Assembly: GCA_964612485.1 (NCBI GenBank)
Contig: CAZTFF010000018.1
Location: 12,598-76,597, forward strand
Source: an uncultured Caldilineaceae bacterium
Lineage (GTDB): Bacteria; Chloroflexota; Anaerolineae; 4572-78; J111
Length of the DNA stretch: 64,000 nucleotides
Reading direction: 5' to 3'
Shown here: positions 1-64,000 of the stretch, one piece after another
How positions within the stretch are numbered: position 1 is the stretch's first letter
Layout: every line of letters begins with the position of its first letter
The notes under the pieces: generated by a model
What the model saw: the letters and a program-made list of their open reading frames with translations, nothing else
What the model was told of the DNA's origin: nothing
The model's database searches: none
Position numbers and translations under genes: made by a program

Positions 1-418
1 TTACCAGTTCGCCGTTGCCAAAGCGCAGCGGCGCGGTTGAAGAGGGCGGCGGCATCGTCGACCGGCGCAGCACCGCCGAGACCCGGGCCAGCAGCTCATC
101 TTGTAAAAAGGGTTTGACCAGATAGTCGTCCGCGCCGGACTTCAACCCACGCACAATGTCGGCTTGAGATCCCAGGGCAGTAAGGATAATGATGGGGATG
201 GTAGACACCTTGCGAATCCGGTCGCAAAATTCCCAGCCGGTCAGGTGGGGCATCATAATATCCAAAATCACCAGATGGGGTTTGGTTTGATCCAGGAGTT
301 GCAGCCCTTCAACGCCATCTGAGGCTATAACAACCTCGTAGCCGTGCGTTACCAGGCTTTTTTCCATCAGTTGTAATAGAAAGGGATCGTCGTCAACAAC
401 AAGAATTTTTTCCGGCAC
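1..418 (-). CDS. Response regulator (CheY-like receiver, OmpR-type); C-terminal part cut off by the window edge
   Basis: My own translation of the minus strand from GTG 418 gives VPEKILVVDDDPFLLQLMEKSLVTHGYEVVIASDGVEGLQLLDQTKPHLVILDIMMPHLTGWEFCDRIRKVSTIPIIILTALGSQADIVRGLKSGADDYLVKPF... This carries the receiver signature (DD, D, T, K). The frame stays open to position 1, which is why it is absent from the ORF track. Confidence 0.85.
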   Translation of the reverse strand, partial: MPEKILVVDDDPFLLQLMEKSLVTHGYEVVIASDGVEGLQLLDQTKPHLVILDIMMPHLTGWEFCDRIRKVSTIPIIILTALGSQADIVRGLKSGADDYLVKPFLQDELLARVSAVLRRSTMPPPSSTAPLRFGNGELV

Positions 419-587
419 GTTTGTTTCCTTTGGGAGAAGGTGAGTATACAACGCTATAGTTAATTTTATTAAATTCCTCTCCTTGTGTCAATGTGTTAGT
501 AGTACTGGGGTCTATCCAAGATTTTAAGACCGACCGTAGTACTGTGTGGAACATGACATAATTTCTGTAGACGAAAAATTCAACTTG

Positions 588-605
588 TGTTATCATACCG
601 TTATG
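588..605 (+). promoter_or_regulatory. Extended -10 promoter (TGtTATCAT) just upstream of ATG 603; possible leaderless start
   Basis: TG at 588-589, TATCAT at 591-596, ATG at 603-605, with no Shine-Dalgarno sequence in between. Confidence 0.3.
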
Positions 606-1403
606 TCGCAATCTCGGAAATCTAACCCCAAAGCTAAATCAGCAAAAAAGGCCGGTACAAAGGCGAACCGCCGCCAGCCGGTGTTTGTCATCACCTTCGT
701 TTTGATGGCCTTTCTGGCCGTCTGGTTTGGCGTTGATTTGTTCAGGCCGGCAGAACAACCGGTCATCAGAATTCCCCAACCCACATCGCTGGTTTCCGCC
801 GAGGGTCAAGCGGCGACTAGGGATGAAGTCGCTGCGTCCCAACCGGCCATTGATCCCAGCCAACCCCTGGTGGGGATTGTGGCCGGCCACAAAGGGTATG
901 ATCCCGGCGCGGTTTGCGACGATGGTTTAACCGAAGCCGAGGTCAATTATACCGTGGCCGAAGAAGTGGTTGATCTGTTAAGACGGCGCGGTATTGCCGC
1001 CGATTTGTTAGATGAATATGATGATCGCCTGACGGATTATCAGGCCAATGCGCTGGTCAGCGTGCATGCCGATAGCTGTAATATTCCGGGCGCGACCGGC
1101 TTTAAAGTGGCCCGCGTAACCAACAGCGCTATCCCGGAAGATGAAGATAGACTGGTGGCCTGCATCAATCAGGAATACGCTAATTATACCGGCTTGCCGC
1201 AGCATCCCGCCAGCATCACCGATAATATGACCAATTACCACGCTTTTAACGAAATCCATCCTTCAACGCCGGGCGCGATCATTGAAACAGGTTTTCTGCT
1301 GGATGATCGATTTTTGCTGGAATCCCGCCCCAAAGTGGTGGCCCGAGGCATTGCCGCCGGGATCATTTGCTTTTTGGAAGGCGGCTCTTCAACCGGAGAT
1401 TGA
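603..1403 (+). CDS. N-acetylmuramoyl-L-alanine amidase (Amidase_3 family) with an N-terminal membrane anchor
   Basis: ORF 546..1403. Motifs VGIVAGHKGYDPGA, EAEVN, VSVHADS and ETGFL are typical of AmiA/B/C-type amidases. It has a basic N-terminus and the TM helix FVITFVLMAFLAVWFGV. I prefer ATG 603 over GTG 546 as the start. Confidence 0.85.
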   Translation: MSQSRKSNPKAKSAKKAGTKANRRQPVFVITFVLMAFLAVWFGVDLFRPAEQPVIRIPQPTSLVSAEGQAATRDEVAASQPAIDPSQPLVGIVAGHKGYDPGAVCDDGLTEAEVNYTVAEEVVDLLRRRGIAADLLDEYDDRLTDYQANALVSVHADSCNIPGATGFKVARVTNSAIPEDEDRLVACINQEYANYTGLPQHPASITDNMTNYHAFNEIHPSTPGAIIETGFLLDDRFLLESRPKVVARGIAAGIICFLEGGSSTGD

Positions 1404-1463
1404 CCATCCTCAAAACCCCTGATATAATTGGGGAGTGCGATTCTCCTCTGGAGGCAGGAAATT

Positions 1464-2081
1464 ATGAAAAGTATGAGTTGCCCCTCTTGCGGCGCCCCGC
1501 TGGATATTGATAACCGTTTTGTCAAAGTTGTGACCTGTGATTTTTGCAATCAGGTGATGCTGCTGCACGACTCCGGCCTTGATCCTACCGGCCAAACCGC
1601 CAAATTAACCGAACTGCCTTCCCCGTTGTATATTGGCGCCACCGGCCAGATATTCGGCAAACCATTTGAAGTGATGGGCCGCTTGCGCTACCAATACGAT
1701 GCGGGGTTGTGGGACGAATGGTTTGTGATGTTTGATAAGGATCGCCCCGGCTGGCTGCAAGAAGACGAGGGCGAATACATCCTCTTTCACAAAGAAACCT
1801 TAACCTCGCCCGTGCCGTCGTTTGACGAGGTGGCCGTGGGCAGCGTGCTGCCGGTGGGTAAACATCGGATGTTTATCACCGAGAAGGGAACCGCGCAGAT
1901 TGCGGGCGGCGAGGGCCAATTGGCCTTCAACATCCTGCCCGGCCAGGAAGTGCGCTACCTGGACGGCAACAGCGGCGAGCAGCAAGTCAGCATCGAATAT
2001 ACCCAAAACGAAATAGAACTTTCGGTGGGGCGGGCCGTTCCCCGCGATCAGTTGGTGGTAGATGAGGAAGCGTATTGGTAA
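1464..2081 (+). CDS. Zinc-ribbon + DUF4178 domain protein (soluble paralog 1)
   Basis: ORF 1428..2081, with ATG 1464 preceded by GGAGG at 1451. CPSCGAPL...CDFCN forms the zinc ribbon. The following GRLRYQYDAGLWDEWFVMFD...GWLQEDEGEY stretch is characteristic of DUF4178. Confidence 0.8.
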   Translation: MKSMSCPSCGAPLDIDNRFVKVVTCDFCNQVMLLHDSGLDPTGQTAKLTELPSPLYIGATGQIFGKPFEVMGRLRYQYDAGLWDEWFVMFDKDRPGWLQEDEGEYILFHKETLTSPVPSFDEVAVGSVLPVGKHRMFITEKGTAQIAGGEGQLAFNILPGQEVRYLDGNSGEQQVSIEYTQNEIELSVGRAVPRDQLVVDEEAYW

Positions 2082-3260
2082 ATGGACGATTTTAATCCGC
2101 AAGACGCATTGCAAAAAGGTATCCGGGCGGCGCGGCGCGGGCATAAAGAACCGGCGCAGGCGCTGCTCACTCAGGTAGTCCAGGCCGAACCCAACAATGA
2201 GGAAGCCTGGTTGTGGCTGGCGCGGGTGGTTGACGATCCCCTGCAAAAAGCCGAATGTTTGCAGCGGGTGATAGCCCTTAATCCCGGTAATAAATGGGCG
2301 GCGGAACAGTTAAATGCCCTGCAAAGCGGTTCTGCGCCCGCTGCCGGAGCCGCACCGCCCCCGGTGCCGCCGCAAGCGCCCGGCCCCTCGGAGATGAAAT
2401 TGGAAACGCTCAGTTGCCCTAATTGTGGCGGTTCGGTTGAACTCCAGGGCGGGGCCGATATTCAGACGGTGGTGTGCAGCTACTGTGGCAGCGTGTTGGA
2501 TCTTACGCCGGAACAGGCGGCGGTTATCGGCCAAACCGATCCCAAAGTCAAACCGGTCAAACCCATTGAGCTGGGGATGGAAGGCACGTTTGAAGGCAAG
2601 TTGCATCAGGTCGTCGGCTGGGTGCGGTACCAGGGCCGGGACGAGGAAGAAACCTGGGATTGGGATGAATGGCTGCTGGTTTCGGCGGATGGAGAGTATC
2701 GCTGGCTCACCTACGATTCTGAGCAGGGGTTTCATCTCTACAAAAAAATCACGCCCCGTGAGCCGTTTGACCCCAGAACGGCCACCTCTATCAAAATACC
2801 CGGCGGCGTGGCCCGCGTGGTAGAACGAGGCCGGGCGCGCATTGTGGCCCTGGCCGGCGAGTTGACCTGGCGCGGCAAAATTGGCGATGAGATCCAATAT
2901 ATCGATGCCAAACGGGGCCGGCAGCCCTACAGCATCGAATACAGCCGCGAAGAGATTGAGCTATTGGAAGGCCACCAGCTCAACGAGAGCCAGGTGTGGA
3001 AAGCCTTTGGCCGCGAAGATTTACAGCAGCAGGCCCGCGCCCAAGCCTCGCAGCGGCGGGTGGAGTTAAAGCAGATTCAGCGAGATCACGCCCGCTCCAG
3101 CCGCAGAATTTATATGATTTTAGCCATTATTGTGATTGTCTTTATTTTTCTAGTGTGCGTCTGTGGCAGTTGTTCGTCAACCGGTGTCTTTGGCCCCTCG
3201 GTCCGGTCCGGGAGTGTGTCCGGACCCTCAACCGGCGGTGGCTTTAATTTTGGTAAATAA
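2082..3260 (+). CDS. TPR + zinc-ribbon + DUF4178 protein with a C-terminal TM helix and Gly-rich tail (paralog 2)
   Basis: The ATG abuts the previous stop (TAAATG). The N-terminal TPR-like region reads EPNNEEAWLWLARVVDDPLQKAECLQRVIALNPGN. It continues with CPNCGG..CSYCG, then WDWDEWLL (DUF4178), the TM helix IYMILAIIVIVFIFLVCVCG, and the tail SGSVSGPSTGGGFNFGK. Confidence 0.8.
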   Translation: MDDFNPQDALQKGIRAARRGHKEPAQALLTQVVQAEPNNEEAWLWLARVVDDPLQKAECLQRVIALNPGNKWAAEQLNALQSGSAPAAGAAPPPVPPQAPGPSEMKLETLSCPNCGGSVELQGGADIQTVVCSYCGSVLDLTPEQAAVIGQTDPKVKPVKPIELGMEGTFEGKLHQVVGWVRYQGRDEEETWDWDEWLLVSADGEYRWLTYDSEQGFHLYKKITPREPFDPRTATSIKIPGGVARVVERGRARIVALAGELTWRGKIGDEIQYIDAKRGRQPYSIEYSREEIELLEGHQLNESQVWKAFGREDLQQQARAQASQRRVELKQIQRDHARSSRRIYMILAIIVIVFIFLVCVCGSCSSTGVFGPSVRSGSVSGPSTGGGFNFGK

Positions 3261-3293
3261 CCTTCCAAATTTTTATAAAAGGAGAAAATTCCG

Positions 3294-3596
3294 ATGAAAT
3301 TCAAAGTATTCGTTGCGTTTGTGATCGCTTCGCTGTTACCCACGGGTATTGCGCTGGCTCAGGATGCGCCGCCTTCGGCGCGGTATGATTTGGCCTGGCA
3401 GCCGTTTGTTTCAACCATTTTATATGGTTTAGTTGGCATTTTGCTGGCGGTGTTAGGCTATTTTGTGTTTGATCGTATTTTGGGTCTGGACCTAAAACGC
3501 GAGTTGGTTGAAGATCAAAACCAGGCGCTGGGTATTATGCTGGCCGGCGTCTTTATTGGCATTTCCATTGTGGTGGGTGCCGTGATGTTGTCATAA
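3294..3596 (+). CDS. DUF350 (YjfL-like) small membrane protein
   Basis: 100 aa with three hydrophobic segments and the central motif DLKRELVEDQNQALGIMLAGVFIGISIVVG, which is typical of DUF350. Confidence 0.75.
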   Translation: MKFKVFVAFVIASLLPTGIALAQDAPPSARYDLAWQPFVSTILYGLVGILLAVLGYFVFDRILGLDLKRELVEDQNQALGIMLAGVFIGISIVVGAVMLS

Positions 3597-3605
3597 CCGG
3601 AATTT

Positions 3606-3791
3606 ATGTCATCAAAAACTGTGACGTGGCTGGCTGTCTTTTTTATCATTTGCCTGCTGTCCTGTAATTTTGTGCTGTGTGGGTTTCTTTCTTACTGGGG
3701 AACCGGCATCGCGCAGATGAGTTCTCATTCCCTCCGCACGGGCAGCGTGAGCGGCCCGATAATTGGCGGCGGGCCGAATTCGGGCAAATAA
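3606..3791 (+). CDS. 61-aa single-TM mini-protein sharing the Gly-rich C-terminal tail of the 2082..3260 product
   Basis: The Cys-rich TM helix WLAVFFIICLLSCNFVLCGF is followed by SLRTGSVSGPIIGGGPNSGK. The paralog 2 tail SVRSGSVSGPSTGGGFNFGK matches this at 13 of 20 positions. The stop at 3789-3791 lies 2 nt before the next ATG. Confidence 0.55.
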   Translation: MSSKTVTWLAVFFIICLLSCNFVLCGFLSYWGTGIAQMSSHSLRTGSVSGPIIGGGPNSGK

Positions 3792-3793
3792 TT

Positions 3794-5389
3794 ATGGATG
3801 AACGCCAGCTCAATGAAATATTGCAAAACGGAATAAAAGCCGCCCGGCGCGGCCATAAGGAACCTGCGAGGAAACTGCTCTCGCAGGTTGTTCAGGTTGA
3901 CGCCAACAACGAGGAAGCCTGGTTGTGGCTCTCGCGGGTGGCAGATGATCCGCAGCAGCAGGCGCAGTGTTTGCAACAAGTGTTGCAGGTCAACCCCGAT
4001 AATCGATGGGCCGCCGGGCAACTGGCCGAATTGCAATCCCCACCCCCGGTTTCGGGGCAGGAGGCACCGCCGCCCCTGCCCGCCGAGCCGGCAGCACCGG
4101 CACAGCCCTCGGCAGATGAAAGTAGCAGCAAATACAAGCGCATTGAACCCAAATCATCCGAATTAAAACTGGAAACCCTCTCATGCCCCCACTGCGGCGG
4201 CACGGTTGATCTTAGAAGCGGGGCCGAGGCCAAAACCATGGTCTGCAATCACTGCGGCAGCGTACTTGATCTAACCAGCGAGCAGGCCGCCGTGATCGGC
4301 CAGATGAACAAGCGCGTTCGCCCGACGATGCCCATTAAACCGGGCATGACCGGCACCTTTGAAAGCGAAACTCACCAGGTAATCGGCTGGATCCGTTACG
4401 AAGGATGGGATGATGAGGAGCGATGGCGTTGGGATGAGTGGCTGCTGGTGTCGGCCGGCGGCAAATATCGCTGGTTGAGTTATGATGCTGAGACGGGCTT
4501 CATTCTCAACGAAAAAATCCAGCCCCAGGCTCCGTTTGACCCCTACCGCGCTTCCTCAATCCAGGTGCCGGGCGGAACGGCCCAGGTGACCGAGCGTTCG
4601 CCGGCCAAGGTGCTGGCCTTTGACGGCGAGTTAACCTGGCAGTGTAACGTTGGAGATCAGTTTCACTATTTTGATGCCCAACGCGGCAGCATTCCTTACA
4701 GCGTGGAGTACAGCAAAGATGAGATAGAGGTCTACCAGGGGCAGCCGCTGGCGGATGTTGAGGTCTGGCAGGCCTTTGGCCGCGAGGATTTGGTCAAAAA
4801 AGCCGGTGAAGTATCTACCTGGAACAGCGCTTACCGGGTGCTGGCCCTCTTTTGCTTGCTGTTGGTACTTTTGAGCTGCTCCGGCGCGCTATTTACCGCG
4901 TTCACCGGCCAACAGGTGGCCCAAGAAGAGTTCCAGATGAAGCAGGGGCTGGAAGTAAAAACCATGGGGCCGATCACCCTGCCCAAATCGGATGCCGTCT
5001 ACCGGATTTCTTTAGAGTCTGGCGGCTTGCCGGTAAATACCTGGGCGGTGGTGGATGTCTCGGCTCGTGATAGCGAGGGGAACGAAGCGTATCTTTTCTC
5101 CGGCGAGTTCTGGGACGAAGAGGGGCGGGACAGCGACGGTTACTGGCACGAAAACGACCTCAACGCCGATTATCTTTTCAAACTCGAAGAGGCCGGTGAT
5201 TATTACCTGAATGTTTCGATGGAAGATGCCACGGTCACATCAATGCCGCTGACCGTCACTGTCGAACGCGGCGTATGGCTGACGCGCTACTTTATCATTT
5301 TCCTGGTGATCGCCGCCGTGCTGGCTTTTGTATTTTTTAGCCTGAGTAACCGGCGGCTGGTCGGTAGCTCACTGTTGAAATCCCAATAA
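3794..5389 (+). CDS. TPR + zinc-ribbon + DUF4178 protein with a C-terminal TM-ectodomain-TM module (paralog 3)
   Basis: Track ORF 3677..5389. I prefer ATG 3794 because MDERQLNEILQNGIKAARRGHKEPARKLL aligns with the N-terminus of paralog 2 (MDDFNPQDALQKGIRAARRGHKEPAQALL). It contains CPHCGG..CNHCG and WRWDEWLL, plus two TM helices flanking a ~170-aa region. Confidence 0.8.
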   Translation: MDERQLNEILQNGIKAARRGHKEPARKLLSQVVQVDANNEEAWLWLSRVADDPQQQAQCLQQVLQVNPDNRWAAGQLAELQSPPPVSGQEAPPPLPAEPAAPAQPSADESSSKYKRIEPKSSELKLETLSCPHCGGTVDLRSGAEAKTMVCNHCGSVLDLTSEQAAVIGQMNKRVRPTMPIKPGMTGTFESETHQVIGWIRYEGWDDEERWRWDEWLLVSAGGKYRWLSYDAETGFILNEKIQPQAPFDPYRASSIQVPGGTAQVTERSPAKVLAFDGELTWQCNVGDQFHYFDAQRGSIPYSVEYSKDEIEVYQGQPLADVEVWQAFGREDLVKKAGEVSTWNSAYRVLALFCLLLVLLSCSGALFTAFTGQQVAQEEFQMKQGLEVKTMGPITLPKSDAVYRISLESGGLPVNTWAVVDVSARDSEGNEAYLFSGEFWDEEGRDSDGYWHENDLNADYLFKLEEAGDYYLNVSMEDATVTSMPLTVTVERGVWLTRYFIIFLVIAAVLAFVFFSLSNRRLVGSSLLKSQ

Positions 5390-5392
5390 TCA

Positions 5393-6907
5393 ATGCAACT
5401 TACAACCCGCCATTCTACCTCTCTTTTGGTTACCGTTTTTATCATTGCCATCTGCGGCCTGGTGTACGAGCTGATCATCGGCACCCTTTCCTCTTATTTA
5501 TTTGGCAATACCGTTACCCATTTTTCAATCACCATAGGTTTGTTTCTGAGCGCGATGGGCATCGGCTCGTTTGCCTCGCGGCGGATCAACGATTCGTTGT
5601 TGGGTTGGTTCATCGGCGTGGAACTATCGGTGGGGCTGGTGGGGGGATTCTCGGCGGCACTGCTGTACGCGGTGTTCGCCACCACCGATGTGTACCACGT
5701 AGCCATGGTGGTGCTGATCCTCATCATAGGCAGTTTGATCGGTATGGAAATCCCCCTGCTGACCCGTTTGCTGGGCGGGTGGGACAATATCAAAGATACG
5801 CTGGCCAACGTGCTGGCCTTTGATTATATTGGCGCGCTGATTGCCTCGGTGCTGTTTCCGCTGGTTTTACTGCCGGAACTGGGCCTGCTAAAAACCGCGT
5901 TTGCCACGGGCATTCTCAATGTTTTGGTGGTGGCGCTGAACATCTGGATCTTTCGGGACCGGCTGTCCCGCTGGCGTGGGCTTTCTCTCGCAACCGGCGG
6001 CATTGCCCTGCTGTTGCTGGGGGGCGCGGTCTGGTCTAACCTGTTGACCTCCGTGTTTGAGCAGCAACTCTACAAGGATGAGATCATCTACAGCCGCCAG
6101 ACGCCCTACCAGCGCATCATTATGACCCGTTGGGCCGACGATGTGCGCCTGTTTTTAGACGGCAACCTGCAATTCAGCTCGCGCGATGAATACCGTTATC
6201 ACGAACCGCTGGTGCATCCGGCCATGTCGCTTACCCGCTCCCGGGAGTCGGTGCTGGTGTTGGGCGGGGGCGATGGGCTGGTGGCCCGTGAGGTTTTTAA
6301 GTATGATGATGTGCAGCAGCTTGTGCTGGTTGACATCGACCCGGCCATGACCGAATTGGCCCTTACCCACCCGGCCTTGCTCGACATCAACGAGGATTCG
6401 CTCAGCGATCCGCGTGTGGAGATACTCAATCAGGATGCCTACACCTACCTGGCCGACACCGGCGAGCTGTTCGGCGTCATCATCATAGATTTGCCTGATC
6501 CCAACAACGAAAGTTTGGGCAAACTCTACAGCCGCGAATTCTACAAACTGGTACACCGCCACCTGGCCGGGGGCGGTGTCATTGTGACCCAGGCTACTTC
6601 ACCCTACTACGCCCGCGAAACGTACTGGTCCATTGCCCATACGATGGAATCGGTGGGGCTGCAAACTTGGCCGTATCATATGTATATTCCCTCCTTTGGC
6701 GATTGGGGCTTTATATTGGCCGCCGGCCACGAACTGGACCCGGCCAAGTTTTTACCCAGGGTTCCCATGCGCTATCTTGATGCCGATGTCTTTCAATCGA
6801 GCCTGGTTTTTGATGATGACATTGCCGAGATCGACACCGAAGTAAACACCCTGGATAACCAGATCATTCTGACCTATTACGAGCAAGCCTGGCGGCGGTG
6901 GCGGTGA
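5393..6907 (+). CDS. Polyamine aminopropyltransferase (spermidine-synthase fold) fused behind a polytopic membrane domain
   Basis: About 200 aa of TM helices come first. They are followed by YQRIIM...DGNLQFSSRDEYRYHEPLVHPAM, VLVLGGGDGLVAREV, IIIDLPDPNN and LYSREFY, which are spermidine/spermine synthase signatures. Confidence 0.85.
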   Translation: MQLTTRHSTSLLVTVFIIAICGLVYELIIGTLSSYLFGNTVTHFSITIGLFLSAMGIGSFASRRINDSLLGWFIGVELSVGLVGGFSAALLYAVFATTDVYHVAMVVLILIIGSLIGMEIPLLTRLLGGWDNIKDTLANVLAFDYIGALIASVLFPLVLLPELGLLKTAFATGILNVLVVALNIWIFRDRLSRWRGLSLATGGIALLLLGGAVWSNLLTSVFEQQLYKDEIIYSRQTPYQRIIMTRWADDVRLFLDGNLQFSSRDEYRYHEPLVHPAMSLTRSRESVLVLGGGDGLVAREVFKYDDVQQLVLVDIDPAMTELALTHPALLDINEDSLSDPRVEILNQDAYTYLADTGELFGVIIIDLPDPNNESLGKLYSREFYKLVHRHLAGGGVIVTQATSPYYARETYWSIAHTMESVGLQTWPYHMYIPSFGDWGFILAAGHELDPAKFLPRVPMRYLDADVFQSSLVFDDDIAEIDTEVNTLDNQIILTYYEQAWRRWR

Positions 6908-6914
6908 TTTGGTA

Positions 6915-6968
6915 GAGTGAGTGAAGAATGGTATCACTTCTCACTCGTCACTCGTCACTCCTTGTCAC
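6915..6968. repeat. Hairpin built from heptamer words (GAGTGAG / TCACTCG x3) at a convergent gene junction
   Basis: gagtgagtgaag (6915-6926) pairs with cttctcactc (6937-6946). This is followed by tandem gtcactc gtcactc and cttgtcac. It lies between stop 6907 (+) and stop 6965 (-). Confidence 0.6.
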
Positions 6969-7231
6969 GCCCTTTCTTCTTCAGCCGCCTTAACTCCCCG
7001 ATAACAATCGTTGAGTTGATCCACCATGGCGGCTCGTTGCTGGGCGGCTAAATATGCGCCGCGCAAATAGGCTGTGACCAGCAGCAAAAAGGCCAGGCCC
7101 AGCCCCACGGCGGGCCACCAGGTGGCAGCGCCCCAATCGGGCCGGAAGAAAAGCATCGGCAAAATGCCCACAACAGAAACAACGCTAATGATCAAAGCCA
7201 ATTTGCTGATATTTTTTGGTGATGTCATCAA
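6965..7231 (-). CDS. Hypothetical small membrane protein (88 aa)
   Basis: Two hydrophobic helices (LALIISVVSVVGILPMLFF and WWPAVGLGLAFLLLVTAYL). It starts 12 nt downstream of the HAD gene on the same strand. No family recognised. Confidence 0.45.
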   Translation of the reverse strand: MMTSPKNISKLALIISVVSVVGILPMLFFRPDWGAATWWPAVGLGLAFLLLVTAYLRGAYLAAQQRAAMVDQLNDCYRGVKAAEEERA

Positions 7232-7243
7232 AATCCCCCGTTT

Positions 7244-7834
7244 TTATAGAAGTTTACTTTTCATCCACAATCTTACATCAAACACCGCCATCCCGGCCTG
7301 TCGGGCCGCTTCCAGGCCCGAATCAGCATCCTCGAATACCTGGCAATATTGTGGCTCGATATTCATGCGGCGCGCGGCCTCTAAAAAAATGTCGGGCGCC
7401 GGTTTGCCGTGGGGCACCTGCTCGGCGGTGACAACCGTATCAAAAAAATTGTCCATGCCGATGGAGGCCAGGATTTTGGTAATCATCGGTAACTCCCCGC
7501 CGGACCCCACCGCCATCGGCATCTGCCGTCGGTATTTTTTGGCCAGGGCCACTACCGGTTCTACAGGCCGTACAGCGGACAGCTTGCGCTCAAATCGGGA
7601 TTCTTTATCAGCAGCGATGGTTTGCGGATCAAGTTGCAGGCCAAGTTTATTATTCAACAGCCCCACAATTTGAGAGTTTTGCATCCCGGCGGTACGGTAA
7701 AACAGTTCTGTGGGAAAGACGCTGCCCAGGGGGGCCATGGTCTCTTGCCAGGCTTCGTAATGAAGCGGCATGGTGTCGGCCAGCGTGCCGTCGCAATCGA
7801 AAATAAGTGCCCGGATATGGGGTTCAATGGCCAT
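7244..7834 (-). CDS. HAD-superfamily hydrolase (beta-phosphoglucomutase-like subfamily IA)
   Basis: LIFDCDGTLADT (DxDGT motif I), VGSGG (motif II region), GKPAPDIFL and FEDADSGLEAARQAGM (motifs III/IV). Confidence 0.85.
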   Translation of the reverse strand: MAIEPHIRALIFDCDGTLADTMPLHYEAWQETMAPLGSVFPTELFYRTAGMQNSQIVGLLNNKLGLQLDPQTIAADKESRFERKLSAVRPVEPVVALAKKYRRQMPMAVGSGGELPMITKILASIGMDNFFDTVVTAEQVPHGKPAPDIFLEAARRMNIEPQYCQVFEDADSGLEAARQAGMAVFDVRLWMKSKLL

Positions 7835-7855
7835 TTGTTGGGTACAAATCCTTTC

Positions 7856-8656
7856 TTATGTTTGGCAGTGGGCGCAAAAATGGGTAGATCGCCCGCCCAA
7901 AACAATGCGTTGAATCGGCATGTTGCACGTTGGACACGGCTGACCGGTGCGGCCGTAAACCTGAAAATAATTTTGGAATTCGCCGCCCCGGTATACGTCG
8001 TCCAGCGAAGCGCCTTTGTGTATAATGCCCTGGCTGAGCGCCTGCCGGATGGCGTTGTAAAGCTTTTCCAGTTCGCTTTCTGAAAGCGTGTTGACCTGCC
8101 GACGGGGATCGATCCCGGCCAAAAAACAACTCTCGTCGCCGTAGATGTTGCCGATGCCGGCGATAAAGTGCTGGTTGAGCAGCAGCGGTTTTAGCCGCCC
8201 GCTTCGCCGGCCAAACAGCGCTTTGAAATCAGCCACCGAAAAATTATCCGCCAGCGGCTCCGGCCCAAGTTGGCCGATGACCCACGTCGGGTCGTCTACC
8301 AGATAAACCCGGCCAAATTTGCGCGGGTCTTTAAAGCGGAGTTGGCGGCCGTTATCCAGATCAAAAATGGTGCGGATGTGCCGGTCCAACGGATCGGTGG
8401 CCGGTTCAACCAGCAAATCGCCGGTCATTTTTAAATGGATAAAAAGCGTGTCGCCGCGAGATAACTCGAATCTCAAATATTTGCCGCGCCGTTTAATGGC
8501 TTCGATACGCTGGCCGGGCAGCCGCGCTTCTATGGTAAAAGTGGGAGAGGTGCGGATGGCTTTAGGCCACAAGATAGTAATTCCGGTAAACGCGCGCCCC
8601 ACCAGCGGCCCGCGCAGCCCCCTGACCACGGTTTCTACTTCGGGAAGTTCAGGCAT
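7856..8656 (-). CDS. mutM: Formamidopyrimidine-DNA glycosylase
   Basis: N-terminal MPELPEVETVVRGL, the H2TH region, and the C-terminal zinc finger CPTCNMPIQRIVLGGRSTHFCAHCQ. Confidence 0.95.
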   Translation of the reverse strand: MPELPEVETVVRGLRGPLVGRAFTGITILWPKAIRTSPTFTIEARLPGQRIEAIKRRGKYLRFELSRGDTLFIHLKMTGDLLVEPATDPLDRHIRTIFDLDNGRQLRFKDPRKFGRVYLVDDPTWVIGQLGPEPLADNFSVADFKALFGRRSGRLKPLLLNQHFIAGIGNIYGDESCFLAGIDPRRQVNTLSESELEKLYNAIRQALSQGIIHKGASLDDVYRGGEFQNYFQVYGRTGQPCPTCNMPIQRIVLGGRSTHFCAHCQT

Positions 8657-8853
8657 GCTGTTTCCTCACAAGGCTGAATTGACAACCCCAACATTATAAA
8701 CGGCCCGGCCCGGATTATCAAACTGCGCTTTTTGCCGGGTAAAACAATTTACAATACAATGTGTTGAGTTGTGAGGGGATGATGGCCGGGGTTTTTTGCC
8801 AAACCGGTAATCATCTTCTAAATCGAAACTTCTTAAAGAGACCAGGAGGCACA

Positions 8854-9870
8854 GTGAAGAAAGCACTGATTACAGGCATTACGGGTCAAGATGGTTCGTA
8901 TCTGGCCGAATTTTTGCTTGAAAAAGGGTATGAGGTGGCCGGCATTGCCCGGCGGTTGAGCGTGCCCAATACGCGCAATATTGAACATATTCTGAGCGAT
9001 ATTTCGCTCTACGATGGCGATTTGAGCGATCAGGGATCGCTGGACCGGGTGGTGCGGAATTTTCAGCCGGATGAAGTTTACAATCTCGCGGCGCAATCGT
9101 TTGTGAAGGTAAGCTGGCAAGAACCCATTCTCACCGGCGACATTACCGGTTTGGGCGCGGTGCGGATCTTGGAAAGCGTGCGCAACAACAAACCCGATGC
9201 CCGCGTGTACCAGGCTTCGTCCAGCGAGATGTTCGGCAACAACCCGGTTGAATTTTTGGATGAAGACAGCCAGTTTTTACCCACCAGTCCCTACGCCATT
9301 GCCAAGCTTTACGCCCACCGGATGACGATCAACTACCGGGAAAGTTATGATATGTACGCCTGCGGCGGCATTCTGTTTAACCACGAATCGCCGCGCCGGG
9401 GCATGGAGTTTGTCACCCGAAAAATAACCTACGCCGTGGCCTGCATTGCGGAAGGCGTGATCCTCTCTAAAATGGGCAGCGAAACCAAAGACCCGCTGGT
9501 CAAAGACGGAAAATTCAAACTGGGCAATCTGGATGCCTCCCGCGATTGGGGCTACGCCAAAGATTACGTGGAAATGATGTGGCTGATGTTGCAGCAGGAC
9601 GAACCGGACGAGTACGTCATCGCCACGGGCCGCTCGGCCACGATTCGAGATTTTCTTGACATCGCTTTTAAGGTGATTGGGATTGACGACTGGCAGCCCT
9701 ATGTGGGCGTGGATGAGCGCTTCAAGCGGCCTTCGGAACTGCGCTATCTACGCGGCAACAGCAGCAAAGCGCAGAAAAATCTCGGCTGGAGTCCCCAAAC
9801 GTCGCTTGAAGGGCTGGTTGAGTTGATGATCGAATCCGACCGGGAACTGGTCAGAAAGTACGAACTGTAA
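8854..9870 (+). CDS. gmd: GDP-mannose 4,6-dehydratase
   Basis: Track ORF 8761..9870, with GTG 8854 preceded by AGGAGG at 8844-8849. Motifs: KKALITGITGQDGSYLAEFLLEKGYEV, YQASSSEMFG, SPYAIAKLYAHRMTINYRESY, LFNHESPRRG. Confidence 0.92.
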   Translation: MKKALITGITGQDGSYLAEFLLEKGYEVAGIARRLSVPNTRNIEHILSDISLYDGDLSDQGSLDRVVRNFQPDEVYNLAAQSFVKVSWQEPILTGDITGLGAVRILESVRNNKPDARVYQASSSEMFGNNPVEFLDEDSQFLPTSPYAIAKLYAHRMTINYRESYDMYACGGILFNHESPRRGMEFVTRKITYAVACIAEGVILSKMGSETKDPLVKDGKFKLGNLDASRDWGYAKDYVEMMWLMLQQDEPDEYVIATGRSATIRDFLDIAFKVIGIDDWQPYVGVDERFKRPSELRYLRGNSSKAQKNLGWSPQTSLEGLVELMIESDRELVRKYEL

Positions 9871-10008
9871 TTTGCGATGTCGCTAATGGACATATTTATG
9901 ATTTGAAAAATTTTTCTATGCACGACCACCAACGACTGATCACCAGGTCATCACGGTCGTCTGCCGTCTGTGCCCGGTGGTCCGGTTGCCAACAAGAAGG
10001 GACGTTTG

Positions 10009-10641
10009 ATGTCTGATAAATTTACAAAAGAAAACCTGGAAGCGTATTTGGAAGAACTTTATACGGATGATGATCCGATCCGCCAAGAGATGGAAGCCTT
10101 GGCCCAGGAGATAAAATTCCCTATTGTGGGGTTGTTGTCCGGGCGCGCGCTTTATCAAATGGCCCGTATGATCGGGGCCAGGCGTGTCTTTGAATTGGGG
10201 TCGGGCTATGGCTACTCGGCCCTTTTCTTTGCGCGGGCGGTGGGCGACACCGGCGAGGTTCATTGCACAGATCTGTCCGAAAAAAACATTGAGCTGGCCG
10301 AAGATTTTCTCAGCCGCGCCAACGTCTGGCCGCGGATTACCTATCACCAGGAAGACGCCATCGCCGCCTTGCGCCGGGTGGGGGGCACCTGGGACCTGAT
10401 CTACAACGACATCCAAAAAAGCGCCTACCCCGAAACCATCGAGCTGGCCTACAACCACCTCTGTCCCGGCGGGCTTTTTATCTCTGACAACCTCTTCCGG
10501 TGGGGGCGAGTGCTGGAGCAGGAACAGGAGGAAGGAACCCAGGGGTTGATAAAATTCACCCACATGCTGTTCGATCATCCCGGTTTTATGACCACCATTT
10601 ACCCGGTTCGGGACGGCCTGTCGGTGGCGCTCCGATTATAA
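10009..10641 (+). CDS. Class I SAM-dependent O-methyltransferase (caffeoyl-CoA OMT-like family)
   Basis: VFELGSGYGYSALFFARAV (SAM motif I), DLIYNDIQKSAYP, GGLFISDNLFRWG. I prefer ATG 10009 within ORF 9970..10641. Confidence 0.75.
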   Translation: MSDKFTKENLEAYLEELYTDDDPIRQEMEALAQEIKFPIVGLLSGRALYQMARMIGARRVFELGSGYGYSALFFARAVGDTGEVHCTDLSEKNIELAEDFLSRANVWPRITYHQEDAIAALRRVGGTWDLIYNDIQKSAYPETIELAYNHLCPGGLFISDNLFRWGRVLEQEQEEGTQGLIKFTHMLFDHPGFMTTIYPVRDGLSVALRL

Positions 10642-10662
10642 CATTCTGATTCTCAAAGAGAA

Positions 10663-11649
10663 ATGAACCTGACCGGCAAACGTATTTTTATAACGGGCGG
10701 AACCGGTTTGATCGGGGGTCGCCTGGCAGAACGATTGGCTGCTGAAGAAGGGGCCTCGGTGATTGCGCTGGCTCGAACCCCTGAAAAGGGCCGCTGGCTG
10801 CTTGAGCAAGGCGTTGATGTTGTCCGGGGCGATATTACCGGCCCCGCATCGCTCGATGCAGTTCATTCGTGCGAAATTGTTTTTCATACCGCCGGCTGGG
10901 TAAGCGAAAAGGGAACGCGGCGGCAGATTTATGCGGCCAATGTAGACGGAACCAACAATGTGGTTCAGGCCGCGCTGGCGGCTAAGATCAAACGATTTAT
11001 CCACATCAGTTCTTGCGCGGTTTACGGCTCTTTGCAGCAGTTTGATATTGATGAAACCACGCCAGCCCGGTTAACCGGCAACCGCTATGCCGACTCCAAA
11101 GTGTTGGCCGAGCGGATTGTTATGTCTCAAAAAGATCTGTCTTTTGTTGTGGCCCGGCCCTCGCAGGTGTACGGGCCGCGATCCTACCAATTTTCCATCC
11201 GGCCCATTGAATTGATCAAGGCCGGGAAAATGGTGCTGGTGGATGGCGGGCGTTATCTGGCCAAGCCGCTTTACATTGACAATCTGGTTGATGGCTTGAT
11301 AAAATGTGTGAAGGCAGATGCGGCGGTTGGCCAGGTCATCAACTTTACCGATGGCCACCCCGTTCCCTGGCGTGAATTTTTTGGCGCCTATGGCCGGATG
11401 GTGGGAGTCAACTCGTTTCCATCGGTGCCGTTTCCCGTGGCCTGGCTGGTGGCCTTGTTGAATGAAAGTGGCGCGAAACTTCGAGGCAAACAAACAAGTT
11501 TTACCCGGGGCATGGTGCGGGGCCTGCGAAGCTGCAACAGCTTTAGCATTAAAAAAGCGCATGAGCTGTTGGCATGGACGCCGGCGATTGATTTTGTTGA
11601 AGGTATGCAGCGCACCGAAGCCTGGCTTCGGGCGGCAGGATATATTTGA
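10663..11649 (+). CDS. NAD-dependent epimerase/dehydratase family protein (SDR)
   Basis: IFITGGTGLIGGRL Rossmann motif, HISSCAVYG, and YADSK (YxxxK catalytic motif). Confidence 0.85.
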   Translation: MNLTGKRIFITGGTGLIGGRLAERLAAEEGASVIALARTPEKGRWLLEQGVDVVRGDITGPASLDAVHSCEIVFHTAGWVSEKGTRRQIYAANVDGTNNVVQAALAAKIKRFIHISSCAVYGSLQQFDIDETTPARLTGNRYADSKVLAERIVMSQKDLSFVVARPSQVYGPRSYQFSIRPIELIKAGKMVLVDGGRYLAKPLYIDNLVDGLIKCVKADAAVGQVINFTDGHPVPWREFFGAYGRMVGVNSFPSVPFPVAWLVALLNESGAKLRGKQTSFTRGMVRGLRSCNSFSIKKAHELLAWTPAIDFVEGMQRTEAWLRAAGYI

Positions 11650-11667
11650 GTGAGCGAGGAGTAAAAA

Positions 11668-12447
11668 ATGGACTCAATTATCACCGCGGGCGGCGTTTGC
11701 AGCCCGGACGACCCTCTTTTTGAATTAACTGGCGTAGAAAAAAAGGCTTTGATTCCCCTGGCCGGCCGGCCTATGATTTCCTGGGTGGTTGACGCCGTCT
11801 GGAGCTCGGGCCTGGTAGATAACATTGCTATTGTGGGCCTGGAGTCGGGTGGCGTTGATTTTGGCGATGCGCCGGTCTATTTTACCGATGCCGTGGGTGA
11901 TCTGGTGAGCAATGTATTGGCCGGGCTGGACCGGCTCCGCGAGGTGAACCCGGCGGTCAAGAAAATCTTGCTGGCTTCATCAGATGTGCCCCTGATCACA
12001 CCGGACATTGTGCGGGGCTTTGTAGACGAATGCGGCTCTCAGGAATTTGATGCCTATTACGCCATTATCGAAGAGAAAACCATGGAGGCCCGTTTCCCCG
12101 GTTCTAACCGGATGTTTGTGCCCTTCAAAGGAGGGCGCTATGCCGGCGGCGATGTGCTGCTGCTGGATGTGGCCGCCGTAAACGCCAACCAGGAACTGGT
12201 CCGCAGTTTAACCGGATCGCGTAAAAATTATTGGCACCAGGCGCAGATGATTGGCTGGGCTTTTATCCTGCGTTTTATTTTCCGCACCATGACCGTCTAT
12301 GAGGCGGTGCAGCGCGCCGGACAGCGCGCCAACCTCAACGCCCAGGTGGTCGATACCCGTTTTGCCGAATTGGGCATGGATTTGGATAAGCCTCGCCATT
12401 ACCGGCTCATTAAGTCTATTTTAGAAGGGCAAGAAGTTTTATCGTGA
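11668..12447 (+). CDS. Nucleotidyltransferase family protein (MobA-like NTP-transferase fold)
   Basis: The N-terminal IITAGGVCS...KALIPLAGRPMISWVVDAV resembles the GxG..K..L...G.P nucleotide-binding loop of sugar-phosphate and MobA-type nucleotidyltransferases. Confidence 0.6.
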   Translation: MDSIITAGGVCSPDDPLFELTGVEKKALIPLAGRPMISWVVDAVWSSGLVDNIAIVGLESGGVDFGDAPVYFTDAVGDLVSNVLAGLDRLREVNPAVKKILLASSDVPLITPDIVRGFVDECGSQEFDAYYAIIEEKTMEARFPGSNRMFVPFKGGRYAGGDVLLLDVAAVNANQELVRSLTGSRKNYWHQAQMIGWAFILRFIFRTMTVYEAVQRAGQRANLNAQVVDTRFAELGMDLDKPRHYRLIKSILEGQEVLS

Positions 12448-12524
12448 TGATAATTGTCTGCCCGGTGGCTATTTGAGGGGCCATCATAATCATCGATCGG
12501 CAGGCTGTAAACCCTTGCCAGTCG

Positions 12525-12533
12525 TGCTATAAT
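12525..12533 (+). promoter_or_regulatory. Extended -10 promoter element TGCTATAAT
   Basis: TGcTATAAT at 12525-12533, followed by the SD AAGGAG (12541-12546) and ATG 12554. Confidence 0.4.
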
Positions 12534-12553
12534 AGAAGGGAAGGAGTTGAATA

Positions 12554-13003
12554 ATGGTAAGCATACAACAAACAGCCGTCATCGAAGCGCCTATGGCCGC
12601 GGTGATGCAGGCGCTCAACCGGGTAGAAACCATCCCTGAGTGGGCCACGGTCAAAGGTGTGGTAAACAACGTGCAAGGCAGCGGCGTCGGGATGAACTAC
12701 ACCTGGCATTACACCGTTCAGGGCGTTTCTTTCAATGGCCGCAGTGAAGTCATCGAGCGAAGCGAAGATACGTTGATTACCAAAACAACCGGCGATGTGG
12801 ACAGCCTCTGGACCATTACTTTAACCCCCATTAGTGAGAAAACAACGGCCTTGCAGGTGGTGGTAGAGTATAATCCGCCCAACAAATTTGTTGAGATTTT
12901 GGCCGACCGGATCATCGAGCAATATGCAACGCCTGAGGTTGCCGCCAAAAATCTGACCAACTTTAAACAATATATTGAGGCCAAAGTGAAACAGGGGGTG
13001 TGA
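12554..13003 (+). CDS. SRPBCC-superfamily protein (polyketide cyclase/dehydrase-like)
   Basis: 149 aa. Its size and the pattern (IEAPMAAVMQAL....IPEWA... then beta-rich core ... C-terminal helix) resemble the SRPBCC fold. The family call is tentative. Confidence 0.55.
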   Translation: MVSIQQTAVIEAPMAAVMQALNRVETIPEWATVKGVVNNVQGSGVGMNYTWHYTVQGVSFNGRSEVIERSEDTLITKTTGDVDSLWTITLTPISEKTTALQVVVEYNPPNKFVEILADRIIEQYATPEVAAKNLTNFKQYIEAKVKQGV

Positions 13004-13016
13004 ATTTACACAGTCT

Positions 13017-13667
13017 ATGAGTAAGTTGCCGGCTCTCTCCCTGTCTACCGACGATATTCGACAGGCTTTGAAGAATCCATTACCCGGAAGGGCCGGTCAG
13101 GTAAAAATGGCGCCTGAAATGGCCGATGGCCGGCCGGACCGATGGCAGGTAGAAACGCTTTGCCAGCAAGCAGCGGTTTTGCTTTTGTTTTATCCTCATA
13201 CCACTTATTCTGACTCAGAACTACACCTGGTGCTAACCCGTCGAACGGAATACCCCGGCGTTCACAGCGGCCAAATTTCGCTGCCCGGTGGCCGCCAGGA
13301 AGATGGCGAAACACTTCAAGCAACGGCTTTACGCGAGGCACACGAGGAAGTGGGCGTTTCGCCACAAGAATTGCAGGTTATCGGGAAATTATCGATGCTT
13401 TATACGCCGCCCAGTAATTTTTGCATTCAACCGTTTATCGCGTTTAGCCCGGCCCGGCCCGAATTTGAACTTGAGGCCAAGGAAGTTGCCGAATTGATTG
13501 AAACGCCGTTGAGCCTGTTGTTAAACCCAAAAACACGCCGGCAGGAAATATGGCATTTTCCAAACTATGGAGATCGTCGCGTCCCCTTCTACGATATTTT
13601 TGGACATAAAGTATGGGGCGCAACAGCCATGATTTTAAGCGAATTTCTGACACTTCTGGATATGTAA
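13017..13667 (+). CDS. NUDIX hydrolase, CoA pyrophosphatase-like
   Basis: Nudix box LPGGRQEDGETLQATALREAHEEVGV. An upstream LLTRR-type motif (LVLTRRTEYPGVHSGQISLPGG) is typical of the NudL/CoA pyrophosphatase subgroup. Confidence 0.8.
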   Translation: MSKLPALSLSTDDIRQALKNPLPGRAGQVKMAPEMADGRPDRWQVETLCQQAAVLLLFYPHTTYSDSELHLVLTRRTEYPGVHSGQISLPGGRQEDGETLQATALREAHEEVGVSPQELQVIGKLSMLYTPPSNFCIQPFIAFSPARPEFELEAKEVAELIETPLSLLLNPKTRRQEIWHFPNYGDRRVPFYDIFGHKVWGATAMILSEFLTLLDM

Positions 13668-13720
13668 GATCGTAATAACGGGGAGAGGTACAGTTTCCGC
13701 TGCTTCAGGTAAAAGAATTT

Positions 13721-14719
13721 ATGACCGAACTCCGACAAAATATGGCAACCAAAGAGTGGGTGGTTATTGCTAACGAGCGCGTCAAGCGACCCGACGATTA
13801 TGTGACGGCGCAAACCCCCGTGATCGAGCCGTCTTTGCCGGCTTACGATCCTCACTGCCCCTTTTGCCCTGGCCACGAGGAACTTGATCTGGAAGTGGCC
13901 CGCTATCCGGCAGTTGATTCCTGGCAAACCAGGGTGGTCAACAATCGATATCCCGCATTGTCTCGCACCGGTGAATTGGCCCGGACCTTCAACGGCGTTC
14001 ATCGTTTGATTACGGGCATCGGCTATCACGAAGTAGTTGTGGATCATCCGCAACACAACAAAACACTGGCGCTGATGGAGCCGGAAGAAATACAACTTTA
14101 TCTCCAGACCCTGTATGAACGCGGCTGGAGCATTCGCGGTGATTCCCGTATTGAACAAATTATCTATTTCAAAAATCATGGCGAACGCGCCGGCGCCTCC
14201 TTAAAACACCCGCACAGCCAGATCATTGGATTGCCGGTGGTTCCCACCGATATCCGGCACCGCATCGAAGAGGCGCGCCGCTATTTTGATGATAACGGCA
14301 AATGCGTTTTTTGCACTATGATGCAGGATGAACTGGATAAAAAGGAACGCTTGGTTACAGCCAGCCAGCAATTTGTGGCCTTTGTGTTGTATGCCTCCCC
14401 TTCGCCGTTTCATATTTGGATTCTGCCCCGGCAGCACAGCGTGAGCTTTTTGTATTCTCAAACGGAGCAAATGGCCGATTTGGCCCAAATTTTACACAAT
14501 GTCATGCGGCGTTTGTTTATTGGGTTGGAGGACCCGGCTTATAATTTGATTATTCGCTCGGCGCCGGTGAAAGAGATCAGTAATGATTATTTGCACTGGT
14601 ATGTCATTGTCATCCCCCGCGTGAGCCGCACCGCCGGGTTTGAGTTGGGAAGCGGAATGTACATCAATCCCTCGCTTCCCGAAGACTGCGCCGATTTTTT
14701 ACGAAACGTTAAGGTATGA
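13721..14719 (+). CDS. Galactose-1-phosphate uridylyltransferase-like (GalT/HIT-superfamily) nucleotidyltransferase
   Basis: CPFCPGHE zinc motif, KHPHSQIIG (HxHxQ active site), and a second half-domain with VFCTM. Confidence 0.8.
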   Translation: MTELRQNMATKEWVVIANERVKRPDDYVTAQTPVIEPSLPAYDPHCPFCPGHEELDLEVARYPAVDSWQTRVVNNRYPALSRTGELARTFNGVHRLITGIGYHEVVVDHPQHNKTLALMEPEEIQLYLQTLYERGWSIRGDSRIEQIIYFKNHGERAGASLKHPHSQIIGLPVVPTDIRHRIEEARRYFDDNGKCVFCTMMQDELDKKERLVTASQQFVAFVLYASPSPFHIWILPRQHSVSFLYSQTEQMADLAQILHNVMRRLFIGLEDPAYNLIIRSAPVKEISNDYLHWYVIVIPRVSRTAGFELGSGMYINPSLPEDCADFLRNVKV

Positions 14720-14747
14720 TTTTTGGTGATTAGCGAGTAAGGTTTTT

Positions 14748-15902
14748 ATGGAAGAGTTTATAAATAATTCCACATTGAATCAATTGTTGATACTGACCCT
14801 GTTCCCGATTGGGGCCGCAATTCTGTTAGTAGCGTTCCTGTTCTTTTATTATCGACGGGACCGAAACAAAACAAAGATGAAACTGGGAACTCAAGTTTCA
14901 GAAAAAGATGCTGCCGCTCAATCCCCGAAACACGCCGAACCGGAAGATGACGTGAGTCTGTTGCCTGACGAGTCTGAAACTGTGCCGGGGATGGATGACC
15001 AAATTACACCTGGGGAGAACGATCTCAATTTAGATATTTTGGGGAGAAAAATCGATACGGAGGGACCTGATATGCCATCATCATCTCAATCTGGCAAAGA
15101 GAAAATTGATATTGACGCCCGCTTAAGAGGGGCTGATTCCGCTCCGCCCGAATCTCGTACGGCGGCAGCTTCAGCTCAATCTGCGGAAACAACCACCGTG
15201 TCCGGCCCGGTGTCGAGTAACGAGCCATCGGAATTACTGCGGTTTCTCAAGCATCCTCAAACCGGACGGCTGGTGATAGAAGTAGCCGGCCAGCAATACC
15301 ACAAACTTACAGATATTGATGATCGGGAAGTAGGACAGTATATTTTAGAATTGGCCGCTCATTTATTGGCTTTTACCAACGGGGTGGTGGCTACCGATGT
15401 GGGCGTTAAATCTGTGTATCTTCCCAAGGTTGGCCCTACGCCCGCCCCGCTGGTGAAATTTACGCCCATTACCCAATTGCCGGACCCGGATGATGTTGCG
15501 CCGCCTGAAACTGAAACAGAGGAAGCGCCCTCGGAGCCGCTGGTACCCCCGCCTCCACCCGAAGCGGAAGCCGCTTTTTTGGCCTCACTGCAGGCGCAGC
15601 CGCCGCGGCCCGAGCCTGCGCCCCCCCAACGGCGCGGCATTTTTGGCAGGCCCGCAAAACCGGCGGAAGAGCCGGTGCTGATGCCGCAATTCAACCTGGC
15701 CGATGAAATCAATAAAATCGTTCAGGCCCGGCTCGTATCATCGCCATTGACAAATGTGGCTAAAATTGAAATTTTGTCCGATCTCAGTGGCGGCATTCGC
15801 ATCAACGTGGATGGGCACATCTATTCCAGCCCGGATGATGTCCCTGATCCTGAAGCCAAAGAACTCATCAAGGCCGCGATCAAGCAGTGGGAGCGCAGTT
15901 AA
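14748..15902 (+). CDS. Hypothetical membrane-anchored Pro/Ala/Glu-rich protein
   Basis: N-terminal TM helix LILTLFPIGAAILLVAFLFFYY, long low-complexity acidic and Pro-rich stretches, and a conserved-looking C-terminal ~60 aa. No family recognised. Confidence 0.5.
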   Translation: MEEFINNSTLNQLLILTLFPIGAAILLVAFLFFYYRRDRNKTKMKLGTQVSEKDAAAQSPKHAEPEDDVSLLPDESETVPGMDDQITPGENDLNLDILGRKIDTEGPDMPSSSQSGKEKIDIDARLRGADSAPPESRTAAASAQSAETTTVSGPVSSNEPSELLRFLKHPQTGRLVIEVAGQQYHKLTDIDDREVGQYILELAAHLLAFTNGVVATDVGVKSVYLPKVGPTPAPLVKFTPITQLPDPDDVAPPETETEEAPSEPLVPPPPPEAEAAFLASLQAQPPRPEPAPPQRRGIFGRPAKPAEEPVLMPQFNLADEINKIVQARLVSSPLTNVAKIEILSDLSGGIRINVDGHIYSSPDDVPDPEAKELIKAAIKQWERS

Positions 15903-16771
15903 AGTTCCTCGTTTTCGCCCAAAATCGCGTTGAAAATCGCCTGTAATTCTTCTTGCGAGTAAAAATGGATGGTAACTTTCCCGGTCTCTTCATCGCTGCG
16001 GGAAAGTTCTACTTTGGTGCCCAATTTCGACTCAAATTTAGCCAGCATCGTTTTATCGTGCGGCATTAGCGGCGGGCGTTTGGGTTTGGGGGTTTCCGTA
16101 CCCGTTAGAAGTTGGCGGACCAGGGTTTCGGTTTGGCGGACGTTCAACCCGCGCCGGATGATTGTTTCCATCACATTCAGTTGATCCCGCTGTTTTTTCA
16201 GGCTCAATAATGCCCGCGCGTGTCCTTCGGATATATCGCCGCCGGCCAGCGCTTCTTTGATGGCCTCCGGCAGGTTTATCAGCCGGATGGTATTGGCCAC
16301 GGCGGTCCGGCTTTTGCCCACTCGTTCCGCCACGGCTTCCTGGGTAAGGCCAAATTCTTCCATCAGTTGGGCGTAGGCTTCGGCCTCTTCCAATGGATTC
16401 AAATCGGCCCGTTGAATGTTCTCAACAATGGCCAACTCCAGCATTTGTTGGGGGCTGGTTTCCTTCACTATTACCGGCACCGCGTTTAACCCCGCCAGTT
16501 GGCTGGCGCGCCAACGTCGCTCTCCGGCGATAATCTGGTACCCTTCGCCGGCCCGCGTAACAATCAGCGGTTGGATCAACCCGTGCTCTTCAATAGAGTT
16601 GGCCAGGTCTTCCAGCTTGGCCGGGTCCATCACCTGGCGGGGTTGGTGCGGATTGGGCGAGATCTGGTTGACAGGTATTTCGATGGCTCCGGCCTGAACT
16701 TCCGGGCTGGCCGGCTGCGAAGGCGGGATCAGAGCGCCTAATCCTTTTCCTAAACCTCGTTTTTGAGACAT
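15899..16771 (-). CDS. parB: Chromosome partitioning protein ParB/Spo0J
   Basis: GLGKGLGALIP, the ParB box PHQPRQ...LIQPLIV...IIAGERRWRA, and the HTH region. Confidence 0.93.
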   Translation of the reverse strand: MSQKRGLGKGLGALIPPSQPASPEVQAGAIEIPVNQISPNPHQPRQVMDPAKLEDLANSIEEHGLIQPLIVTRAGEGYQIIAGERRWRASQLAGLNAVPVIVKETSPQQMLELAIVENIQRADLNPLEEAEAYAQLMEEFGLTQEAVAERVGKSRTAVANTIRLINLPEAIKEALAGGDISEGHARALLSLKKQRDQLNVMETIIRRGLNVRQTETLVRQLLTGTETPKPKRPPLMPHDKTMLAKFESKLGTKVELSRSDEETGKVTIHFYSQEELQAIFNAILGENEEL

Positions 16772-16792
16772 AGGGTGAATCCTTTCAACAGG

Positions 16793-17587
16793 TTAATCGG
16801 CAAGCTGGCGCCGGACCCGGCTGAGCAACTCTTCGGTGAGGGCGTGATAGGCTTTGCATCCCACCGAGTTAGGCGCGTAGGTGAGAATATCCTCCCCATA
16901 GCTGGGCGCTTCGCTCAACCGGATGTTGCGCGGAATGATGGTTTTGAAGGTTTCGTTGGGGAAATGGCTGCGGACTTCATCAACAACATCGCCGGCCAGA
17001 TTGGTCCGGCCATCGTACATCGTCAACACCAATCCGGCTACGTGCAATTGGGCATTCAAACTTTCCCGAACCAGGTTGATGGTGTAAATGAGCTGGCTCA
17101 ACCCTTCGAGAGCCAGGTATTCGCATTGCACCGGAATAATCACGCCCTGATCCGAAGCGGTCAGCGCGTTCACCGTGAGCAGCCCCAGGCTGGGCGGCGT
17201 GTCGATAAAAATAAAATCGTAATCAGCCAAGACAGGTTGAACAGCTTTTCTGAGAACCGATTCGCGAGCTAACTGCTGAACCAATTCCACTTCTGCCGCG
17301 GCCAGTTCCGGGGCAGCCGGCACCACAAAAAGGCGCTCTCGTTTGGTGGGTTTGATGATGTTGGCCAGCGGTGTTTGGTTGATAAAAACATCGTAGAGAG
17401 AAGAATCGCCGTCTTGCAGCTCAACGCCAACGCTTGAGGTGGCATTGGATTGAGGATCGGCATCAACCACCAGCACTTTCCCTTTGCGCGCGGCAATAAA
17501 GGCCGCCAGGTTGACGGCCGTGGTGGTCTTGCCCACGCCCCCTTTTTGGTTGGCGATGGTGTAAACAAAGGCAGTATGTTTGCTCAT
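16793..17587 (-). CDS. parA: Chromosome partitioning ATPase ParA/Soj
   Basis: Deviant Walker A NQKGGVGKTTTAVNLA, DADPQSNAT, and DYDFIFIDTPPSLG. Confidence 0.93.
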   Translation of the reverse strand: MSKHTAFVYTIANQKGGVGKTTTAVNLAAFIAARKGKVLVVDADPQSNATSSVGVELQDGDSSLYDVFINQTPLANIIKPTKRERLFVVPAAPELAAAEVELVQQLARESVLRKAVQPVLADYDFIFIDTPPSLGLLTVNALTASDQGVIIPVQCEYLALEGLSQLIYTINLVRESLNAQLHVAGLVLTMYDGRTNLAGDVVDEVRSHFPNETFKTIIPRNIRLSEAPSYGEDILTYAPNSVGCKAYHALTEELLSRVRRQLAD

Positions 17588-17672
17588 TGTGTTCTAAATC
17601 AAAAAAATTTATAGATTTATTGAATGGGCCTCATTGTAACATAGGCCGGGTTCACAAACAAAATAAACCGGC

Positions 17673-17709
17673 GGAATAAACAAAACCCACCCGTATACGA
17701 GGGTGGGTT
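17673..17709 (-). terminator. Intrinsic terminator downstream of jag
   Basis: aacccaccc (17684-17692) pairs with gggtgggtt (17701-17709), giving a 9-bp stem with an 8-nt loop. On the minus strand it is followed by UUUUGUUUAUU. Confidence 0.7.
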
Positions 17710-17735
17710 CGGTGCATTGTTGGCAGCGGGTTGCC

Positions 17736-18512
17736 CTATTTGGGAATAATGGTGACTTTTCGATTATCGTTGCTGCCAACGCTTTTGGTATAAACTTTTG
17801 GATGATCGCGCAGAGCCAGGTGGACCAGGCGGCGCTCGTGGGCGGGCATCGCTTCCAGCACCACGCGGCGGTTGGTGGATACGGCCCGTTCGGCCATTTT
17901 CTGGGCCATTTTTTGCAGCGAGCGGCGGCGGCGTACCCGGTATGATTCCACATCAATAATCACCGGCTCCCAGCGGTTGAAATGCTTGCTGACCATCAGC
18001 CGGATCATATATTGCAGCACCTGGAGCGTTTCGCTGCGGCGGCCAATTAAAATGCCCAGGTCTTTGCCGCTGATATCCAAGATCAGCGGCGGTGTTTCTT
18101 CAGATTCTACCAGTTCGGGGGCGTCGGTTACATTCACCTCGGCGTTAATACCCATCCGTTCTAACAGGCCGGAAAGATATTCAACGGCCACATCTGCTAC
18201 GTTTTCCTCATCCCCCGCGCTGACATCGATTTCAGCAACGTGTTGTTCCGTTTCCGGTTCAACCGCCGGCGCCGGTGTAGTTGCTTCGGCCTGGGGGGTG
18301 GCCTGTTCCCTGGGCGTCAGGCGAACCGTTGCTTCTTCTGCACCAAGGCCAAAGACACCGCGTTTGCCTTCGCTGATGATGTCAATCTCTACCTGGTCCT
18401 GGTTTAGCCCTAATTGGGCCAATCCCAATTCTATGGCGTCTTCAATTGTTTTGGCTTGTACCTGGATACTGTTATCGTTTACGTCGTTTTTTCTTTCGTT
18501 TTGATCTGGCAT
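17736..18512 (-). CDS. jag: Jag/SpoIIIJ-associated RNA-binding protein (Jag_N + KH + R3H)
   Basis: N-terminal KTIEDAIELGLAQLGL (Jag_N), GKDLGILIGRRSETLQVLQY (KH GxxG), and C-terminal ERRLVHLALRD (R3H). The annotated start overlaps the yidC 3' end by 41 nt, so the start is uncertain. Confidence 0.88.
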   Translation of the reverse strand: MPDQNERKNDVNDNSIQVQAKTIEDAIELGLAQLGLNQDQVEIDIISEGKRGVFGLGAEEATVRLTPREQATPQAEATTPAPAVEPETEQHVAEIDVSAGDEENVADVAVEYLSGLLERMGINAEVNVTDAPELVESEETPPLILDISGKDLGILIGRRSETLQVLQYMIRLMVSKHFNRWEPVIIDVESYRVRRRRSLQKMAQKMAERAVSTNRRVVLEAMPAHERRLVHLALRDHPKVYTKSVGSNDNRKVTIIPK

Positions 18513-19869
18513 CTTGTCTTTTTCTACTTCCTCCTGAAGCTGAATCTGCCGACACGCCTGATTCTACCGCAACCGGTACAGGTTCATTATTTTTTCCGTC
18601 GGTTGCTGCCGCCGGCTCGGTTTGGATCTGGGTTTTGGTGAAATATTGCTGGCCCATTGCCAAAATATTACTGGTAAACCAGTAGAGTGTCAACCCCGAG
18701 GGCACAATCAAGGCAAAATACCCGAACATCAACGGCATAAATTTCATCACGGATTGCATCGAGGCCTGTTGCGGATCGGCGGTGGCCGGCGTCATCATTT
18801 TTTGCATATAAAGCTGGGATACAACCAGCAATACCGGCAGCACCAGGTAGGCAATGGCATCGGCCCAACCTACAGACGGCGGCAGGGGCCACAGCCAGCT
18901 AATGCCGCCGCCCCAATCGGATACAGGCCCGGACAGGCTGGGAATCCAGAAAAATCCTTCGTTGAGTAGCCCTTCGCGGGAGAGTTGGATCAGAGACCGA
19001 TAGAGCGCAATCCAGATAGGCATTTGCACCAGCATCGGCAAACAGCCGCCCAACGGATTGACCCCGTGTTCTTTGTACAGGGCCATCTGTTCCTGGGCCA
19101 ATTTTTCACGGTCGTCTTTGTATTTTTCCTGTATTTTTTTGAGCTGGGGCTGTAATTCCTGCATCGCCTTAGACGATTTGATCTGCTGCATATTGAGCGG
19201 GAAGGTCAGCAATCGAATGGTCACGGTGAAGAGAATAATGGCGAAACCAAAGGAATAAGGTATGCTGGCGGTGTTCAAAAAGCGGTCAATCCAGACCAGC
19301 GAGATGGCGATGAGGTTGACAAATTGATCCCACAGATTTAGATCAGGTTCCACCGTGGTGACGGTTACCCCGGCTTGCAGGCTGGTGCCGCCAAACTCTA
19401 AAGAGGCTATGTTGCTCAACGTTTTTCCCGGCTCCGAGGTGGTGGGTGGAATAGCGCCATAGTAAAGGAAGGCTTCTTCCCCCTGCGCCAGGCTGCCCGA
19501 CCAGCGGAAGGTATTCTCCTCAAGATCATATTCAGCTGTGCCAAGGGTGGCGGATATAATTTTTTGAAGAACCAACTCTTCTGGAAGAGGGTCGATAAGG
19601 GTGGCGTTGATGGTTTCAGCGCCATCGTTTTTTACGGTGATCGTGAAAGGAACCACCTGGCCCAGGGCGATATTTTCAGTACCGGCCTCTTTTTCCAGCG
19701 TAACGCCGGCTTCCTGGGCGGTAGGGCCAAGGTTTAAGGCTCGATTATCAGGCGTGGCTGCCGTAGCCGGTTGAAATGATAGAGCCAGGATGAACAAAAT
19801 GGCAGCCGCCACAGATGTGGCGATAACCACCAGGGCTACAGTTGATAATTTTGTAAGCTTGACACGCAA
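18472..19869 (-). CDS. yidC: Membrane protein insertase YidC with an N-terminal DUF11-like beta-sandwich insertion
   Basis: TTG start at 19869. The 60 kDa insertase core includes MQELQPQLKKIQEKYKDDREKLAQEQMALYKEHGVNPLGGCLPMLVQMPIWIALY and a basic tail RKRQDARSKRKKKRRKR. Residues ~60-170 (GQVVPFTITVKNDGAETINATLIDPLPEELV...) look like a DUF11 conserved-repeat domain. Confidence 0.92.
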   Translation of the reverse strand: MRVKLTKLSTVALVVIATSVAAAILFILALSFQPATAATPDNRALNLGPTAQEAGVTLEKEAGTENIALGQVVPFTITVKNDGAETINATLIDPLPEELVLQKIISATLGTAEYDLEENTFRWSGSLAQGEEAFLYYGAIPPTTSEPGKTLSNIASLEFGGTSLQAGVTVTTVEPDLNLWDQFVNLIAISLVWIDRFLNTASIPYSFGFAIILFTVTIRLLTFPLNMQQIKSSKAMQELQPQLKKIQEKYKDDREKLAQEQMALYKEHGVNPLGGCLPMLVQMPIWIALYRSLIQLSREGLLNEGFFWIPSLSGPVSDWGGGISWLWPLPPSVGWADAIAYLVLPVLLVVSQLYMQKMMTPATADPQQASMQSVMKFMPLMFGYFALIVPSGLTLYWFTSNILAMGQQYFTKTQIQTEPAAATDGKNNEPVPVAVESGVSADSASGGSRKRQDARSKRKKKRRKR

Positions 19870-19902
19870 GATTGTTACCTCTCTAATAGTCAGACAGATG
19901 GT

Positions 19903-20112
19903 TTAGGGTACGGGATCGTAGCCGCCGGGATGGAACGGATGGCACCGGGCGATACGTTTGATGGTTAGCCAGCCGCCTTTAAAGAAACCATATTTGGCAA
20001 TGGCTTGATAACCATAATGAGAACATGTTGGATGAAAGCGGCAACTCGACGGCAAGGCGGGTGATATAAATTTTTGGTAAAAACGGATCGAACCTAAGGC
20101 AATATACTTCAC
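19903..20112 (-). CDS. yidD: Membrane protein insertion efficiency factor YidD
   Basis: The 69-aa sequence [58 protein letters not shown] is the canonical YidD sequence. Confidence 0.95.
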
Positions 20113-20156
20113 CAGACCAACCTGGATTGAAACTTAAAAAATGATGGTCACTTATT

Positions 20157-20528
20157 TCAAACGGATGCAGCATCTGTTTTCTTTGCTTGACTGCATATAA
20201 ACAAATCAGATTTTTTCAGCAGGTACAGCAACGTTTTTTCAATATTTTGGTAAGATGCTGTGCGGATGGGCTGCCGGGCGATGATGACTACATCAAACCC
20301 CGGTTTGATCTCCGGCAAGTGTAACCGGGCGGCCTCTCGCATGCGCCGTTTGATTTTATTACGCTCAACCGCTTTGCCTAATCGTTTGCTAACCACAAAC
20401 CCAAAGCGGCTGTGATCCAGTTCATTCCGAAGAAACGCCAGCACCATTAAGGGGCTGGCGTGAAATTTTCCATATTGCCGCACCTGCTGAAAATCTTTGT
20501 TGCGGCGTAATCGATATTTGCGCCTCAT
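20157..20528 (-). CDS. rnpA: Ribonuclease P protein component
   Basis: RLRRNKDFQQVRQYGK..., the RNR-like motif KAVERNKIKRRMREA, and the conserved position downstream of rpmH. Confidence 0.9.
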   Translation of the reverse strand: MRRKYRLRRNKDFQQVRQYGKFHASPLMVLAFLRNELDHSRFGFVVSKRLGKAVERNKIKRRMREAARLHLPEIKPGFDVVIIARQPIRTASYQNIEKTLLYLLKKSDLFICSQAKKTDAASV

Positions 20529-20579
20529 TCACTCGTCAACAACTTTGGCCCGCTACCCTTTCGTTACTCAGTCCGCGTT

Positions 20580-20744
20580 CCAGTTGGTGCGTTTCGGATG
20601 GCGGCGCTGGGTGGCTAATGATTGACGGCCCCGCGCGCGGCGCGATTTGAGTACTTTTTTGCCTCCACGCGTAGCCATTCGGGCGCGAAAACCATGAACG
20701 CGTGATCGGCGTCGTCGTTTGGGTTGATAGGTCCTTTTCGGCAT
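20580..20744 (-). CDS. rpmH: 50S ribosomal protein L34
   Basis: Not in the ORF track because it is under 60 aa. My codon-by-codon translation gives [54 protein letters not shown] (54 aa), with stop TGA at 20580-20582. Confidence 0.92.
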
Positions 20745-20786
20745 GTTTCTTAAAAAACCTCGCTTCTAATATTTAATGGACAAGAG

Positions 20787-20816
20787 ATTATACCTTACAA
20801 CCCTGGTGATTGGCAA
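20787..20816 (-). promoter_or_regulatory. Sigma-70-type promoter for rpmH-rnpA-yidD-yidC-jag
   Basis: On the minus strand: TTGCCA (20816-20811), an 18-nt spacer, then TATAAT (20792-20787), about 40 nt upstream of the rpmH ATG. Confidence 0.55.
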
Positions 20817-20878
20817 AAAAGCCCCGGATAGATGCCGTTTCTGAGAGGGATGTTTATTATATTTTTGTTACAAAAAAC

Positions 20879-20987
20879 GTATCTTCTCAATATTTTGGGG
20901 GAACGAGGTCTGAGCCTGTCGAAGACCGTTGGTTTCGACAAGCTCAACCAGCTCAACCAACTCAGCCCCAGATTATTGAGGAGGTAC
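20879..20987 (+). mobile_element. MITE-like element, copy 1 (109 nt) with imperfect ~23-nt TIRs and a perfect 8-bp TSD
   Basis: CAAAAAAC at 20871-20878 is repeated at 20988-20995. The ends gtatcttctcaatattttggggg and gtacctcctcaataatctggggc (reverse complement) match at 18 of 23 positions. A near-identical copy sits inverted at 31938-32037. Confidence 0.75.
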
Positions 20988-20988
20988 C

Positions 20989-21018
20989 AAAAAACCCCCA
21001 ATTTTTGGGGTTTTTTTT
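20989..21018. terminator. Bidirectional intrinsic terminator (A6-stem-T8)
   Basis: aaaaaac then ccccaa ttt ttgggg then tttttttt. The stem pairs 20996-21001 with 21005-21010, flanked by an A tract and a T tract. Confidence 0.6.
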
Positions 21019-21044
21019 ATGGAAAAGTTTGCTATACTAAGAAG

Positions 21045-21140
21045 CATAAGAGTGATTTAGTTTTTAGTGTTTTAGTTTTATTTTTCCTCCTCCTCCTTTC
21101 ATTGCCCCCGGGTGCTGCCCCCACCCGGGGGACTTTTTTG
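21045..21140 (+). ncRNA. Candidate small RNA (~95 nt): orphan extended -10 promoter plus U-rich body with CCUCCUCCUCC plus strong intrinsic terminator
   Basis: TGCTATACT lies at 21030-21038. There is no plausible ORF. The tract cctcctcctcc is at 21086-21097. A perfect 10-bp stem pairs cccccgggtg (21105-21114) with cacccggggg (21122-21131), followed by acttttttgttt. The 5' end is inferred, not observed. Confidence 0.4.
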
Positions 21141-21141
21141 T

Positions 21142-24100
21142 TTAAAAGCCGGTTTCCGGCAGCAGCGTCGGCCAGTTGGCCGGTACAGGAGTCTCCGGCA
21201 CAATCAGATCATTTTGATACCGAGGCAGCATGCGGTATTCATCCCGCGATGTTATGCCATCCTCTGAATATTGGCTGACAATGCCTACCACGGTCACGGT
21301 CGTGCCGCGTTCGATGAAGGGTTTGCGAATGCCGGTCCGCTGCCGGATGTACACTTTGGCCGGGTCGGTGCCGTCATCCACCCACATCGTTGCCCGGCCT
21401 TTGAAATCGACCGCCTGCCCCTGGATCATCACCAGCATGCCTTCGTATGGTTCCAGGATGGAGGTTGTCGCCACCGGCAGCGGCGGCGGGGGCGAGCCGG
21501 ATTCTACACATTTCACATCGCTCCGTTCGTTTACTTTTATCTCCAACTCTTCGTGGTAATTTTTAAGATAACCTTCCACTTCCACGGTATCGCCCAGATT
21601 GCAGATTTTATGATCTTTGGGCAAGTAGATCAAAATTCCCGAAGTTTCATCTTGAATGTACATTGTCCGGCTGCCCAGCAAGCCCGGCGGCGCGGTAACC
21701 TGCCCTTCGACCCGCACCCACGCGTCCAGCGTCAACTGTTTCGCCTCAAAAATACTGACTTTGAGCGGGCCGGACGCTTCTTTTTTCCAATTTTTCCTGT
21801 TGGGGGAAGGGCCGCAATCTTCACTCCAGGAAGTTTGTCCATCCGGCAGCCGGCACCAGGTTTCATCATAACCGGGCGAGTGGGTGTAAGTAAAGGTGTC
21901 TACCACGGTTCCGTTGGGATGGATCAACGATACCGTATCGCCATCATTGTTCAGAGAGAAGCCGGTTTGGGCCTGGTAAAAGGTGATGAATCCGCGGGCG
22001 GGAATGATGGTATCGAGCGGAATGGTGTAGCTCAAGTTGGAATTGTCCGTTAAACGCCAGCCGCCGAGACCTACCGGTTGATCCAAAAGGTTGTACAGTT
22101 CCACCCATTCGTCGGTGTGATCCGGCATTCCGTTGCCGTCCCAATCCCAATCGTAGGGGGCGGGCAGAATCTCGTTGATGGTGATGGGATCAGGCGAAGC
22201 TTCACCCGTAATCCAAATGGGGGCGCTATAGGCGGTGTCGCCATCGGCCTGGATGGCTTTAACCCAGAAAAAGTGGCCGGGCCGGGCGGTCACGGTGGTT
22301 GACCATTGCCCCGGGTTTGTGTCAAAGGGTACGGTCGCCAGCGGTAAATTGCCGTCGTAGAGCCATACCGTCACCGCTTCGGAGTCGGCGTCCGTCACAT
22401 CGATTGTCAGCGTTATGCGGCCGGTGGTGGTTATCACGCTGCCCATCCAATGGTTGTTCAGGCGCAGGGCCAGGGCCAGGTTGCTGTCTTCTGTGGCAAA
22501 AACACGCCGGGCGCGCATGGCGTCCAGAAGATCGGGTTGGGTCAGCGCCGGAGCCACAATGCCGGTTCGTGTGGCCGAGTCGCTTCCCCAGTGAGCCGTA
22601 TGGATGTCGCTGTTGTTGGTGGGGGCTACAGCCCATCCCATCATATTGCTCTGAATAAAGGCCGATTCGTAGGTGAGGTAGTCCCTGGCGTTGTTCCCGA
22701 TTTCTTGTAGCGTGATGATAGGAAATGCTTGGCTGTTGAAGGGAAAACTCTCAAAATCCCCATCATAATTGATACCGGGGTGGTTAAGTTGGGCGATGGT
22801 GTCGGGCTGCGTGGCCAGCCAGTCGTACATCTTGGTAAGGGTATCGAATTGGGGATCTTCCCGGCTCAAGAGGGCAGCGTTGTTGAAGATATTGATGTGG
22901 CCCTCGGTGCGGTGCGTCCATTCCACCCCCCGCAGCGCGACAAATTGGCCGGCTTCGGTGGCCTGGTTGGTTTGGGTCAGGGTTTGATTCCATTCGTGTA
23001 GTGATAAACTATGCCCATGGTCGGTAATGGCAAAAAAGTGATGCCCGGCGGCGCGGGCCAGTGCCAGGGCGTAATAGGGCGGCCCGGCCCCGTCGGAGTA
23101 AGAGGTGTGGGCGTGAAGATCACCCCAGTAGGCGTGCATGCCGTCCGGCAAATCGGCGGGGGGTGGGGCAGTGACCGGGGCAGGGGATGGAGGAATGGTG
23201 GGAACGCCGGGGTTGGGCCCAGCCCGAACGAAATCATAGGGCATAGAATTTGTATCAACGGGCCAGATGCGTTGCAGGCTGTGAGGTTCCGGTGCGGAGG
23301 CATCCGGCTCCAGATTGAGAATCTCATAATCGCCGTTGCGGTAGGCCACGCTGTCTAAAATTTCGTCGTTGGGGCCTAAAACGATCAACTCGTCGCCGTT
23401 GTTGGAGAGCGCCCAATTGCCGCTGCTCCAGGTTGTATATTTGTTTAGGGTGGGAATGGCGGGATCGCTCTCGATGATTTCATAATCTGGCCACTCGTCA
23501 AATCGAGCAAAAAAGTCGCTGCCGCTCTTGGCAATCACCAGGCAGTCATCGGGGGCCAGGATGATGCCGCCGGGCAGGCTGTACATCCCTTCACCGCCGC
23601 CGTTTGTTTCCTCATCACCTATTTTGTAGCCGGCGAGATCAAGCGGGGCGGAATTTGGGTTGCAAATTTCGATATATTCGTCGCCTTCGGTAGACGAGGC
23701 CGTTCCATCGTAGACAAATTCACTGATGAGAAGCGGATCGGGTGATGGCGGCGGCGCGATGGTAGTAAAGGTGAAACTGTGGTTTGCGTTGAGAGGGTCG
23801 GGACTGCCATCCTGGTCCACAACGCCGGTGGCCGGGATTACGACCGTACACGTGGTTTGATAAGGCAGGTTCGCCGCCGGGGTGAGGGCAAACGCGGTGG
23901 CTGTGATTGTAGGGGTCATATTGAAGGGAACCGGCGCGCCGGCGGGGCATTCAATAGCAAGGGCGGCGGCGCTGACGCTGACCATTTCGCTGAATTGCAG
24001 CGTAATGGAGGTATTAACAGGCACATCAATGGCCGTATCGACCGGGTTGGTAGCGGTTACGGTGGGCGGATTGTCGGGCGGGAGGCAGGAGCCGAACGGC

Positions 24101-25665
24101 GTGCCATCAACGTGAGTGCCGGGCGAGAAAAGCAGGCCGCCCGAACCGGCGGCGGTACTGTGCCGGACAAACGTCGAGCCGGTGAGGTCCGGGTCGCGGG
24201 TGAGCGATTGGTTATCGCCTCCCTCGCTGCCGTAAGTGTGCGCGGCCCGGTTGGTTGTTCCATCATTTAGGGTCAGCGCATCACCGCCGTTATTCAACCC
24301 CAGAGTTCCGGCTGTTTGCACGATGGCATCGCCAAACGTGCCGGTGGGCGTACCGCCGCCAAAAACCACTATCGCGCATTGGTCCGGCATGATGGTGTTT
24401 GGCGGAAACGTATGGCGAGGGCCGGTGTTGTCGGCAAGCGTCCAGCCGGAAATATCAACCGGGCTGCCGGTGTTGTTGATGAGTTCCACAAATTCATCAT
24501 CGCCGGTATCAACCATGCCGTCACCGTTGGCATCGCCCGCAGTGCTGTCGGGGTCGGCGTGAATTTCATTGATGATCCAGCCGCTGGTGGTGGTGAAATC
24601 AAACGTGTAGTCGGCGGCCATAGGATTGCCGGTGGCGTCAGTAATCTGAGCGCCCCATATTGAAACTGTACAGCTTTCATTGTTGGCAAAGCGGGTATCG
24701 GGATTTAAGGTGTATTGCTGCGGCCCACCGCTGACCGTGGCCGAATGGGAGCCGCTGTTGGCGCAGGTAATATCAAACCATGGTTCGATGACATTGACCG
24801 CCTCATTGAACATGATTTGGATATTCGTTTCCGCGGCCACATCGGTATCGTCGGAATTTGGCGTTGTGCCGGTGACAGACGGGGGTGCATCGCCGATTTG
24901 GATATTGTCAAGCCCGTATTCATCCCGGCTGCCGCCCCCGCTGATATCGTCGCCCGTCCATTTGAGATAGAAAAAATCACCGTTGTTGATGTTCAGGCCG
25001 GTGAGAGCGGTGGCGCGGTGTGCGGTTTGCCAGGGCAGGCCATCGGCGGCTTCCGGCGTGGTGAAATCGAGCGAGGGCATGGTGGTGTACGTCACATTAT
25101 CCGGGGAAAAAGAGAAGTTTAAGGCGTTGGCTCGATCTTCGTTGTTGAGGTAGCGGATGTCATATTCAACCGCCAACTCGGTCAATAGGGAGCCGCTGTT
25201 GTTTTGCAGTTGCAGCGTGATCTCGCCGGGGGCAAAGTCTGCGCCGGTGGGCTGCACGCCCAAAATGATGTCTCCGCCGCCGGCATCGAAGGCGTATACG
25301 CCGCCGGTAGTGGCGTTGCCGCTTGATGTTCCTCTGGCAAAATCGTCCGCTTCCCGCGCATCGCCAAAATTCATAGCGCCGTCAGACAGGCCATTGACAA
25401 TCCAGATATCAGAGTCCAACTGCCCCGGATTGGGCGCAGGGTTAAATCCACTCCCCGTAAAGCTATCAAAATTTTCTGTAAAGGGGATGGGACCGCTGGC
25501 CAATATTTTTGGCGGCGATACAAAACAAAAAACAATAAGTAAAATAAAAATAGTTGGTAATTTTGGCCCACGAAAAAAACCGCTATTCCACGCAAGACTG
25601 CCTGAAACAGCGGTTTTTAAGGTGGACCGTTTGCGGCAAACGATCACGGTGTTATCCTCCCTCAA
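21142..25665 (-). CDS. Secreted 1507-aa multidomain protein: 3 lamin-tail domains, SbsA/Big_5 Ig-like domains, PHP-family metallophosphoesterase domain, C-terminal OB-like domain
   Basis: Signal/anchor LPTIFILLIVFCFVSPPKILA. The three LTDs read INEIHADPDS...DEFVELINNTGSPVDISGWTLADN, LISEFVYDG...DEYIEICNPNSAPLDLAGYKIGDE and INEILPAPYD...DEWVELYNLLDQPVGLGGWRLTDN. The PHP domain reads YWGDLHAHTSYSDG...FAITDHGH. Ig-like segments show the P..TP....DV.....I.I.F.E.V pattern. Confidence 0.85.
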   Translation of the reverse strand: MREDNTVIVCRKRSTLKTAVSGSLAWNSGFFRGPKLPTIFILLIVFCFVSPPKILASGPIPFTENFDSFTGSGFNPAPNPGQLDSDIWIVNGLSDGAMNFGDAREADDFARGTSSGNATTGGVYAFDAGGGDIILGVQPTGADFAPGEITLQLQNNSGSLLTELAVEYDIRYLNNEDRANALNFSFSPDNVTYTTMPSLDFTTPEAADGLPWQTAHRATALTGLNINNGDFFYLKWTGDDISGGGSRDEYGLDNIQIGDAPPSVTGTTPNSDDTDVAAETNIQIMFNEAVNVIEPWFDITCANSGSHSATVSGGPQQYTLNPDTRFANNESCTVSIWGAQITDATGNPMAADYTFDFTTTSGWIINEIHADPDSTAGDANGDGMVDTGDDEFVELINNTGSPVDISGWTLADNTGPRHTFPPNTIMPDQCAIVVFGGGTPTGTFGDAIVQTAGTLGLNNGGDALTLNDGTTNRAAHTYGSEGGDNQSLTRDPDLTGSTFVRHSTAAGSGGLLFSPGTHVDGTPFGSCLPPDNPPTVTATNPVDTAIDVPVNTSITLQFSEMVSVSAAALAIECPAGAPVPFNMTPTITATAFALTPAANLPYQTTCTVVIPATGVVDQDGSPDPLNANHSFTFTTIAPPPSPDPLLISEFVYDGTASSTEGDEYIEICNPNSAPLDLAGYKIGDEETNGGGEGMYSLPGGIILAPDDCLVIAKSGSDFFARFDEWPDYEIIESDPAIPTLNKYTTWSSGNWALSNNGDELIVLGPNDEILDSVAYRNGDYEILNLEPDASAPEPHSLQRIWPVDTNSMPYDFVRAGPNPGVPTIPPSPAPVTAPPPADLPDGMHAYWGDLHAHTSYSDGAGPPYYALALARAAGHHFFAITDHGHSLSLHEWNQTLTQTNQATEAGQFVALRGVEWTHRTEGHINIFNNAALLSREDPQFDTLTKMYDWLATQPDTIAQLNHPGINYDGDFESFPFNSQAFPIITLQEIGNNARDYLTYESAFIQSNMMGWAVAPTNNSDIHTAHWGSDSATRTGIVAPALTQPDLLDAMRARRVFATEDSNLALALRLNNHWMGSVITTTGRITLTIDVTDADSEAVTVWLYDGNLPLATVPFDTNPGQWSTTVTARPGHFFWVKAIQADGDTAYSAPIWITGEASPDPITINEILPAPYDWDWDGNGMPDHTDEWVELYNLLDQPVGLGGWRLTDNSNLSYTIPLDTIIPARGFITFYQAQTGFSLNNDGDTVSLIHPNGTVVDTFTYTHSPGYDETWCRLPDGQTSWSEDCGPSPNRKNWKKEASGPLKVSIFEAKQLTLDAWVRVEGQVTAPPGLLGSRTMYIQDETSGILIYLPKDHKICNLGDTVEVEGYLKNYHEELEIKVNERSDVKCVESGSPPPPLPVATTSILEPYEGMLVMIQGQAVDFKGRATMWVDDGTDPAKVYIRQRTGIRKPFIERGTTVTVVGIVSQYSEDGITSRDEYRMLPRYQNDLIVPETPVPANWPTLLPETGF

Positions 25666-25730
25666 CCTATTCCGCGCTATTGTAAAAGAAGAGGGCTGAC
25701 ATCTCTCAGTAAAACTTTATGTAAAGACAA

Positions 25731-25762
25731 AGCAGGGCCAACAAGCAACTGTTGGCCCTGCT
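25731..25762 (-). terminator. Hairpin terminator between the PD40 gene and the giant LTD gene
   Basis: Perfect 12-bp stem: agcagggccaac (25731-25742) pairs with gttggccctgct (25751-25762), with an 8-nt loop. T-rich on both sides (tttgtcttt on the minus strand, ttttgc on the plus strand). Confidence 0.6.
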
Positions 25763-25812
25763 TTTGCAGATAAGAGTTCTATAAGGCAGGGTTAAGACAC
25801 GGTGTTACCACT

Positions 25813-26844
25813 TTATGGCGCCCAGGCGATGGTCTCCTCCAGCCAGCCCCAGGAGTTGGCCCGGTCTAGCTGAACTTGCCCATCTACCGGGCCGCCCAAC
25901 TCAAAAAGTTGTCGCTGGTTGCTGCCGTCGGGATTCATGGCCCACATCGCCCACGCCCCGACCCGGTCGGAAACAAAGGCAATCGTCCGGCCATCGGGCG
26001 ACCATACCGGCAGGCCGTCTCGCCTGGCGTCGTCGGTGAGCCGGCGGGCGTCGGAACCGTCGATATTGACGCGCCAAACGTCCCAGTTGCCGTCAACCTC
26101 CGACATATAGGCCACGGTTTGTTCATCCGGGGAGACAGCCGGGTTGGTGTCGCTCAAGTTGCTGGTAAGCTGCCGGGGATTGCTGCCGTCGAGATTGCTG
26201 AAAAACAACCCGCAGTCAATACCGATGCACGATTTATAGACAAAACTCTGCCCGTCGGGGGTCCAGGCCGGCGCTTCGCCCTGGATGGGGTTGGCCTCGC
26301 GGCGCAGCACGTCGTATTCCGTCCCTTCGGTTTTATAGATGGCGTATTTTTCGCCCGCTTCTTTGGAGTGGAACAGAAACGACATATCATCGGGCGCAAA
26401 CCTGGGCCGGCCCGCTTCAAAGTGCGTATTTATAGTCCAGCCGGGGCTGCCGTCAACGCCTTGTTCGATCAACCCGCGCTTATCGCCCTGCCAGGAGCGA
26501 TAAACAATGCGCGTGCCGTCGGAATTGAGATCGGGCTGGCTGGCTTCCGCGGCCACCATCTGGCGGTCGCTGCCATCAAAATTGGCGATGTAAAGGTTGT
26601 AGGTGCCGGCGGTTTCATCGTGCACCGGAAAAGCAAACTGCCCGCTCAGCGATGGTGCTTGCGCTGCCGGCGCTTCCGCTTCCGGCGTGGGAGTGTTGGT
26701 GGGCGCCGGGGTGGGGGTGTCGGCTTTTTCTTCGACCGGTTCCGGCGTGGGGGTAGCGGGGGGTTCCGTAGCCGAACTACAACCCACCAAAATTCCCGCA
26801 GCCAGAACGGTCAGAATCAGCAAAACAATAAATTCTTTCTTCAT
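25813..26844 (-). CDS. Lipoprotein with PD40/TolB-like beta-propeller repeats
   Basis: I prefer the MKKEFIVLLILTVLAAGILVGCSS lipobox start at 26844 over 26904. A Pro/Thr-rich linker follows, then repeated SPDG/TPDG..IVY.S......DIW motifs (WSPDGRTIAFVSDR, SPDEQTVAYMSEVDGNWDVWRVNIDGS). Confidence 0.85.
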   Translation of the reverse strand: MKKEFIVLLILTVLAAGILVGCSSATEPPATPTPEPVEEKADTPTPAPTNTPTPEAEAPAAQAPSLSGQFAFPVHDETAGTYNLYIANFDGSDRQMVAAEASQPDLNSDGTRIVYRSWQGDKRGLIEQGVDGSPGWTINTHFEAGRPRFAPDDMSFLFHSKEAGEKYAIYKTEGTEYDVLRREANPIQGEAPAWTPDGQSFVYKSCIGIDCGLFFSNLDGSNPRQLTSNLSDTNPAVSPDEQTVAYMSEVDGNWDVWRVNIDGSDARRLTDDARRDGLPVWSPDGRTIAFVSDRVGAWAMWAMNPDGSNQRQLFELGGPVDGQVQLDRANSWGWLEETIAWAP

Positions 26845-27098
26845 AATATTCCCTTCCTTCCGAACGTCTAAATGTTTATAAATAACGATTATTTCTGTTG
26901 ACAATGCTGCCCAACATTGCCGTTAACTACCGGCTTTGTGTCATAACCCGGCCCAACGATTTCACTATAGCACAAATTGTTAAGGAAGCCGGTTACAAAT
27001 CAGTTACAATTGCGATGGCGCGGAAATGCTTGCTCCTCACTGAAAAGTCTGGTAATATCGGATGATTAAACACGTAGAAGGGTTACAGTAACGATTTT

Positions 27099-27551
27099 AT
27101 GGCTAATACACAGTATCCTGATGCGCCCCGCGTGGCTGTGGGGGGCGTTGTTTTGTATCAAAATAAGGTGTTGTTGGTGCTGCGGGGACAGCCGCCGTCG
27201 GAAGGCAAATGGGCTATTCCCGGTGGCAGCGTGAATCTGGGCGAAACCTTGCAGGCCGCGGCGGAACGCGAGGTATTTGAAGAAACCGGCCTGCGGGTCA
27301 AAGCCGGCGAGGTAATCTTTGCCTTCGATACGCTGGTGCGCGATGAAGCAGGGCGAGTGAAGTATCATTACGTGATTTTGGATTTACGGGCCGAGCCGCT
27401 TGATGGGAACCAAACCCCGATTCCGGGTGACGACGCCCGCGATGCCGGCTGGTTCAGCCTGGAGGAGATCGCTGCCTTAGATACGCCGGTTACAGAGACC
27501 ACTCAGGCTTTAGTTCAGAAAATTATGGCGGAGATCAATGACCGATCCTAA
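27099..27551 (+). CDS. NUDIX hydrolase
   Basis: Nudix box GGSVNLGETLQAAAEREVFEETGL. Confidence 0.88.
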   Translation: MANTQYPDAPRVAVGGVVLYQNKVLLVLRGQPPSEGKWAIPGGSVNLGETLQAAAEREVFEETGLRVKAGEVIFAFDTLVRDEAGRVKYHYVILDLRAEPLDGNQTPIPGDDARDAGWFSLEEIAALDTPVTETTQALVQKIMAEINDRS

Positions 27552-28203
27552 CCAACCTCTTAAATATCGATTGCGATTGACGTTTGCCAAAAAAGCGCCG
27601 GTTAAATATATTTCTCATCTTGATCTGGCCCTGGCCTGGGAGCGCGCCCTGCGCCGGGCGCAGATACCGCTGGCCTATTCGCAGGGGTTCAATCCCCGGC
27701 CTAAAATGCAATTTGCCTCCGGCCTGCCGCTGGGCACGATGGGGCGGGCGGAAATCGTCGATACCATTGTCATCGAGCCGGTGGCGCCGGATGCCGCGCT
27801 GGCGCAAATTCAAAATGCCTTGCCCGCCGGCATCGAGCTGCGCACCGTAGAAGAGGTGCCGCTTAAAGCGCCGGCTCTGCAAACGCTGGTTCATCAGGCC
27901 GATTATCAAGTTACGGTGGAAACCGATCTCCCGTTTGATACCCTGGCCCAACGGGTTAACGCCCTGCTGGCCGCCGAACAAATCATCCAGACCCGCCGGC
28001 GCAAGAAAAAAATGGAAGACTTTGATTTGCGTTCCCTGCTGTACGGGCTACAGGTGGAATCCGTGGAGAATGGCGAAGCGCGGCTCAAGATGCGGCTGGC
28101 CGCCGGCCAATTTGGTAATTTACGCCCCGCCGATGTGCTCAAAGCCCTTGATCTGGCCGATAATTGGGCGGACATCGAGCGGCTTCGATTGATTTTTGAA
28201 TAG
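27538..28203 (+). CDS. DUF2344 (radical-SAM-linked protein family) without an adjacent radical SAM partner
   Basis: LRLTFAKKAPVKYISHLDLALAWERALRRAQIPLAYSQGFNPRPKMQFASGLPLG matches the conserved N-terminal core of the DUF2344 family. It overlaps the NUDIX gene by 14 nt. Confidence 0.75.
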   Translation: MTDPNQPLKYRLRLTFAKKAPVKYISHLDLALAWERALRRAQIPLAYSQGFNPRPKMQFASGLPLGTMGRAEIVDTIVIEPVAPDAALAQIQNALPAGIELRTVEEVPLKAPALQTLVHQADYQVTVETDLPFDTLAQRVNALLAAEQIIQTRRRKKKMEDFDLRSLLYGLQVESVENGEARLKMRLAAGQFGNLRPADVLKALDLADNWADIERLRLIFE

Positions 28204-28236
28204 GCCCCCAAGCTGCTTCTACTCCGGCGCGCTTCG

Positions 28237-28257
28237 TGGTATACTACCCCTACTATG
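28237..28257 (+). promoter_or_regulatory. Extended -10 promoter TGGTATACT 9 nt before ATG 28255; near-leaderless start
   Basis: TG at 28237-28238, TATACT at 28240-28245, ATG at 28255-28257. The intervening acccctact has no SD. Confidence 0.3.
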
Positions 28258-30918
28258 CACATCATTGTCACCCATCCCAATGCAGATTTTGATGCCATCG
28301 CTTCGCTGCTGGGCGCATCCCGCCTGTACGCCGAGGCGGTTCCGGTGCTGCCCAATACCGTTAATCGCAATGTGCGCGATTTTATTACCCTCTATGAAAA
28401 CCAATTGCCTTTTGTGCGGTTCAATGAGTTGGACCGCTCGCCTATCACGCATTTAACCGTGGTGGATACCCAGCAAATCCCCACCCTCAAACGCATGGCG
28501 TCCGATGTTGAAATTCATATCATCGATCACCACGACGTCCACGGCCCGCTGCCTGCCGGCGCTACGCTCAGCCTGGCCGAAACCGGGGCCACCGCCACCC
28601 TGTTGATCGAACAAATTCGAGAAGCCTCCCTGCCCCTGTCCTCCATCGAGGCCACCCTGCTGCTGCTGGGCATTTACGAGGATACCGGCTCGCTGACTTA
28701 CGCCAACACCAGCCCGCGCGATCTCCAGGCGGCGGCCTGGCTGCTGGCGGAAAAAGGCGCGCGGTTGGACATTATGCGCGAATATCTCAACTACGCCATG
28801 AGCGATGAGCAAAAAACGCTCTACGATCAACTGGTGGAGCGTCTGGAAACGCGCACCATCCACGGCCATACGGTCATCATCGGCATGGCCAGCGTAGAAC
28901 ACTACGTTGAAGAGATCAGCACCCTGGCCCACCGCCTGCGCGACCTGTACCAGCCCGAAGCCTTGTTCATTCTCATCGAAATGTCGGACCACATCCAAAT
29001 GGTGGCTCGCTCCGTAACCGAGGCCATCGATGTGGCCCGTATTGCCGAAAATTTTGATGGCGGCGGCCATCCCCGCGCGGCAGCAGCGCTGGTCAAAGAG
29101 AAATCGCTGCCGGAGCTGCGCCGGGACCTGCTCAACCTGTTGGATCTAGAGGTGCAGCCGGCCACCGTGGTGGCCCAGTTGATGTCGAAAGGGGCGCGAA
29201 CCCTGGCCCCCGGTGATACGGTGCGCCACGCCTCCCAAATGATGAACCGGTACGGCCACGAGGGATTCCCGGTGGTTGATCCAAAAGTTGGCAAAATTGT
29301 GGGCGTTCTCTCGCGCCGGGAGATTGATAAAGCCTGCCGCCACAAGCTGGAAGGCGCCGCCATCTATCAATTTATGAAAAAGGGCGAATTTTTTGTCACC
29401 CCCACCGACAGCGTGGATGTAGTGCAACGCTTGATGACCGAAGAAGGCATCGGCCAGGTTCCCGTAGTCAACCAGCCCGGCGGCGAGATCATCGGCATTG
29501 TCACCCGCACCGATCTGATCAACCTGTGGCAGCTCACCAACGGCGAGGAGCCGCGCCAGCCCGATTTGACTCCGCAGTTGGAAAATGCGCTGTCCAGTTC
29601 GCTGCTTCAACTTTTGCGCGAGGCCGGCGAACTGGCCGTGGGCCAGGGCGACACGCTCTACCTGGTGGGCGGTTTTGTGCGGGATCTATTATTGACCATG
29701 CGGGCTGAAGAACAGGGACACGCCCCCGCCAAAACCAGCCCCAGATTTGATCTGGATTTGGTGGTTGAGGGCGATGCCATTGCCCTGGCCCGGCGCTTGA
29801 GCGCGCGCCACAACGGGCGGGTACACAGCCACGGGCGTTTTGGCACGGCCAAGTGGCTGCTGAAAACTCCGCTGCCGTTTTCGCAAGACTCCGGCGGGCC
29901 GTTGTTGAACTCGCTGGATTTTGTGACCGCCCGCAGCGAGTTTTACCAACATCCGTCAGCGCTGCCGGAGGTGGAGCAGAGCTCTATCCGGCAGGATTTG
30001 CACCGGCGCGATTTCACCATCAATACCCTGGCCCTGCGCCTGACGCCGGAACGCTTTGGCGAGCTGCTGGATTTTTACGGCGGCCAGAATGATCTGGACG
30101 CCCGGCTGATCCGCGTGCTGCACAGCCTCAGTTTTGTAGAAGACCCCACCCGCATGCTGCGGGCGGCCCGGATCATGGCCCGGCTCGATTTTGCTCTGGA
30201 AGAGCGCACGGCTGAACTGCTGAAGAGCGCGCTCGACCTGCTCCGGCGGGTCAGCGGCGAGCGCATCGAGCATGAATTGGACCTGATCTTTCGGGAAGAC
30301 GCGCCGGAAAAGGTGCTGCAAGTGCTGGATCGTTTGGGTATTCTGACGGCCATCCATCCCGGCCTGATGGTTGACTCGTGGCTGGTGGACCGGGTTCAAC
30401 AGTTACGAACCGGTCTTTCCGGCACACCCTGGGCGGAGATGGAGCCGGGCCTGGCCCATTACCTGGCCCTGGTGGTGTTTTGGCTGGCCGGGGATGAGCT
30501 GACCGAATTCATCGAACGGCTCAATTTGCGTTCTGAACAGCGCAAAATTATCCGAGGAACATACCAGATTCGCGCCAAGAAACAGGCCATTATGGAGGCT
30601 AAAAAGGCCAGCGAGTTGTATCGATGGCTGTCATCAACCACAAAAGATTCTCGGATGGTGGCCTGGATCGGCTTGCGGCATGAGGCTGAGGCGGTGTGCC
30701 GCCAACTGGAACGTTTTGAGGTTGAGTTGCGAGACGTCGCTCCCATCATTGATGGCCACTATCTGAAAAGCGAATTCAATCTAAAACCGGATCCCATTTT
30801 TAGAACCATTCTTGATTCGCTGCGCGATGCCCGGCTGGATGGGGACGTTCACACGCTGGATGATGAACGGGCCTTGGTGCGGAAGATTTTGGCGGATCAG
30901 GATTTTGCGCCAGAATGA
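28255..30918 (+). CDS. Fusion protein: DHH/DHHA1 phosphoesterase + CBS pair + poly(A) polymerase/CCA-adding nucleotidyltransferase
   Basis: HPNADFDAIASLLG and IIDHHD (DHH), GGGHPRAAAA (DHHA1), and two CBS modules. These are followed by LVGGFVRDLLL...DLDLVVEGDA (polymerase-beta head of the tRNA nucleotidyltransferase/PAP family) and RDFTINTLA. Confidence 0.88.
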   Translation: MHIIVTHPNADFDAIASLLGASRLYAEAVPVLPNTVNRNVRDFITLYENQLPFVRFNELDRSPITHLTVVDTQQIPTLKRMASDVEIHIIDHHDVHGPLPAGATLSLAETGATATLLIEQIREASLPLSSIEATLLLLGIYEDTGSLTYANTSPRDLQAAAWLLAEKGARLDIMREYLNYAMSDEQKTLYDQLVERLETRTIHGHTVIIGMASVEHYVEEISTLAHRLRDLYQPEALFILIEMSDHIQMVARSVTEAIDVARIAENFDGGGHPRAAAALVKEKSLPELRRDLLNLLDLEVQPATVVAQLMSKGARTLAPGDTVRHASQMMNRYGHEGFPVVDPKVGKIVGVLSRREIDKACRHKLEGAAIYQFMKKGEFFVTPTDSVDVVQRLMTEEGIGQVPVVNQPGGEIIGIVTRTDLINLWQLTNGEEPRQPDLTPQLENALSSSLLQLLREAGELAVGQGDTLYLVGGFVRDLLLTMRAEEQGHAPAKTSPRFDLDLVVEGDAIALARRLSARHNGRVHSHGRFGTAKWLLKTPLPFSQDSGGPLLNSLDFVTARSEFYQHPSALPEVEQSSIRQDLHRRDFTINTLALRLTPERFGELLDFYGGQNDLDARLIRVLHSLSFVEDPTRMLRAARIMARLDFALEERTAELLKSALDLLRRVSGERIEHELDLIFREDAPEKVLQVLDRLGILTAIHPGLMVDSWLVDRVQQLRTGLSGTPWAEMEPGLAHYLALVVFWLAGDELTEFIERLNLRSEQRKIIRGTYQIRAKKQAIMEAKKASELYRWLSSTTKDSRMVAWIGLRHEAEAVCRQLERFEVELRDVAPIIDGHYLKSEFNLKPDPIFRTILDSLRDARLDGDVHTLDDERALVRKILADQDFAPE

Positions 30919-30952
30919 TTGGGGTTAGGATTGAACAATTTCCACATTTAGA

Positions 30953-31018
30953 AAATTGGAGATTAGAGATTTCAGGCTAAAAACCTCCCAATCTCTAATC
31001 TCCTGACAAATTGGAGAT
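30953..31018. repeat. Perfect 14-bp inverted repeat made of the heptamer word GAGATTA, at a convergent junction
   Basis: ggagattagagatt (30958-30971) pairs with aatctctaatctcc (30990-31003), with an 18-nt loop. There is an extra direct copy of aaattggagat at 30953-30963 and 31008-31018. Confidence 0.7.
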
Positions 31019-31037
31019 ATTAACCAATTCTCATTCT

Positions 31038-31883
31038 TTAGCCATACAATTCCTTCTCGCGCGTCACAATCTCGGCCAGGTTGGGGATGCTTTCCAAACC
31101 AGTTCCTTTAACCGACAACGAAGCGCAGGCATTGGCAAACTGGGCAGCCTTGATCATATTCTGGGTTTGGTAGTAGCGGATAAAAAAGGCCGCCGCGAAA
31201 ATATCCCCCGCGCCGGTAGGGTCGGCTTCCTCAATAGGATCCACGGGAACGTGAATGGTATTGCCCTGGTGAAAAATTCGGCATCCCTGTGGCCCCAGCG
31301 TTTCCACGCCCAAACGAACCGAATTTAGATAATGGGCGCACATTTCTTCATCCCCATCCACATCAGCCAGGCTGATCACCAGAATATCAATATGCGATAA
31401 CCACGCCTCCAGATCAGGATGGGGCTGGTAAATAACCGTGTGTTCCTCATCCCGGCCCCGCAGCCAGCCCTGCATGGTTACACAAACCAGGCTATCCGGG
31501 AAGTGGCTGCACATCGCGGGCGACATTTCCTGGGCCATTGGGGCCAAATGGATAATAGGAACCGCGCGCCATTTTGCCGGGAGCGACTCAAAAGATAAGG
31601 GCGTACTGTCCCCAAACCATTTTTGGGTGCGCGCGCCATTTTGATAGATATTTTCAAAGGTTGTACTCTGCTCGGAGGTCAGTTTTTCAATTTCTATCCC
31701 ATTGAGGGGAGCCAGCGAGGGGAGGTCCGGCCCGTAACTGGTAAAAACAGCCGTCTGCGCGCCGAGCTTGCGGGCCGTCAACGAGGCATAGCTGCCGGTT
31801 CCGCCCAGCATCGCGCCGCCGGGAATATTATCTTTGAGAATATGGCCGATGATCAGATAATCGGGTGTTAGTTGATTTGACAT
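31038..31883 (-). CDS. PfkB-family carbohydrate kinase
   Basis: N-terminal GGAMLGGTGSYASL (GG motif) and C-terminal DPTGAGDIFAAAF (the PfkB ATP-binding/anion-hole signature). Confidence 0.85.
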   Translation of the reverse strand: MSNQLTPDYLIIGHILKDNIPGGAMLGGTGSYASLTARKLGAQTAVFTSYGPDLPSLAPLNGIEIEKLTSEQSTTFENIYQNGARTQKWFGDSTPLSFESLPAKWRAVPIIHLAPMAQEMSPAMCSHFPDSLVCVTMQGWLRGRDEEHTVIYQPHPDLEAWLSHIDILVISLADVDGDEEMCAHYLNSVRLGVETLGPQGCRIFHQGNTIHVPVDPIEEADPTGAGDIFAAAFFIRYYQTQNMIKAAQFANACASLSVKGTGLESIPNLAEIVTREKELYG

Positions 31884-31937
31884 GCCCTTACTCTAATTTT
31901 ATAAGATTATTGTTGTGCGTAATTTAGACCTTTGAGA

Positions 31938-32037
31938 ATACCGTCTCAATAATTTGGGGCAGAGTTGGTTGAGCTTGTCGAAACCAACGGTCTTCGACAG
32001 GCTCAGACCTCGTTCCCCCGAAATATTGAGATGATAC
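31938..32037 (-). mobile_element. MITE-like element, copy 2 (100 nt, inverted relative to copy 1) with a 7/8 TSD
   Basis: The reverse complement aligns almost base for base with 20879-20987, apart from a 9-nt gctcaacca duplication in copy 1. It is flanked by CTTTGAGA (31930-31937) and CTTTGAGG (32038-32045). Confidence 0.75.
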
Positions 32038-32139
32038 CTTTGAGGTTTATAAATCGGTTTTGTATGAAAGTTGACTTGGCAAACCAGAAAAATTCTACAA
32101 AAAGTTAATTTAGAAATCTCAAAGGCCTTTGGGCGCCAA

Positions 32140-33096
32140 TTATGCGTAATCTGTTACGAATATTTTTTGGGGCGCGTCGGCGGGAACAATAACATTGAGC
32201 GCCAGGGGCGCAATCTCAATCTCAACCGGCGTAGTGCCAAAGGGTTCCGCATCAACATGAACCGGCAGCGTTTGTTTGGCGGTCAGGCTGAGGCGTGTGG
32301 TTCGGTATAGCAGAAAATCCGGGTCTTTCACGTGTTGTTTGAGCGCAATGCTAATGATGTGCCGGAAGGTTGAGGGCCAGCCATGGCCCGTCATCACCGC
32401 CAGGTCCAGCAAGCCGTCATCCATTTTGGCGTCGGGCGCCAGCCGCCAGACACGCCCGTACAATTGGCCGTTGCTGACCACGGCCATCAGCACCCGTTTT
32501 TTGATGGTTTGGGTATCGATGGTGATGTTGGCCGACGTGCCCATAAATTCGTAAGCCACCATCAGGCCGGATAAGGCCCAGGTGGCGTAATTGAGTTCCC
32601 GCATCTGGGTTGAGGGAGGTTTGACTTGCGTGATGGCGGCGTCCAGGCCGATGCCGCACCACATCAAAAAGTAGCGGCTGTTCCCTTCGGCGGTATGCAC
32701 TTTTCCCAGATCAATCCGGCGGCGGCGGCCGGAGAGGATGACGTCGGCCCCTTTGATGATCGCATCCGGGTTGAGCAGGCTCCAGATGGGAATGCCTAAT
32801 TCGGCGGCGTAGACATTGCCGGTTCCGGCCGGCAGTACTGCCAGCGCGGTGCCGGTATGGTAAGCCAGGCCGTTGCAAACCTCATTGATGGTGCCGTCGC
32901 CCCCCACGGCTACGGCCACATCAAAACCACGGTCGGCTAACTGCCGGGCCAAACGAACGCCATCGCCTTTATTTTGGGTTTTGAGCAATTCAACCGCGCA
33001 GCCTTGTTTTTCCAGGTGATGTATGGCTTTGTGGAGATGTTTTTGGAATCCGGCTGCCGATCCTGAGGCCGGATTTACAATAAAGCCAATTTTCAC
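32140..33096 (-). CDS. Diacylglycerol-kinase-family lipid kinase (YegS/BmrU-like)
   Basis: KIGFIVNPASG, VAVGGDGTINEV, and LPAGTGNV. The GTG start at 33096 directly abuts the stop of the upstream response regulator. Confidence 0.88.
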   Translation of the reverse strand: MKIGFIVNPASGSAAGFQKHLHKAIHHLEKQGCAVELLKTQNKGDGVRLARQLADRGFDVAVAVGGDGTINEVCNGLAYHTGTALAVLPAGTGNVYAAELGIPIWSLLNPDAIIKGADVILSGRRRRIDLGKVHTAEGNSRYFLMWCGIGLDAAITQVKPPSTQMRELNYATWALSGLMVAYEFMGTSANITIDTQTIKKRVLMAVVSNGQLYGRVWRLAPDAKMDDGLLDLAVMTGHGWPSTFRHIISIALKQHVKDPDFLLYRTTRLSLTAKQTLPVHVDAEPFGTTPVEIEIAPLALNVIVPADAPQKIFVTDYA

Positions 33097-33828
33097 CTAC
33101 GTTTCTCCCATTTCTTTGCGACGAAAATCAACAAAGCGATAGCCAATGCCCCGTTCGGTGAGGATGTAACGCGGGCGGCTGGGATCAGGCTCAATTTTTT
33201 GGCGCAAATAGGTGATGTAGAGCCGCACGTACTGGCTCTCGTCCTGGTATTCGTAGCCCCATACTTTAGAAAGAATGACTTCGTGAGTGAGCGTGTAACC
33301 GGCGTTTTGTACCAGATGGTACAGCAAGCGATATTCGGTGGGGCGCAGTTTGATGGGTTTCCCGTCAACATAGACCTGTCGCTGGTTAAAATCAATCTGT
33401 AGATAGTCGTCAATCCGCAGCAGGCCGGATGTATCCCCGCCGCCGGCGTCCATTTCGGTGCGGCGGATCACGGCCTTGATCCGGCTGGCTAACTCGCGGG
33501 GGCTGAAGGGTTTGGTCACGTAGTCGTCGGCGCCCAGTTCCAACCCTTTCACCTTGTCTTCTTCATCATCCCGCACTGTCAGCATGATCACCGGCACGTT
33601 GGAAGTTTCACGGATGATGTGGAGCGCTTCAAAGCCGTCCATTTTGGGCATCATCACATCCAGCAGCACCAGATCGGGCAGGTCTTCCCGCACCCGGTCG
33701 ATGGCTTCCATGCCGTTGCTGCCTTCGATCACCCGGTAGCCTTCCAGTTCCAGGTTCATGCGCATAAAGCGCCGCATGCGGGCCTCGTCATCTACAATGA
33801 GCACAAGTTTGGAGTCTGCTTTAGCCAT
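33097..33828 (-). CDS. OmpR-family response regulator (receiver + winged helix)
   Basis: [12 protein letters not shown]...[13 protein letters not shown]...[13 protein letters not shown], followed by the winged helix [31 protein letters not shown]...RGIGYRF. Confidence 0.92.
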
Positions 33829-33872
33829 AGTTTTTTCCTGATAATTTGTAACTCTATTATCTAACGTACTTC

Positions 33873-36086
33873 TCAGTTGTCAATTTCACTGCTTTTCAAT
33901 CGTTCGGTGAGGGCCGACCAGCGCGCGGCAATTTTATCGTTGCGAACGGCCATAGCGATGGCTTTGCGCGTGCCCACGATCACCACCATTTTTTTGGCCC
34001 GGGTGATGGCGGTGTAAAGCAAGTTGCGTTGCAGCATCATATAATGTTGGGTGAGCATCGGCAGTACCACCACCGGATATTCACTGCCCTGGCTTTTGTG
34101 GACGCTCATGGCGTAAGCCAGTGTCAATTCGTCCAGATCGCTGAGTTCGTAAGCCACACTGCGCCCTTCAAAATTTACCGCAAATTCGCCTGCTTCCAGG
34201 TCGATGAGTTCAATCTGGCCCACGTCGCCGTTAAAAACATCTTTGTCATAATTGTTGCGCAATTGCAGCACCCGGTCGCCCATCCGAAACACCCGGCTGC
34301 CGCTGCGATATTCCGGCTGATCGTACCGCAGCGGATTCAGCCGGGCCTGGAGTTTTTCATTCAGCGCCCGCGCGCCCACCGCGCCGCGGTGCATGGGGCT
34401 GAGCACCTGAATATCGGCCGCGGCCACGCCAAATTTTTCCGGGATGCGCCGGGCCACGATGTCCACGATCAGGTCGGCGGCTTCGGCGGGGTCTTCTTTG
34501 CCAAAAAAGTAAAAATCCTGTTTGTCTTTGGGAAACATGGGCCGCTCACCACGATTGATGCGGTGGGCGTTGGTAATGATGGTGCTGTCGGCGGCCTGGC
34601 GAAAAATTACATCCAGTCGGGTAACGGGCACCACCTGGCTGGCAATCAGATCTCGCAGCACGTTGCCCGCGCCCACGCTGGGAAGTTGATCGGCATCGCC
34701 CACCAGCAGCAGGTGGGCGGCGGGCGGGATGGCCTTCAATACGTTGTTCATTAGCACCATATCGATCATCGAACACTCATCCAGGATCAACAGGTCACAC
34801 TCCAACGGGTTGTCCTGGTTTCGCTGAAATTTGAATCCTTCGCTGGGGCTGACTTCCAGCAGCCGGTGGATGGTTTTGGCCTCATAGCCCGTACTTTCCG
34901 ATAACCGTTTGGCGGCGCGGCCCGTGGGCGCGGCCAGCAGCGCACTTTTTTGCTTGCTCTGCATCAATCGCAAAATGGCCTGCACGGTGCTGGTTTTGCC
35001 CGTGCCCGGCCCGCCGGTGAGGAGGCCCACTTTTTGGGTAAGCGCCATCTGCACGGCCTCACGCTGCCGTTCGGCCAGGTCAACATTGATTTTTTTGGCA
35101 GACACCAGCCAGGCAAAGGCTTTAGCCCATTCAATCCCGGCAAAAACTTTTAAAGTGCTGGCCTGATTGGCCAGCAACTGCCGCACCTGCCGGGCCACGC
35201 CAATCTCGGCAAAGTAAAAGGGTTTAAGATACACGGCGTCGATGGGGGGCGCGCCGCTCTCTGCGGGGGTGATGGTTTCAATTTTGATCCGGTCTTCTGT
35301 TTGCAGCGCATCAACCTGCGCGTTCACCTGTTCTGCCTGAACGGCCAGTATTTTTACGGCGGCTTCAATCAGGTGCTCGCGGGGGGCAAAAAGATGGCCC
35401 TGGTCGGCCAGTTGGTTGAGCGTGTATTCAATGCCGGCAGCGATGCGTTGGGGCGCGTCGGCGGCAATGCCCACGTTGCGGGCAATTTTATCGGCGGTGA
35501 GAAAGCCGATGCCAAAAATATCGCGGGCCAGGCGGTAGGGATCATCTTTCACCACGCTGATGGCGCTGTCGCCGTAGGTTTTGTAAATTTTCACCGCCAG
35601 GTTGGTACTCACCTGGTGGCTTTGCAGAAACAGCATGATCTCTTTGATCTGCTTTTGCGCTTCCCAGGCATTGGCGATCATTTTGATGCGTTTGCGGCCA
35701 ATGCCGTCCACTTCTTGCAGGCGCTGAATGTCGGTTTCTATTACGTCGAGCGTGTAAGGCCCAAATTTTTCGGCAATACGTTTGGCCATCACCGGGCCAA
35801 CGCCTTTGATCAACCCGCTGCCCAAATAACGTTTGATGCCCTCGACGGTGGCGGGCATTTCTTCCACGTAGTGGTTAATCTCAAATTGTTCGCCGTATTT
35901 GGGGTGGGTTTTCCAGCGGCCTTCCAGTTTCAGGCGGGCGCCGGGGTTGACGTTTGCCAGCGCGCCCACAATTGTCACCAGGCCAAAGTGCCGGTCGGCC
36001 TGGAAACGGGCCACAGTGTAGCCGTTATCTGGATTGGTATACGTAATGCGCTCTACAACGCCTTTGAGGGTGACAGATGGGTTCAT
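33873..36086 (-). CDS. recD2: RecD2-type SF1 ATP-dependent DNA helicase (RecD/TraA family)
   Basis: N-terminal OB/HhH region, Walker [41 protein letters not shown], and C-terminal [17 protein letters not shown]...[11 protein letters not shown]. Confidence 0.92.
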
Positions 36087-36122
36087 GATGCCTCTGGGCT
36101 GGATTTTAGCACAAATTGGTGG

Positions 36123-36151
36123 GATTGCTGAATCAAAAAAGGGCGCGTGAG
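36123..36151 (-). terminator. Intrinsic terminator downstream of the 98-aa gene
   Basis: The minus strand reads caaagggcg tctcacg cgcccttttttg, a GC stem followed by a T6 run. Confidence 0.65.
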
Positions 36152-36204
36152 ACGCCCTTTGCTATGATTTGTTTGCAGGGTCTAATTTGCCCGGAAGTAG
36201 GAGA

Positions 36205-36501
36205 TTATTTCTTTTTTTCCTCTTCAAACAAGCCCAGGGCTTCTTCTTCGTCCCAGGTTTCGTCCAGTTCTTTGGCAATGGCGGCGGCCACGTCGGCGGC
36301 TTTACCGTCTCGTTCCTGTTCTTTGCCCCACTTGAACATGGAGGTATAGGCCGCGGCGCCGGTTGCGCCGCCTCGGGCCGCCGCTTTTTCAACGGCTTCC
36401 TGAAATCTGGCCGGTAAATTTTCTCGTACGGTTCCGTTTACATCGGTGGCTTTCACGCCTAACGGAATGTGCTCCCAATACAGTATTTGATATCGGGCCA
36501 T
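36205..36501 (-). CDS. Conserved hypothetical small protein with an acidic C-terminus
   Basis: MARYQILYWEHIPLGVKATD... followed by the acidic tail ELDETWDEEEALGLFEEEKKK. I could not confidently assign a family. It has its own terminator. Confidence 0.55.
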   Translation of the reverse strand: MARYQILYWEHIPLGVKATDVNGTVRENLPARFQEAVEKAAARGGATGAAAYTSMFKWGKEQERDGKAADVAAAIAKELDETWDEEEALGLFEEEKKK

Positions 36502-36747
36502 CTCCTCGGTTTACCTCCATTACTCAACAATTGGCAGTGGGTGAGCAAGCTTGATGTTTTTACTGTCAACGCGCTATCAATAAAATTCGAGCCGAATCGT
36601 TCACGGCAATCCACTGGTTAGTTTACACGTTCCACCCTAAAATTGCAACTTTTTTGCCACCCAAAGGTGTAGAAATGGCCCGTAGCAATCAATTTTAATG
36701 TTTTGATCCTGGAATTTGACCGGCCAAAAACCGGCCCCTCTTTCTTT

Positions 36748-36776
36748 TTGACGTGTTACCGGCTCTATGTTATTAT
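36748..36776 (+). promoter_or_regulatory. Sigma-70-type promoter (TTGACG-17-TATTAT)
   Basis: TTGACG at 36748-36753, an exact 17-nt spacer, and TATTAT at 36771-36776, 32 nt upstream of ATG 36808. Confidence 0.55.
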
Positions 36777-36807
36777 CATTCCCACATCGCGTTATGGAAA
36801 GATAATT

Positions 36808-37386
36808 ATGATTACCGAAGAGACCATTCGTCAATTTGTGGCCCGTGTAAGCGACCAGCATTATGCCATGACCGGGGCGGTTATCGCTGTTTCGGCGGCC
36901 CATGCCACCGCGCTGGGAGAAACATGCATGCAGATCAGCCTGGATAATCAGGTGGATACGCTCGATTGGCGGGATGTTGCCGCCCGCATCCAAAAGATGG
37001 CGCGGCTGAGAGCCGATTTGCTGGCCTGGACGGATCAGGATGCCCAGGCCATCACCGAGCACGTCGCTCCCCGTGAAGCCGGCAGCCAGATAGGCGGCCA
37101 GCGCCTCTGGTTTGAGAGCGCCGCCGAGATCAGCCGCCTTTCAATCGATGCCGCCATGCTGCTGCAAGATTTTCGGCCTCTGGTGTATAAAGATGTGAAA
37201 GATGATCTGGAAATCACCATCAGTTTGCTGACCAGCATCGCCTACAACGCCCTGCTTTTGCTCGACAGCAATTTTAACCTCTGGCCCGAAACCGTTTTAC
37301 GCGCCGAATACGAGGAACTCCGCGCCGAATTGCAGGAGATGCTGCAACAACTAACGCCTGTAGACCGGCTGAAGCCGGAGCATTAA
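36808..37386 (+). CDS. Cyclodeaminase/cyclohydrolase family protein (FTCD C-terminal-like)
   Basis: I prefer ATG 36808 within track ORF 36703..37386. The all-helical sequence begins TIRQFVARVSDQHYAMTGAVIAVSAAHATALGETCMQISL, which resembles the FTCD_C N-terminal motif. The family call is moderate. Confidence 0.55.
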   Translation: MITEETIRQFVARVSDQHYAMTGAVIAVSAAHATALGETCMQISLDNQVDTLDWRDVAARIQKMARLRADLLAWTDQDAQAITEHVAPREAGSQIGGQRLWFESAAEISRLSIDAAMLLQDFRPLVYKDVKDDLEITISLLTSIAYNALLLLDSNFNLWPETVLRAEYEELRAELQEMLQQLTPVDRLKPEH

Positions 37387-37415
37387 GGACCTTAAGACTT
37401 AGAAAGGAATTCACC

Positions 37416-39335
37416 ATGGCTCGTAGAAAATTTAAACGCGCGCCGGACAAATTACCCCAGCATGATGAAATCTGGCACGTGCTCACCCATCACCTGCGGG
37501 TGTGGATTACGCCGGAGTTCGAGGAACCATATCGCCCCTATGTGGTGTTGGCGCTTAACCTGGAGCAGGATATACTTCAATGTATGGAACTGGTTGAAGA
37601 AAAGCCCACCCCTGAACAAATCAGCCAAATTTTGACCAAAGCCATGCAAAAACCGCCGTTGAGCACCGGGCAAAAAGCCCATCGCCCCACCCGCATTCAG
37701 ATTGAAAATGCCGATTGGCTAGCGCCCCTCAAATCCGAATTCGGCAAGCTTGAGATTGGCGTGCAGCAGTACCCCCGCACCGAACAATTGAACATCATAG
37801 TGGCCGATCTGGAACAACATATGCGCAGCCAATCGCCTGAATTTCCCGGCCTGCTCTCCGTAAAAGGAGTTACCCCCGCCTTTCTTGAGACTCTTCTTGC
37901 CGCAGCCGCCGAATTCTATCGGCTTGCGCCGTGGGTCTATTTTGACGACCGGCATCCGTTCGCAATCTGGCTTGAGTCGAAAAAGGAGACCCGTTATTTC
38001 CATGTGATGGGCAACGCCGGTATGGAATACGGCCTGGCCATGTATCGCCGCTGGAGCGACGTGGAACGAATGTACACCTTTGTCGATGATCCTATGGAAA
38101 AATTACCTGAGGACGGCGGCAATTCTTTCTTTTTTTCACCGGTTCATGAGATTCCCGTTGATGATTGGGATGCCATAGAACAATACGGTTGGGATGTAGC
38201 CGACGATGAGCAGGCGTATCCCTTCCCGATGCGATTCTTGCGATACGACAAACCCCAACGCCCGCCGCTGGAAGATTTGCAGTGGTACGAAGCCGTATTG
38301 CGGGCCGTGCCGATCTTTCTGCAAGAGCATTTCTTGCCCCGGGAAAACGATCCGCCCTCTGCCGCCGATCCACTTACGGCCACAATTACGGTTGAGACCC
38401 ACGACGGCCCGCAAGATGTTTCAATCACACTTCCCGGTGGTGAACTGTCTACCATTGATTTTCCGGCGGGCGCAGAGGATTGGCCGGATGATGATGACGA
38501 AACGGCAGACGAGTTGGCCTTTGATCGCCGGGGCATGGAAGGCGCGATGCGGATGTTTGGATCCGGCTTCGACGACCCGGCCCTGAACGAAGCGCAGGAT
38601 TTGATGTACCAGGCTTTTGAAGAAAAGAATCCGGCCAAACGCATCATCCTGGCCCACGAAGCGCTGGAAATCTCTCCCGATTGCGCCGATGCCTACGTGC
38701 TTTTGGCCGAAGAAGAAGCCGATACCGTGGGCCGCGCCCTGGAATATTACCAGAAAGCGGTCGAAGCCGGCGAGCGCGCCCTGGGAGAAGATTATTTTGA
38801 GGAGAACGAAGGCCATTTTTGGGGCCTGCTGGAAACCCGTCCCTACATGCGCGCCCGGCAGGGCCTGGCCGAAATTCTCTGGCGATTGGACAAAACTGAG
38901 GACGCCATGGCCCATTACCGGGATATGCTGCGCCTCAATCCCGATGATAATCAAGGCATTCGGTATTCATTGCTGAACCTGTTGGTACACAACAATCAAG
39001 ATGGTGAAGCCATGGACCTGATTGATGAATATGAAGATGACGCTATGGCCGAGTGGCTTTATACCAATGCCCTGTTGGTTTTTCGGGCCGAGGGAGCCGG
39101 TTCTGAAGCCAACCGCCGGTTGCGTGAGGCGCTGGAACAAAATTCGCACGTGCCGGATTATTTGACCGGACAAAAACGATTGCCGATCAAACGCCCTCCC
39201 TATATGTCCTGGGGCGGTGAGGATGAAGCTGTTCACTATGCCGCCGGCTATCTCGATGCCTGGCGCAAAACACCGGGCGCGCTGGACTGGCTGAAAAGCC
39301 AGCACAAATCGGGATCAAAAAAGAAGAAACGTTAA
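37416..39335 (+). CDS. Hypothetical 639-aa protein with a C-terminal TPR-like region and Lys-rich tail
   Basis: Long clean ORF with typical coding composition. The C-terminal half shows TPR-like helices (AYVLLAEEEADTVGRALEYYQKAVEAGERAL, AMAHYRDMLRLNPDDNQGIRY). The N-terminal half is unrecognised. Confidence 0.6.
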   Translation: MARRKFKRAPDKLPQHDEIWHVLTHHLRVWITPEFEEPYRPYVVLALNLEQDILQCMELVEEKPTPEQISQILTKAMQKPPLSTGQKAHRPTRIQIENADWLAPLKSEFGKLEIGVQQYPRTEQLNIIVADLEQHMRSQSPEFPGLLSVKGVTPAFLETLLAAAAEFYRLAPWVYFDDRHPFAIWLESKKETRYFHVMGNAGMEYGLAMYRRWSDVERMYTFVDDPMEKLPEDGGNSFFFSPVHEIPVDDWDAIEQYGWDVADDEQAYPFPMRFLRYDKPQRPPLEDLQWYEAVLRAVPIFLQEHFLPRENDPPSAADPLTATITVETHDGPQDVSITLPGGELSTIDFPAGAEDWPDDDDETADELAFDRRGMEGAMRMFGSGFDDPALNEAQDLMYQAFEEKNPAKRIILAHEALEISPDCADAYVLLAEEEADTVGRALEYYQKAVEAGERALGEDYFEENEGHFWGLLETRPYMRARQGLAEILWRLDKTEDAMAHYRDMLRLNPDDNQGIRYSLLNLLVHNNQDGEAMDLIDEYEDDAMAEWLYTNALLVFRAEGAGSEANRRLREALEQNSHVPDYLTGQKRLPIKRPPYMSWGGEDEAVHYAAGYLDAWRKTPGALDWLKSQHKSGSKKKKR

Positions 39336-39344
39336 TATAGTCTC

Positions 39345-40313
39345 GTGACCTTTGATAAACAGACTCTAACCCGGCTTGTCCAACCCTTTCTGCCTGTTCA
39401 AAACTCCATTGATTTCACGCCGCTGCAAACCGGCAAACACAACGTCTCGTTTTGGGTTGATTCCGATGAGGGCCGTTTTGTGCTGCGTATTGCCCCGCCC
39501 GATGACGCCGGCTTTTTGTTTTACGAACGCCGGATGATGCGCCAGGAGCCGGACCTCCACACCCTCATCCGCGCCAAAACCGATCTGCCGGTGGCCGAAA
39601 TTATCGGCGCCGATTTCAGCCGCGCCCTCATAGACCGGGACTATTTGCTGATGACAGCGCTGCCCGGCACGCCTCTGAGCGATGCGCCCGGCCTGACCGC
39701 CTCAATGTTTGAGCGGGCGCTGCGGCAGGTGGGCGAATATTTACGCCAATTGCACGGCCTGACGACTGCCGAACATCTGGCGCGCGAACAATTTGGTTAT
39801 CTGGGCGCGCATCGGCCTATGGAGCCGCAGCCTACCTGGGCCGAGGCGTTTCGGGTAATGTGGAATCAATTGCTGGATGATGTGGTGGCCTGCGGCGGCT
39901 ACAGCGAGGAGGAAGGCAGCGCCATGCGGAATCTGCTGGAGCTTCACGACGAGCATTTCAACCGCCCGGCGACGCCCCGCCTGTTGCATATGGACATCTG
40001 GAGCCAGAACATCCTGATCGATGAAAACGGTAATGTCACCGGCCTGGTAGATTTTGACCGGGCGCTGTGGGGCGATATTGAGATAGAGTTTGCCGTGCTC
40101 GATTACTGCGGCATCAGCCAACCGGCCTTTTGGGAAGGATACGGCCTGCCGCGCGACGAGTCGCTGCCCGCGATGATTCGCCGCCAATTTTACCTGCTGT
40201 ACGAAATCCAGAAATACATTCCCATCCGCATCTGGCGGGGCAATGATCCCGCTGCCGCCCGTCAATATAAACAGCAGAGTTTTCAGATGGCGGCTCAACT
40301 GCTCCCGGAATGA
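39345..40313 (+). CDS. Aminoglycoside/choline-kinase-type phosphotransferase (APH family)
   Basis: LLHMDIWSQNILIDENGNVTGLVDFDRALWGD contains the HxDxxxxN catalytic loop and the DFD motif of the APH/ChoK kinase fold. Confidence 0.82.
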   Translation: MTFDKQTLTRLVQPFLPVQNSIDFTPLQTGKHNVSFWVDSDEGRFVLRIAPPDDAGFLFYERRMMRQEPDLHTLIRAKTDLPVAEIIGADFSRALIDRDYLLMTALPGTPLSDAPGLTASMFERALRQVGEYLRQLHGLTTAEHLAREQFGYLGAHRPMEPQPTWAEAFRVMWNQLLDDVVACGGYSEEEGSAMRNLLELHDEHFNRPATPRLLHMDIWSQNILIDENGNVTGLVDFDRALWGDIEIEFAVLDYCGISQPAFWEGYGLPRDESLPAMIRRQFYLLYEIQKYIPIRIWRGNDPAAARQYKQQSFQMAAQLLPE

Positions 40314-40317
40314 GACC

Positions 40318-40896
40318 ATGACCCAAACCCTGCTTTTTTATGGCGATTCCCGCGCCGCCGATTGGCCCGCCCCCGATGTGCCCGGTTATGCCGTGGTCAA
40401 TCGCGGCGTGGGCGGCCAAACCTCGGCGGAGGCAGTGGCTTATCTGGATAGCGCGCTGGCGGGCCTACAGCCCAACATTGTGGTGGTGCAAATTGGGGTC
40501 AATGATCTTTCGATGCTCACCTTCAACCCCAACCAGCGCGCGGCAATTGTAGAGACGTGCCGGCGCAATATCCGGCAGCTTGTGGCCCGGTTAGCAGACA
40601 TCAGCGAGTGCGTAGTTTTGACCACCATTTTCCCCATAGGCGATGCGGAGCTATTCTTTTACGATGTTAGTGAAATGATCGACGCGCTGGATGAGGTGAA
40701 CGACTTTATCCATGCCCTGGCCGGCCCTCAGATAACCATTTTTGACGCCTATGCCGTTTTAGCGGCGGACGACGGCCTGGTTCAGCCCGATTATGCTCTG
40801 GATATGCTGCATCTCAATCCGTTGGGCTACCGGGCGCTGAATCGGGCTTTGATCGATGTTTTTGCCACGTTAGTAGGGCCGCAATCCCCAGTGTAA
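40318..40896 (+). CDS. SGNH/GDSL-family hydrolase
   Basis: ATG 40318 within ORF 40243..40896. LLFYGDSRA (GDS block I), NRGVGGQTS (block II), GVNDL (block III), and DMLHLN (block V DxxH). Confidence 0.82.
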   Translation: MTQTLLFYGDSRAADWPAPDVPGYAVVNRGVGGQTSAEAVAYLDSALAGLQPNIVVVQIGVNDLSMLTFNPNQRAAIVETCRRNIRQLVARLADISECVVLTTIFPIGDAELFFYDVSEMIDALDEVNDFIHALAGPQITIFDAYAVLAADDGLVQPDYALDMLHLNPLGYRALNRALIDVFATLVGPQSPV

Positions 40897-43213
40897 CCAA
40901 TACTCCCACCGACAGCCACACTCCCATGCGAAATGAGATTGGTTTGTACGAAAATACAATCTCGTGTTCCCCGGCGGGCACCAACACCGCCCGGCCAATG
41001 GTGTTGGCGCGATAGATTGGCGTTGGGGTGCCGTCCACTGTCGCCACCCAGCCCGGATAAAACGTATCGAGTAGCACCAGGTAGCCGTCGGCAGTCAGGT
41101 TGGCTTTCAGGCGGATCATTTGAGGATTTTCGTCGATGATGGTGGCTGTGCCGGTGACGCCCTCTGGCGGAGCAGCCGGAGCCGGGAGTTCGGCATCAGT
41201 TTCCAGCACCACGGTTTCAGCGGGATTGATGCTGCGGCCCTGGAGATAGCCCAGCGCCTCTTCCGGCGAGTTGGCCGGCACCACGTCGTGAACAATGAAA
41301 GCGCGGGGCAGCGGGTTCGGGTTTTCGTAAACAAACGACGCCCCCATCTCATCTGAGGCCGCCTCGCTGTAAACCAGGGGATAGGTGGCGGCCACGTCCG
41401 CGCCCATCTGGCCCAGCGTGAGCAGATATTTGGCCCCCACCACCTGGATGGCCTGCACCGGATCGGCTTCGTGCAAAAAGGTATTGTACCGGGCCATCAA
41501 CAGCGACGAGCCGTGGCCGCCCGCGCTCCGCACCCGGTACACCGAGGGAAAATATTGCCCCAAATGGCTGACCGCCGCCGCCTCGCTGCCCATCCCCAGC
41601 GGAAAGACCCGCGCCTCGCCTGCGTTGTCCAAAACGTACTGCGCCCCGCCGGACAATTCTTGCCACCATTCCGCCGGTTTGGTGGGGTTGATGGTGGTGC
41701 CGCCCGCCGCGGCCAGCTCAAGCGCGAGGACCAGGATGAGCAGGATCGCAAAACTCTGCCGGCTGAGTCGTCGAAAGGCGTAGAGCGAGAAAAGCGCAAC
41801 AGTCAAAATAATGTTGACTCCCAGCAGCGCCGCCGGTGTACTTAGCCCAACCAAAAATGAAGGCCACAACCGTTGCCGGTAAATTTCGTCAAAGGTGAAG
41901 GCTTTGTCGAGGATGGCCTGAGTTAGTTTGTGCTGCGGTTCCACGCTAAACCGCCAGATGAGGCCGCCAACCACCAGCAGCACCAGCATACCGATCAAAA
42001 TGGCCAGCGCCCGGCGGGAAACGCTGCGTTGCAGCACGGCGTCCATGCCCAGGCCGGCCAGCACGGCCAGGGCCAGATTGACACCCATCAGCCAGCGGGA
42101 CGGAATGCGGAACAGGTCGAAACCGGGCAGGTATTGGATTACCGTTTGGTACAGCGGCGTGTACTGCCCGGCGGCCAGCAGCCCGGCCCCGATCAGCAGA
42201 AAAACAAAAAATAGCGCGTCTCGTTTGCGGCGCTGCGGCCAGGCAAAAAAAACCAGCACCAGCGAAATGAAGCCCGCGTAAATAAAATCTTCCTGAAAGG
42301 GATCGCCGCCTTCAAAGCCAACCACGTTGTTGCCAAAGGCGCCGGGCAAAAGCAGGTTGAGCCACATGGCCGGCGGCAGCGAGTTTTCGGTAAGGAACTC
42401 AAAGCCGCGTTCCTGAGACCGTACGGAAAGTTGCTGTAGTTCCAGCGTGGGCAGCAGTTGGGGCGCGGCCAGCAGCAGCCCGGCAATGATGACCACGGCC
42501 AGCAGCAAAAGCGTGTGCGCTGCATATTTTAATTTTTGAGATACAGGCCCCATGCCGGAGAAAAAATCGACCGGAAGACGGTACGCGCCATAACTCACCA
42601 TCATCACCAGCGTGTAGAATACAATTTGGGGCTGGGACGTAAAGATTTGCAGCGCCAGCGGAAGGCCCGCCAGCAGCGCCATCAGCCGGCTTCGCTGCCG
42701 GATGGTTTGGATCACGCCATACAGAATCAATGGCAGCCAGGCCGCGCCGGTCATAATGTTGAGGTTGGGAACTTGCCCCATCAAAAAGCCGCCAAATCCA
42801 TAGGCTAAACCGGCTACGGCTGCGGCGGCCCAGCTCAACCCCATTGAGCGGGCCAGCAGCACGGTAAAAAAAGCTGCCAGAGGAAAATGGAGCATAATAA
42901 ACAGCGAGAGTTCCAACGAGGGCGACAGCGAACTCAAAAAGAGCAGGCTGAAGGGGTACAACACGCCTACCTGGGATTCGGCCAGCAGGGGAATACCGGT
43001 ATCTTCGTAGGGGTCCCACAGCGGCACGCGCCCGGCCAACCATTCGGAGGCGGCAAAAATGTGGCGCGGGTAGTGGATCCAGCTCAAATCTGTCCAGTAG
43101 AGCGTTTTGCCGCCCCAAATCAGTTCAGGAAATGCCAGGAATGGGAGGGTAAGAAAAAGAAGCGCGATCCAAAACAGGGGATGATGTGTCATTTTCTGGA
43201 AAAAAATTTTCAA
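40814..43213 (-). CDS. YfhO-family polytopic membrane protein (putative glycosyl-transfer/glycan-modifying)
   Basis: 799 aa with more than 12 TM helices and a large C-terminal extracytoplasmic domain ending in a final TM helix. This architecture and the N-terminal WDPYEDTGIPLLAESQ-type motif are typical of YfhO. Confidence 0.7.
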   Translation of the reverse strand: MKIFFQKMTHHPLFWIALLFLTLPFLAFPELIWGGKTLYWTDLSWIHYPRHIFAASEWLAGRVPLWDPYEDTGIPLLAESQVGVLYPFSLLFLSSLSPSLELSLFIMLHFPLAAFFTVLLARSMGLSWAAAAVAGLAYGFGGFLMGQVPNLNIMTGAAWLPLILYGVIQTIRQRSRLMALLAGLPLALQIFTSQPQIVFYTLVMMVSYGAYRLPVDFFSGMGPVSQKLKYAAHTLLLLAVVIIAGLLLAAPQLLPTLELQQLSVRSQERGFEFLTENSLPPAMWLNLLLPGAFGNNVVGFEGGDPFQEDFIYAGFISLVLVFFAWPQRRKRDALFFVFLLIGAGLLAAGQYTPLYQTVIQYLPGFDLFRIPSRWLMGVNLALAVLAGLGMDAVLQRSVSRRALAILIGMLVLLVVGGLIWRFSVEPQHKLTQAILDKAFTFDEIYRQRLWPSFLVGLSTPAALLGVNIILTVALFSLYAFRRLSRQSFAILLILVLALELAAAGGTTINPTKPAEWWQELSGGAQYVLDNAGEARVFPLGMGSEAAAVSHLGQYFPSVYRVRSAGGHGSSLLMARYNTFLHEADPVQAIQVVGAKYLLTLGQMGADVAATYPLVYSEAASDEMGASFVYENPNPLPRAFIVHDVVPANSPEEALGYLQGRSINPAETVVLETDAELPAPAAPPEGVTGTATIIDENPQMIRLKANLTADGYLVLLDTFYPGWVATVDGTPTPIYRANTIGRAVLVPAGEHEIVFSYKPISFRMGVWLSVGVLVTLGIAALLTWQKHRSKPDSAPGSPTD

Positions 43214-43451
43214 ATCACGTCTCCTGACGGTTGGGTGATGCGGCTGCCTATTCTACCATAAAGTTCTCAAACGTAAAACGTAAAAAACATCGGAGTGATC
43301 TTCCATTCGTGTAGGTCAAAAAGATTATTGCGATTCAACCGGGTGTGAGGTACAATTATCCCAGATTTAACCCAACGGAAGGGGTGGCCTTATCAACGAG
43401 CAAGAAAAACAGGTTCTAAAATCTAAACGACGCGCGGCGTTTCCCACCATC

Positions 43452-43949
43452 TTGGGGCTGGGGGCCGTTATTTTTGCGCTGGATCAGGCGTCTAAATATC
43501 TGGTGCTGCGGCATATCCCCGAAGGCGAGTCGTGGAGTTTCATCCCGTATTTTTCCCGGCTCTTTCAATTTACGCATATTACCAATACAGGGGCGGCTTT
43601 TGGATCGTTCCCCGGCCTGGGTGAGATATTGTTTAAATGGGTGGCGGTGGTGGTAATCCTGGCCATTTTGGCCGAGATTCTGTTTTTTCACAATTTACCC
43701 ACTGAAAACATCGGTGTGCGTCTCAGCCTGGGCCTGGTTATTGGCGGGGCAATGGGCAATTTGATGGATCGGCTGGTGCGGCCCGAGGCGGCGGTGGTGG
43801 ATTTTGTGGATATTGGTTTTTGGCCTATCTTCAACGTGGCCGATATGTCTATTGTTTGCGGCGTCTGCATTCTGGCGTATTATTTGTGGAACGAAGATCA
43901 TCAGCCGGACCAAAGGCTCCATTTATCTAACGAAGGGGGAGAAATATGA
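43452..43949 (+). CDS. lspA: Lipoprotein signal peptidase II
   Basis: LDQASKYLV, NTGAAFG, and VDFVDIGFWPIFNVADMSIVCG (catalytic Asp motifs). The start (TTG 43452) is uncertain. Confidence 0.9.
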   Translation: MGLGAVIFALDQASKYLVLRHIPEGESWSFIPYFSRLFQFTHITNTGAAFGSFPGLGEILFKWVAVVVILAILAEILFFHNLPTENIGVRLSLGLVIGGAMGNLMDRLVRPEAAVVDFVDIGFWPIFNVADMSIVCGVCILAYYLWNEDHQPDQRLHLSNEGGEI

Positions 43950-44233
43950 GTCAATTACCGGATCGACTGTCGATGTTGCGCGGCGCGTTGGTTGATAAAT
44001 TATCCGCCTACGGCCAAAAAGCGGGTGATTTGGGGCAGCAAGTCCGCAAACGGGTGTTTGGATTTCGACAACGGTCAACATTTTTCATCGACCGCTCTTC
44101 TTTTTCGGTGAAACTGTTGCACGAACATAAATTGGTCCAGCGCAAACGGGCCTTCCAGCAGGGCGGCGGCGAGCGGTCCGGGATGGTGCGCTATGCCCTG
44201 GATAAAGTGCGCCACCGAAACCAACAGCCCTGA
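43946..44233 (+). CDS. Hypothetical basic 95-aa protein, translationally coupled between lspA and rluD
   Basis: ATGA overlap with the lspA stop (43946-43949) and TGATG overlap with the rluD start (44231-44235). No family recognised. Confidence 0.45.
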   Translation: MSQLPDRLSMLRGALVDKLSAYGQKAGDLGQQVRKRVFGFRQRSTFFIDRSSFSVKLLHEHKLVQRKRAFQQGGGERSGMVRYALDKVRHRNQQP

Positions 44234-45183
44234 TGGCTTCGGCGCAGACCCTTCAAATTCAGGTTGACGGCCCGGCCACGCGCCTCGACCACTTTTTGGC
44301 CGGCACTGTCTCTCATCTCTCTCGATCCCAACTGCAAAAACTCATTCGCCAGGGCGCTGTGACCGTGACTTCGCCGGAGCGCCCGCCCGATCCTGTGACG
44401 CGCCCGGCTGTCACCGTGCAGCCGGGCGATGTGATTACGCTGCAATTACCGTCTCCCCCCCCCGCAGACCTCCAACCCGAAGAAATGCCCCTGGACATTG
44501 TGTTTGAAGACGATGATCTGGTTGTCGTCAACAAACCGGCGGGCCTGGTGGTGCATCCCGCCCAGGGACACCAAAGCGGCACGCTGGTCAACGCGCTGCT
44601 GGCCCGCTATCCTGATTTGGACGCGATGCGCGGCGGTACTGCATCTGACCGGCCCGGTATTGTTCACCGGCTCGACCGCGATACCTCGGGCTTGATCGTG
44701 GTGGCCCGCACGCCCGAAGCTTTGAAAAATTTGCAGCGCCAGTTCAAAAATCGAACAGTGGAGAAAATCTACCTGGCCCTCGTTTTTGGCCGGCCCGACG
44801 CGCCGGAAGGGGTGATCGACGTGCCGCTGGGGCGCGATCTCCGCCGCCGGCAAAAATTCGCCGCCCGCCCCGACGGAAAACCGGCCCGCACCCACTACCG
44901 GCTCAAAGCCGATTACGGCGCGTACAGTTTGCTGGAAATCGGCCTGGAAACGGGCCGCACCCACCAGATCCGGGTGCATCTGGCCTGGCTCAAATGCCCG
45001 GTAGTGGGCGATACAGTGTATGGCCGCAAAAAGAACAATCTCGGACTCAAACACCAATTTCTGCACGCCCGGCAATTGCGGTTTGACCACCCGCGCAGCG
45101 GGGAGACGCTTCGGTTGAAAGCGCCGCTGCCCGATGATCTACAGCATGTCATCAATGGGTTGGACAAGCGGATTTGTAATTAG
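44233..45183 (+). CDS. rluD: RluA-family 23S rRNA pseudouridine synthase (RluD-like)
   Basis: N-terminal S4 domain, VVNKPAGLVVHP, the HRLDRDTSGL catalytic motif, and THQIRVHL. Confidence 0.92.
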   Translation: MASAQTLQIQVDGPATRLDHFLAGTVSHLSRSQLQKLIRQGAVTVTSPERPPDPVTRPAVTVQPGDVITLQLPSPPPADLQPEEMPLDIVFEDDDLVVVNKPAGLVVHPAQGHQSGTLVNALLARYPDLDAMRGGTASDRPGIVHRLDRDTSGLIVVARTPEALKNLQRQFKNRTVEKIYLALVFGRPDAPEGVIDVPLGRDLRRRQKFAARPDGKPARTHYRLKADYGAYSLLEIGLETGRTHQIRVHLAWLKCPVVGDTVYGRKKNNLGLKHQFLHARQLRFDHPRSGETLRLKAPLPDDLQHVINGLDKRICN

Positions 45184-45188
45184 GCGGG

Positions 45189-45233
45189 TTGTTGATTAAG
45201 TTGATGTGGATTATAATGTATATCATTATCCAT
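45189..45233 (+). promoter_or_regulatory. Promoter with overlapping palindromic operator upstream of the RHH-MazF pair
   Basis: TATAAT at 45212-45217 is embedded in the imperfect palindrome tggattataatg ta tatcattatcca (45207-45232). TTG-rich -35 candidates lie at 45189-45197. Confidence 0.4.
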
Positions 45234-45250
45234 ATTTCAACAGGACGTGA

Positions 45251-45487
45251 ATGATGAAAACCATCCAAATGACCATTGATGAGTCGCTGTTAGCTGAAGT
45301 TGATCGGGTGACCCAAAATATGGATCTCAGCCGTTCCGCTTTTATTCGAGAGGCTTTGCAACTGGCTTTACGGCGTTACAAAATCCTTGAGTTGGAACGA
45401 AAGCAGGCCGAAGGGTATGCCCAACACCCCGTTGAACCGGGCGAGTTTGATGTTTGGCCGGCTGAACAGGTGTGGGGGGAGGCATGA
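45251..45487 (+). CDS. Ribbon-helix-helix (CopG-like) antitoxin
   Basis: In MMKTIQMTIDESLLAEVDRVTQNMDLSRSAFIREALQLALRR, a beta-strand followed by two helices gives the RHH signature. Its stop overlaps the toxin ATG (ATGA). Confidence 0.8.
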   Translation: MMKTIQMTIDESLLAEVDRVTQNMDLSRSAFIREALQLALRRYKILELERKQAEGYAQHPVEPGEFDVWPAEQVWGEA

Positions 45488-45816
45488 AATGGGGCGAAGT
45501 TCGCTGGTATACCTTCAAAGAGCCTGATAGACGTCGCCCGGTTCTCATATTGACTCGTACCTCGGCCATTAGCTTTTTGAACGCCCTGACGGTTGCACCC
45601 ATTACCACAACCATCCGTGATATTCCTTCTGAAGTTTTTTTGAGCCGTGAAGACGGACTTTTTGCTAACTGCGCCGTTAATTTGGATAATGTGCAAACTG
45701 TACCCAAATCTCAACTCGGTGAATTGATAACCCACCTCTCGACGGACCGAATGGAAGAGATAAAACACGCCCTGATTTTTGCTTTGGGGTTTGACTCGCT
45801 GCTTTTTAGGGATTGA
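45484..45816 (+). CDS. mazF: MazF/PemK-family endoribonuclease toxin
   Basis: ATG 45484. GEVRWYTFKEPDRRRPVLILTR....VAPITTTIRDIPSEVFL... matches the PemK/MazF core. Confidence 0.85.
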   Translation: MKWGEVRWYTFKEPDRRRPVLILTRTSAISFLNALTVAPITTTIRDIPSEVFLSREDGLFANCAVNLDNVQTVPKSQLGELITHLSTDRMEEIKHALIFALGFDSLLFRD

Positions 45817-45926
45817 TCGAGCGGTGTGTTTTTTGTCAGCCAAAGAAAGTGGTAAGTGATTGGTGAGTCATTCCTCACTCATCATTTTTGATTCATTATG
45901 TTAACTCTTGAAAAAAGGATAAATAG

Positions 45927-47429
45927 ATGAAACAGAAACTTACAACCTTGAATACCAAACTCAAACAGGTCAAAAACCTCAACAGCGCCGCCGCCGTGCT
46001 GCATTGGGATCAGCAAGTCAATATGCCGCCGGCAGGGGCCGCGGCCCGCGCCGAGCAGATCGCCACCCTGGAAACATTGGCCCACGAAATGTTTGTGGTG
46101 GATGAAATCGGCGCGCTGCTGGATGATCTGGCCGGGGTCGGTTTTGATTATGATTCGGTCGAGGCCAGCCTGGTGCGCGTGGTCAAACGAGATTACGACC
46201 GGGCGCGCAAGCTCCCTTCCGAACTGGTCGAAAGAATGAGCCGCACCTTTGCCCGCGGCCATCAAATTTGGGTCAAAGCCAGGGCCGAAAAGGACTTTGC
46301 CCAATTTCAAGATACGCTGGCGGAAATTGTCGATCTCAATATTGAAAAGGCCGAAGCCTACGGCTACGACGACGCTATTTACGATGCCCTGCTGGATGAA
46401 TTTGAACCGGATATGAAATCCGCCGAGGTAAACCGGGTGTTTGATGAATTAAAGGCCGAGATGATCCCGCTGGTGCGCGCCATCTCGGAGCAGGTGGATG
46501 CGGTGGACAACGCGGTGGTTCATCAGGAATTTGACGTGCGAACGCAGTGGGATTTTGGCCTGGAAGTGCTCAAGGCGATGGGCTACAATTTTGACGCGGG
46601 CCGGCAGGATAAATCGGCCCATCCTTTCACCACCAGTTTTTCCATCAACGATGTGCGGGTGACAACCCGTTATTATGATGACTGGCTGAACCCGGCCCTG
46701 TTTGCCACCATGCACGAGGGCGGCCACGCGCTGTACGAGCAAAATATCGATCCGGCGCTGGAAGGTACGCCGCTGGCCGACGGCACCTCGCTGGGCGTTC
46801 ACGAATCGCAATCGCGGTTGTGGGAAAATGTGCTGGGCCGCAGCAAACCCTTCTGGCAGCATTACTATCCTCGTTTGCAGAAATATTTTTCGGCGCAGCT
46901 GCAAGATGTTGAACTGGAGACCTTCTACCGGGCCATCAACAAAGTCAGCCCCTCCTTCATCCGGGTAGAAGCTGATGAAGTGACCTACAACATGCACATT
47001 TTTCTCCGCTTTGAACTGGAACAGGCTTTGCTGGAAAAACAGATCAAGGTGGCCGGCCTGCCGGAGGCCTGGAACGCCAAAATGGAAGAATATCTGGGCA
47101 TTGTTCCGCCGGATGATGCGCTGGGCGTGCTGCAAGATGTCCACTGGTCCGGCGGCGCGATGGGCTATTTCCCCACCTACACCTTGGGAACCGTGCTGTC
47201 GCTGCAATTTTACAACCGTGCCCTGCAAGATATTCCCGATTTACCGGACCAATTCAGCCGGGGCGAGTTAGATTCGTTGCTGACCTGGTTCCGCGAGCAC
47301 ATTCACCGCCATGGCCGAAAGTACACCGCCAACGAACTTATCGAGCGCGTCACCGGCGCCCAACAGATCGAAGTTGGCCCCTACCTGGGGTATCTCAAAC
47401 AAAAATTTGGCGAAATTTATCAGTTGTAA
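45927..47429 (+). CDS. M32 carboxypeptidase (Taq-type metallocarboxypeptidase)
   Basis: LHWDQQVNMP, the HPF motif (SAHPFTT), the HEGGHALYEQ zinc site, GVHESQSRLWEN, and IRVEADEVTYNMHI. Confidence 0.92.
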   Translation: MKQKLTTLNTKLKQVKNLNSAAAVLHWDQQVNMPPAGAAARAEQIATLETLAHEMFVVDEIGALLDDLAGVGFDYDSVEASLVRVVKRDYDRARKLPSELVERMSRTFARGHQIWVKARAEKDFAQFQDTLAEIVDLNIEKAEAYGYDDAIYDALLDEFEPDMKSAEVNRVFDELKAEMIPLVRAISEQVDAVDNAVVHQEFDVRTQWDFGLEVLKAMGYNFDAGRQDKSAHPFTTSFSINDVRVTTRYYDDWLNPALFATMHEGGHALYEQNIDPALEGTPLADGTSLGVHESQSRLWENVLGRSKPFWQHYYPRLQKYFSAQLQDVELETFYRAINKVSPSFIRVEADEVTYNMHIFLRFELEQALLEKQIKVAGLPEAWNAKMEEYLGIVPPDDALGVLQDVHWSGGAMGYFPTYTLGTVLSLQFYNRALQDIPDLPDQFSRGELDSLLTWFREHIHRHGRKYTANELIERVTGAQQIEVGPYLGYLKQKFGEIYQL

Positions 47430-47436
47430 GAACAAA

Positions 47437-47534
47437 GTAGCAGGGTAGCAGAGTAGCAAAGTAGCAGCGCTTGCCTTGCTACCCTGCTACCTTGCTACCC
47501 TGCTACCTTGCTACCTTGTAACCCTGCTACCCTG
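47437..47534. repeat. Inverted arrays of an 8-nt word: 4 x GTAGCARR facing 7.5 x YYTGCTAC
   Basis: gtagcagg gtagcaga gtagcaaa gtagcagc (47437-47468), the spacer gcttgc, then cttgctac cctgctac cttgctac cctgctac cttgctac cttgtaac cctgctac cctg (47475-47534). It can fold into a hairpin of about 30 bp in several registers. Confidence 0.85.
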
Positions 47535-47539
47535 ATTCT

Positions 47540-48463
47540 ATGAACTCCCTCCTTGTCATCGTTGGCCCCACCGCGGTGGGTAAAACTGGATTATCGCTGC
47601 AACTGGCCCGGGCGTTTGAGGCGGAAATCATCTCGGCGGATTCGCGGCAAATTTATTGCGGGTTGGATATTGGCACGGACAAAGCCACGCCCCAACAACG
47701 CGCCCAGGTGCCGCACCACCTGATTGATGTGGTTGACCCGGACGAAATTCTCTCCCTGGCTGATTTTCAGGAACGAGCCTATTATCTGATTGACGACATC
47801 CACCGCCGCCATCGACTGCCGCTGCTGGTGGGGGGCACCGGCCAGTGGGTCTGGGCGGTGGTGGAAGGCTGGGGCGTGCCCCGCGTGCCGCCGGATTATG
47901 AGCTGCGGGCTAAGTTACAGGCCCGCGCCGAGGCCGTCGGGGTTGAGGCTTTCCACGCCGAATTGGCCGCGGTTGATCCCGCTGCGGCCCAAAAACTCGA
48001 CCCGCGCAATGTGCGCCGGGTTATCCGGGCGCTGGAAGTGTACCAAAAAACCGGCGTTCCCATCAGCCAGCATCAAAAAAAATCTCCGCCGCCGTATGCC
48101 ATCTTGATCATCGGTTTGACCCGCCCCCGCGAGGCGTTGTATGAGCGCATCGACCGCCGCATCGACCGGATGATGGAAGGGGGATTGCTGGCGGAAGTGG
48201 AGCAGTTGGTGGAGGCCGGATATGGGTTGGATCTGCCCTCGATGTCCGGCCTGGGCTATCGTCAGATTGGGCAGTATTTGCAGGGCGAGATCAGCCTGGA
48301 CGAGGCGGTGGCCCTCATCAAAAAAGAGACCCGCCGTTTTGTGCGGCAGCAGTACAACTGGTTCCGCCTGGACGACGAGCGTATCCGGTGGTTTGAGGTT
48401 GATGAATCAGAAGATGTGTATCGCCGGGTGAGCGATTGGGTCAAAAATAGTCTGCGTTCCTGA
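47540..48463 (+). CDS. miaA: tRNA dimethylallyltransferase
   Basis: LVIVGPTAVGKTGLSL P-loop, ISADSRQIYCGLDIGTDK, and HHLID. Confidence 0.93.
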   Translation: MNSLLVIVGPTAVGKTGLSLQLARAFEAEIISADSRQIYCGLDIGTDKATPQQRAQVPHHLIDVVDPDEILSLADFQERAYYLIDDIHRRHRLPLLVGGTGQWVWAVVEGWGVPRVPPDYELRAKLQARAEAVGVEAFHAELAAVDPAAAQKLDPRNVRRVIRALEVYQKTGVPISQHQKKSPPPYAILIIGLTRPREALYERIDRRIDRMMEGGLLAEVEQLVEAGYGLDLPSMSGLGYRQIGQYLQGEISLDEAVALIKKETRRFVRQQYNWFRLDDERIRWFEVDESEDVYRRVSDWVKNSLRS

Positions 48464-48481
48464 TAGACGGGAAAACCACCC

Positions 48482-50128
48482 ATGCTGCATGTTTCCAACA
48501 TTTCCAAAAGTTACGGAGTTGATACCGTGCTGGCCGGTATTTCGTTTGTAGCCAATGCCGGCGAGCGGATTGGGTTGGTCGGCCCCAACGGCTGCGGCAA
48601 AACTACCCTGCTGCGGATCATCGCCGGCGCGGAAGCGGCGGACAAAGGCCGGGTCCGCTTTGGTCCGCCCGATTTGTCTGTGGGCTACCTGGCCCAGGCC
48701 CTGGAATTTGCGCCGGATGAAATAATGGATCAGGCCCTCAAACGGGCCACCGCCGGCCATCATCGGGCCTGGAGCGAAATGCAGCGCCTGGCCCGTCAAA
48801 TGAGCCAAGAAAATGCCGATTTGTCTACGCTCAATCGGACCTACGCCCAGGCCGAAGCTCGTTTTGAAACAGCCGGCGGTTACGCGTTGGAAGCACGGTT
48901 GGAGATGGTGCTGGACGGCCTGGATTTGGCCGATGTTCCGCGCGATTTGCCGGTTGAACGTCTGAGCGGCGGGCAAAAAACCCGGCTGGGTCTGGCGGGG
49001 CTGCTCACCCGGCAGCCACAGCTGCTGCTGCTCGATGAACCGACCAATCATTTGGATTTGGACGCGCTCGATTGGCTGGAAAAATGGCTGCGCGATTACG
49101 AAGGCGCGGTCTTGATCGTATCGCACGACAGGACTTTTTTGGATGCGACGATTACCCGCACCCTGGTTATTGATCCCGACTCTCACACCCTGCGCGATTT
49201 TGCCGGAAATTATATGGCTTACACCGAGGCGCGCGCGCGGGAAATCGATCAGCAGTGGCAAACCTATCAAGATCAGCAGGAAGAGATTTTACGGCTGCAC
49301 AATGCCGCCCGGCGGCTGCGCGGCCAGGCTGTGATGAAACGCGGCGGCAAAGCCGACAGCGGTGATAAATTTGCCAAAGGGTTCTACTCCGATCAGAGCG
49401 CCCGCAGCGTGGGCCGGGCCAAACAAATTGAGCGCCGCCTGGAGCGCTTACAAAACGAAGTTCGGGTTGACAAACCGTCGCGGCATTGGAAACTCAAAGT
49501 AGATTTTGCCGATGACACCGGCGGCGCGCGCGAGGTGCTGCGGCTGCAAGATGTTGCTATGGGCTTTGGGGGTCGAACCCTTTTCAAAAATGTGAATCTG
49601 ACCCTTACGCACGGCCAGTGCATTGTTTTCATCGGCCCCAACGGGATGGGTAAAACAACACTGTTACGCTTGATTATGGGCGAGTTGTCGCCCACAGCCG
49701 GCGAGATTTTCATCGGATCGGGGGTAAAAGTAGGGTACGGCGCGCAAGAGCAAGAGGTTTTAGACCTCCGCCTGACTCCTTACGATACCCTCCGGGCCGA
49801 AGCGGAAGACATGGATCAAACCGATATCCGCCGGTTTCTGCATCAGTTCTTGTTTACGGGAGATGATGTGTTTGTTCCGGTCGAACATTTAAGTTTTGGC
49901 GAACGCGCCCGGCTCAGCCTGGCCTTGCTGGTGGCGCGCGGCTGTAATTTTTTGCTGTTGGACGAACCCATCAACCACCTGGATATTCCCGGCCGGGAAC
50001 AGTTTGAAGACGCGCTCCTGCAATTTCCGGGCACCACGCTGGCCGTAGCCCACGACCGGCGCTTTATTGAACGGGTTGCCACGGGTATTTGGGAACTCAA
50101 AGACCAACAAATTTATGCGGCAGTATAA
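48482..50128 (+). CDS. ABC-F family ATPase (two ABC cassettes, no TMD)
   Basis: Walker A motifs GLVGPNGCGKTT and FIGPNGMGKTT, signature motifs LSGGQKTRL and LSFGERARL, and a charged interdomain linker. Confidence 0.9.
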   Translation: MLHVSNISKSYGVDTVLAGISFVANAGERIGLVGPNGCGKTTLLRIIAGAEAADKGRVRFGPPDLSVGYLAQALEFAPDEIMDQALKRATAGHHRAWSEMQRLARQMSQENADLSTLNRTYAQAEARFETAGGYALEARLEMVLDGLDLADVPRDLPVERLSGGQKTRLGLAGLLTRQPQLLLLDEPTNHLDLDALDWLEKWLRDYEGAVLIVSHDRTFLDATITRTLVIDPDSHTLRDFAGNYMAYTEARAREIDQQWQTYQDQQEEILRLHNAARRLRGQAVMKRGGKADSGDKFAKGFYSDQSARSVGRAKQIERRLERLQNEVRVDKPSRHWKLKVDFADDTGGAREVLRLQDVAMGFGGRTLFKNVNLTLTHGQCIVFIGPNGMGKTTLLRLIMGELSPTAGEIFIGSGVKVGYGAQEQEVLDLRLTPYDTLRAEAEDMDQTDIRRFLHQFLFTGDDVFVPVEHLSFGERARLSLALLVARGCNFLLLDEPINHLDIPGREQFEDALLQFPGTTLAVAHDRRFIERVATGIWELKDQQIYAAV

Positions 50129-50254
50129 TCTTCAATGGTTTGGATTTGTCTGGCGAATTCCCCACCGTACCGCCCACTTTAACACCAACACACTCGGATT
50201 GTTTGACAAGACTCTGACCTTTATGTTACGCTTGACCGACGGAGTTGTAGAAAA

Positions 50255-51826
50255 ATGACTCATCCCCCGGAATTAGATTACGACACGATCATCATTGGCA
50301 GCGGCTTTGGTGGTTCGGTGGCGGCGCTGCGGCTGGCCGAGAAAAGCGAGCGCGTGCTGGTGCTGGAAAAAGGCAAATGGCTGGCCGCCGACGATTTTCC
50401 CCGCTCCAACTGGAATCTCAAACGCTGGCTGTGGCTGCCCGCGCTGCGCTTTTTTGGCCTGTTCAAAATCACCTTGTTTCGACACATTACTGTGTTATCG
50501 GGCGTGGGCGTGGGCGGCGGTTCGCTGGTGTATGCCAATACGCTGGCTAAACCCCGACCGGAGTTTTTCCAATCCGGCTCCTGGGCGCATCTGGCCGATT
50601 GGCAGGCCGAACTCGGAGAATTTTATCAAATCGCCCGAACGATGCTGGGCGCGGTCCCCAACCCGCAGTTGCAGGTAGGCGATCAGGCTTTGCAGCAGGT
50701 GGCCCGGCACTTGGGGCGCGCGCAAGCGTTTTCTTCTACCGATGTTGCCGTTTACTTTGGCGAACCGGACGTCACCGTATCCGATCCCTATTTTGCGGGG
50801 CGCGGCCCGGCGCGCGCGGGCTGTACCTTTTGCGGCGGCTGTCTGCTGGGCTGCCGCCACAACGCCAAAAATACGCTTGATAAAAATTATCTGCATCTGG
50901 CCCGGCGATTGGGAGCCAAAATTCAGGCCGAGTCTGAGGTTTTCGATGTAGCGCCGCTGGATGGTGAACGCGGCACTACAGGGTATCGAGTGGGGTGGCG
51001 CTCGTCAACCAGGTTGTTCAAACAAAAAAGTGATTTTACCTGCCGGCGCGTGGTATTTGCCGGCGGCGTGTTGGGTACTGTTAAATTGATGCTGGAACTG
51101 AAGAAATCATCACTCCCGCGCCTGTCGGATAGCGTGGGCGATTTTGTGCGCACCAATTCGGAAAGCTTGCTGGGCGTGACCGCGCTGGATCGAAAAACCG
51201 TTTTTTCCGACGGCGTGGCTATTGGTGCAATTCTTCACACCGACGATCATAGCCATCTGGAGCCGGTGCGTTATCCCGCCGGATCGGGGTTTTGGCGCTT
51301 GCTGCAAATGCCCATGGTGCAGAGCAAAAATATCTTTGTCCGCCTGTCAAAAATTGTAGCCGATTTCATCCAGCGCCCGGTAGACAATCTGAAAGTGATT
51401 TTTGTGGATGATTGGGCCAAGCGCACCCAGATTTTGCTTTTTATGCGTACGCTTGAGGGCCATTTGCGGCTGTCCAAAGGATTGTGGGGATTGAAGACGT
51501 CAATTCGACAGGGCCAACAGCCTACCGCCTTTATCCCCGAAGCTCAGGAACTGGCGCGGCAATTTGCCGGGCAGGTCAACGGTAAGCCTACCGCTCTGCT
51601 CACCGAAACCCTGCTGGGAATCCCTACCACCGCCCACATTTTGGGCGGCTGCGTGATGGGTCAAAATAGTGATGAGGGCGTGATCGATAAAGATAACCGC
51701 GTATTTGGCTACGAAAACATGCTTGTGTGCGACGGTTCGATGATCTCGGCCAATCCGGGGGTGAATCCGGCGCTCACTATAACCGCGCTTACCGAACGAG
51801 CGATGAGCAAAATACCGAAAAAATAG
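50255..51826 (+). CDS. GMC-family FAD-dependent oxidoreductase (cholesterol-oxidase-like)
   Basis: IIIGSGFGGSVAALRLAEK (FAD GxGxxG), GVGGGSLVYAN, and C-terminal DGSMISANPGVNPALTITALTERA. Confidence 0.85.
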   Translation: MTHPPELDYDTIIIGSGFGGSVAALRLAEKSERVLVLEKGKWLAADDFPRSNWNLKRWLWLPALRFFGLFKITLFRHITVLSGVGVGGGSLVYANTLAKPRPEFFQSGSWAHLADWQAELGEFYQIARTMLGAVPNPQLQVGDQALQQVARHLGRAQAFSSTDVAVYFGEPDVTVSDPYFAGRGPARAGCTFCGGCLLGCRHNAKNTLDKNYLHLARRLGAKIQAESEVFDVAPLDGERGTTGYRVGWRSSTRLFKQKSDFTCRRVVFAGGVLGTVKLMLELKKSSLPRLSDSVGDFVRTNSESLLGVTALDRKTVFSDGVAIGAILHTDDHSHLEPVRYPAGSGFWRLLQMPMVQSKNIFVRLSKIVADFIQRPVDNLKVIFVDDWAKRTQILLFMRTLEGHLRLSKGLWGLKTSIRQGQQPTAFIPEAQELARQFAGQVNGKPTALLTETLLGIPTTAHILGGCVMGQNSDEGVIDKDNRVFGYENMLVCDGSMISANPGVNPALTITALTERAMSKIPKK

Positions 51827-51856
51827 ACATGACGTTAATCGAAAGGAGTTTTTGAC

Positions 51857-52789
51857 ATGACAGTTTTTGTAACCGGGGGATACGGACAGATCGCCTCCTG
51901 GGCGGTTTATTACCTGGCCAAAGCGGGCCGGGATGTGGTGGTGTATGATCTCAACCCGCAGCCGCCCGATTATCTGGATGAGGTGGCCGGCAAGATTACC
52001 TTTGTAAAAGGCGATGTGCTGGACATGGCCCGGCTGGCCGACACCATCAAAAAATACCAATCTCAGATTGACGGTATTATTCACACGGTCGGCATCATGG
52101 GCGAGTTAGTGCAGCAAAACGCTTATTACAATATGAGGCTGAATGTGATGGGCCTGGTGAATGTGATGGAAATGGCCCGCATCTTTAACATCAAAAAAGT
52201 GCTTTACACCAGCACCGGCGCGGTGTATGGCTTGGCGCAGGGCATTGTGCCGGAAGATACCCCGCTGGCCCCCACCGATTTATACGCCTCGACCAAGGTT
52301 TCCAGCGAGCATCTGGGCATGCAATTTGCCAACACGTTTGGACTGGATTTTCGCGTAGCCAGAGTTTATTTTGTTTATGGGCCGGGCAAACTGCCGTCTA
52401 ATTTTATCAACCTCTATCGTATGGCGTTTGGCGCGTTGCAGGGCATTCAAGGGTTGAAAATGGATAAAGGTGGCGAGCAAAAGCTGGATTTCACTTACGC
52501 CGAAGATGCGGGCCGGGGGGTGGCCGTGCTGTACCAGGCCGAAAACCCGCCCCATCAAATTTATAATCTGGCCACCGGCAAAGCCAGCAGCGTGGGTGAA
52601 GCCATTGAGCTTTCTAAAAAGTACACCCACTACCCGGTTGAGGTTGACATCGGCCCCGGCGAGTTGATGAAACGGTGCGAAGCCCTGGATGTCAGCCGCG
52701 CCGAAGCCGAGTTGGGTTTCAGCACGCAATACTCGCTGGAAGACGGTATCAAAAGTTACGCCGGCTGGCTCAAAAAACAGTTGGGGTGA
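51857..52789 (+). CDS. NAD-dependent epimerase/dehydratase (SDR)
   Basis: VFVTGGYGQIASW Rossmann motif, YTSTGAVYG, and YASTK (YxxxK). Confidence 0.82.
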   Translation: MTVFVTGGYGQIASWAVYYLAKAGRDVVVYDLNPQPPDYLDEVAGKITFVKGDVLDMARLADTIKKYQSQIDGIIHTVGIMGELVQQNAYYNMRLNVMGLVNVMEMARIFNIKKVLYTSTGAVYGLAQGIVPEDTPLAPTDLYASTKVSSEHLGMQFANTFGLDFRVARVYFVYGPGKLPSNFINLYRMAFGALQGIQGLKMDKGGEQKLDFTYAEDAGRGVAVLYQAENPPHQIYNLATGKASSVGEAIELSKKYTHYPVEVDIGPGELMKRCEALDVSRAEAELGFSTQYSLEDGIKSYAGWLKKQLG

Positions 52790-52804
52790 GACATCAACCC
52801 TGAT

Positions 52805-52952
52805 TTGTCCATTCGGTAGGAGTGTGCTATACTGCAATCCCGGTGCGAACTTACAGAGGATGAATGATGGCTCATTTTCGCCTGGATAAAACTATAACAT
52901 ATCGTCAACCCAACAATCACTGACCCGATTCTCCGGAATCGGGTATTTTTTT
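52805..52952 (+). promoter_or_regulatory. Candidate pyr leader/attenuator: promoter + 19-codon leader ORF + intrinsic terminator
   Basis: TTGTCC (52805-52810), a 17-nt spacer with TG, and TATACT (52828-52833). SD AGAGGA is at 52855-52860. The leader ORF ATGATG... runs 52864-52923 (MMAHFRLDKTITYRQPNNH). A 9-bp hairpin pairs acccgattc with gaatcgggt (52923-52944), followed by T7 (52946-52952). Confidence 0.5.
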
Positions 52953-54048
52953 GCCTAAATCACAGAAAGCGAGCAATATTTTGAGATTACCCGGTTTGAT
53001 CGATGTGCATACCCATTTACGGGTTCCCGGCGGCGAACACAAAGAGGATTTTGCCACCGGCACCGCCGCCGCGCTGGCCGGCGGCTTGACCATGATCCTG
53101 GCCATGCCCAACACCTCGCCGCCGCTCACTACAGTTGACGTGTTGCGGGAAACCCGTCGGAAAGCCCAACAATCCATCTATTGTGATGTTGGGCTTTTTG
53201 CCGGCGCTGGCCCGGCGCAGCGAGATCATTTGCCGGATTTAGCCCCCCACGCTGCCGGCTTGAAAATCTACCTGAACGACACCTTTGGCCCGCTGCGGGT
53301 GGAAGATTTGCTAACCCTAATTGCATGCTTCAAAAATTGGCCGCGCAACAAAATGATCGCCATGCACGCTGAAGGGCAGAGCGTGGCCGTGGGCATCGGC
53401 CTGGCCGCGGCTTACGATCACCCCGTTCACCTTTGCCACATCAGCCGCCAAACCGAAATTACATTGATTGCCGCCGCCAAACAGCGGGGCCTGCCGGTAA
53501 CGTGTGAGGTTACGCCGCATCACCTGTTCATGACCCAGGCTGATACCGAACGGTTGGGATCACGCGCCGATATGCGCCCTACGCTGGCCGCTCAGGCCGA
53601 TGTGGACACGCTGTGGGCGCACCTCGACACTACCATCGATTGCATTGCCACCGATCACGCCCCCCACACGCTGGAAGAAAAAAAATCGGACAACCCGCCG
53701 CCGGGCATTGTGGGGCTGGAAACCTCGCTGCCGTTGATGTTGACGGCTGTCAAAAATGGCCGTCTTTCGCTCGACCGGCTTGTAGAGTTGATGTCCACCA
53801 ATCCGCGCCGAATTTTTAACCTGCCGCCACAGCCCGACACCTACATTGACGTTGATTTTGATACTCCATACACCATTTCCAATGCCGAACTCCAGACCAA
53901 ATGCGGCTGGTCTCCCTTTGACGGCTGGAACGTGACCGGGCGGGTGCAGCAAGTCGTCCTGCGCGGCCAGCCTGTCTACGATTTTTCCCAACCCGATCTG
54001 AAACGCAGAATTTTGGCCCAACCCGGCAGCGGGAAACTTATTCCGTAA
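52951..54048 (+). CDS. pyrC: Dihydroorotase (short, CAD-DHOase-like type)
   Basis: [43 protein letters not shown] (HxH metal site), GLKIYLN (carboxylated Lys region), HAEG, CHIS, and ATDHAPH. The start is uncertain: TTG 52951 lies inside the terminator T tract, and the alternative is TTG 52981. Confidence 0.88.
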   Translation: [365 protein letters not shown]

Positions 54049-54072
54049 AAAAATACACAACGGAGGCATCTC

Positions 54073-55488
54073 TTGAAAAACAAAAGCTTTGTAGAAAAAC
54101 TCACCGGCGCGATTACCCGCAATAATTCGCTGCTGTGCGTCGGTTTGGACCCCAACCCGCAAAAATACCCCGATCATTTTGGCTCCACTATCGATGAAGA
54201 AACATTGTTCCAATGGGGCCGCCGCATCGTCGAACAAACCGCCGATCTGGTATGCTGTTACAAACCCAACAGCGCTTTTTACGAGCAGTACGGGGCCGCT
54301 GGCTGGCAGGCCCTGTGCCGGACCATCGCCGAAGTCCCCAACGATATTCCCGTTCTGCTCGATGCCAAGCGCGGCGACATCGGCAGCACCGCCGAAGCCT
54401 ACGCCCGCGCTGCTTTTGAAACCCTCGACGCGGATGCCATCACCGCCAACGCCTACCTGGGCGGGGACAGCATTGCGCCGTTCCTGGCTTATCCAGGCAA
54501 GATGGTGTTTGTTTTGTGTTACACCTCTAACCCGTCGGCCCAAGAAATGCAGGAATTTGGCCCGGCGGACGAGCCTTTGTTTGAATTTGTGGCGTATCAG
54601 GCCCAAAGCTGGGGCAGCGAGGCACAGATTGGCTTTGTGGTTGGCGCTACGCAGCCGCAAGCCCTGGCCCGGTTTCGGGAACTCAACCAAAACTGGGTAT
54701 TGGCTCCCGGCGTCGGCGCTCAGGGCGGCGATCCGGCAGCGGCACTCTCTGCCGGTCTGAATAGTGATGGTCTGGGCATGATCGTGCCTGTATCGCGGGG
54801 CGTGATTTATGCTGATGACCCTCGCGCGGCAGCGGCAGCCCTGCGAGACGAGATCAATCTGGCCCGGCAGCAAGTTGGGTCAAAACAGGCTGTTTCGGCT
54901 CATACAGACCTGATCCTCAAATTGCACGAGGCGGGCTGCGTTCAGTTTGGCGATTTTACCCTGGCTTCGGGCCGGCAGTCGCCGTTTTATATTGACCTAC
55001 GCCGCGTGCCCGGCGATGCCGCGTTGTTAAAACAGGTGGCCCGCGCTTACGCCGCCATGCTTCGCCCCCTTTCTTTCGATCATATTGCCGGCGTGCCCTA
55101 CGCCGCGCTGCCCATTGGCACCGCCGTGGCCCTGTTGCTGAACAAACCGTTGATCTATCCGCGCAAAGAGACCAAAGCGCACGGCACCGGTAAAAGCATC
55201 GAAGGGGTTTTTGCGGCGGGCGACCGGGCGGTGATGATCGAAGATTTGGTGACCAGCGGCGGCAGCGTGATCCAAGCGGCTGAGTTGTTGCAGGCCGCCG
55301 GGCTGGAGGTGTCGGATGTGGCCGTGTTGATAGACCGCGAACAGGGCGGCGCTAATAACCTGGCCGAAAAAGGCTACCGTCTCCACGCCGCGCTGCAACT
55401 ATCAGAAATTCTTACCGTTTTACATCAAACAAATCGAATTTCCACCCAACAATACCAACGGGTACAAGCGTATTTGGCCGAAAATTAA
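54073..55488 (+). CDS. pyrFE: Bifunctional OMP decarboxylase (type 2) / orotate phosphoribosyltransferase fusion
   Basis: N-terminal half: LCVGLDPNP and LLDAKRGDIGSTAEAYA (type-2 PyrF). C-terminal half: GDFTLASGRQSPFYIDLRR and VMIEDLVTSGGS (the PyrE PRPP loop). TTG start at 54073 after GGAGG. Confidence 0.88.
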   Translation: MKNKSFVEKLTGAITRNNSLLCVGLDPNPQKYPDHFGSTIDEETLFQWGRRIVEQTADLVCCYKPNSAFYEQYGAAGWQALCRTIAEVPNDIPVLLDAKRGDIGSTAEAYARAAFETLDADAITANAYLGGDSIAPFLAYPGKMVFVLCYTSNPSAQEMQEFGPADEPLFEFVAYQAQSWGSEAQIGFVVGATQPQALARFRELNQNWVLAPGVGAQGGDPAAALSAGLNSDGLGMIVPVSRGVIYADDPRAAAAALRDEINLARQQVGSKQAVSAHTDLILKLHEAGCVQFGDFTLASGRQSPFYIDLRRVPGDAALLKQVARAYAAMLRPLSFDHIAGVPYAALPIGTAVALLLNKPLIYPRKETKAHGTGKSIEGVFAAGDRAVMIEDLVTSGGSVIQAAELLQAAGLEVSDVAVLIDREQGGANNLAEKGYRLHAALQLSEILTVLHQTNRISTQQYQRVQAYLAEN

Positions 55489-55537
55489 CCGTTCACAATT
55501 ACAAACTCACAATTGACAAATATACAGGAGTGACGTT

Positions 55538-56527
55538 ATGACAACCCTAAAACCCCTTTTTGATTTAGATGAACTGACCTCGGCCCCGGCCATCGGCAAC
55601 GGGATGACGGGCCAGGACATTTTGTCGGTTGCCCAATTTGACCCGGAAAAACTCTCTTACATTTTTACCCGCGCCCGCGAAATGCGAGACATGGTGCAGA
55701 AAGTGGGCGGTACCACCATGCTGGCCGGCTCGGTGCTAACATGTCTGTTTTACGAACCCAGCACCCGCACCAGCGCCTCGTTCATTGCCGCCATGGAACG
55801 GCTGGGCGGCAGCGTCATCCCCATCACCCAGGGCGTGCAATTCAGCTCGGTGAGTAAGGGCGAAACGCTGGCCGATACCATCCGCACCCTGGAACAGTAT
55901 TCCGACGTGATCGTGCTGCGCCACCCGGAAATCGGCGCGGCCAAAACCGCGGCAGATTATGCTGATGTGCCCATCATCAATGCCGGCGATGGCACCGGTG
56001 AGCATCCAACCCAGGCGCTGCTCGATCTCTTTACCATCCGGGAGGAGTTGGGCACGGTTGATGGATTGAAAATAGTCATGGTGGGCGATTTGCGGTACGG
56101 GCGCACGGTTCACTCCTTAACCAAGCTGCTGGCCCAGTATGATGTCAGCCTGCGCTTTGTCTCGCCGGAAATTTTGCGGATGCCGCTGGTGATCATGAAT
56201 GAGGTCATCGACGCCGGCATGGATGTCCGCGAGACTCACGATGTGGCCGACGTGATTGAAAATGCCGATGTGCTGTACGTGACCCGCGTGCAAAAAGAAC
56301 GTTTTACCGATCTGGCCCAGTACGAAGAGGTGAAAAATCAATACGAGATCACCTCGGAGTTGATGCAAAAGGCCAAAGACAAAATGGTGGTGATGCACCC
56401 CCTGCCTCGCGTGGGCGAAATTCATTACAATGTTGATGACGACCCGCGCGCGGCTTATTTCCGGCAGGTGAAAAACGGGATGTACATTCGTATGGCGCTG
56501 CTGGCCGCGGTTTTGGGCAAGGCATAA
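55538..56527 (+). CDS. pyrB: Aspartate carbamoyltransferase catalytic subunit
   Basis: [24 protein letters not shown], and [11 protein letters not shown]. Confidence 0.93.
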
Positions 56528-56530
56528 TAT

Positions 56531-56735
56531 CGAATCCGCGAAGTCACTCGAAGAGTCGCTAAGAATTTTTTCGGTTCATGTATAGAATCTGTGCATGTCA
56601 TTGCGAGCGAAGCGAAGCAATCCCCATTCGGTGAGGGTGGAGACCGCTCCGCCTTCGGCTCGCGGTGACATGTCCGCACTTGTTTTTTCCATGAGTTAAA
56701 TCCCCTTGGCGTGACTTCGCAGCCCTTCGCGGATT
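56531..56735. repeat. Nested palindromic repeat block at a convergent junction
   Basis: Outer inverted repeat: aatccgcgaag (56533-56543) pairs with cttcgcggatt (56725-56735), plus gcgaagtcac with gtgacttcgc. Inner inverted repeat: catgtcattgcgagcgaag (56594-56612) pairs with cttcggctcgcggtgacatg (56653-56672). Confidence 0.75.
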
Positions 56736-56756
56736 TTGTTTCCTGTACTTTTTGTT

Positions 56757-59714
56757 TTAAACGGTTCGCCCGAACCGCCACCCCTGCTTGCGATAAAGAT
56801 ACCAGCCCAACATCAGCGCGGCCAGCCCCATCAACAGCCATTCTTCCGGTTCCGGCACGCCGGTGACCATCGGATTGTTTTCGGGAATCGTTTCGCCGAT
56901 CTCTTCGTATTCGCGCTGGAAGCGATCTTCTCCGGCCTCTAAATTATCGAGCGTTTTTTCTTGCCGCTCGGTAACCAGCACAATCATCGATGAATAGGGG
57001 GTTACAATGCTGTGTTCTTTGGCCATGGCGTGGATGTGGTCCAATACGTCTAATTGCTTCAACGCTTGTTGTTGATCGTGCATCGTAGCCAGGATAAGAC
57101 GCCGGGCGGCCAGGGCTGCAAAATTATCATTGGGCGTGTGGAAGTTGGTTATGTTGGCAAATTCAACCGGAGCCTCCGGCGGGAAGGTAAGCCACAGGTA
57201 ACCATCGATCAGATCGGCCCGGGTTCCGGCCGGCGCGTCGGGCCAGCCGCCCATCATCGCCAGGTTCAGGCGGGTGAGCGCCTCATCCACGCTGCCGGCC
57301 ACGCCGCCGCCGCTGGCCTGAATGGCTTCCAGCGTGGCATCATCGTAACCCAGGGGAAAGTTGCCGTTCAAATGAACCATCCACACCGGGGCGTTGGGCG
57401 TGGGCACATCCAGGGCTTCATCGCCCAACTCGTAGCCGGTGTCGTCGGTGATGACCAGCACGGCATCGTATGTTTCATCTTGATGCAGTTTATCGTACTG
57501 AATCAGGAGTTCCGCCGCGTTTTGCCCGCCGTAGTACAAAATATCGGAATTCAATTGGCTCAACGAAACCCGCGACGGAGCCTCGCCCCGGTATTCCGAG
57601 GCGGTCAGGTAAATGTCGATGGTTGCGCCGTTATCGATCAAATTTTGAAGTTGGGGCCAGATGGCGTCCATTTCATCGGCATAGACGGCCATACTGCGGG
57701 AGCGGTCCAGCACAATGGCCAGTTGCACGTCATCAGCAAGGGCCGGTGTTTCCGCCGCGACCGGGGCGGGCTGCAGCACCACTGTTTCGCCGCCGGGAAA
57801 CTCAACTTGATGCGCCACCGGCGTTACTTCCACGTCTGCCGCTACCGTTTCCGGCAGCCAGGCATCTTCTGCGGCCTGCATCGGTTCGCCGTTGATCTGC
57901 CGCACCGACTCGTCGTTCCAATAGACGTTGCGTTTTTCGGCCAGGTGGGGCATCGGCCAAGCGTTGCCTTGGGCCAGCACGCGCCACGTCACCCACATAT
58001 GCAGCGGCGGGGCTTCGTCGAACCTGGTGCGGTTGGTGTCGGCGTCCCAACGGATGTTCACGGGTTCCACCGGGAAAATCCGCAGCCGGTACTGGCGCGG
58101 GCCAATTTGCTCCAGCAAGGCAGGGTCGCGATTGTACCGGACTTCGCGGCGATAAATCTCCTGGGCCGCTCCTCGCGGCGAAACACGGTAGACAAAACGC
58201 GCGTCCCGGTCGCTGCTGTTGCCCAGCCACACGCCCGTCATCACCGCGGACTCCGGCAGGCTGAAATAGTAAATCACTTCCTGCCGTTGGCCGGTCTGGT
58301 TTTGGTACACTTCGTATAGTTCCACATCGGCCCAATCGCCATACTCCGTAATGTTGATTTCTTGATGCGTCAGCAGCACTTCGCGGTCGTCCACGGCCTG
58401 CCAGGCGGCTTCGGCCTGGTCGATGGACCAGGTAGAGCGGGCGGCCCGCACCACGGCCTCGCGTTCGCCGTCGTTGATCGGTTGGTCGAAAAAGGCTTCG
58501 TAGAGTTCGGCAGCCTCGTGGGGTTCGCGGCTCAGGGCGCGATTCTCCCAGCGGAATCGCCCGCCGTTAAACTGGTCCAGTTCGGCGGCCAGCTCGTCGG
58601 TGGATTGGACCGGCTGGTAGAGGATGGGCCGAGCCACGGTTTCGTACATTCCCTGGATTTGTCTAGCTTGATCGGGCGTCATATCAAAAGCGCCTTTGTA
58701 CATCTGGCTGACGTGGTCTACCTCGCCGGCGGCGCTAAAGTAGCGCTGGGGGGCCAGATAAGCATTGAGCAGCCCGGCCCGGATCGTCTCCTGCCGGTCA
58801 AGCAGGGCCTGGGCCTCGGCAGGGGTGGTGGGGATGTTTTCCAGCAGGGCAAAGGCTTGCTGCTGCGGCTGCCGATTGGCCGGAATGAACAGGGCCACAC
58901 AGACCACTACGGCGCCGGCGCTCAGGGCCGCGGCCCGAGGCCACGGATAACGCGTTATAAAAGCGCGGACCCCCTGCCACCAGGCCCGGCTGTATAAAAT
59001 GGGCACGGCGATGGGCATGGCGATAAACAACGTGGCGGTGTAAGCAAATAGCAGAAATCCCAACACAAAAAACGGGATCGACCACCAGGGGAAATCGCTC
59101 TGGCCACTGAACGCCCGGCCTGCTTCTCTGAGAAAATCGGGAATCCCCCGGATCATCTCCACAAAAAACTCCCAGGCAAAAACGCTGAGTGGCAGCGCGT
59201 AGAAAGCCAGCCACACAGCGGCATACAGCCCGGTCAGCAGCAACAGGGTCAGCCCGACCACCCGCAGGTGGGTGAGGGTGGGGGCGCGTTCATCGATGCG
59301 GCGGTCAATGATTTGCCATAACAGGGTGAGAATGCCCAGGCCGGCCACGGTTAGCAGAATGGTGACCGCCGGGGTCATTTCTCGCACCACAAAAAAACGA
59401 ATGGCGATCATCAGCATCAGCGGCCCTTCCACGCCGTAGCCCAGCAGCAGAAGTTTGCCGGGCGAGGCGCGTAAAAGCGTAAAGCCGATGACCACCGCGG
59501 CAATGGGAATTGAGGTGAGGATGATGGCGTACAGCAGAAAGGTCCAGGGGATGGTTTCGGTTTGCACGGCTACGATCATTTCCGGCAGCAGTTGGGGAGC
59601 AAACCCCAATACCATAAATGCCAAAAAAATAGTGTTCCACGACCAGAACAGGCCGTAGGCCCAGCCTTCCCAGGTGATGACGGCGCGAATAAATTTGAAA
59701 GTCTTTCTCATCAT
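56757..59714 (-). CDS. Polytopic membrane protein with VIT-like + vWA domains and a C-terminal PEP-CTERM sorting signal
   Basis: About 10 N-terminal TM helices. The VIT-like stretch reads YYFSLPESAVMTGVWLG....YRVSPRGAAQEIYRRE...LLEQIGPRQYRLRIFPVEP. The vWA MIDAS motif is AIVLDRSRSM ... VLVITDD. The C-terminus VTGVPEPEEWLLMGLAALMLGWYLYRKQGWRFGR gives PEP + TM + basic. Confidence 0.85.
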   Translation of the reverse strand: MMRKTFKFIRAVITWEGWAYGLFWSWNTIFLAFMVLGFAPQLLPEMIVAVQTETIPWTFLLYAIILTSIPIAAVVIGFTLLRASPGKLLLLGYGVEGPLMLMIAIRFFVVREMTPAVTILLTVAGLGILTLLWQIIDRRIDERAPTLTHLRVVGLTLLLLTGLYAAVWLAFYALPLSVFAWEFFVEMIRGIPDFLREAGRAFSGQSDFPWWSIPFFVLGFLLFAYTATLFIAMPIAVPILYSRAWWQGVRAFITRYPWPRAAALSAGAVVVCVALFIPANRQPQQQAFALLENIPTTPAEAQALLDRQETIRAGLLNAYLAPQRYFSAAGEVDHVSQMYKGAFDMTPDQARQIQGMYETVARPILYQPVQSTDELAAELDQFNGGRFRWENRALSREPHEAAELYEAFFDQPINDGEREAVVRAARSTWSIDQAEAAWQAVDDREVLLTHQEINITEYGDWADVELYEVYQNQTGQRQEVIYYFSLPESAVMTGVWLGNSSDRDARFVYRVSPRGAAQEIYRREVRYNRDPALLEQIGPRQYRLRIFPVEPVNIRWDADTNRTRFDEAPPLHMWVTWRVLAQGNAWPMPHLAEKRNVYWNDESVRQINGEPMQAAEDAWLPETVAADVEVTPVAHQVEFPGGETVVLQPAPVAAETPALADDVQLAIVLDRSRSMAVYADEMDAIWPQLQNLIDNGATIDIYLTASEYRGEAPSRVSLSQLNSDILYYGGQNAAELLIQYDKLHQDETYDAVLVITDDTGYELGDEALDVPTPNAPVWMVHLNGNFPLGYDDATLEAIQASGGGVAGSVDEALTRLNLAMMGGWPDAPAGTRADLIDGYLWLTFPPEAPVEFANITNFHTPNDNFAALAARRLILATMHDQQQALKQLDVLDHIHAMAKEHSIVTPYSSMIVLVTERQEKTLDNLEAGEDRFQREYEEIGETIPENNPMVTGVPEPEEWLLMGLAALMLGWYLYRKQGWRFGRTV

Positions 59715-59761
59715 AGCCCTCCATTAATTGTGAATTTTTAATTTTTAATTGATTCGCTGAA

Positions 59762-61297
59762 TCACTGACTCGCTGATTCGTTCAAATGCTGGATTACAGC
59801 CTTTTGTAATTGGGTGTAAAAAATTTCTATCCGTTTCGTGTTGGGATTGTGTACCTCATCAAACAAAATTGAAACCAGCATCCAGCGGTCGCGTTGCGGG
59901 GACAGGTCGGCCCAGATGCGGGTGGCGTAGTCGTCGGTGGTGCGGGTGGGGGATTGGAACCAGTAGGCGGCGGAGAGCAGGCTGCGGCCCTCGCCATCGC
60001 CCAGCGAGACGAGCCGTAAAGGAAAGCCGGGGTTGACCAGGTGGGGATGGGAGTTGTCGATGGTGAGGCCGTAGACTTCAAAACAGCGTTCGGGCCGGTG
60101 GTGGGCGCGCCAGGTGCGGCTGGTGACCAAGATCATCGAGCCGGTGAGTCGTTGCTCGCCATGCTGCCATTCGAAGCGGAAGCGGTCGGCGGATTCGGCG
60201 CCGTCGCGGGTGAACCATTCCTGCTCATCCGGTTTGAGGGGCAGCGGCGTGGTGGTAAATTCGGAGGGGAAGTTCCACGGTTGGGCGGTGTGCGTCAGGC
60301 CGGTTTGCGGGCGCTGCGCGTACAGCAAGCCCATCGCTAAAAAGGTGATAACCAGGACGGGTGCCAGCCACCGGGGACGGAGTGGAATTACAGTCGGCGT
60401 TGGCGGTGTTGATGGAAGGGACGGTTGGCGGCGCAGCAGGATCATCACCGCCGCGCAGGCGGCCACAAATCCTAATACGCCCAGCGGAATGTGCAGCATC
60501 TCGGCGGCCAGCATCCAGCCCTGCACCTGCCCCACAAGGACCAAAATACCGACCCGGATTAGATTGACTCCAAACAGCAGACCGGAAAACACAGCCGCGA
60601 TCACCAGCCAACGCCCATCGAGACGGCGCTGTTCGATCCAGGTGGCCGCTATCAGAAACAGCATCCCGGTCCACAGGCTTTTGACGCCGCTGCACGGCAG
60701 ATCGATCTGAGAAACGCCGTTTTCCAAAATCAAAATGGTGTCCACGCCCACCGAGCCGATCCCGGCGGCGGCCAGGCCATCGCGCACAATGCCGGCGGTG
60801 AAGATACGCATGGGGTAGCCGATGAAGGTTTGCATGTGGTCGCCAAAAGGGAGGGTGCCCATCAGCAGCAGGGCAGCGGGCAACCCCTGCCGCCACTGGT
60901 GAGGTTGCATCCACAGGCCCAGCAGGCCGTAGCCGGCCAGGGCAAAAAGGCTGGCGGAGATCGTATTGATGTCGAAAAATCGTTCCTCCAGCAGGTAGAG
61001 GGCCGAGCCGCCCAGGGCCAACGCCAACCCAGGCCAAAAGAGACGAGGCGCTGCCGCCAAACGGGGGCGAAAGGTGCCGCTGCGAATTTGGAAGGCAATC
61101 AGGAGGCCCACGCCCAGCAGCACCCACTGGTTGGTGCGGAAATCTTCGCGGCCAAAGATGACGGAAAAATAACCAAACATCCCCCGGTAGAGCCAGAGCC
61201 AGGCCAGTAGAACAACCAAATTGAGGGCCGGTTGTCTGATGTTTGTCAGAGTGATCGCGCGTTTATTTGATTGAGTTGGGGACTCCATTGTTGTCAT
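59762..61297 (-). CDS. Exosortase fused to a C-terminal EpsI-family domain
   Basis: Eight-TM core with QIDLPCSGVKSLW (catalytic Cys), VNLIRVG (Arg) and MLHIPLG (His). After a further TM helix comes a ~190-aa domain (WNFP...FEWQHGEQRLTGSMILVTS...HRPERCF...YWFQS) resembling EpsI. It lies 47 nt upstream of its putative substrate gene. Confidence 0.85.
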   Translation of the reverse strand: MTTMESPTQSNKRAITLTNIRQPALNLVVLLAWLWLYRGMFGYFSVIFGREDFRTNQWVLLGVGLLIAFQIRSGTFRPRLAAAPRLFWPGLALALGGSALYLLEERFFDINTISASLFALAGYGLLGLWMQPHQWRQGLPAALLLMGTLPFGDHMQTFIGYPMRIFTAGIVRDGLAAAGIGSVGVDTILILENGVSQIDLPCSGVKSLWTGMLFLIAATWIEQRRLDGRWLVIAAVFSGLLFGVNLIRVGILVLVGQVQGWMLAAEMLHIPLGVLGFVAACAAVMILLRRQPSLPSTPPTPTVIPLRPRWLAPVLVITFLAMGLLYAQRPQTGLTHTAQPWNFPSEFTTTPLPLKPDEQEWFTRDGAESADRFRFEWQHGEQRLTGSMILVTSRTWRAHHRPERCFEVYGLTIDNSHPHLVNPGFPLRLVSLGDGEGRSLLSAAYWFQSPTRTTDDYATRIWADLSPQRDRWMLVSILFDEVHNPNTKRIEIFYTQLQKAVIQHLNESASQ

Positions 61298-61663
61298 TCG
61301 GTTTCCCCGCCGAACTTCTCTTCTCCACGAGTATTGTGTTTAAACAATATTGGAAATAGAAAAAAACTCAAATTCCACTGAGAAAAATCGGCCGGATTTA
61401 TGGAATCAAAAATAGCCTTTAAATTATACGTTGCTTTTGGGAAAAACCTTTGATTATCTTTTGTGAGGTCAAAAACCGTGTCCCGGCGTGGCTTCGATAC
61501 CGTCTCACTCTTTGTGTAGGTATCCACTTCATTTCGCAGCTACTCAAGGCGGAATTTGAGGAAAATCATCTTGAATAGGCCGTAAGTCTGTATCGGAAGC
61601 TACTTTTGAACAGAAGGTAGCTCTGCATTAAACCGTGATTGTACGTAATGAGGCCCAATCTGC

Positions 61664-61743
61664 CACGAATTAGCACGAATTTCACTAATTTTACTAATTT
61701 TTTCTCTTAATTCGTGTAATTCGTGACGAGAAACTTCCGTCAC
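61664..61743. repeat. Hairpin built from tandem 9-nt words (CACGAATTA-type) downstream of the enolase-superfamily gene
   Basis: cacgaattagcacgaatt (61664-61681) pairs with aattcgtgtaattcgtg (61709-61725). tcactaattttactaatt lies in the loop region. A second small stem pairs gtgac with gtcac (61723-61743). Confidence 0.7.
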
Positions 61744-61799
61744 GGTTAACTGCGGTCTTACCGAACAGAATATTGTCCTGTTTTTACTCTTGTTATTTT

Positions 61800-62984
61800 C
61801 TACACCGGCTGCTCCGCCACCTGCAAATGAAGCTGCTGGCCGGTGTAGGGGTGGCGGGCGGCTACGGCTTCATCCAGCTCAACGCCCAGCCCCGGCGCGG
61901 TGGGGGGAATAACGTAGCCGTTGTCCCACTGCACCGGCTTTTTGAGGATTTCGGCGTGGAAGCCGCCCCAGGTTTCGATGCTTTCCAAAATCAGAAAGTT
62001 GGGGCTGCATGTGGAAAGTTGAATATTGGCCGCGCCCACAATCGGGCCGCAGTAGAGGTGGGGCGCAATTTGGGCGTAGTGCGCTTCGGCCATGCCCGCG
62101 ATTTTTTTGGCTTCCAGGATGCCGCCCACGCGCCCCAGGTTCATCTGCAAAATCGAGGCCGCCTGTTGGGCCAGCAGCCGGGCAAATTCGTATTTGGTGG
62201 CCAGCCGTTCGCCGGTAGCAATGGGGATACTGGTGGAACGGGCCACGCGGGCCATTTCGGCGGTATTTTCCGGCGGCACCGGCTCCTCGAACCAGAGCGG
62301 GTCAAACGGCTCCAATCGTTGGGCCAGCCGGATAGCGCTGGAGGTGGTCATCTGGCCGTGGGTACCAAACAGCAGATCGGCCTGGCTGCCCACCGCCTGG
62401 CGGATTTTTTTGACAAACGTCTCGGCCCGGTCCAGCGCCTCCAGCGAGAGTTGGCGGGGATCAAACGCGCCGTACGGCCCCACCGGGTCAAACTTAACGG
62501 CGGTGAACCCCTGCTGCACGTATTCCGCCGCGCGTTGGGCGGCCAGGTCGGGGTCGCGGTACACGTTGCTTTTATCGCCTTCCTGGGGGTAGATGTAGGT
62601 GTACGACCTGAGTTTATCGTGAACCTGTCCGCCCAGCAGCTCGTAGACCGGCTTGCCGACTTCTTTACCCACAATATCCCAGCAGGCCATTTCGATGGCG
62701 CTGAGTACGGCCACCAGCGAGAGATCGGGGTGTTGGGTGTAGCCGCTGGAATAGATAATGCGCCACAGCCGCTCGATTTTGAAAGGATCGGCCCCCATCA
62801 CCGAGCGGTGGCACACATCTTCTACCATTTGGGCCACCACGTGGGGGTGAAAAGGAACGGCGTAAACCTCGCCAAAGCCTTCCACGCCGCTGTCGGTGGT
62901 GAGTTTGAGAAATACAAAGAACGGCCCGCCAAAATGGGGCGGGGGATTCTCGACAACGTAGGTTTTTACATCCGTAATTTTCAT
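61800..62984 (-). CDS. Enolase-superfamily enzyme (mandelate racemase/muconate lactonizing, sugar-acid dehydratase-like)
   Basis: MKITDVKTYVV....GVEGFGEVY capping domain, AIEMACWDIVGK, FDPLWFEEP, and ATGERL barrel motifs. Confidence 0.88.
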   Translation of the reverse strand: MKITDVKTYVVENPPPHFGGPFFVFLKLTTDSGVEGFGEVYAVPFHPHVVAQMVEDVCHRSVMGADPFKIERLWRIIYSSGYTQHPDLSLVAVLSAIEMACWDIVGKEVGKPVYELLGGQVHDKLRSYTYIYPQEGDKSNVYRDPDLAAQRAAEYVQQGFTAVKFDPVGPYGAFDPRQLSLEALDRAETFVKKIRQAVGSQADLLFGTHGQMTTSSAIRLAQRLEPFDPLWFEEPVPPENTAEMARVARSTSIPIATGERLATKYEFARLLAQQAASILQMNLGRVGGILEAKKIAGMAEAHYAQIAPHLYCGPIVGAANIQLSTCSPNFLILESIETWGGFHAEILKKPVQWDNGYVIPPTAPGLGVELDEAVAARHPYTGQQLHLQVAEQPV

Positions 62985-63006
62985 AATCGTTCAGCTCCAA
63001 TCTTCA

Positions 63007-64000
63007 TCAAAATACAATGACATTCCGCAAGGCATCGCCCTGTTTTACCGCCGTGATCGCCTCGTTGATTTTGGCCAGGGGGTAGCGGGCGGTAATCAAT
63101 TCATCCAGTTTGAGGCGGCGCTGTTGGTAGAGGGCCACCAGCCGGGGTATATCGACGCCAAGGCGGGTAGACCCCATTTTGCTCCCCAGGATGCGCCGGG
63201 TGGCCCCGGCAAAGTTGGCGGCCTCGATCTGCAATTTAACCCCGCTGGCCGGCATGCCAACCACTACCAGCGCGCCGGTCTGGTGTAACAGCGCCAGCCC
63301 CTGTTCCATGGCTTGGGCGCTGCCTACGGTTACAAACACATAATCCGCGCCGCGCCCGCCGGTGAGAGCTTTGACGGTTTCTAGCGTATCCTGCATTGCC
63401 GGGTTGATGGTGTGTGTCGCCCCAAAGGTTGTGGCCGCGGCCAGTTTGTTGTCTCGCAGATCCACGGCAATGATCGGCTGCGCGCCGGATAACACCGCCC
63501 CCTGAATACTGTTGAGGCCCACCCCACCCACGCCAATGACCACCACGCTGCTGCCGGTGGGCACTTGCGCCGTATTGGTCACTGCGCCCAGCCCGGTGAT
63601 CACGCCGCAAGCCAGCAAAGAGGCGCTGTCCAGCGGCATCTCCGGGGGAATGGGCACGGCCTGCGATTCTTCCACCACGACTGCTTCGGCAAAGGCCCCG
63701 GTACGCATCGCTTGATGCAGCGGTTGGCCCGCCTGGGTGCAGATGCGGCTTTCACTGTCCAGGGGAAAGGTGGCTTCGCACATATAAGTGTGGCCCTGGG
63801 CGCAGTAAAAACATTTTCCACAGGAGCGGATGAGGGAGACTACCACGCGATCCCCCGGCTTGACTCGCGTGACGCCGGGGCCAATCGTTTTGACCACGCC
63901 GGCGGCTTCGTGGCCATACACGGCGGGCAAAATTCCGCCCCACGCGCCGTCCATATAGTGAATATCGCTGTGGCAGATGGCGCAGGCGGCCAATTCAACT
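63007..64000 (-). CDS. Zinc-dependent alcohol dehydrogenase family protein, N-terminus beyond the window edge
   Basis: CAICHSDIHYMDG...GHEAAGVV (catalytic Zn), the structural-Zn Cys cluster CGKCFYCAQGHTYMC, and the GVGGVGLNSIQGA Rossmann motif. The frame stays open to position 64000. Confidence 0.9.
   Translation of the reverse strand, partial: VELAACAICHSDIHYMDGAWGGILPAVYGHEAAGVVKTIGPGVTRVKPGDRVVVSLIRSCGKCFYCAQGHTYMCEATFPLDSESRICTQAGQPLHQAMRTGAFAEAVVVEESQAVPIPPEMPLDSASLLACGVITGLGAVTNTAQVPTGSSVVVIGVGGVGLNSIQGAVLSGAQPIIAVDLRDNKLAAATTFGATHTINPAMQDTLETVKALTGGRGADYVFVTVGSAQAMEQGLALLHQTGALVVVGMPASGVKLQIEAANFAGATRRILGSKMGSTRLGVDIPRLVALYQQRRLKLDELITARYPLAKINEAITAVKQGDALRNVIVF

Follow-up and report, generated by a model that had tools for sequence, protein, structure and literature searches.

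A probable stand-alone small RNA gene with an anti-Shine-Dalgarno tract belongs to a multi-copy family in uncultured Anaerolineae

We analysed a 64,000-nucleotide stretch of DNA (the window, to which all positions refer) from an uncultured Anaerolineae (Chloroflexota) bacterium. A sequence-only reading of the window had proposed an independent promoter-to-terminator unit on the plus strand, facing the 3' end of a gene for a 1507-aa protein on the minus strand, and the features found at this locus are collected in Table 1. The stop codon of the 1507-aa gene occupies positions 21142-21144, and a convergent stop codon was found at the terminator in the same arrangement in the genomes G001, G002 and G011. 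The MITE-like repeat on the other side of the unit is present in at least 40 scored copies (215 candidates) of 83-89% identity in the bacterium's own genome; the corresponding locus in G001 and in G002 is without it. The earlier statement that the plus strand holds no credible ORF was borne out and applied to both strands at the small RNA (sRNA) locus; a plus-strand ORF of 148 aa (20832-21278) was rejected because it crosses the MITE-like repeat and because neither G002 nor G001 has a corresponding ORF of at least 90 aa at this locus.

Table 1. Positions of the predicted small RNA, its signals and its neighbours in the window
Feature	Position	Strand	Basis or remark
MITE-like repeat, interspersed (context)	20879-20987		Insertion site is the palindrome's left A-tract
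Promoter-linked palindrome AAAAACCCCCAATTTTTGGGGTTTTT (core CCCCAA-N3-TTGGGG, 20996-21010)	20990-21015		Family comparison
Extended -10 box TGCTATACT	21030-21038	+	TGnTAnnnT pattern, comparative
Predicted small RNA ('type A'), ~95 nt	21046-21141	+	Predicted start A21046 to U tract
U-rich 5' segment with three UUUAGU words	21056-21085	+	Direct reading
Anti-SD tract CCUCCUCCUCCUUUC	21086-21100	+	Direct reading and 16S comparison
Terminator hairpin CCCCCGGGUG, loop CUGCCCC, CACCCGGGGG	21105-21131	+	10 bp, 9 G-C, 7-nt loop
U tract ACUUUUUUGUUU, RNA 3' end	21132-21143	+	Overlaps stop codon of convergent gene
Convergent 1507-aa gene (context; three lamin-tail domains, Big_5, PHP, OB-like)	21142-25665	-	Pfam scan

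The extended -10 box is identical, as had been claimed, to a box at 52825, which is its sole other copy in the window (0.07 expected by chance). No recognisable -35 element was found at this copy's promoter, and the plus-strand promoter was therefore missed by a consensus promoter scan. Downstream of the box, the repeated UUUAGU words of the U-rich body were present as three TTTAGT words (21056-61, 21063-68 and 21071-76). Fold prediction gave a weak hairpin at most for this segment; the same words occurred in type A orthologs and type C paralogs, and length differences between orthologs came as 5-6-nt steps inside the word region. The cctcctcctcc tract that follows was present (CCTCCTCCTCC), with its end misplaced at 21097 in the sequence-only reading, the true span being 21086-21096. 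Taken alone, the tract CCTCCTCC is statistically ordinary, with 1.5 occurrences expected per window; it is conservation across genomes, and not the tract by itself, that raises the unit above chance. The GC-rich hairpin was followed by ACTTTTTTGTTT, with the U tract on the plus strand only, as had been described, and the hairpin read on the minus strand was followed by CAATGAAAGGAGG.

From 21046 to 21131 the sequence was 98-99% identical in the congeneric genomes G001 and G002 and in the metagenome contig L045, against 67-68% for the adjoining coding DNA and 29-57% for the promoter spacer in the same comparison. Conservation set in 7-8 nt past the -10 box and was confined to the body of the predicted RNA. 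Lack of conservation in relatives had been named beforehand as a point against the unit; relatives, and paralogs too, were instead found to conserve every part of it: -10 box, RNA body, CCUCC tract and terminator.

The genome of the bacterium itself contains three copies of the unit, and predicted RNAs of the family lie at G000:C4:203850-203952 and G000:C6:133875-134000. A covariance model (R2) found members in 14 of the 31 genomes of the same Anaerolineae family, none elsewhere in the order and none in 150 class-sampled genomes, and further members, including tandem pairs, were obtained from metagenomes. The genes neighbouring the paralog types differ between genomes, indicating that the unit is autonomous. 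The family is multi-copy and previously undescribed. A 'type D' subfamily from other genera had no match in the own genome by pattern search. Pattern matches at L039 (the reverse side of a ribosome binding site) and L043 (a GC-rich region) were discarded as chance, and L041, from a Thermodesulfobacteriota genome, as a loose look-alike only. Membership in a multi-copy family had been overlooked in the sequence-only reading.

These comparisons bear on whether there is an RNA gene here at all. The hairpin lies directly 3' of the stop codon of the 1507-aa gene and could be the terminator or 3' stabiliser of that gene, with the -10-like box and the CCUCC tract being incidental; the failure of the promoter scan to call a plus-strand promoter would agree with this. 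However, the U tract is found on the plus strand only, conservation is 99% over the 60 nt preceding the hairpin as compared to 67% for coding DNA, and the whole module, -10 box included, is found again at unrelated loci and in other genera. The comparative data thus disfavour an explanation without a separate RNA gene, which we regard as very improbable.

Covariation of the hairpin, proposed earlier as a check, was indeed detected. Across 14 distinct sequences 98.6% of the stem cells were paired, and 5 of the 10 stem pairs showed double, compensatory changes on both sides; none of 500 shuffles reached the observed values, and slid controls were far lower. The two changes in L045, for example, form a compensatory pair that converts GGGUG/CACCC to GGUUG/CAACC. 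The CCCC at the 3' side of the loop was kept in nearly all type A-C copies, and genus g9 has it in its 'type D' copies too. This conserved, C-rich terminator loop had escaped the sequence-only reading. A T-run 3' of the hairpin was found on the same strand in most copies and was interrupted or weak in some (e.g. G041, G042 and G018). The element at 21105-21143 is read as a Rho-independent terminator that would end transcription of the predicted RNA. A convergent stop codon lies 0-22 nt from the terminator in most copies, and part of the hairpin conservation could consequently serve the neighbouring gene.

Among the copies examined, the TGnTAnnnT pattern was kept in 14 of 16, while the two copies from G043 carry a canonical TTGACA-17-TATAtT promoter in its place. 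By comparative evidence every copy examined has its own promoter on the strand of the U tract, and the distance from promoter to anti-SD tract varies from 37 to 89 nt. A promoter on the same strand in each copy, at a variable distance from the tract, fits a transcript rather than a DNA site. Upstream of the promoter, 11 of 15 family copies carry a palindrome of the form CCCCAA-N3/4-TTGGGG. Its distance to the TGn of the extended -10 box is invariably 19-20 nt, a spacing that was fixed despite the diverged spacer (29-57% identity). Palindrome-type promoters belong to genera g1, g2 and g13, and -35-type promoters to g9. In the present copy the palindrome is centred ~42.5 nt ahead of the predicted start of transcription. 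About eight comparable palindromes occur in the 6.17-Mb genome, two of them upstream of copies of the sRNA; genes behind other palindromes (amidohydrolase-like, thioredoxin-like and transposase-like, as read from sequence) had no common theme. At the metagenome locus L044 four palindromes stand in tandem.

The hairpin at 20996-21010 had been taken for an upstream bidirectional terminator, and our terminator scan also read the palindrome as a weak bidirectional terminator. The A-run upstream of it is conserved, and would be a U tract when read antisense. The constant 19-20-nt spacing across diverged spacers and the four-fold array at L044 favour a promoter-linked site, and we rejected the idea that the palindrome is a terminator only, though it is terminator-like in the antisense direction. 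Located near -42.5, it is probably a transcription factor binding site coupled to the extended -10 promoter.

The antisense direction also raises the possibility of a cis-antisense regulator that acts on the 3' end of the convergent mRNA, here that of the 1507-aa gene. This mRNA may read through the hairpin to the palindrome, and would then be fully complementary to the small RNA. The hairpin on the minus strand is without a U tract and the palindrome 120 nt further on has one (GGGGGUUUUUU), as expected from the conserved A-run, and the closeness of the convergent stop codon to the terminator in most copies points the same way. However, the neighbours of types B and C vary by genome, the G000 C4 copy is without any convergent gene, and a conserved single-stranded anti-SD tract and a C-rich loop would be purposeless in a perfect duplex. 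We consider pairing with the convergent mRNA distinctly unlikely as the function of the RNA.

The tract was next compared with the 3' end of 16S rRNA. Since the 16S 3' end of the bacterium's own MAG is not assembled, the tail was taken from members of its bacterial family; in G017, G024 and G041 the 16S genes have GGAUCACCUCCUUUCUA at their 3' end. Positions 21092-21100 (CCUCCUUUC) were identical to this tail at 9 of 9 nt. The tract differs from the rRNA tail in being placed in a free RNA of ~95 nt with its own promoter and terminator, and in that two further overlapping CCUCC registers precede the 9-mer. CCUCCUU or a close C/U-rich variant was kept in nearly all copies, with variable flanks, and all three own-genome paralogs left the tract unpaired in their minimum-free-energy as well as their centroid folds. 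An internal GGAGG in two type C orthologs was predicted to pair with the tract, suggesting that the tract is a competent GGAGG-binding surface. The GGAGG-type ribosome binding sites cited earlier at 1451, 8844 and 54059 are real, and a perfect GGAGG is found between -17 and -4 in at least 624 long ORFs of the genome; SD-like motifs preceded 23% of first starts as compared to 4.7% of internal starts. The RNA is thus predicted to expose an accessible motif, identical to the 16S tail, that is complementary to the SD sequence the organism uses.

Read on the minus strand, the same tract (GGAGGAGGAGG) could provide a tiny ORF or leader with a strong ribosome binding site. An 8-codon ORF does begin 4-9 nt past the opposite-strand GGAGGAGAG in each of the three type C copies, but the three peptides are mutually unrelated, types A and B have no start codon in reach of the GGAGG, and it is on the plus strand that promoter and U tract are conserved. 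The mini-ORF was rejected on these grounds, and a functional minus strand appears extremely unlikely.

Together, the features at 21046-21141 indicate that a stand-alone non-coding RNA gene of ~95 nt on the plus strand is very probably real. The best overall explanation, to which we assign a probability of about 60%, is a stand-alone sRNA gene with a palindrome-coupled extended -10 promoter, whose product acts as an Hfq-free anti-SD repressor of mRNAs. The family would then probably block ribosome binding sites on mRNAs, and Hfq-independent translational repression is its most likely function as judged from sequence. The single-stranded CCUCCUCCUCCUUUC, a copy of the anti-SD tail, would be exposed by the RNA and would most likely pair with GGAGG-type ribosome binding sites, blocking binding of the 30S subunit without Hfq. 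The loop CUGCCCC may provide a second G-binding seed, and the differing flanks of the three paralogs could set target preference. Hfq was not found in the bacterium's own 96.8%-complete genome, in keeping with the C-rich sRNAs that work without a chaperone in Firmicutes and Actinobacteria (PMC5419742, PMC6158497).

For target prediction, each of the three paralogs was compared by RNAduplex with 8877 start regions that bear an SD. The top matches reached -39, -33.4 and -32.9 kcal/mol, and the top targets were an LPXTG surface protein, comEA and an ABC substrate-binding protein. In eighteen shuffled-flank controls of type A the minima ranged from -32.5 to -41.6 kcal/mol, so that the best value of -39 kcal/mol lies within the control range, and the flanking complementarity of the top targets was not kept in the orthologous start regions of G001 and G002. 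Specificity is not obvious for a tract that could bind every GGAGG, and this counts against the repressor model.

With no specific conserved target found, the RNA may instead be a decoy, which mimics the 16S 3' tail and either titrates a factor that binds the anti-SD tail or competes globally for strong SD sites. Candidate factors would be a 16S 3'-end processing or decay nuclease, a MazF-type toxin that cuts the anti-SD sequence, ribosomal protein S1 or bS21; MazF toxins that remove the 16S anti-SD sequence have been described (PMC12274833). The exact 9-nt match exceeds the CCUCC core required for SD pairing, CCUCCUU or a near C/U-rich variant is retained in nearly all copies while its flanks vary, and there are several copies per genome as well as tandem pairs, all of which would suit a decoy. 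However, no copy was linked to a candidate protein partner, and the paralog types differ in their conserved flanks, which suggests that they have specialised on different targets. Moreover, the UUUC of the extended match also pairs with long SD sites of the GAAAGGAGG type, and the repressor model therefore fits equally. We hold a decoy to be unlikely. A more elaborate form, in which the RNAs are, rather than target-specific riboregulators, regulated free copies of the 16S tail, switched through the palindrome, that shield the ribosomal anti-SD from a nuclease or toxin or retune translation off strong-SD mRNAs, is doubtful indeed.

The repressor model was compared with known systems. No Rfam family was matched at gathering score in the window or at seven related loci, and nothing meaningful was found at E <= 10 on 20600-21300. 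A Phe_leader hit of 38.9 bits at 20864-21020 was rejected, as it lies on the MITE-like repeat and the palindrome and does not reach its gathering score, 55. Rfam ar14 gave 16.2 bits (E = 1.3), its gathering score being 58.8. This model is among those of the Cuckoo RNAs of alphaproteobacteria (alpha-r14/RSs0680/CcsR1-4/NfeR1), which have a conserved anti-SD-like CCUCCUCCC motif, occur in several, often tandem, copies per genome, and are built of 2-4 neighbouring hairpins, each of which carries the motif in its loop; Hfq binds RSs0680a (PMC4615179). Occlusion of ribosome binding sites has been shown or is presumed for them (PMC4615179, PMC10746234). The present family resembles them in having an anti-SD-like motif in a small, multi-copy RNA with tandem copies. 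Unlike them, it has a single terminator hairpin with the loop CUGCCCC and carries CCUCC in an unpaired 5' linker, its host is a member of the Chloroflexota in which no Hfq gene was found, and the ar14 model is unmatched.

RoxS/RsaE of Firmicutes are stand-alone genes with a Rho-independent terminator, and their C-rich regions, some in loops, pair with G-rich SD regions and block translation independently of Hfq (PMC5419742, PMC6158497, PMC8216469). No sequence or covariance-model match to them was found, none even at E <= 10, and only the CCCC of the loop and the CCUCC tract resemble their design; RoxS has CCCC/UCCC motifs in several loops and no copy of the 16S tail. The operator sequences of its regulators ResD and Rex are unrelated to the present palindrome. 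The 6C sRNA of Actinobacteria binds several mRNAs chaperone-free through C-rich loops, and consists of two hairpins with loops of at least six C and without a CCUCC linker. A C-rich loop is common to both, while no Rfam match was found here.

Anti-SD and C-rich sRNA design is itself already well known from Proteobacteria, Firmicutes and Actinobacteria. For Anaerolineae, our literature search found no description of a small RNA, and the sequence evidence for this family is unusually clean, with a sharp conservation footprint, covariation in the stem, paralogs and tandem copies. If expressed, these RNAs would give a large and mostly uncultured lineage, apparently without Hfq, a first family of riboregulators. 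With our covariance model the family can be annotated in metagenomes, and the palindrome at fixed distance offers a handle on the signal that controls the RNAs. An exact copy of the 16S tail provides a simple system for the cellular use of free anti-SD RNA; were the decoy reading true, it would represent RNA-level control of SD-dependent initiation in an Hfq-less phylum.

The predicted ~95-nt RNA unit is, with high probability, a genuine sRNA gene. It lies between rpmH and a convergent 1507-aa gene on contig C18 of the window's genome, G000 (6.17 Mb, 161 contigs, 96.8% complete), in a stretch that contains no credible ORF on either strand, as the sequence-only reading had claimed for the plus strand. 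A pattern scan of the window located the extended -10 box with its sole second copy, at 52825, and the three TTTAGT words, the hairpin with a U tract solely on the plus strand, and the GGAGG ribosome binding sites at 1451, 8844 and 54059 were likewise as described. The CCUCC tract is present, although it ends one base earlier than had been stated. The end of the U tract is overlapped by the stop codon (21142-21144) of the convergent gene. Nearby, a YidC gene (18472-19869, minus strand) carries a DUF11 / DUF7927-like domain preceding the 60KD_IMP insertase core.

Features of the sRNA locus in the window, with related loci in other contigs and genomes
Feature	Location	Strand	Details
rpmH	20568-20744	-	one border of the sRNA intergenic stretch
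Extended -10 box TGCTATACT	21030-21038	+	sequence reading
TTTAGT words (n = 3)	21056, 21063, 21071	+	sequence reading
Anti-SD tract CCTCCTCCTCC	21086-21096	+	pattern scan
Hairpin, 10 bp, 9 G-C, loop CTGCCCC	21105-21131	+	followed by ACTTTTTTGTTT
Convergent 1507-aa gene	21142-25665	-	lamin-tail x3, Big_5, PHP, OB-like
Type D tandem loci, genus g9	L062 G041:C1:1127396-1127637; L063 G042:C397:3737-3985; L033 G043:C305:126-382		
Further CCCC(A/T)nGGGG palindromes	G000 C77:9496-9511, C121:6791-6805, C41:11342-11356		outside the window

The unit was found at the equivalent locus in two congeners (G001 and G002) and in a metagenome contig (L045). In a four-way alignment of these loci with the window, identity was 85% in the promoter palindrome, 29-57% in the spacer from palindrome to -10 box, which is nevertheless of constant length, 78-89% in the -10 box, 98-99% between A21046 and the hairpin's end, and 67-68% in the coding DNA next to the unit. 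Length differences in the A21046-hairpin stretch were confined to the U-rich segment of UUUAGU words, and just two substitutions, forming a compensatory stem pair, were present in the sRNA of L045. The conserved block starts 7-8 nt past the -10 hexamer and stops at the terminator, and this jump in identity indicates that it opens where the transcript would begin; the predicted transcription start is placed solely from the -10 box and this boundary. Lack of conservation in relatives was one of the outcomes that the sequence-only reading had said would count against its proposal; the -10 box, CCUCC tract and terminator are all kept in congeners and paralogs. The view that the hairpin does no more than terminate the convergent gene is contradicted by the U tract, which is on the strand opposite to that gene, by a 5' body that is 99% conserved, and by the existence of autonomous copies.

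Using BLAST and a covariance model (R1), we identified two paralogs in G000 (C4:203884-203952 and C6:133875-133941); the congeners have paralogs too, and other genera within this GTDB family have copies. The neighbours of the paralog types differ between genomes, which weakens the proposal that the RNA acts in cis as an antisense regulator of the convergent mRNA. Family copies have an extended -10 box of the form TGnTAnnnT and a variable 5' part (37-89 nt from -10 box to hairpin). The pyrimidine tract is CCUCCUU or a close variant in nearly all, and a short linker leads to a GC-rich hairpin whose loop ends at its 3' side in CCCC in nearly all (CUGCCCC, UUGCCCC, CUCCCCC, ACUCCCC and similar), with a U tract after it in most. 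Covariation of the hairpin had been proposed as a check: across 14 distinct sequences the stem was 98.6% paired with changes on both sides in 5 of its 10 pairs, values reached by none of 500 shuffles and far above slid controls, in an alignment that was fitted to the model. A minus-strand ribosome binding site serving a mini-ORF was rejected, as the mini-ORF was found in one paralog type (type C) alone, and the type C peptides are mutually unrelated.

With a second covariance model (R2), 14 of the 31 genomes in the GTDB family, belonging to 6 of its 14 genera, were found to have members. No members were found with R1 in 25 genomes of the order's other three families, or with R2 in a class-wide sample of 150 genomes (33 candidates scored per genome, with limited sensitivity); the genome searches score part of the first-look candidates, so that not found does not mean absent, and E-values of both models are rough owing to short calibration. 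Three more loci came from pattern scans of metagenomes and genomes: L042, L045 and L044, the last with two tandem copies. Another subtype, type D, has two C/U tracts and a canonical TTGACA-17-TATATT promoter; it is present as a single copy in genera g2, g10 and g13 and as a tandem pair in three genomes of g9, where each gene has a perfect TTGACA-17-TATAtT/TATAAC promoter and the first a strongly conserved 5' part, UUCACAAGGCAUUUCUCUCCUUUCUUGUUGUUUGCCUCCCUCCUU. A pattern search did not find type D in G000. Rfam searches of the window and seven related loci gave no family at gathering score, the top weak match on the unit being ar14 (16 bits, E = 1.3). Separately, an unrelated Thermodesulfobacteriota MAG (L041, 5355-5406) holds a long C/U-rich tract, CCUUCCCUCCCCUCCUUUUCCUCCCCC, directly followed by a GC hairpin and U tract; the design may have arisen there by convergence.

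The sequence-only reading had taken the palindrome at 20996-21010 for a bidirectional terminator. It does score as one, but its fixed spacing to the -10 box points beyond termination. Eleven of 15 copies have a palindrome (A-run, CCCCAA, 3-4 A/T, TTGGGG) that ends 19-20 nt before the TGn, a distance that is fixed across paralogs with spacers diverged past recognition. Its centre is ~42.5-43.5 nt upstream of the predicted transcription start, where class II activator sites lie. Promoters of this type are without a -35 element; the palindrome-free g9 copies have a perfect TTGACA. On the minus strand of locus L044 (9560-9640), four tandem palindromes or half-degenerate forms, ~23 nt apart, are upstream of one sRNA gene; ~145 nt downstream follows another sRNA gene, which has a palindrome of its own. 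The conserved upstream A-run yields a U tract in the antisense direction, and the palindrome may therefore halt read-through from the convergent gene. We infer that a transcription factor binds it and that it may also act as an antisense terminator. Just ~8 similar palindromes are present in G000, and no common theme was found among the genes behind the others. Those at C77, C121 and C41 have a -10-like box 21-23 nt past them and protein genes downstream (by eye, putative Tat-signal amidohydrolase-like, thioredoxin-like membrane and transposase-like proteins), and may form a small regulon together with the sRNAs, or be a coincidence. A MITE-like interspersed repeat (20879-20987) is inserted at the A-run of the window's palindrome, a site that is empty in G001 and G002; across G000, in both orientations, 40 or more copies were scored at 83-89% identity, out of 215 first-look candidates.

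The 16S 3' end was not assembled in the window's MAG. The 16S genes of three genomes of the GTDB family terminate in GGAUCACCUCCUUUCUA, and window positions 21092-21100, CCUCCUUUC, thus reproduce the anti-SD tail exactly over 9 nt, with two further overlapping CCUCC registers ahead of them. SD sequences are genuinely in use in G000: among long ORFs, 23% of first starts follow an SD-like motif as against 4.7% of internal starts, and a perfect GGAGG flanked by A/T-rich sequence stands at -17 to -4 in 624 long ORFs or more. The pyrimidine tract is single-stranded in predicted folds of all three G000 paralogs. Two type C orthologs (L035, G002:C209; L036, G001:C136) have an internal AGGAGG ~10-20 nt past the predicted start. 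This GGAGG is predicted to fold back onto the CCUCC tract, a modelled pairing that shows the tract as a competent GGAGG-binding surface and hints that type C RNA may mask itself; the type C copy on C6 of G000 is without the internal segment. That copy is divergent from a 700-aa gene (G000:C6:134065 onward, plus strand) with the palindrome between, as in G002; the N-terminal motif MKHQQIHGACPHDCPDTCG marks a putative molybdopterin-oxidoreductase type.

RNAduplex comparison with 8877 SD-bearing start regions gave no match beating shuffled-flank controls, and flanking complementarity of the best matches was not kept in congeners. That no specific targets were found, and that the 16S tail is copied exactly, fits an RNA that either mimics that tail as a decoy to some protein or nuclease or competes globally for SD sites. 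We favour repression of translation, given the likeness in working principle to RoxS/RsaE of Firmicutes (PMC5419742, PMC6158497) and to the CCUCCUCCC "cuckoo" RNAs of alphaproteobacteria (PMC4615179). Membership of the RoxS and 6C families fails on the Rfam models, and that of the cuckoo family on model score and on its defining feature, 2-4 hairpins with the motif in their loops, a placement that the motif here does not have. The design here sets a single-stranded anti-SD tract beside a stable terminator whose loop is C-rich, and no Hfq gene was found in the genome (96.8% complete). Anti-SD sRNAs are a kind already known, and by analogy the tract would cover GGAGG ribosome binding sites and so repress translation, while the different flanks of the paralogs would confer target preference. 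The unit is very probably the first example of a new family limited to one lineage, for which we infer this mechanism.

Follow-up and report, generated by a model that had tools for sequence, protein, structure and literature searches.

The leader in front of pyrC in the window (the whole stretch of DNA analysed, 64,000 nucleotides) is best read as a ribosome-dependent transcription attenuator of pyrC, pyrF-pyrE and pyrB, for which the signal would most likely be sensed by RNA polymerase; we give this reading a probability of about 0.6. It rests on the anatomy of the leader, its conservation, the selection on its small open reading frame (ORF), the covariation of a 5'-terminal hairpin (P1) and the absence of both an antiterminator and PyrR, from which we infer that translation would suppress termination, where transcription would start and what the signal would be. 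The elements of the leader and the genes behind it are, in order:

52805-52810, + strand: -35 hexamer TTGTCC, from direct reading and a consensus scan.
52825-52833, + strand: extended -10 box TGcTATACT, from direct reading and a consensus scan, with a 17-nt spacer from the -35 box.
52840-52843, + strand: C7 C8 G9 G10, predicted start region and first four pairs of P1, 7-10 nt past the -10 box.
52840-52849, + strand: 5' arm of P1, CCGG(U)GCGAA, from the leader fold.
52855-52860, + strand: Shine-Dalgarno sequence (SD) AGAGGA in the loop of P1, from direct reading.
52864-52923, + strand: leader ORF of 19 codons plus TGA, MMAHFRLDKTITYRQPNNH, with ATG at 52864, a second in-frame ATG at 52867 and TGA at 52921-52923.
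52877-52885, + strand: 3' arm of P1, UUCGCCUGG, equal to codons 5-8 of the leader ORF and beginning 13 nt after the A of AUG, from the leader fold.
52923-52944, + strand: terminator hairpin ACCCGATTC / GAATCGGGT, 9 bp, loop TCCG (UCCG), arms at 52923-52931 and 52936-52944.
52946-52952, + strand: U7 tract of the terminator, from direct reading and a scan.
52981-54048, + strand: pyrC (dihydroorotase), Pfam Amidohydro_1, with the TTG start taken from alignment with relatives.
54073-55488, + strand: pyrF-pyrE fusion (OMP decarboxylase and phosphoribosyltransferase), Pfam OMPdecase and Pribosyltran.
55538-56527, + strand: pyrB (aspartate carbamoyltransferase), Pfam OTCace_N and OTCace.

The near-consensus promoter proposed in the initial annotation, TTGTCC and TATACT 17 nt apart with an extended TG, was recovered at its place and matches the consensus at 9 of 12 positions. 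AGAGGA and the 19-codon ORF were found as described, and so was the 9-bp hairpin with its T7 run, which ranked first among the terminators in 8 kb (9 pairs, 5 GC) and folds at about -15 kcal/mol. Scanning gave 3 promoter-like sites, with 5.1 in shuffles, and 13 terminator-like sites, with 10.6 in shuffles; in neither scan do such matches count as rarer. Since promoter and terminator matches are common in shuffles, the significance of the leader comes from its conservation and not from the single sequence. The T7 run had been described as reaching the start of the pyrC ORF. The run is present, but only the first in-frame TTG (52951) lies there, and alignment with relatives places the likely start of pyrC at the TTG at 52981 (MRLPGLIDVH), 28 nt past the run. 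The relatives of this pyrC come from MAGs labelled Anaerolineae, Promineifilaceae, Ardenticatenaceae, Caldilineaceae and Leptofilum (Chloroflexota). As pyrB is found downstream of pyrC in 50 of 80 genomes and the gene upstream of the leader is conserved in 0 of 80, the leader belongs to pyrC.

The same layout of promoter, ORF and terminator precedes pyrC in about 60 non-identical leaders from related Anaerolineae. With a covariance model of the terminator module (R1), the pyrC leader scored 46.8 bits in its own genome and the next match 28 bits, and the module is single-copy there. In 41 relatives, one strong match per genome was detected, always before pyrC; four weak extra matches correspond to ordinary terminators after unrelated genes. 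A regulon of copies placed before other genes was rejected on the basis of this single copy and of the nature of the weak matches. When the own genome was searched with a regular expression for the promoter followed by a CCRGYG start, 9 places were returned, none of them before carA or pyrD. About 62 of 80 further genomes carry the module at a distance of 25-200 nt upstream of pyrC, and an even sample of the class has it in only 5 of 151 genomes, which restricts the sequence family to the family of the window and its near relatives. Outside this sequence family, four leaders of family f4 (L024-L027), whose pyrC is about 52% identical, were read by eye; they have an unrelated leader sequence with the same logic, in which TATATAAT is followed by an SD-AUG ORF that appears to enter a different GC-rich terminator, GAGCCGAC...GUCGGCUC-U6-7, and then by pyrC.

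The coding potential of the leader was analyzed in 62 non-identical leaders, the start codon being picked by ATG, SD and position and not by ORF length. From the start codon to the hairpin, the leader ORF frame holds 7 stops in 1337 codons and reaches the hairpin without a stop in 58 of 62 leaders, compared with 91 stops in 1321 codons (8 of 62 open) for the +1 frame and 58 stops in 1310 codons (21 of 62 open) for the +2 frame; related leaders are not independent and these counts overstate the statistics, though the effect spans many genera. To judge from this comparison, the leader ORF is under selection to stay open. A purine-rich SD stands ahead of the start codon in about 50 of the 62 leaders as listed. 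The encoded peptides are not conserved and fall, by count, into at least 20 unrelated sequences, and no regulatory codon runs were seen on inspection of the 62 leaders. A frame kept open while its peptide varies indicates selection on translation and not on the product, and translation rather than the peptide thus appears to be the selected trait. Six leaders (L007, L008, L012, L016, L018 and L020) carry the promoter, P1 and the terminator but no leader ORF, so that control by the ribosome cannot account for everything in all lineages. In leader L067 no stop separates the ORF from pyrC, with which it is in frame across the terminator, giving a 409-codon frame that may be due to a sequencing frameshift or be a real fusion.

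The position of the ORF endpoint relative to the hairpin, which the initial annotation had proposed to compare among relatives, is concentrated around the base of the hairpin. Measured from the first hairpin base, the stop codon begins at -4 to +6 nt in 32 leaders (-2 in this window) and at +12 to +15 nt, within the hairpin, in 5; in 21 leaders the ORF extends past the terminator, and the stop comes earlier in 3, including the sister-species leader L004 (-24). This clustering is partly due to the conserved UAGCCUGAUCC, which stops two of the three frames there. The sharing of the first hairpin base by the TGA codon, reported initially, is seen here and belongs to the family-wide mode, but the exact overlap varies within the genus (-2, -24 and read-through). 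In E. coli, moving a stop codon from 28 to 5 bp before a terminator lowers termination from about 90% to less than 10%, an effect which needs translation, is lost on uncoupling and is gone beyond about 27 nt (PMC4824070).

No RNA structure competing with the terminator was found. Across 17 relatives, 98% of the terminator helix is paired and 3 of its pairs show compensatory changes. When the leaders were folded as before synthesis of the 3' arm, upstream pairing of the 5' arm reached a median of -1.5 kcal/mol versus -16.3 kcal/mol for the terminator; the values for this window are -1.5 and -14.8 kcal/mol. An antiterminator formed by an upstream AAUCA box and the YGAUU of the 5' arm was rejected, this pairing being too weak at that median and not conserved. 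The earlier failure to see a convincing antiterminator stem is thus borne out, as is the lack of a good PyrR-binding consensus. Indeed, the PyrR binding loop RF00515 gave no match in the window region (E up to 10) nor in the whole 96.8%-complete genome. The genome search for pyrR that had been advised returned, for NF003549, a best match of 24 bits, the cut-off being 138; no PyrR over the cut-off was found in 41 related genomes, whereas 6 control genomes have one. A PyrR-like match of 185 aa looks like an ordinary purine phosphoribosyltransferase. Control by PyrR was rejected for want of both the gene and the RF00515 site. A known RNA family was likewise rejected, as no Rfam 15 family matches the leader (best match E = 4.6, on the terminator only), and no published description of the leader was found in literature searches. 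In the same genome, the CTP synthase N-terminal domain PF06418 was not found, and pyrG is probably located in the unassembled part.

The minimum-energy fold revealed a second helix, P1, which encloses the SD and the AUG of the leader ORF and which, together with the pyrC-like C7C8G9G10 start region, is absent from the initial annotation. P1 comprises 9 bp with one bulge (4 bp, a bulged U, 5 bp). Minimum-energy folding yields it for 50 of 60 leaders, as opposed to 8% of shuffles, and C7 and C8 form its first pairs in 50 of 60 leaders. Covariation between R9 and its partner Y can be counted without folding: G9 occurs with CCGG in 29 leaders and with CUGG in 6, A9 with CUGG in 19 and with CCGG in 0. 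Judged by these counts, P1 is a real covarying helix.

The bases at the foot of P1 keep a fixed distance to the promoter. A TAnnnT hexamer is present at the equivalent place in 64 leaders, and a TTG-type -35 hexamer recurs in the leaders of relatives at a spacing of 17-18 nt. Relative to the last T of the -10 hexamer, CCRG has its first C at position 7 in 57 of 64 leaders and the profile of the start region reads Y5 Y6 C7 C8 R9 G10 U11 G12, with Y5 in 61, Y6 in 61, C7 in 60, C8 in 62, R9 in 57 and G10 in 57 of the 64 leaders. The E. coli K-12 pyrC promoter, read directly, has TATCCT-ttgtgt-CCGG, i.e. C7C8G9G10 at the same offset, and its transcript a CCGGC...GCCGG hairpin running into the SD. 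According to a review, a start at C is favoured there when CTP is high, and the two extra C residues allow a hairpin blocking the ribosome-binding site, while low CTP/GTP leads to a start at G and to translation (PMC6524683). A leaderless ORF starting from the conserved G10-U11-G12 (GUG) was also considered and rejected, such an ORF being short in 33 of 47 GUG leaders. It reaches the hairpin mainly where it is by chance in frame with the SD-AUG ORF; in this window it has 6 codons and ends at the UGA that abuts the AUG.

In most leaders the 3' arm of P1 starts 13-18 nt after the A of AUG, which is within the stretch covered by an initiating ribosome. Removal of C7 and C8 is predicted to cost P1 a mean of 3.4 kcal/mol and to weaken it from -12.6 to -8.4 kcal/mol in this window. 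The predicted unpaired fraction of the SD-AUG region remains about the same whichever start site is used (0.55-0.57), because this region lies in the loop either way. A start-site-dependent pairing-up of the SD-AUG bases was rejected on these predicted values. As the SD and AUG are not directly paired, any effect of P1 must come from loop closure. The ribosome-binding site of pyrC lies about 100 nt downstream of P1, which encloses the leader SD and AUG and not the SD of pyrC.

These observations are compatible with the following sequence of events. By default, transcripts from the promoter at 52805-52833 would end at the intrinsic terminator at 52923-52952, for want of a competing RNA structure. 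Read-through would occur when a ribosome on the 19-codon leader ORF trails RNA polymerase closely; at the leader stop codon this ribosome would sit on the 5' arm of the hairpin and block the terminator. That occlusion, following the logic of pyrBI and rph-pyrE, had been put forward in the initial annotation, and it gains support from the 58 of 62 open frames, the stop clustering and the lack of a competing stem and of PyrR. P1 would gate access to the leader ribosome-binding site, its 3' arm lying 13 nt past the AUG, in the footprint of the initiating ribosome. The pyrimidine signal would be sensed by RNA polymerase, as in the enterobacterial 'repression without repressors': at high CTP, a start at C7/C8 would give the full P1, little leader translation and termination, and at low CTP, a start at G9/G10 would give a weaker P1, leader translation and read-through. 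Low UTP or CTP may also strengthen the coupling of ribosome and polymerase by slowing elongation. Taken as a whole, the leader could be a two-stage, protein-free nucleotide sensor in which the choice between a CTP and a purine start closes P1 over the ribosome-binding site of the mini-ORF and translation of the mini-ORF blocks the terminator, that is to say a hybrid of the enterobacterial pyrC and pyrBI/pyrE mechanisms, independently evolved and conserved across an order of PyrR-less Anaerolineae. We put this complete model forward tentatively, with less than even odds. Several observations count against the ribosome-dependent attenuator with P1 and a signal sensed by RNA polymerase, namely the SD-AUG accessibility that hardly moves with the start site, the limited mean loss of about 3.4 kcal/mol without C7C8, the ORF-less leaders, the stop of L004 at -24, a conservation of the terminator stem that does not depend on the frame and a spacer that is not U-rich.

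Other explanations of the same anatomy have been weighed. One of them keeps the ribosome-occluded terminator and makes the elongation rate of the polymerase the only signal, as in the pyrBI/rph-pyrE type: low UTP or CTP would slow or pause the polymerase, P1 would serve solely for pausing, synchronisation or mRNA stabilisation, and the position of C7C8 would follow from P1 standing at the 5' end. The leader ORF and its stop geometry fit this explanation equally, the start site weakly affects the predicted SD-AUG accessibility, and short leaders need a pause for the ribosome to catch up (PMC4824070). A place for such a pause can be seen in one subfamily (MAWLTGKK...), where an internal hairpin and then U3-5 lie about 20 nt before the terminator. 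Against this, the spacer ahead of the terminator is rich in A (A 0.34, U 0.25, C 0.24, G 0.16), its longest U run having a median of 3; a conserved U-rich pause tract was not found in the spacers of the leaders, and the spacer of this window has few U. A U-rich UTP pause tract was rejected accordingly, and UTP-sensitive pausing or coupling, which the initial annotation had taken as the sensor, lacks sequence support. The elongation rate also leaves unexplained why Y5 Y6 C7 C8 R9 G10 hardly changes in either sequence or offset when the remainder of P1 is variable. We hold this explanation to be unlikely.

The terminator stem GCCYGAUYC...GRAUYRGGC and the 8-10 nt before it are conserved whatever the frame of the ORF, and the conservation of the stem and upstream box exceeds what occlusion by a ribosome requires. 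A conserved palindrome (GAWTC...GAWTC or GATCC...GGATC) forms the core of the terminator, whose adjoining upstream box, AAUCAAYGG / AUUCAUAG, is equally frame-independent. This conservation and the ORF-less leaders, which retain P1 and the terminator, would suit an RNA-binding protein other than PyrR, or a small ligand, that sets termination by acting on P1 and/or the terminator stem, the leader ORF being auxiliary or incidental; terminator-embedded aptamers are known from other systems, and an undescribed aptamer in the leader is possible. We nevertheless consider this explanation improbable, since no Rfam family matches, the conserved positions are mostly in helices and not in junctions or loops, the strong stop depletion in one frame is left unexplained, and no candidate regulator gene is linked to the leader, whose neighbours vary. 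It is similarly improbable that the leader is no pyrimidine sensor at all and only a small ORF, or a short transcript, ending at a terminator of its own, past which leaky read-through, or read-through dependent on translation, would express pyrC constitutively or in step with growth rate (translation capacity). Such a view would agree with the non-conserved leader peptides and with the fact that no signal-specific feature (regulatory codons, U-tract) has been demonstrated. It is at odds with the T-run lying only 28 nt from the pyrC start, which leaves no room for another promoter, with an element that occurs once per genome, found only before pyrC and in many genera, and with a clade devoid of PyrR, in which another pyrimidine control is expected. 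The ribosome-dependent attenuator with a signal sensed by RNA polymerase is for these reasons preferred.

Three other loci of the own genome were noted. Outside the window, pyrD stands alone (C3:3258-3330, locus L146) behind TTGACA-17-TACAAT-agcgat-ACTTTTTG, with a five-T run directly after the likely start. This layout is that of the UTP-sensitive reiterative transcription of E. coli pyrBI, upp and codBA. Several relatives, both same-genus genomes among them, instead have pyrD after pyrB. At C5:27661-27830 (L168), a promoter-like TTGATT-17-TATTAT is followed at the same offset by CCCGGUGUUUCCGGG and, after about 110 nt more, by a terminator-like hairpin GGCCAGCA...UGCUGGCCUUU; from its sequence it looks like a small RNA or a leader, and it had no Rfam match. 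Upstream of carA (C53:1400-1515), the spacer is full of GTAGCAAGG / CTGCTACC words, which resemble the octamer arrays described in the initial annotation at positions 47437-47534 of the window.

To our knowledge, nearly all detailed work on repressor-free pyrimidine control concerns enterobacteria and Bacillus. The present leaders are an unrelated sequence family in a phylum rich in uncultured members, which appears to combine a start-site-dependent 5' hairpin with a ribosome-occluded terminator. If confirmed, nucleotide sensing by RNA polymerase would be an evolutionarily recurrent solution, the leader would provide a compact protein-free regulatory part of about 115 nt, and its description would be useful for annotating pyr control in Anaerolineae, a group common in wastewater and sediments in large numbers.

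Compared with known systems, the pyrC leader shares with the trpL, hisL and pheL attenuators the succession of a promoter, a short leader ORF and an intrinsic terminator. Unlike them, it has no regulatory codon runs and no antiterminator alternative, and its stop abuts the terminator, whereas in amino-acid operons the terminator lies more than 20 nt past the leader stop (PMC4824070). Attenuation of transcription, as proposed here for a pyr leader, also underlies the PyrR systems of Bacillus subtilis and Thermus, and in the latter a translated leader peptide takes part as well. The present leader differs from the PyrR systems by the lack of PyrR (0 of 41 genomes), of the RF00515 loop and of anti-terminator and anti-antiterminator stems.

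The resemblance is closer to pyrBI (PyrL) and rph-pyrE of E. coli and Salmonella. There as here, an intrinsic terminator lies between the promoter and the pyrimidine gene, an upstream ORF brings the ribosome to the terminator hairpin (its translation being predicted from sequence in our case), and neither an RNA antiterminator nor a repressor protein takes part. The rph-pyrE ORF ends just before the hairpin and the pyrBI ORF runs through it, and both variants occur in this Anaerolineae family. At 19 codons, the leader ORF falls far short of the 135-bp pyrBI leader gene (PMC4824070). The Anaerolineae leader shows no sequence relationship to pyrBI or rph-pyrE and no Rfam match; in contrast to both, the controlled gene is pyrC and the phylum Chloroflexota, and unlike pyrBI it has no conserved U-rich pause tract and holds its leader ribosome-binding site within a 5'-terminal hairpin.

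With the CTP/GTP-sensitive start-site selection of E. coli and Salmonella pyrC and pyrD, the common features are CC and then GG 7-10 nt past the -10 hexamer and, for pyrC, the two C at the base of a 5'-terminal hairpin and the identity of the regulated gene. At the level of the letters compared, the likeness of the start region to that of E. coli pyrC is exact in sequence and offset. The two leaders differ in what the hairpin reaches: in E. coli pyrC it interferes with ribosome binding to the structural gene, its 3' arm lying on the SD, whereas P1 encloses the ribosome-binding site of the leader ORF, with its 3' arm in codons 5-8. The output would consequently be transcription termination here and is translation of the structural gene in E. 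coli pyrC. The element would combine known kinds of control and is not regarded as a new principle.

Follow-up and report, generated by a model that had tools for sequence, protein, structure and literature searches.

The locus raises the question of whether a 511-aa exosortase and the 985-aa membrane protein encoded next to it, within a window of 64,000 nucleotides (the whole stretch of DNA that was analysed), constitute a self-contained protein-sorting system, and whether such a system is a new one. The two minus-strand open reading frames lie exactly where they were first placed, and the 47-nt spacing noted between them was confirmed from the sequence. Quite probably the locus encodes a dedicated protein-sorting pair, exosortase O (XrtO) and its TIGR02921 target, in a Chloroflexota genome of Anaerolineae type. 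This pairing is already named in databases and is a known system, not a discovery. Classification of the exosortase subfamily by HMM, proposed as a check by the sequence-only reading, placed both proteins far above the NCBIfam cutoffs, the enzyme with 363.4 bits against TIGR04489 (cutoff 250; E = 1.6e-108; profile positions 30-451 of 451) and its partner with 683.1 bits against TIGR02921 (cutoff 200; profile positions 7-919 of 922). A protein identical to XrtO exists in public data, and each of the two proteins has about 1000 public homologues, many of which bear these names and most of which come from Anaerolineae/Chloroflexota MAGs. The integral-membrane PEP-CTERM family was singled out as exceptional early on (Haft et al., 2006), while a literature search for published experiments on any XrtO or TIGR02921 protein returned spurious matches only. 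The pair and its immediate surroundings comprise the following features:

56757-59714, minus strand: gene for the 985-aa TIGR02921-family PEP-CTERM integral membrane protein, the predicted sole substrate of XrtO
59715-59761, minus strand: intergenic spacer of 47 nt with the ribosome-binding site GGAGGG (59717-59722), as read from the sequence
59762-61297, minus strand: xrtO, gene for the 511-aa exosortase O, which also matches PF09721 (79 bits); stop codon at 59762-59764
61298-61799, minus strand: upstream non-coding region, the presumed promoter region of a two-gene operon, filling a 502-nt gap to the next gene

The GGAGGG sequence is better placed before the second ATG of the substrate gene (59711), which gives a protein of 984 aa as in the public record, and this ATG is the likelier start codon. 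A 128-aa open reading frame (56455-56841, minus strand) overlaps the 3' end of the same gene and was treated as spurious. Upstream of xrtO there is one weak sigma-70-like match (61666-61638). As neither promoter-like sites (1, versus a shuffled expectation of 2.4±1.4) nor terminator-like sites (13, versus 8.0±2.8) are clearly above the shuffled counts, no regulatory claim is made and the location of the promoter is presumptive.

A published hallmark of dedicated sorting systems is that enzyme and target regularly occur as consecutive genes, and this is what was found for XrtO and TIGR02921. In a sample of 80 species-representative loci, 71 had room downstream of xrtO, and a same-strand target was present in 70 of these, directly downstream in 69 and at 2.7 kb in one; because adjacency is the hallmark of dedicated systems, the dedicated-pair reading is supported. 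At one locus (L020) XrtO is present and the target is not nearby. No third gene is conserved across the 80 loci, conservation being limited to xrtO and its target. A third partner gene was considered and rejected, the next commonest neighbour cluster consisting of generic histidine kinases (15/81 loci). This synteny and the lack of a third conserved neighbour, together with an invariant motif and a nearly family-specific signal profile, support the original proposal of a self-contained exosortase with an adjacent VIT-vWA target.

The signal by which the target would be recognised lies at its very end:

56760-56864, minus strand: PEP-CTERM sorting signal (aa 951-985), made up of TGVPEPEEW, a TM helix (959-975) and the basic tail RKQGWRFGR, identified with TIGR02595

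The tail, first recognised as VPEPEEW followed by a TM helix and RKQGWRFGR, scores 18.4 bits against TIGR02595 (cutoff 16) when isolated and 15.0 bits, below the cutoff, within a longer 413-aa fragment of the substrate. Residues V953, P954, E955, P956, E958, and W959 are invariant. Conservation of the C-terminal motif in orthologues, on which the first interpretation had been made to depend, is complete, as TGVPEP[E/H]E[W/Y] and the TM helix are kept in 61/61 complete orthologue C-termini. A tail-only profile search covering 1.84 billion representatives retrieved 240 of them at E<=1e-3, and no fewer than 113 of the top 150 belong to the family or are fragments of its members. From sequence comparison the extended TGVPEPEEW-type signal thus appears to be nearly family-specific; a few small non-family proteins (P0324, P0332, P0335, P0379) have similar TGVPEPxEW tails. 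It is conceivable that XrtO is instead a general exosortase for several PEP-CTERM proteins and an EPS locus elsewhere, with the TIGR02921 protein as one substrate among them. Classical exosortases are many-to-one, the L020 locus carries XrtO without an adjacent target and similar tails occur on the small proteins just named, all of which would fit this explanation. On the other hand, no other PEP-CTERM tail was found within 10 kb in the 80 loci (about 1.3 Mb of flanking sequence), and in the 64-kb window the only such tail is the substrate's own and an EPS locus was not found, as the sequence-only reading had maintained. Enzyme-target adjacency at the frequency seen here is elsewhere typical of single-target, not multi-target, genomes, and the near specificity of the signal points the same way. 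We therefore regard a general exosortase as improbable and favour the dedicated pair.

The enzyme itself can be divided into two parts:

60428-61297, minus strand: exosortase catalytic membrane core (aa 1-290) with Cys202-x-Gly, Asn245-x-x-Arg248 and His269-x-x-x-Gly273
59765-60313, minus strand: extra TM helix (aa ~311-325) and extracytoplasmic beta-rich EpsI-like domain (aa ~329-511), from AF2 and profiles

The Cys/Arg/His signature initially ascribed to this 511-aa protein corresponds to the motifs defined for the EpsH family (Haft et al., 2006). These are found as CSG at 202, NLIR at 245-248 and HIPLG at 269-273, each occurring once in the core, and C202, N245, R248, H269, and G273 do not vary among 24 homologues. 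In the AF2 model a helical bundle is followed by one further helix (311-325) and then by a domain rich in beta structure (347-479), and the protein has the layout of the subfamily, i.e., a polytopic core of about 8 TM helices followed by a C-terminal extracytoplasmic domain. The R-rich loop at 288-310 is the reason for placing the EpsI-like domain on the outside, where it probably resides. The domain contains the invariant motif WRAHHRPERCFEVYG and on its own scores 138 bits on the XrtO model, to which it belongs (profile 286-451). The suggestion that it is a fused EpsI-like domain holds as far as similarity is concerned and does not extend to family membership. PF11984 gives 15.7-16.8 bits on the protein encoded here, under its cutoff of 26.1, and matches 17/18 XrtO family members, all below cutoff (best E 1.3e-4); TIGR02914 and EpsI_type_V match 9/18 and 11/18, respectively, likewise all below cutoff, and no competing family was found among the 18 members scanned. 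Judged from these profile similarities, the domain is distantly related to EpsI but falls short of scored membership in that family. When the XrtO model was compared with the folds in the PDB, nothing fell below E=0.1, the C-terminal domain giving only weak noise of the Bet v 1/START-like kind, and profile searches of the XrtO and TIGR02921 families against PDB sequences gave no matches.

Upstream of the sorting signal, the substrate is composed of a membrane bundle and a large ectodomain:

58872-59666, minus strand: N-terminal 7-TM bundle (aa ~17-281), N-terminus in, from alignment-averaged hydropathy and K/R counts per loop
58380-58871, minus strand: conserved helical ectodomain segment (aa 282-445), with AF2 helices and 37/164 columns invariant
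57915-58379, minus strand: VIT domain region (aa ~446-600), with PF08487 at aa 450-551 and a fold like that of ITIH1
57075-57737, minus strand: vWA domain (aa ~660-880), from fold and motifs, with MIDAS residues D670-x-S672-x-S674 (nt 57693-57707) and T756-D757

About 10 N-terminal TM helices had been counted at first, a number that has to be lowered to seven. A strict-threshold Kyte-Doolittle scan split or missed helices, and hydropathy was averaged over the alignment instead, which together with the K/R distribution gives seven hydrophobic segments with positive-inside loops and the ectodomain out. The protein thereby has the multiple TM segments between N-terminus and PEP-CTERM domain that characterise TIGR02921. 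The N-terminal 443 aa, including the helical ectodomain segment at aa 282-445, have no match in Pfam, and a known transporter or enzyme family was accordingly rejected for this part; no significant fold match over the bundle was found with Foldseek against the PDB. The VIT-like domain reported earlier is recognised by PF08487 with 36 bits (cutoff 26.5), and the VIT region is the best-conserved part of the substrate (mean 0.81, 62/155 columns invariant). For the vWA domain, also proposed earlier, the Pfam VWA models give no match to the substrate, whereas the fold and an intact MIDAS motif agree with the proposal. As the Pfam vWA and PEP-CTERM models miss these domains, fold, motifs and NCBIfam were relied upon. 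The AF2 model of the whole substrate is of moderate confidence (pLDDT 63.6), and in its vWA region, modelled at pLDDT 70-86, beta and alpha elements alternate. In a Foldseek search with this model the top PDB match is inter-alpha-inhibitor heavy chain 1 (ITIH1), a VIT and vWA protein (E=3.8e-7, ~610 columns), followed by the integrin beta-I (beta3), SpaC and CMG2 vWA domains. Of the metal-site residues, D670, S672, S674, and D757 are invariant and T756 is found in at least 90%. Based on the ITIH1-like fold of the model and the conserved motif, a vWA domain with a predicted MIDAS is present.

The membrane bundle has 46 invariant columns, conserved polar residues (e.g., E96, N27, and D137) and, inside its helices, invariant polar ones, and its mean conservation equals that of the vWA domain (0.67 vs 0.68). 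Such strong conservation suggests a role beyond anchoring. It could even be taken to mean that the pair is a membrane device (a transporter, channel or sensor) in which the bundle is the functional unit, the vWA/MIDAS ectodomain a regulatory sensor of ligand or metal and cleavage by XrtO a one-time activation switch rather than a step in display, as vWA domains regulate channels elsewhere and alpha2-delta subunits are among the fold matches of the substrate, but with a bundle that matches no transporter or enzyme family in Pfam and is covered by no significant fold match in the PDB this is very improbable, and it is in any case compatible with the sorting explanation rather than exclusive of it.

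By analogy with sortase, archaeosortase and other exosortases, a mechanism can be proposed for the sorting pair. The target would be inserted by its seven N-terminal TM helices with the N-terminus in the cytoplasm, as hydropathy and the positive-inside rule indicate, and would expose an ectodomain of about 670 aa consisting of the helical segment, an ITIH-like VIT domain, the vWA domain with its MIDAS and a helical stalk. The PEP-CTERM helix would then re-enter the membrane, leaving the basic tail inside, and the ectodomain would therefore at first be tethered at both ends. Cys202 of XrtO, presumably near the outer membrane face, would attack at the PEP motif and remove the C-terminal helix via a thioester intermediate. 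Water may resolve this intermediate, but it is more likely that the new C-terminus is passed on to a glycan or lipid acceptor in the envelope. The part that separate EpsI proteins play in XrtA systems may here be taken by the extracytoplasmic EpsI-like domain fused to XrtO. Once processed, the protein would be held at the surface by its 7-TM bundle and could bind ligands in a metal-dependent manner. Such processing would be absent if the PEP-CTERM helix were a permanent second anchor and XrtO a non-proteolytic scaffold or chaperone. Seven TM helices already hold the substrate, which makes removal of the second anchor needless for retention, and the highly conserved bundle could serve to dock XrtO; the invariance of Cys202, Arg248, His269 and VPEP over more than 50% sequence divergence is nevertheless the pattern that an active enzyme and its substrate should show, and homologous exosortases and archaeosortases process their targets, so that we give this explanation very little credence. 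Returning to cleavage and sorting by XrtO, it is tempting to speculate that, in a phylum usually regarded as having no outer membrane, the enzyme is a true transpeptidase or transesterase, joining the new C-terminus of its substrate covalently to an envelope or sheath glycan. The product would be a membrane-to-matrix staple. Choice of the acceptor would fall to the EpsI-like domain, and through the TM bundle the linkage would be tied to a membrane function. This extension is possible, yet we consider it rather unlikely.

As a discovery the pair carries little weight, since the annotation pipeline of NCBI already assigns names to the two proteins and the paper that founded the PEP-CTERM field had drawn attention to the family. 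What it still offers is a system for experiments. Anaerolineae of sludge and sediment origin carry it in abundance, and with one enzyme, one predicted substrate and no accessory genes it is among the cleanest places to learn exosortase chemistry. It could reveal the cleavage site, the acceptor and the purpose of EpsI domains, and it could show why VIT-vWA proteins repeatedly pair with dedicated C-terminal sorting enzymes. According to the original rule, PEP-CTERM sorting needs an outer membrane and EPS genes, and the pair breaks with this rule by its Chloroflexota host and by having no EPS locus in the 64 kb; Chloroflexota are generally regarded as having no outer membrane.

Among known systems, the pair is closest to the other XrtO/TIGR02921 members, with which it shares architecture, adjacency and the Chloroflexota setting, and from which it differs in local details only, i.e., the probable second-ATG start and unrelated flanking genes. 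The XrtN system (TIGR04476/TIGR04477) and MSEP-CTERM (TIGR04286) likewise consist of an exosortase-family enzyme dedicated to one large target that contains a VIT domain and ends in a sorting signal, although enzyme subfamily and signal details are unlike those of XrtO. The substrate scores 45.2 bits against TIGR04477, below the cutoff of 250 and over the C-terminal region only, and 17 bits against TIGR04286 (cutoff 150). XrtN and XrtT have the EpsI-like C-terminal domain in common with XrtO, and since this domain is shared and the targets are homologous, the XrtN and MSEP-CTERM pairs look like diverged relatives. The VIT/vWA family is known to bear GlyGly-CTERM, PEP-CTERM or LPXTG tails (Haft and Varghese, 2011). 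In the marine proteobacterial dedicated sortase TIGR03784 with its LPXTG target TIGR03788, a single VIT-vWA surface protein also adjoins its sorting enzyme, but the enzyme fold is unrelated, the signal is LPXTG and the target lacks a polytopic N-terminus, with its VIT domain beginning at profile position 4. The term convergent, which the sequence-only reading had applied to the self-contained pair at large, is therefore appropriate only in relation to sortase-coupled VIT-vWA targets, the XrtN and MSEP-CTERM targets being diverged homologues.

The classical XrtA/EpsH-EpsI systems have the same C-x-G, N-x-x-R, and H-x-x-x-G motifs and tripartite signal as the XrtO pair, and an EpsI-type domain is fused or adjacent to the enzyme as it is in XrtO. 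Classical PEP-CTERM systems are however many-to-one, with a median of 8 substrates, and are found in EPS loci of outer-membrane hosts, and their substrates have a signal peptide and no internal TM helices (Haft et al., 2006), whereas the XrtO locus has one adjacent polytopic substrate, no EPS locus in 64 kb and a Chloroflexota host. Archaeosortase A, which acts on PGF-CTERM proteins, is homologous to XrtO and has the same triad, and C-terminal cleavage and lipid anchoring of its substrates are reported from experiments (PMC7157517). It differs in being archaeal and many-to-one, in its signal and in having substrates without the N-terminal polytopic anchor found in that of XrtO. Beyond the sorting enzymes, ITIH1 (PDB 6FPY), with VIT and vWA domains and a MIDAS, is the best structural match to the substrate ectodomain at an identity of about 10%. 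ITIH proteins are soluble, secreted and eukaryotic, have no membrane domain and are processed by machinery unrelated to XrtO. ITIH heavy chains undergo cleavage close to their C-terminus, and the new end is ester-linked to a glycosaminoglycan. This linkage would parallel the C-terminal transfer reaction in the XrtO system and, if the staple proposed above were true, the XrtO pair would be its prokaryotic counterpart.

The gene pair is a member of the curated XrtO/TIGR02921 system and is thus a rediscovery, since the NCBIfam models, the public names and Haft et al. (2006) precede it; the observation previously made from the sequence alone stands, apart from small corrections, and its interpretation was largely right, yet was curated knowledge already. 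XrtO, whose subfamily the sequence-only reading had left to HMM classification, scores 363 bits against the exosortase O model TIGR04489, far over the curated cutoff of 250, and the target scores 683 bits against TIGR02921 (family PEP-CTERM protein; cutoff 200). Searches covering about 5.8 billion proteins returned about 1000 relatives for each protein, nearly all from Anaerolineae/Chloroflexota MAGs. Many are already labelled by NCBI and JGI, as "exosortase O" in the case of XrtO and as "TIGR02921 family PEP-CTERM protein" or "putative PEP-CTERM system integral membrane protein" in that of the target. Haft et al. (2006; PMC1569441) had drawn attention to an exceptional PEP-CTERM family of integral membrane proteins. 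Two XrtO homologues (loci L016 and L074) were found on short contigs binned in Acidobacteriota and Bosea MAGs; given the 63-66% identity to the Chloroflexota query, mis-binning of these contigs is more probable than lateral transfer. The two ORFs lie exactly where they had been placed, with a gap of 47 nt:

59762-61297, minus strand: xrtO, exosortase ORF, 511 aa
within 59709-59722, minus strand: GGAGGG ribosome-binding site in the xrtO-target spacer
56757-59714, minus strand: target ORF, 985 aa

The GGAGGG precedes the first ATG (59714) by only 2 nt and the second (59711) by 5 nt, a better spacing; the second is the likelier start, as it gives 984 aa, the length of the public gene call. The window sequence is matched in the Logan assemblies of runs SRR7048227 and SRR7048225.

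The pairing of XrtO and target as enzyme and substrate, their motifs and their topology are demonstrated or well supported. Among 80 xrtO loci from species-representative genomes 71 have sequence downstream of xrtO, and in 70 of them xrtO is followed by a co-oriented TIGR02921 gene, directly adjacent in 69. At one locus (L012) a 2.7-kb insertion separates the two genes; ORFs for two polytopic membrane proteins of 480 and 317 aa occupy this interval (9088-11625). The lone exception (L020, 10001-21398; 1/71) has an AraC-type gene after xrtO and no TIGR02921 gene within 10 kb of this orphan xrtO, and a close relative of this locus (L018) has a normal pair. Small unrelated genes accompany the AraC-type regulator downstream of the L020 xrtO. 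At another locus (L061) the target is split into ORFs of 202 and 751 aa (11539-14429) by a frameshift or assembly error, with the PEP-CTERM tail intact. No third conserved gene emerged from all-against-all clustering of every ORF in the 80 loci, the next-largest neighbour cluster being generic histidine kinases (15 loci). The adjacency pattern corresponds to Haft's published signature of dedicated sorting systems.

The window genes flanking the pair are of housekeeping or catabolic type (RluD-type pseudouridine synthase, MiaA, ABC-F protein, GMC oxidoreductase, pyrC, a pyrF-pyrE fusion just downstream of the pair, pyrB, sugar-acid dehydratase and Zn-ADH). Other proteins of the window include:

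18472-19869, minus strand: YidC/60KD_IMP membrane insertase with an N-terminal DUF11 domain, an unusual fusion
21142-25665, minus strand: protein with three Lamin Tail Domains, two Big_5 domains, one PHP domain and OB-fold matches, 1507 aa
28255-30918, plus strand: fusion of DHH-DHHA1 phosphoesterase, CBS pair and poly(A) polymerase/CCA-adding head, 887 aa
40814-43213, minus strand: YfhO-family (GT-C-like) membrane protein
51857-52789, plus strand: generic SDR sugar epimerase/dehydratase-like protein
54073-55488, plus strand: fused OMP decarboxylase and phosphoribosyltransferase (pyrF-pyrE), between pyrC and pyrB

The 1507-aa protein has the look of a large surface protein or a nuclease-like one. 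The YfhO-family and SDR proteins are the only glycan-related genes of the 64-kb window, which has no EPS cluster, in line with the claimed lack of EPS genes nearby. Likewise, no second PEP-CTERM-like tail was found in the window, and none of the loci has one inside 10 kb of xrtO, in line with the claim that no other PEP-CTERM protein is nearby.

At its C-terminus the target has the PEP-CTERM signal described earlier, with TGVPEPEEW, then a hydrophobic helix (959-975), then RKQGWRFGR; the isolated tail scores 18.4 bits against the NCBIfam PEP-CTERM domain model (cutoff 16). Conservation in orthologues, on which the proposal had been staked, is complete: TGVPEP[E/H]E[W/Y]LL, followed by a TM helix, is present in 61/61 complete orthologue C-termini of the 80-locus set. 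Searched with a profile built on the C-terminal ~50 residues, 1.84 billion representative proteins gave only 240 matches at E<=1e-3, and at least 113 of the best 150 are family members or fragments thereof, the remainder being mostly more fragments, XrtN-target-like relatives and weak-scoring generic PEP-CTERM proteins. That XrtO is a multi-substrate enzyme is unlikely. Four tail matches of 105-253 aa (P0324, P0332, P0335, P0379), unrelated to TIGR02921, have similar TGVPEPxEW tails and may, in some genomes, serve as additional substrates of an exosortase.

XrtO contains all the quoted Cys/Arg/His motifs (C202-S-G, N245-L-I-R248 and H269-I-P-L-G273), the three defining motifs of the EpsH/exosortase family (Haft et al., 2006; PMC1569441). 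They are invariant across 24 aligned homologues 57-78% identical to the window XrtO, and a non-catalytic partnership of XrtO and target is unlikely. In the AF2 model (pLDDT 75.8) the membrane core is helical and is followed by an extra helix (311-325) and, at 347-479, by a beta-rich domain with a helical cap. As loop 288-310 is arginine-rich, the last helix would bring the C-terminal domain outside. This domain falls within the exosortase O model and contains an invariant WRAHHRPERCFEVYG motif. The fused EpsI-like domain of the sequence-only reading holds as a consistent, sub-threshold similarity: among 18 family members PF11984 matched 17, TIGR02914 9 and EpsI_type_V 11, all below threshold, with no competing family. 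A fused EpsI-homologous region is known from some EpsH proteins (Haft et al., 2006; PMC1569441).

The target has seven N-terminal TM segments by alignment-averaged hydropathy, not about ten as first counted. Since its K/R-rich loops alternate in an N-in pattern, the predicted placement of residues ~282-955 outside and of the basic tail inside is well supported. The VIT and vWA domains recognized earlier were both recovered, VIT by Pfam at 450-551 and vWA by fold: in the PDB the AF2 model of the target (pLDDT 63.6, moderate; vWA region 70-86) best matches inter-alpha-inhibitor heavy chain 1 (VIT+vWA; E=3.8e-7, ~610 columns), followed by vWA domains of integrin beta-I, SpaC and CMG2. The MIDAS is intact, with D670, S672, S674 and D757 invariant and T756 occurring in 90% or more of the sequences. 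Conservation is highest in VIT; the TM bundle, about as conserved as vWA, has invariant polar residues and matched no known family. It is unlikely that the pair works as a membrane device that is switched on a single time.

For XrtO acting on its target, we infer a mechanism by analogy with sortases, archaeosortase A and other exosortases. The PEP motif would lie at the outer membrane face beside the Cys/Arg/His site, where Cys202 would cut off the C-terminal helix via an acyl-enzyme intermediate; hydrolysis, or transfer to an acceptor in the envelope, would resolve this intermediate, and the EpsI-like domain may help in acceptor or substrate handling. The 7-TM anchor would stay, so that processing would free or re-attach the ectodomain, tethered at both ends, at its C-terminal end only, as the sequence-only reading had reasoned. 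Covalent attachment of the ITIH-like ectodomain, C-terminally, to a glycan of the envelope in a bacterium that lacks an outer membrane would be interesting if true, and is a speculative and rather improbable outcome.

The pair differs from classical XrtA systems in having one polytopic substrate and no EPS locus, and its host phylum, Chloroflexota, is generally regarded as lacking an outer membrane, unlike classical XrtA hosts. XrtN/TIGR04477 and MSEP-CTERM (TIGR04286) are sister systems: the target has sub-cutoff homology to both, and XrtT and XrtN share the C-terminal domain of XrtO. Three polytopic VIT proteins with VPEPEEW-type tails (P0338, P0352, P0381) score 117-132 bits against the XrtN-target model (cutoff 250) and resemble MSEP-CTERM proteins N-terminally; they appear to belong, uncurated, to a broader superfamily of polytopic VIT proteins that undergo sorting. 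With homologous targets, the XrtO, XrtN and MSEP-CTERM pairs seem to have diverged from one another rather than to have arisen convergently, and "convergent", as the system had been called, applies only towards the sortase of marine proteobacteria and its LPXTG VIT-vWA target, which is a true analogy.
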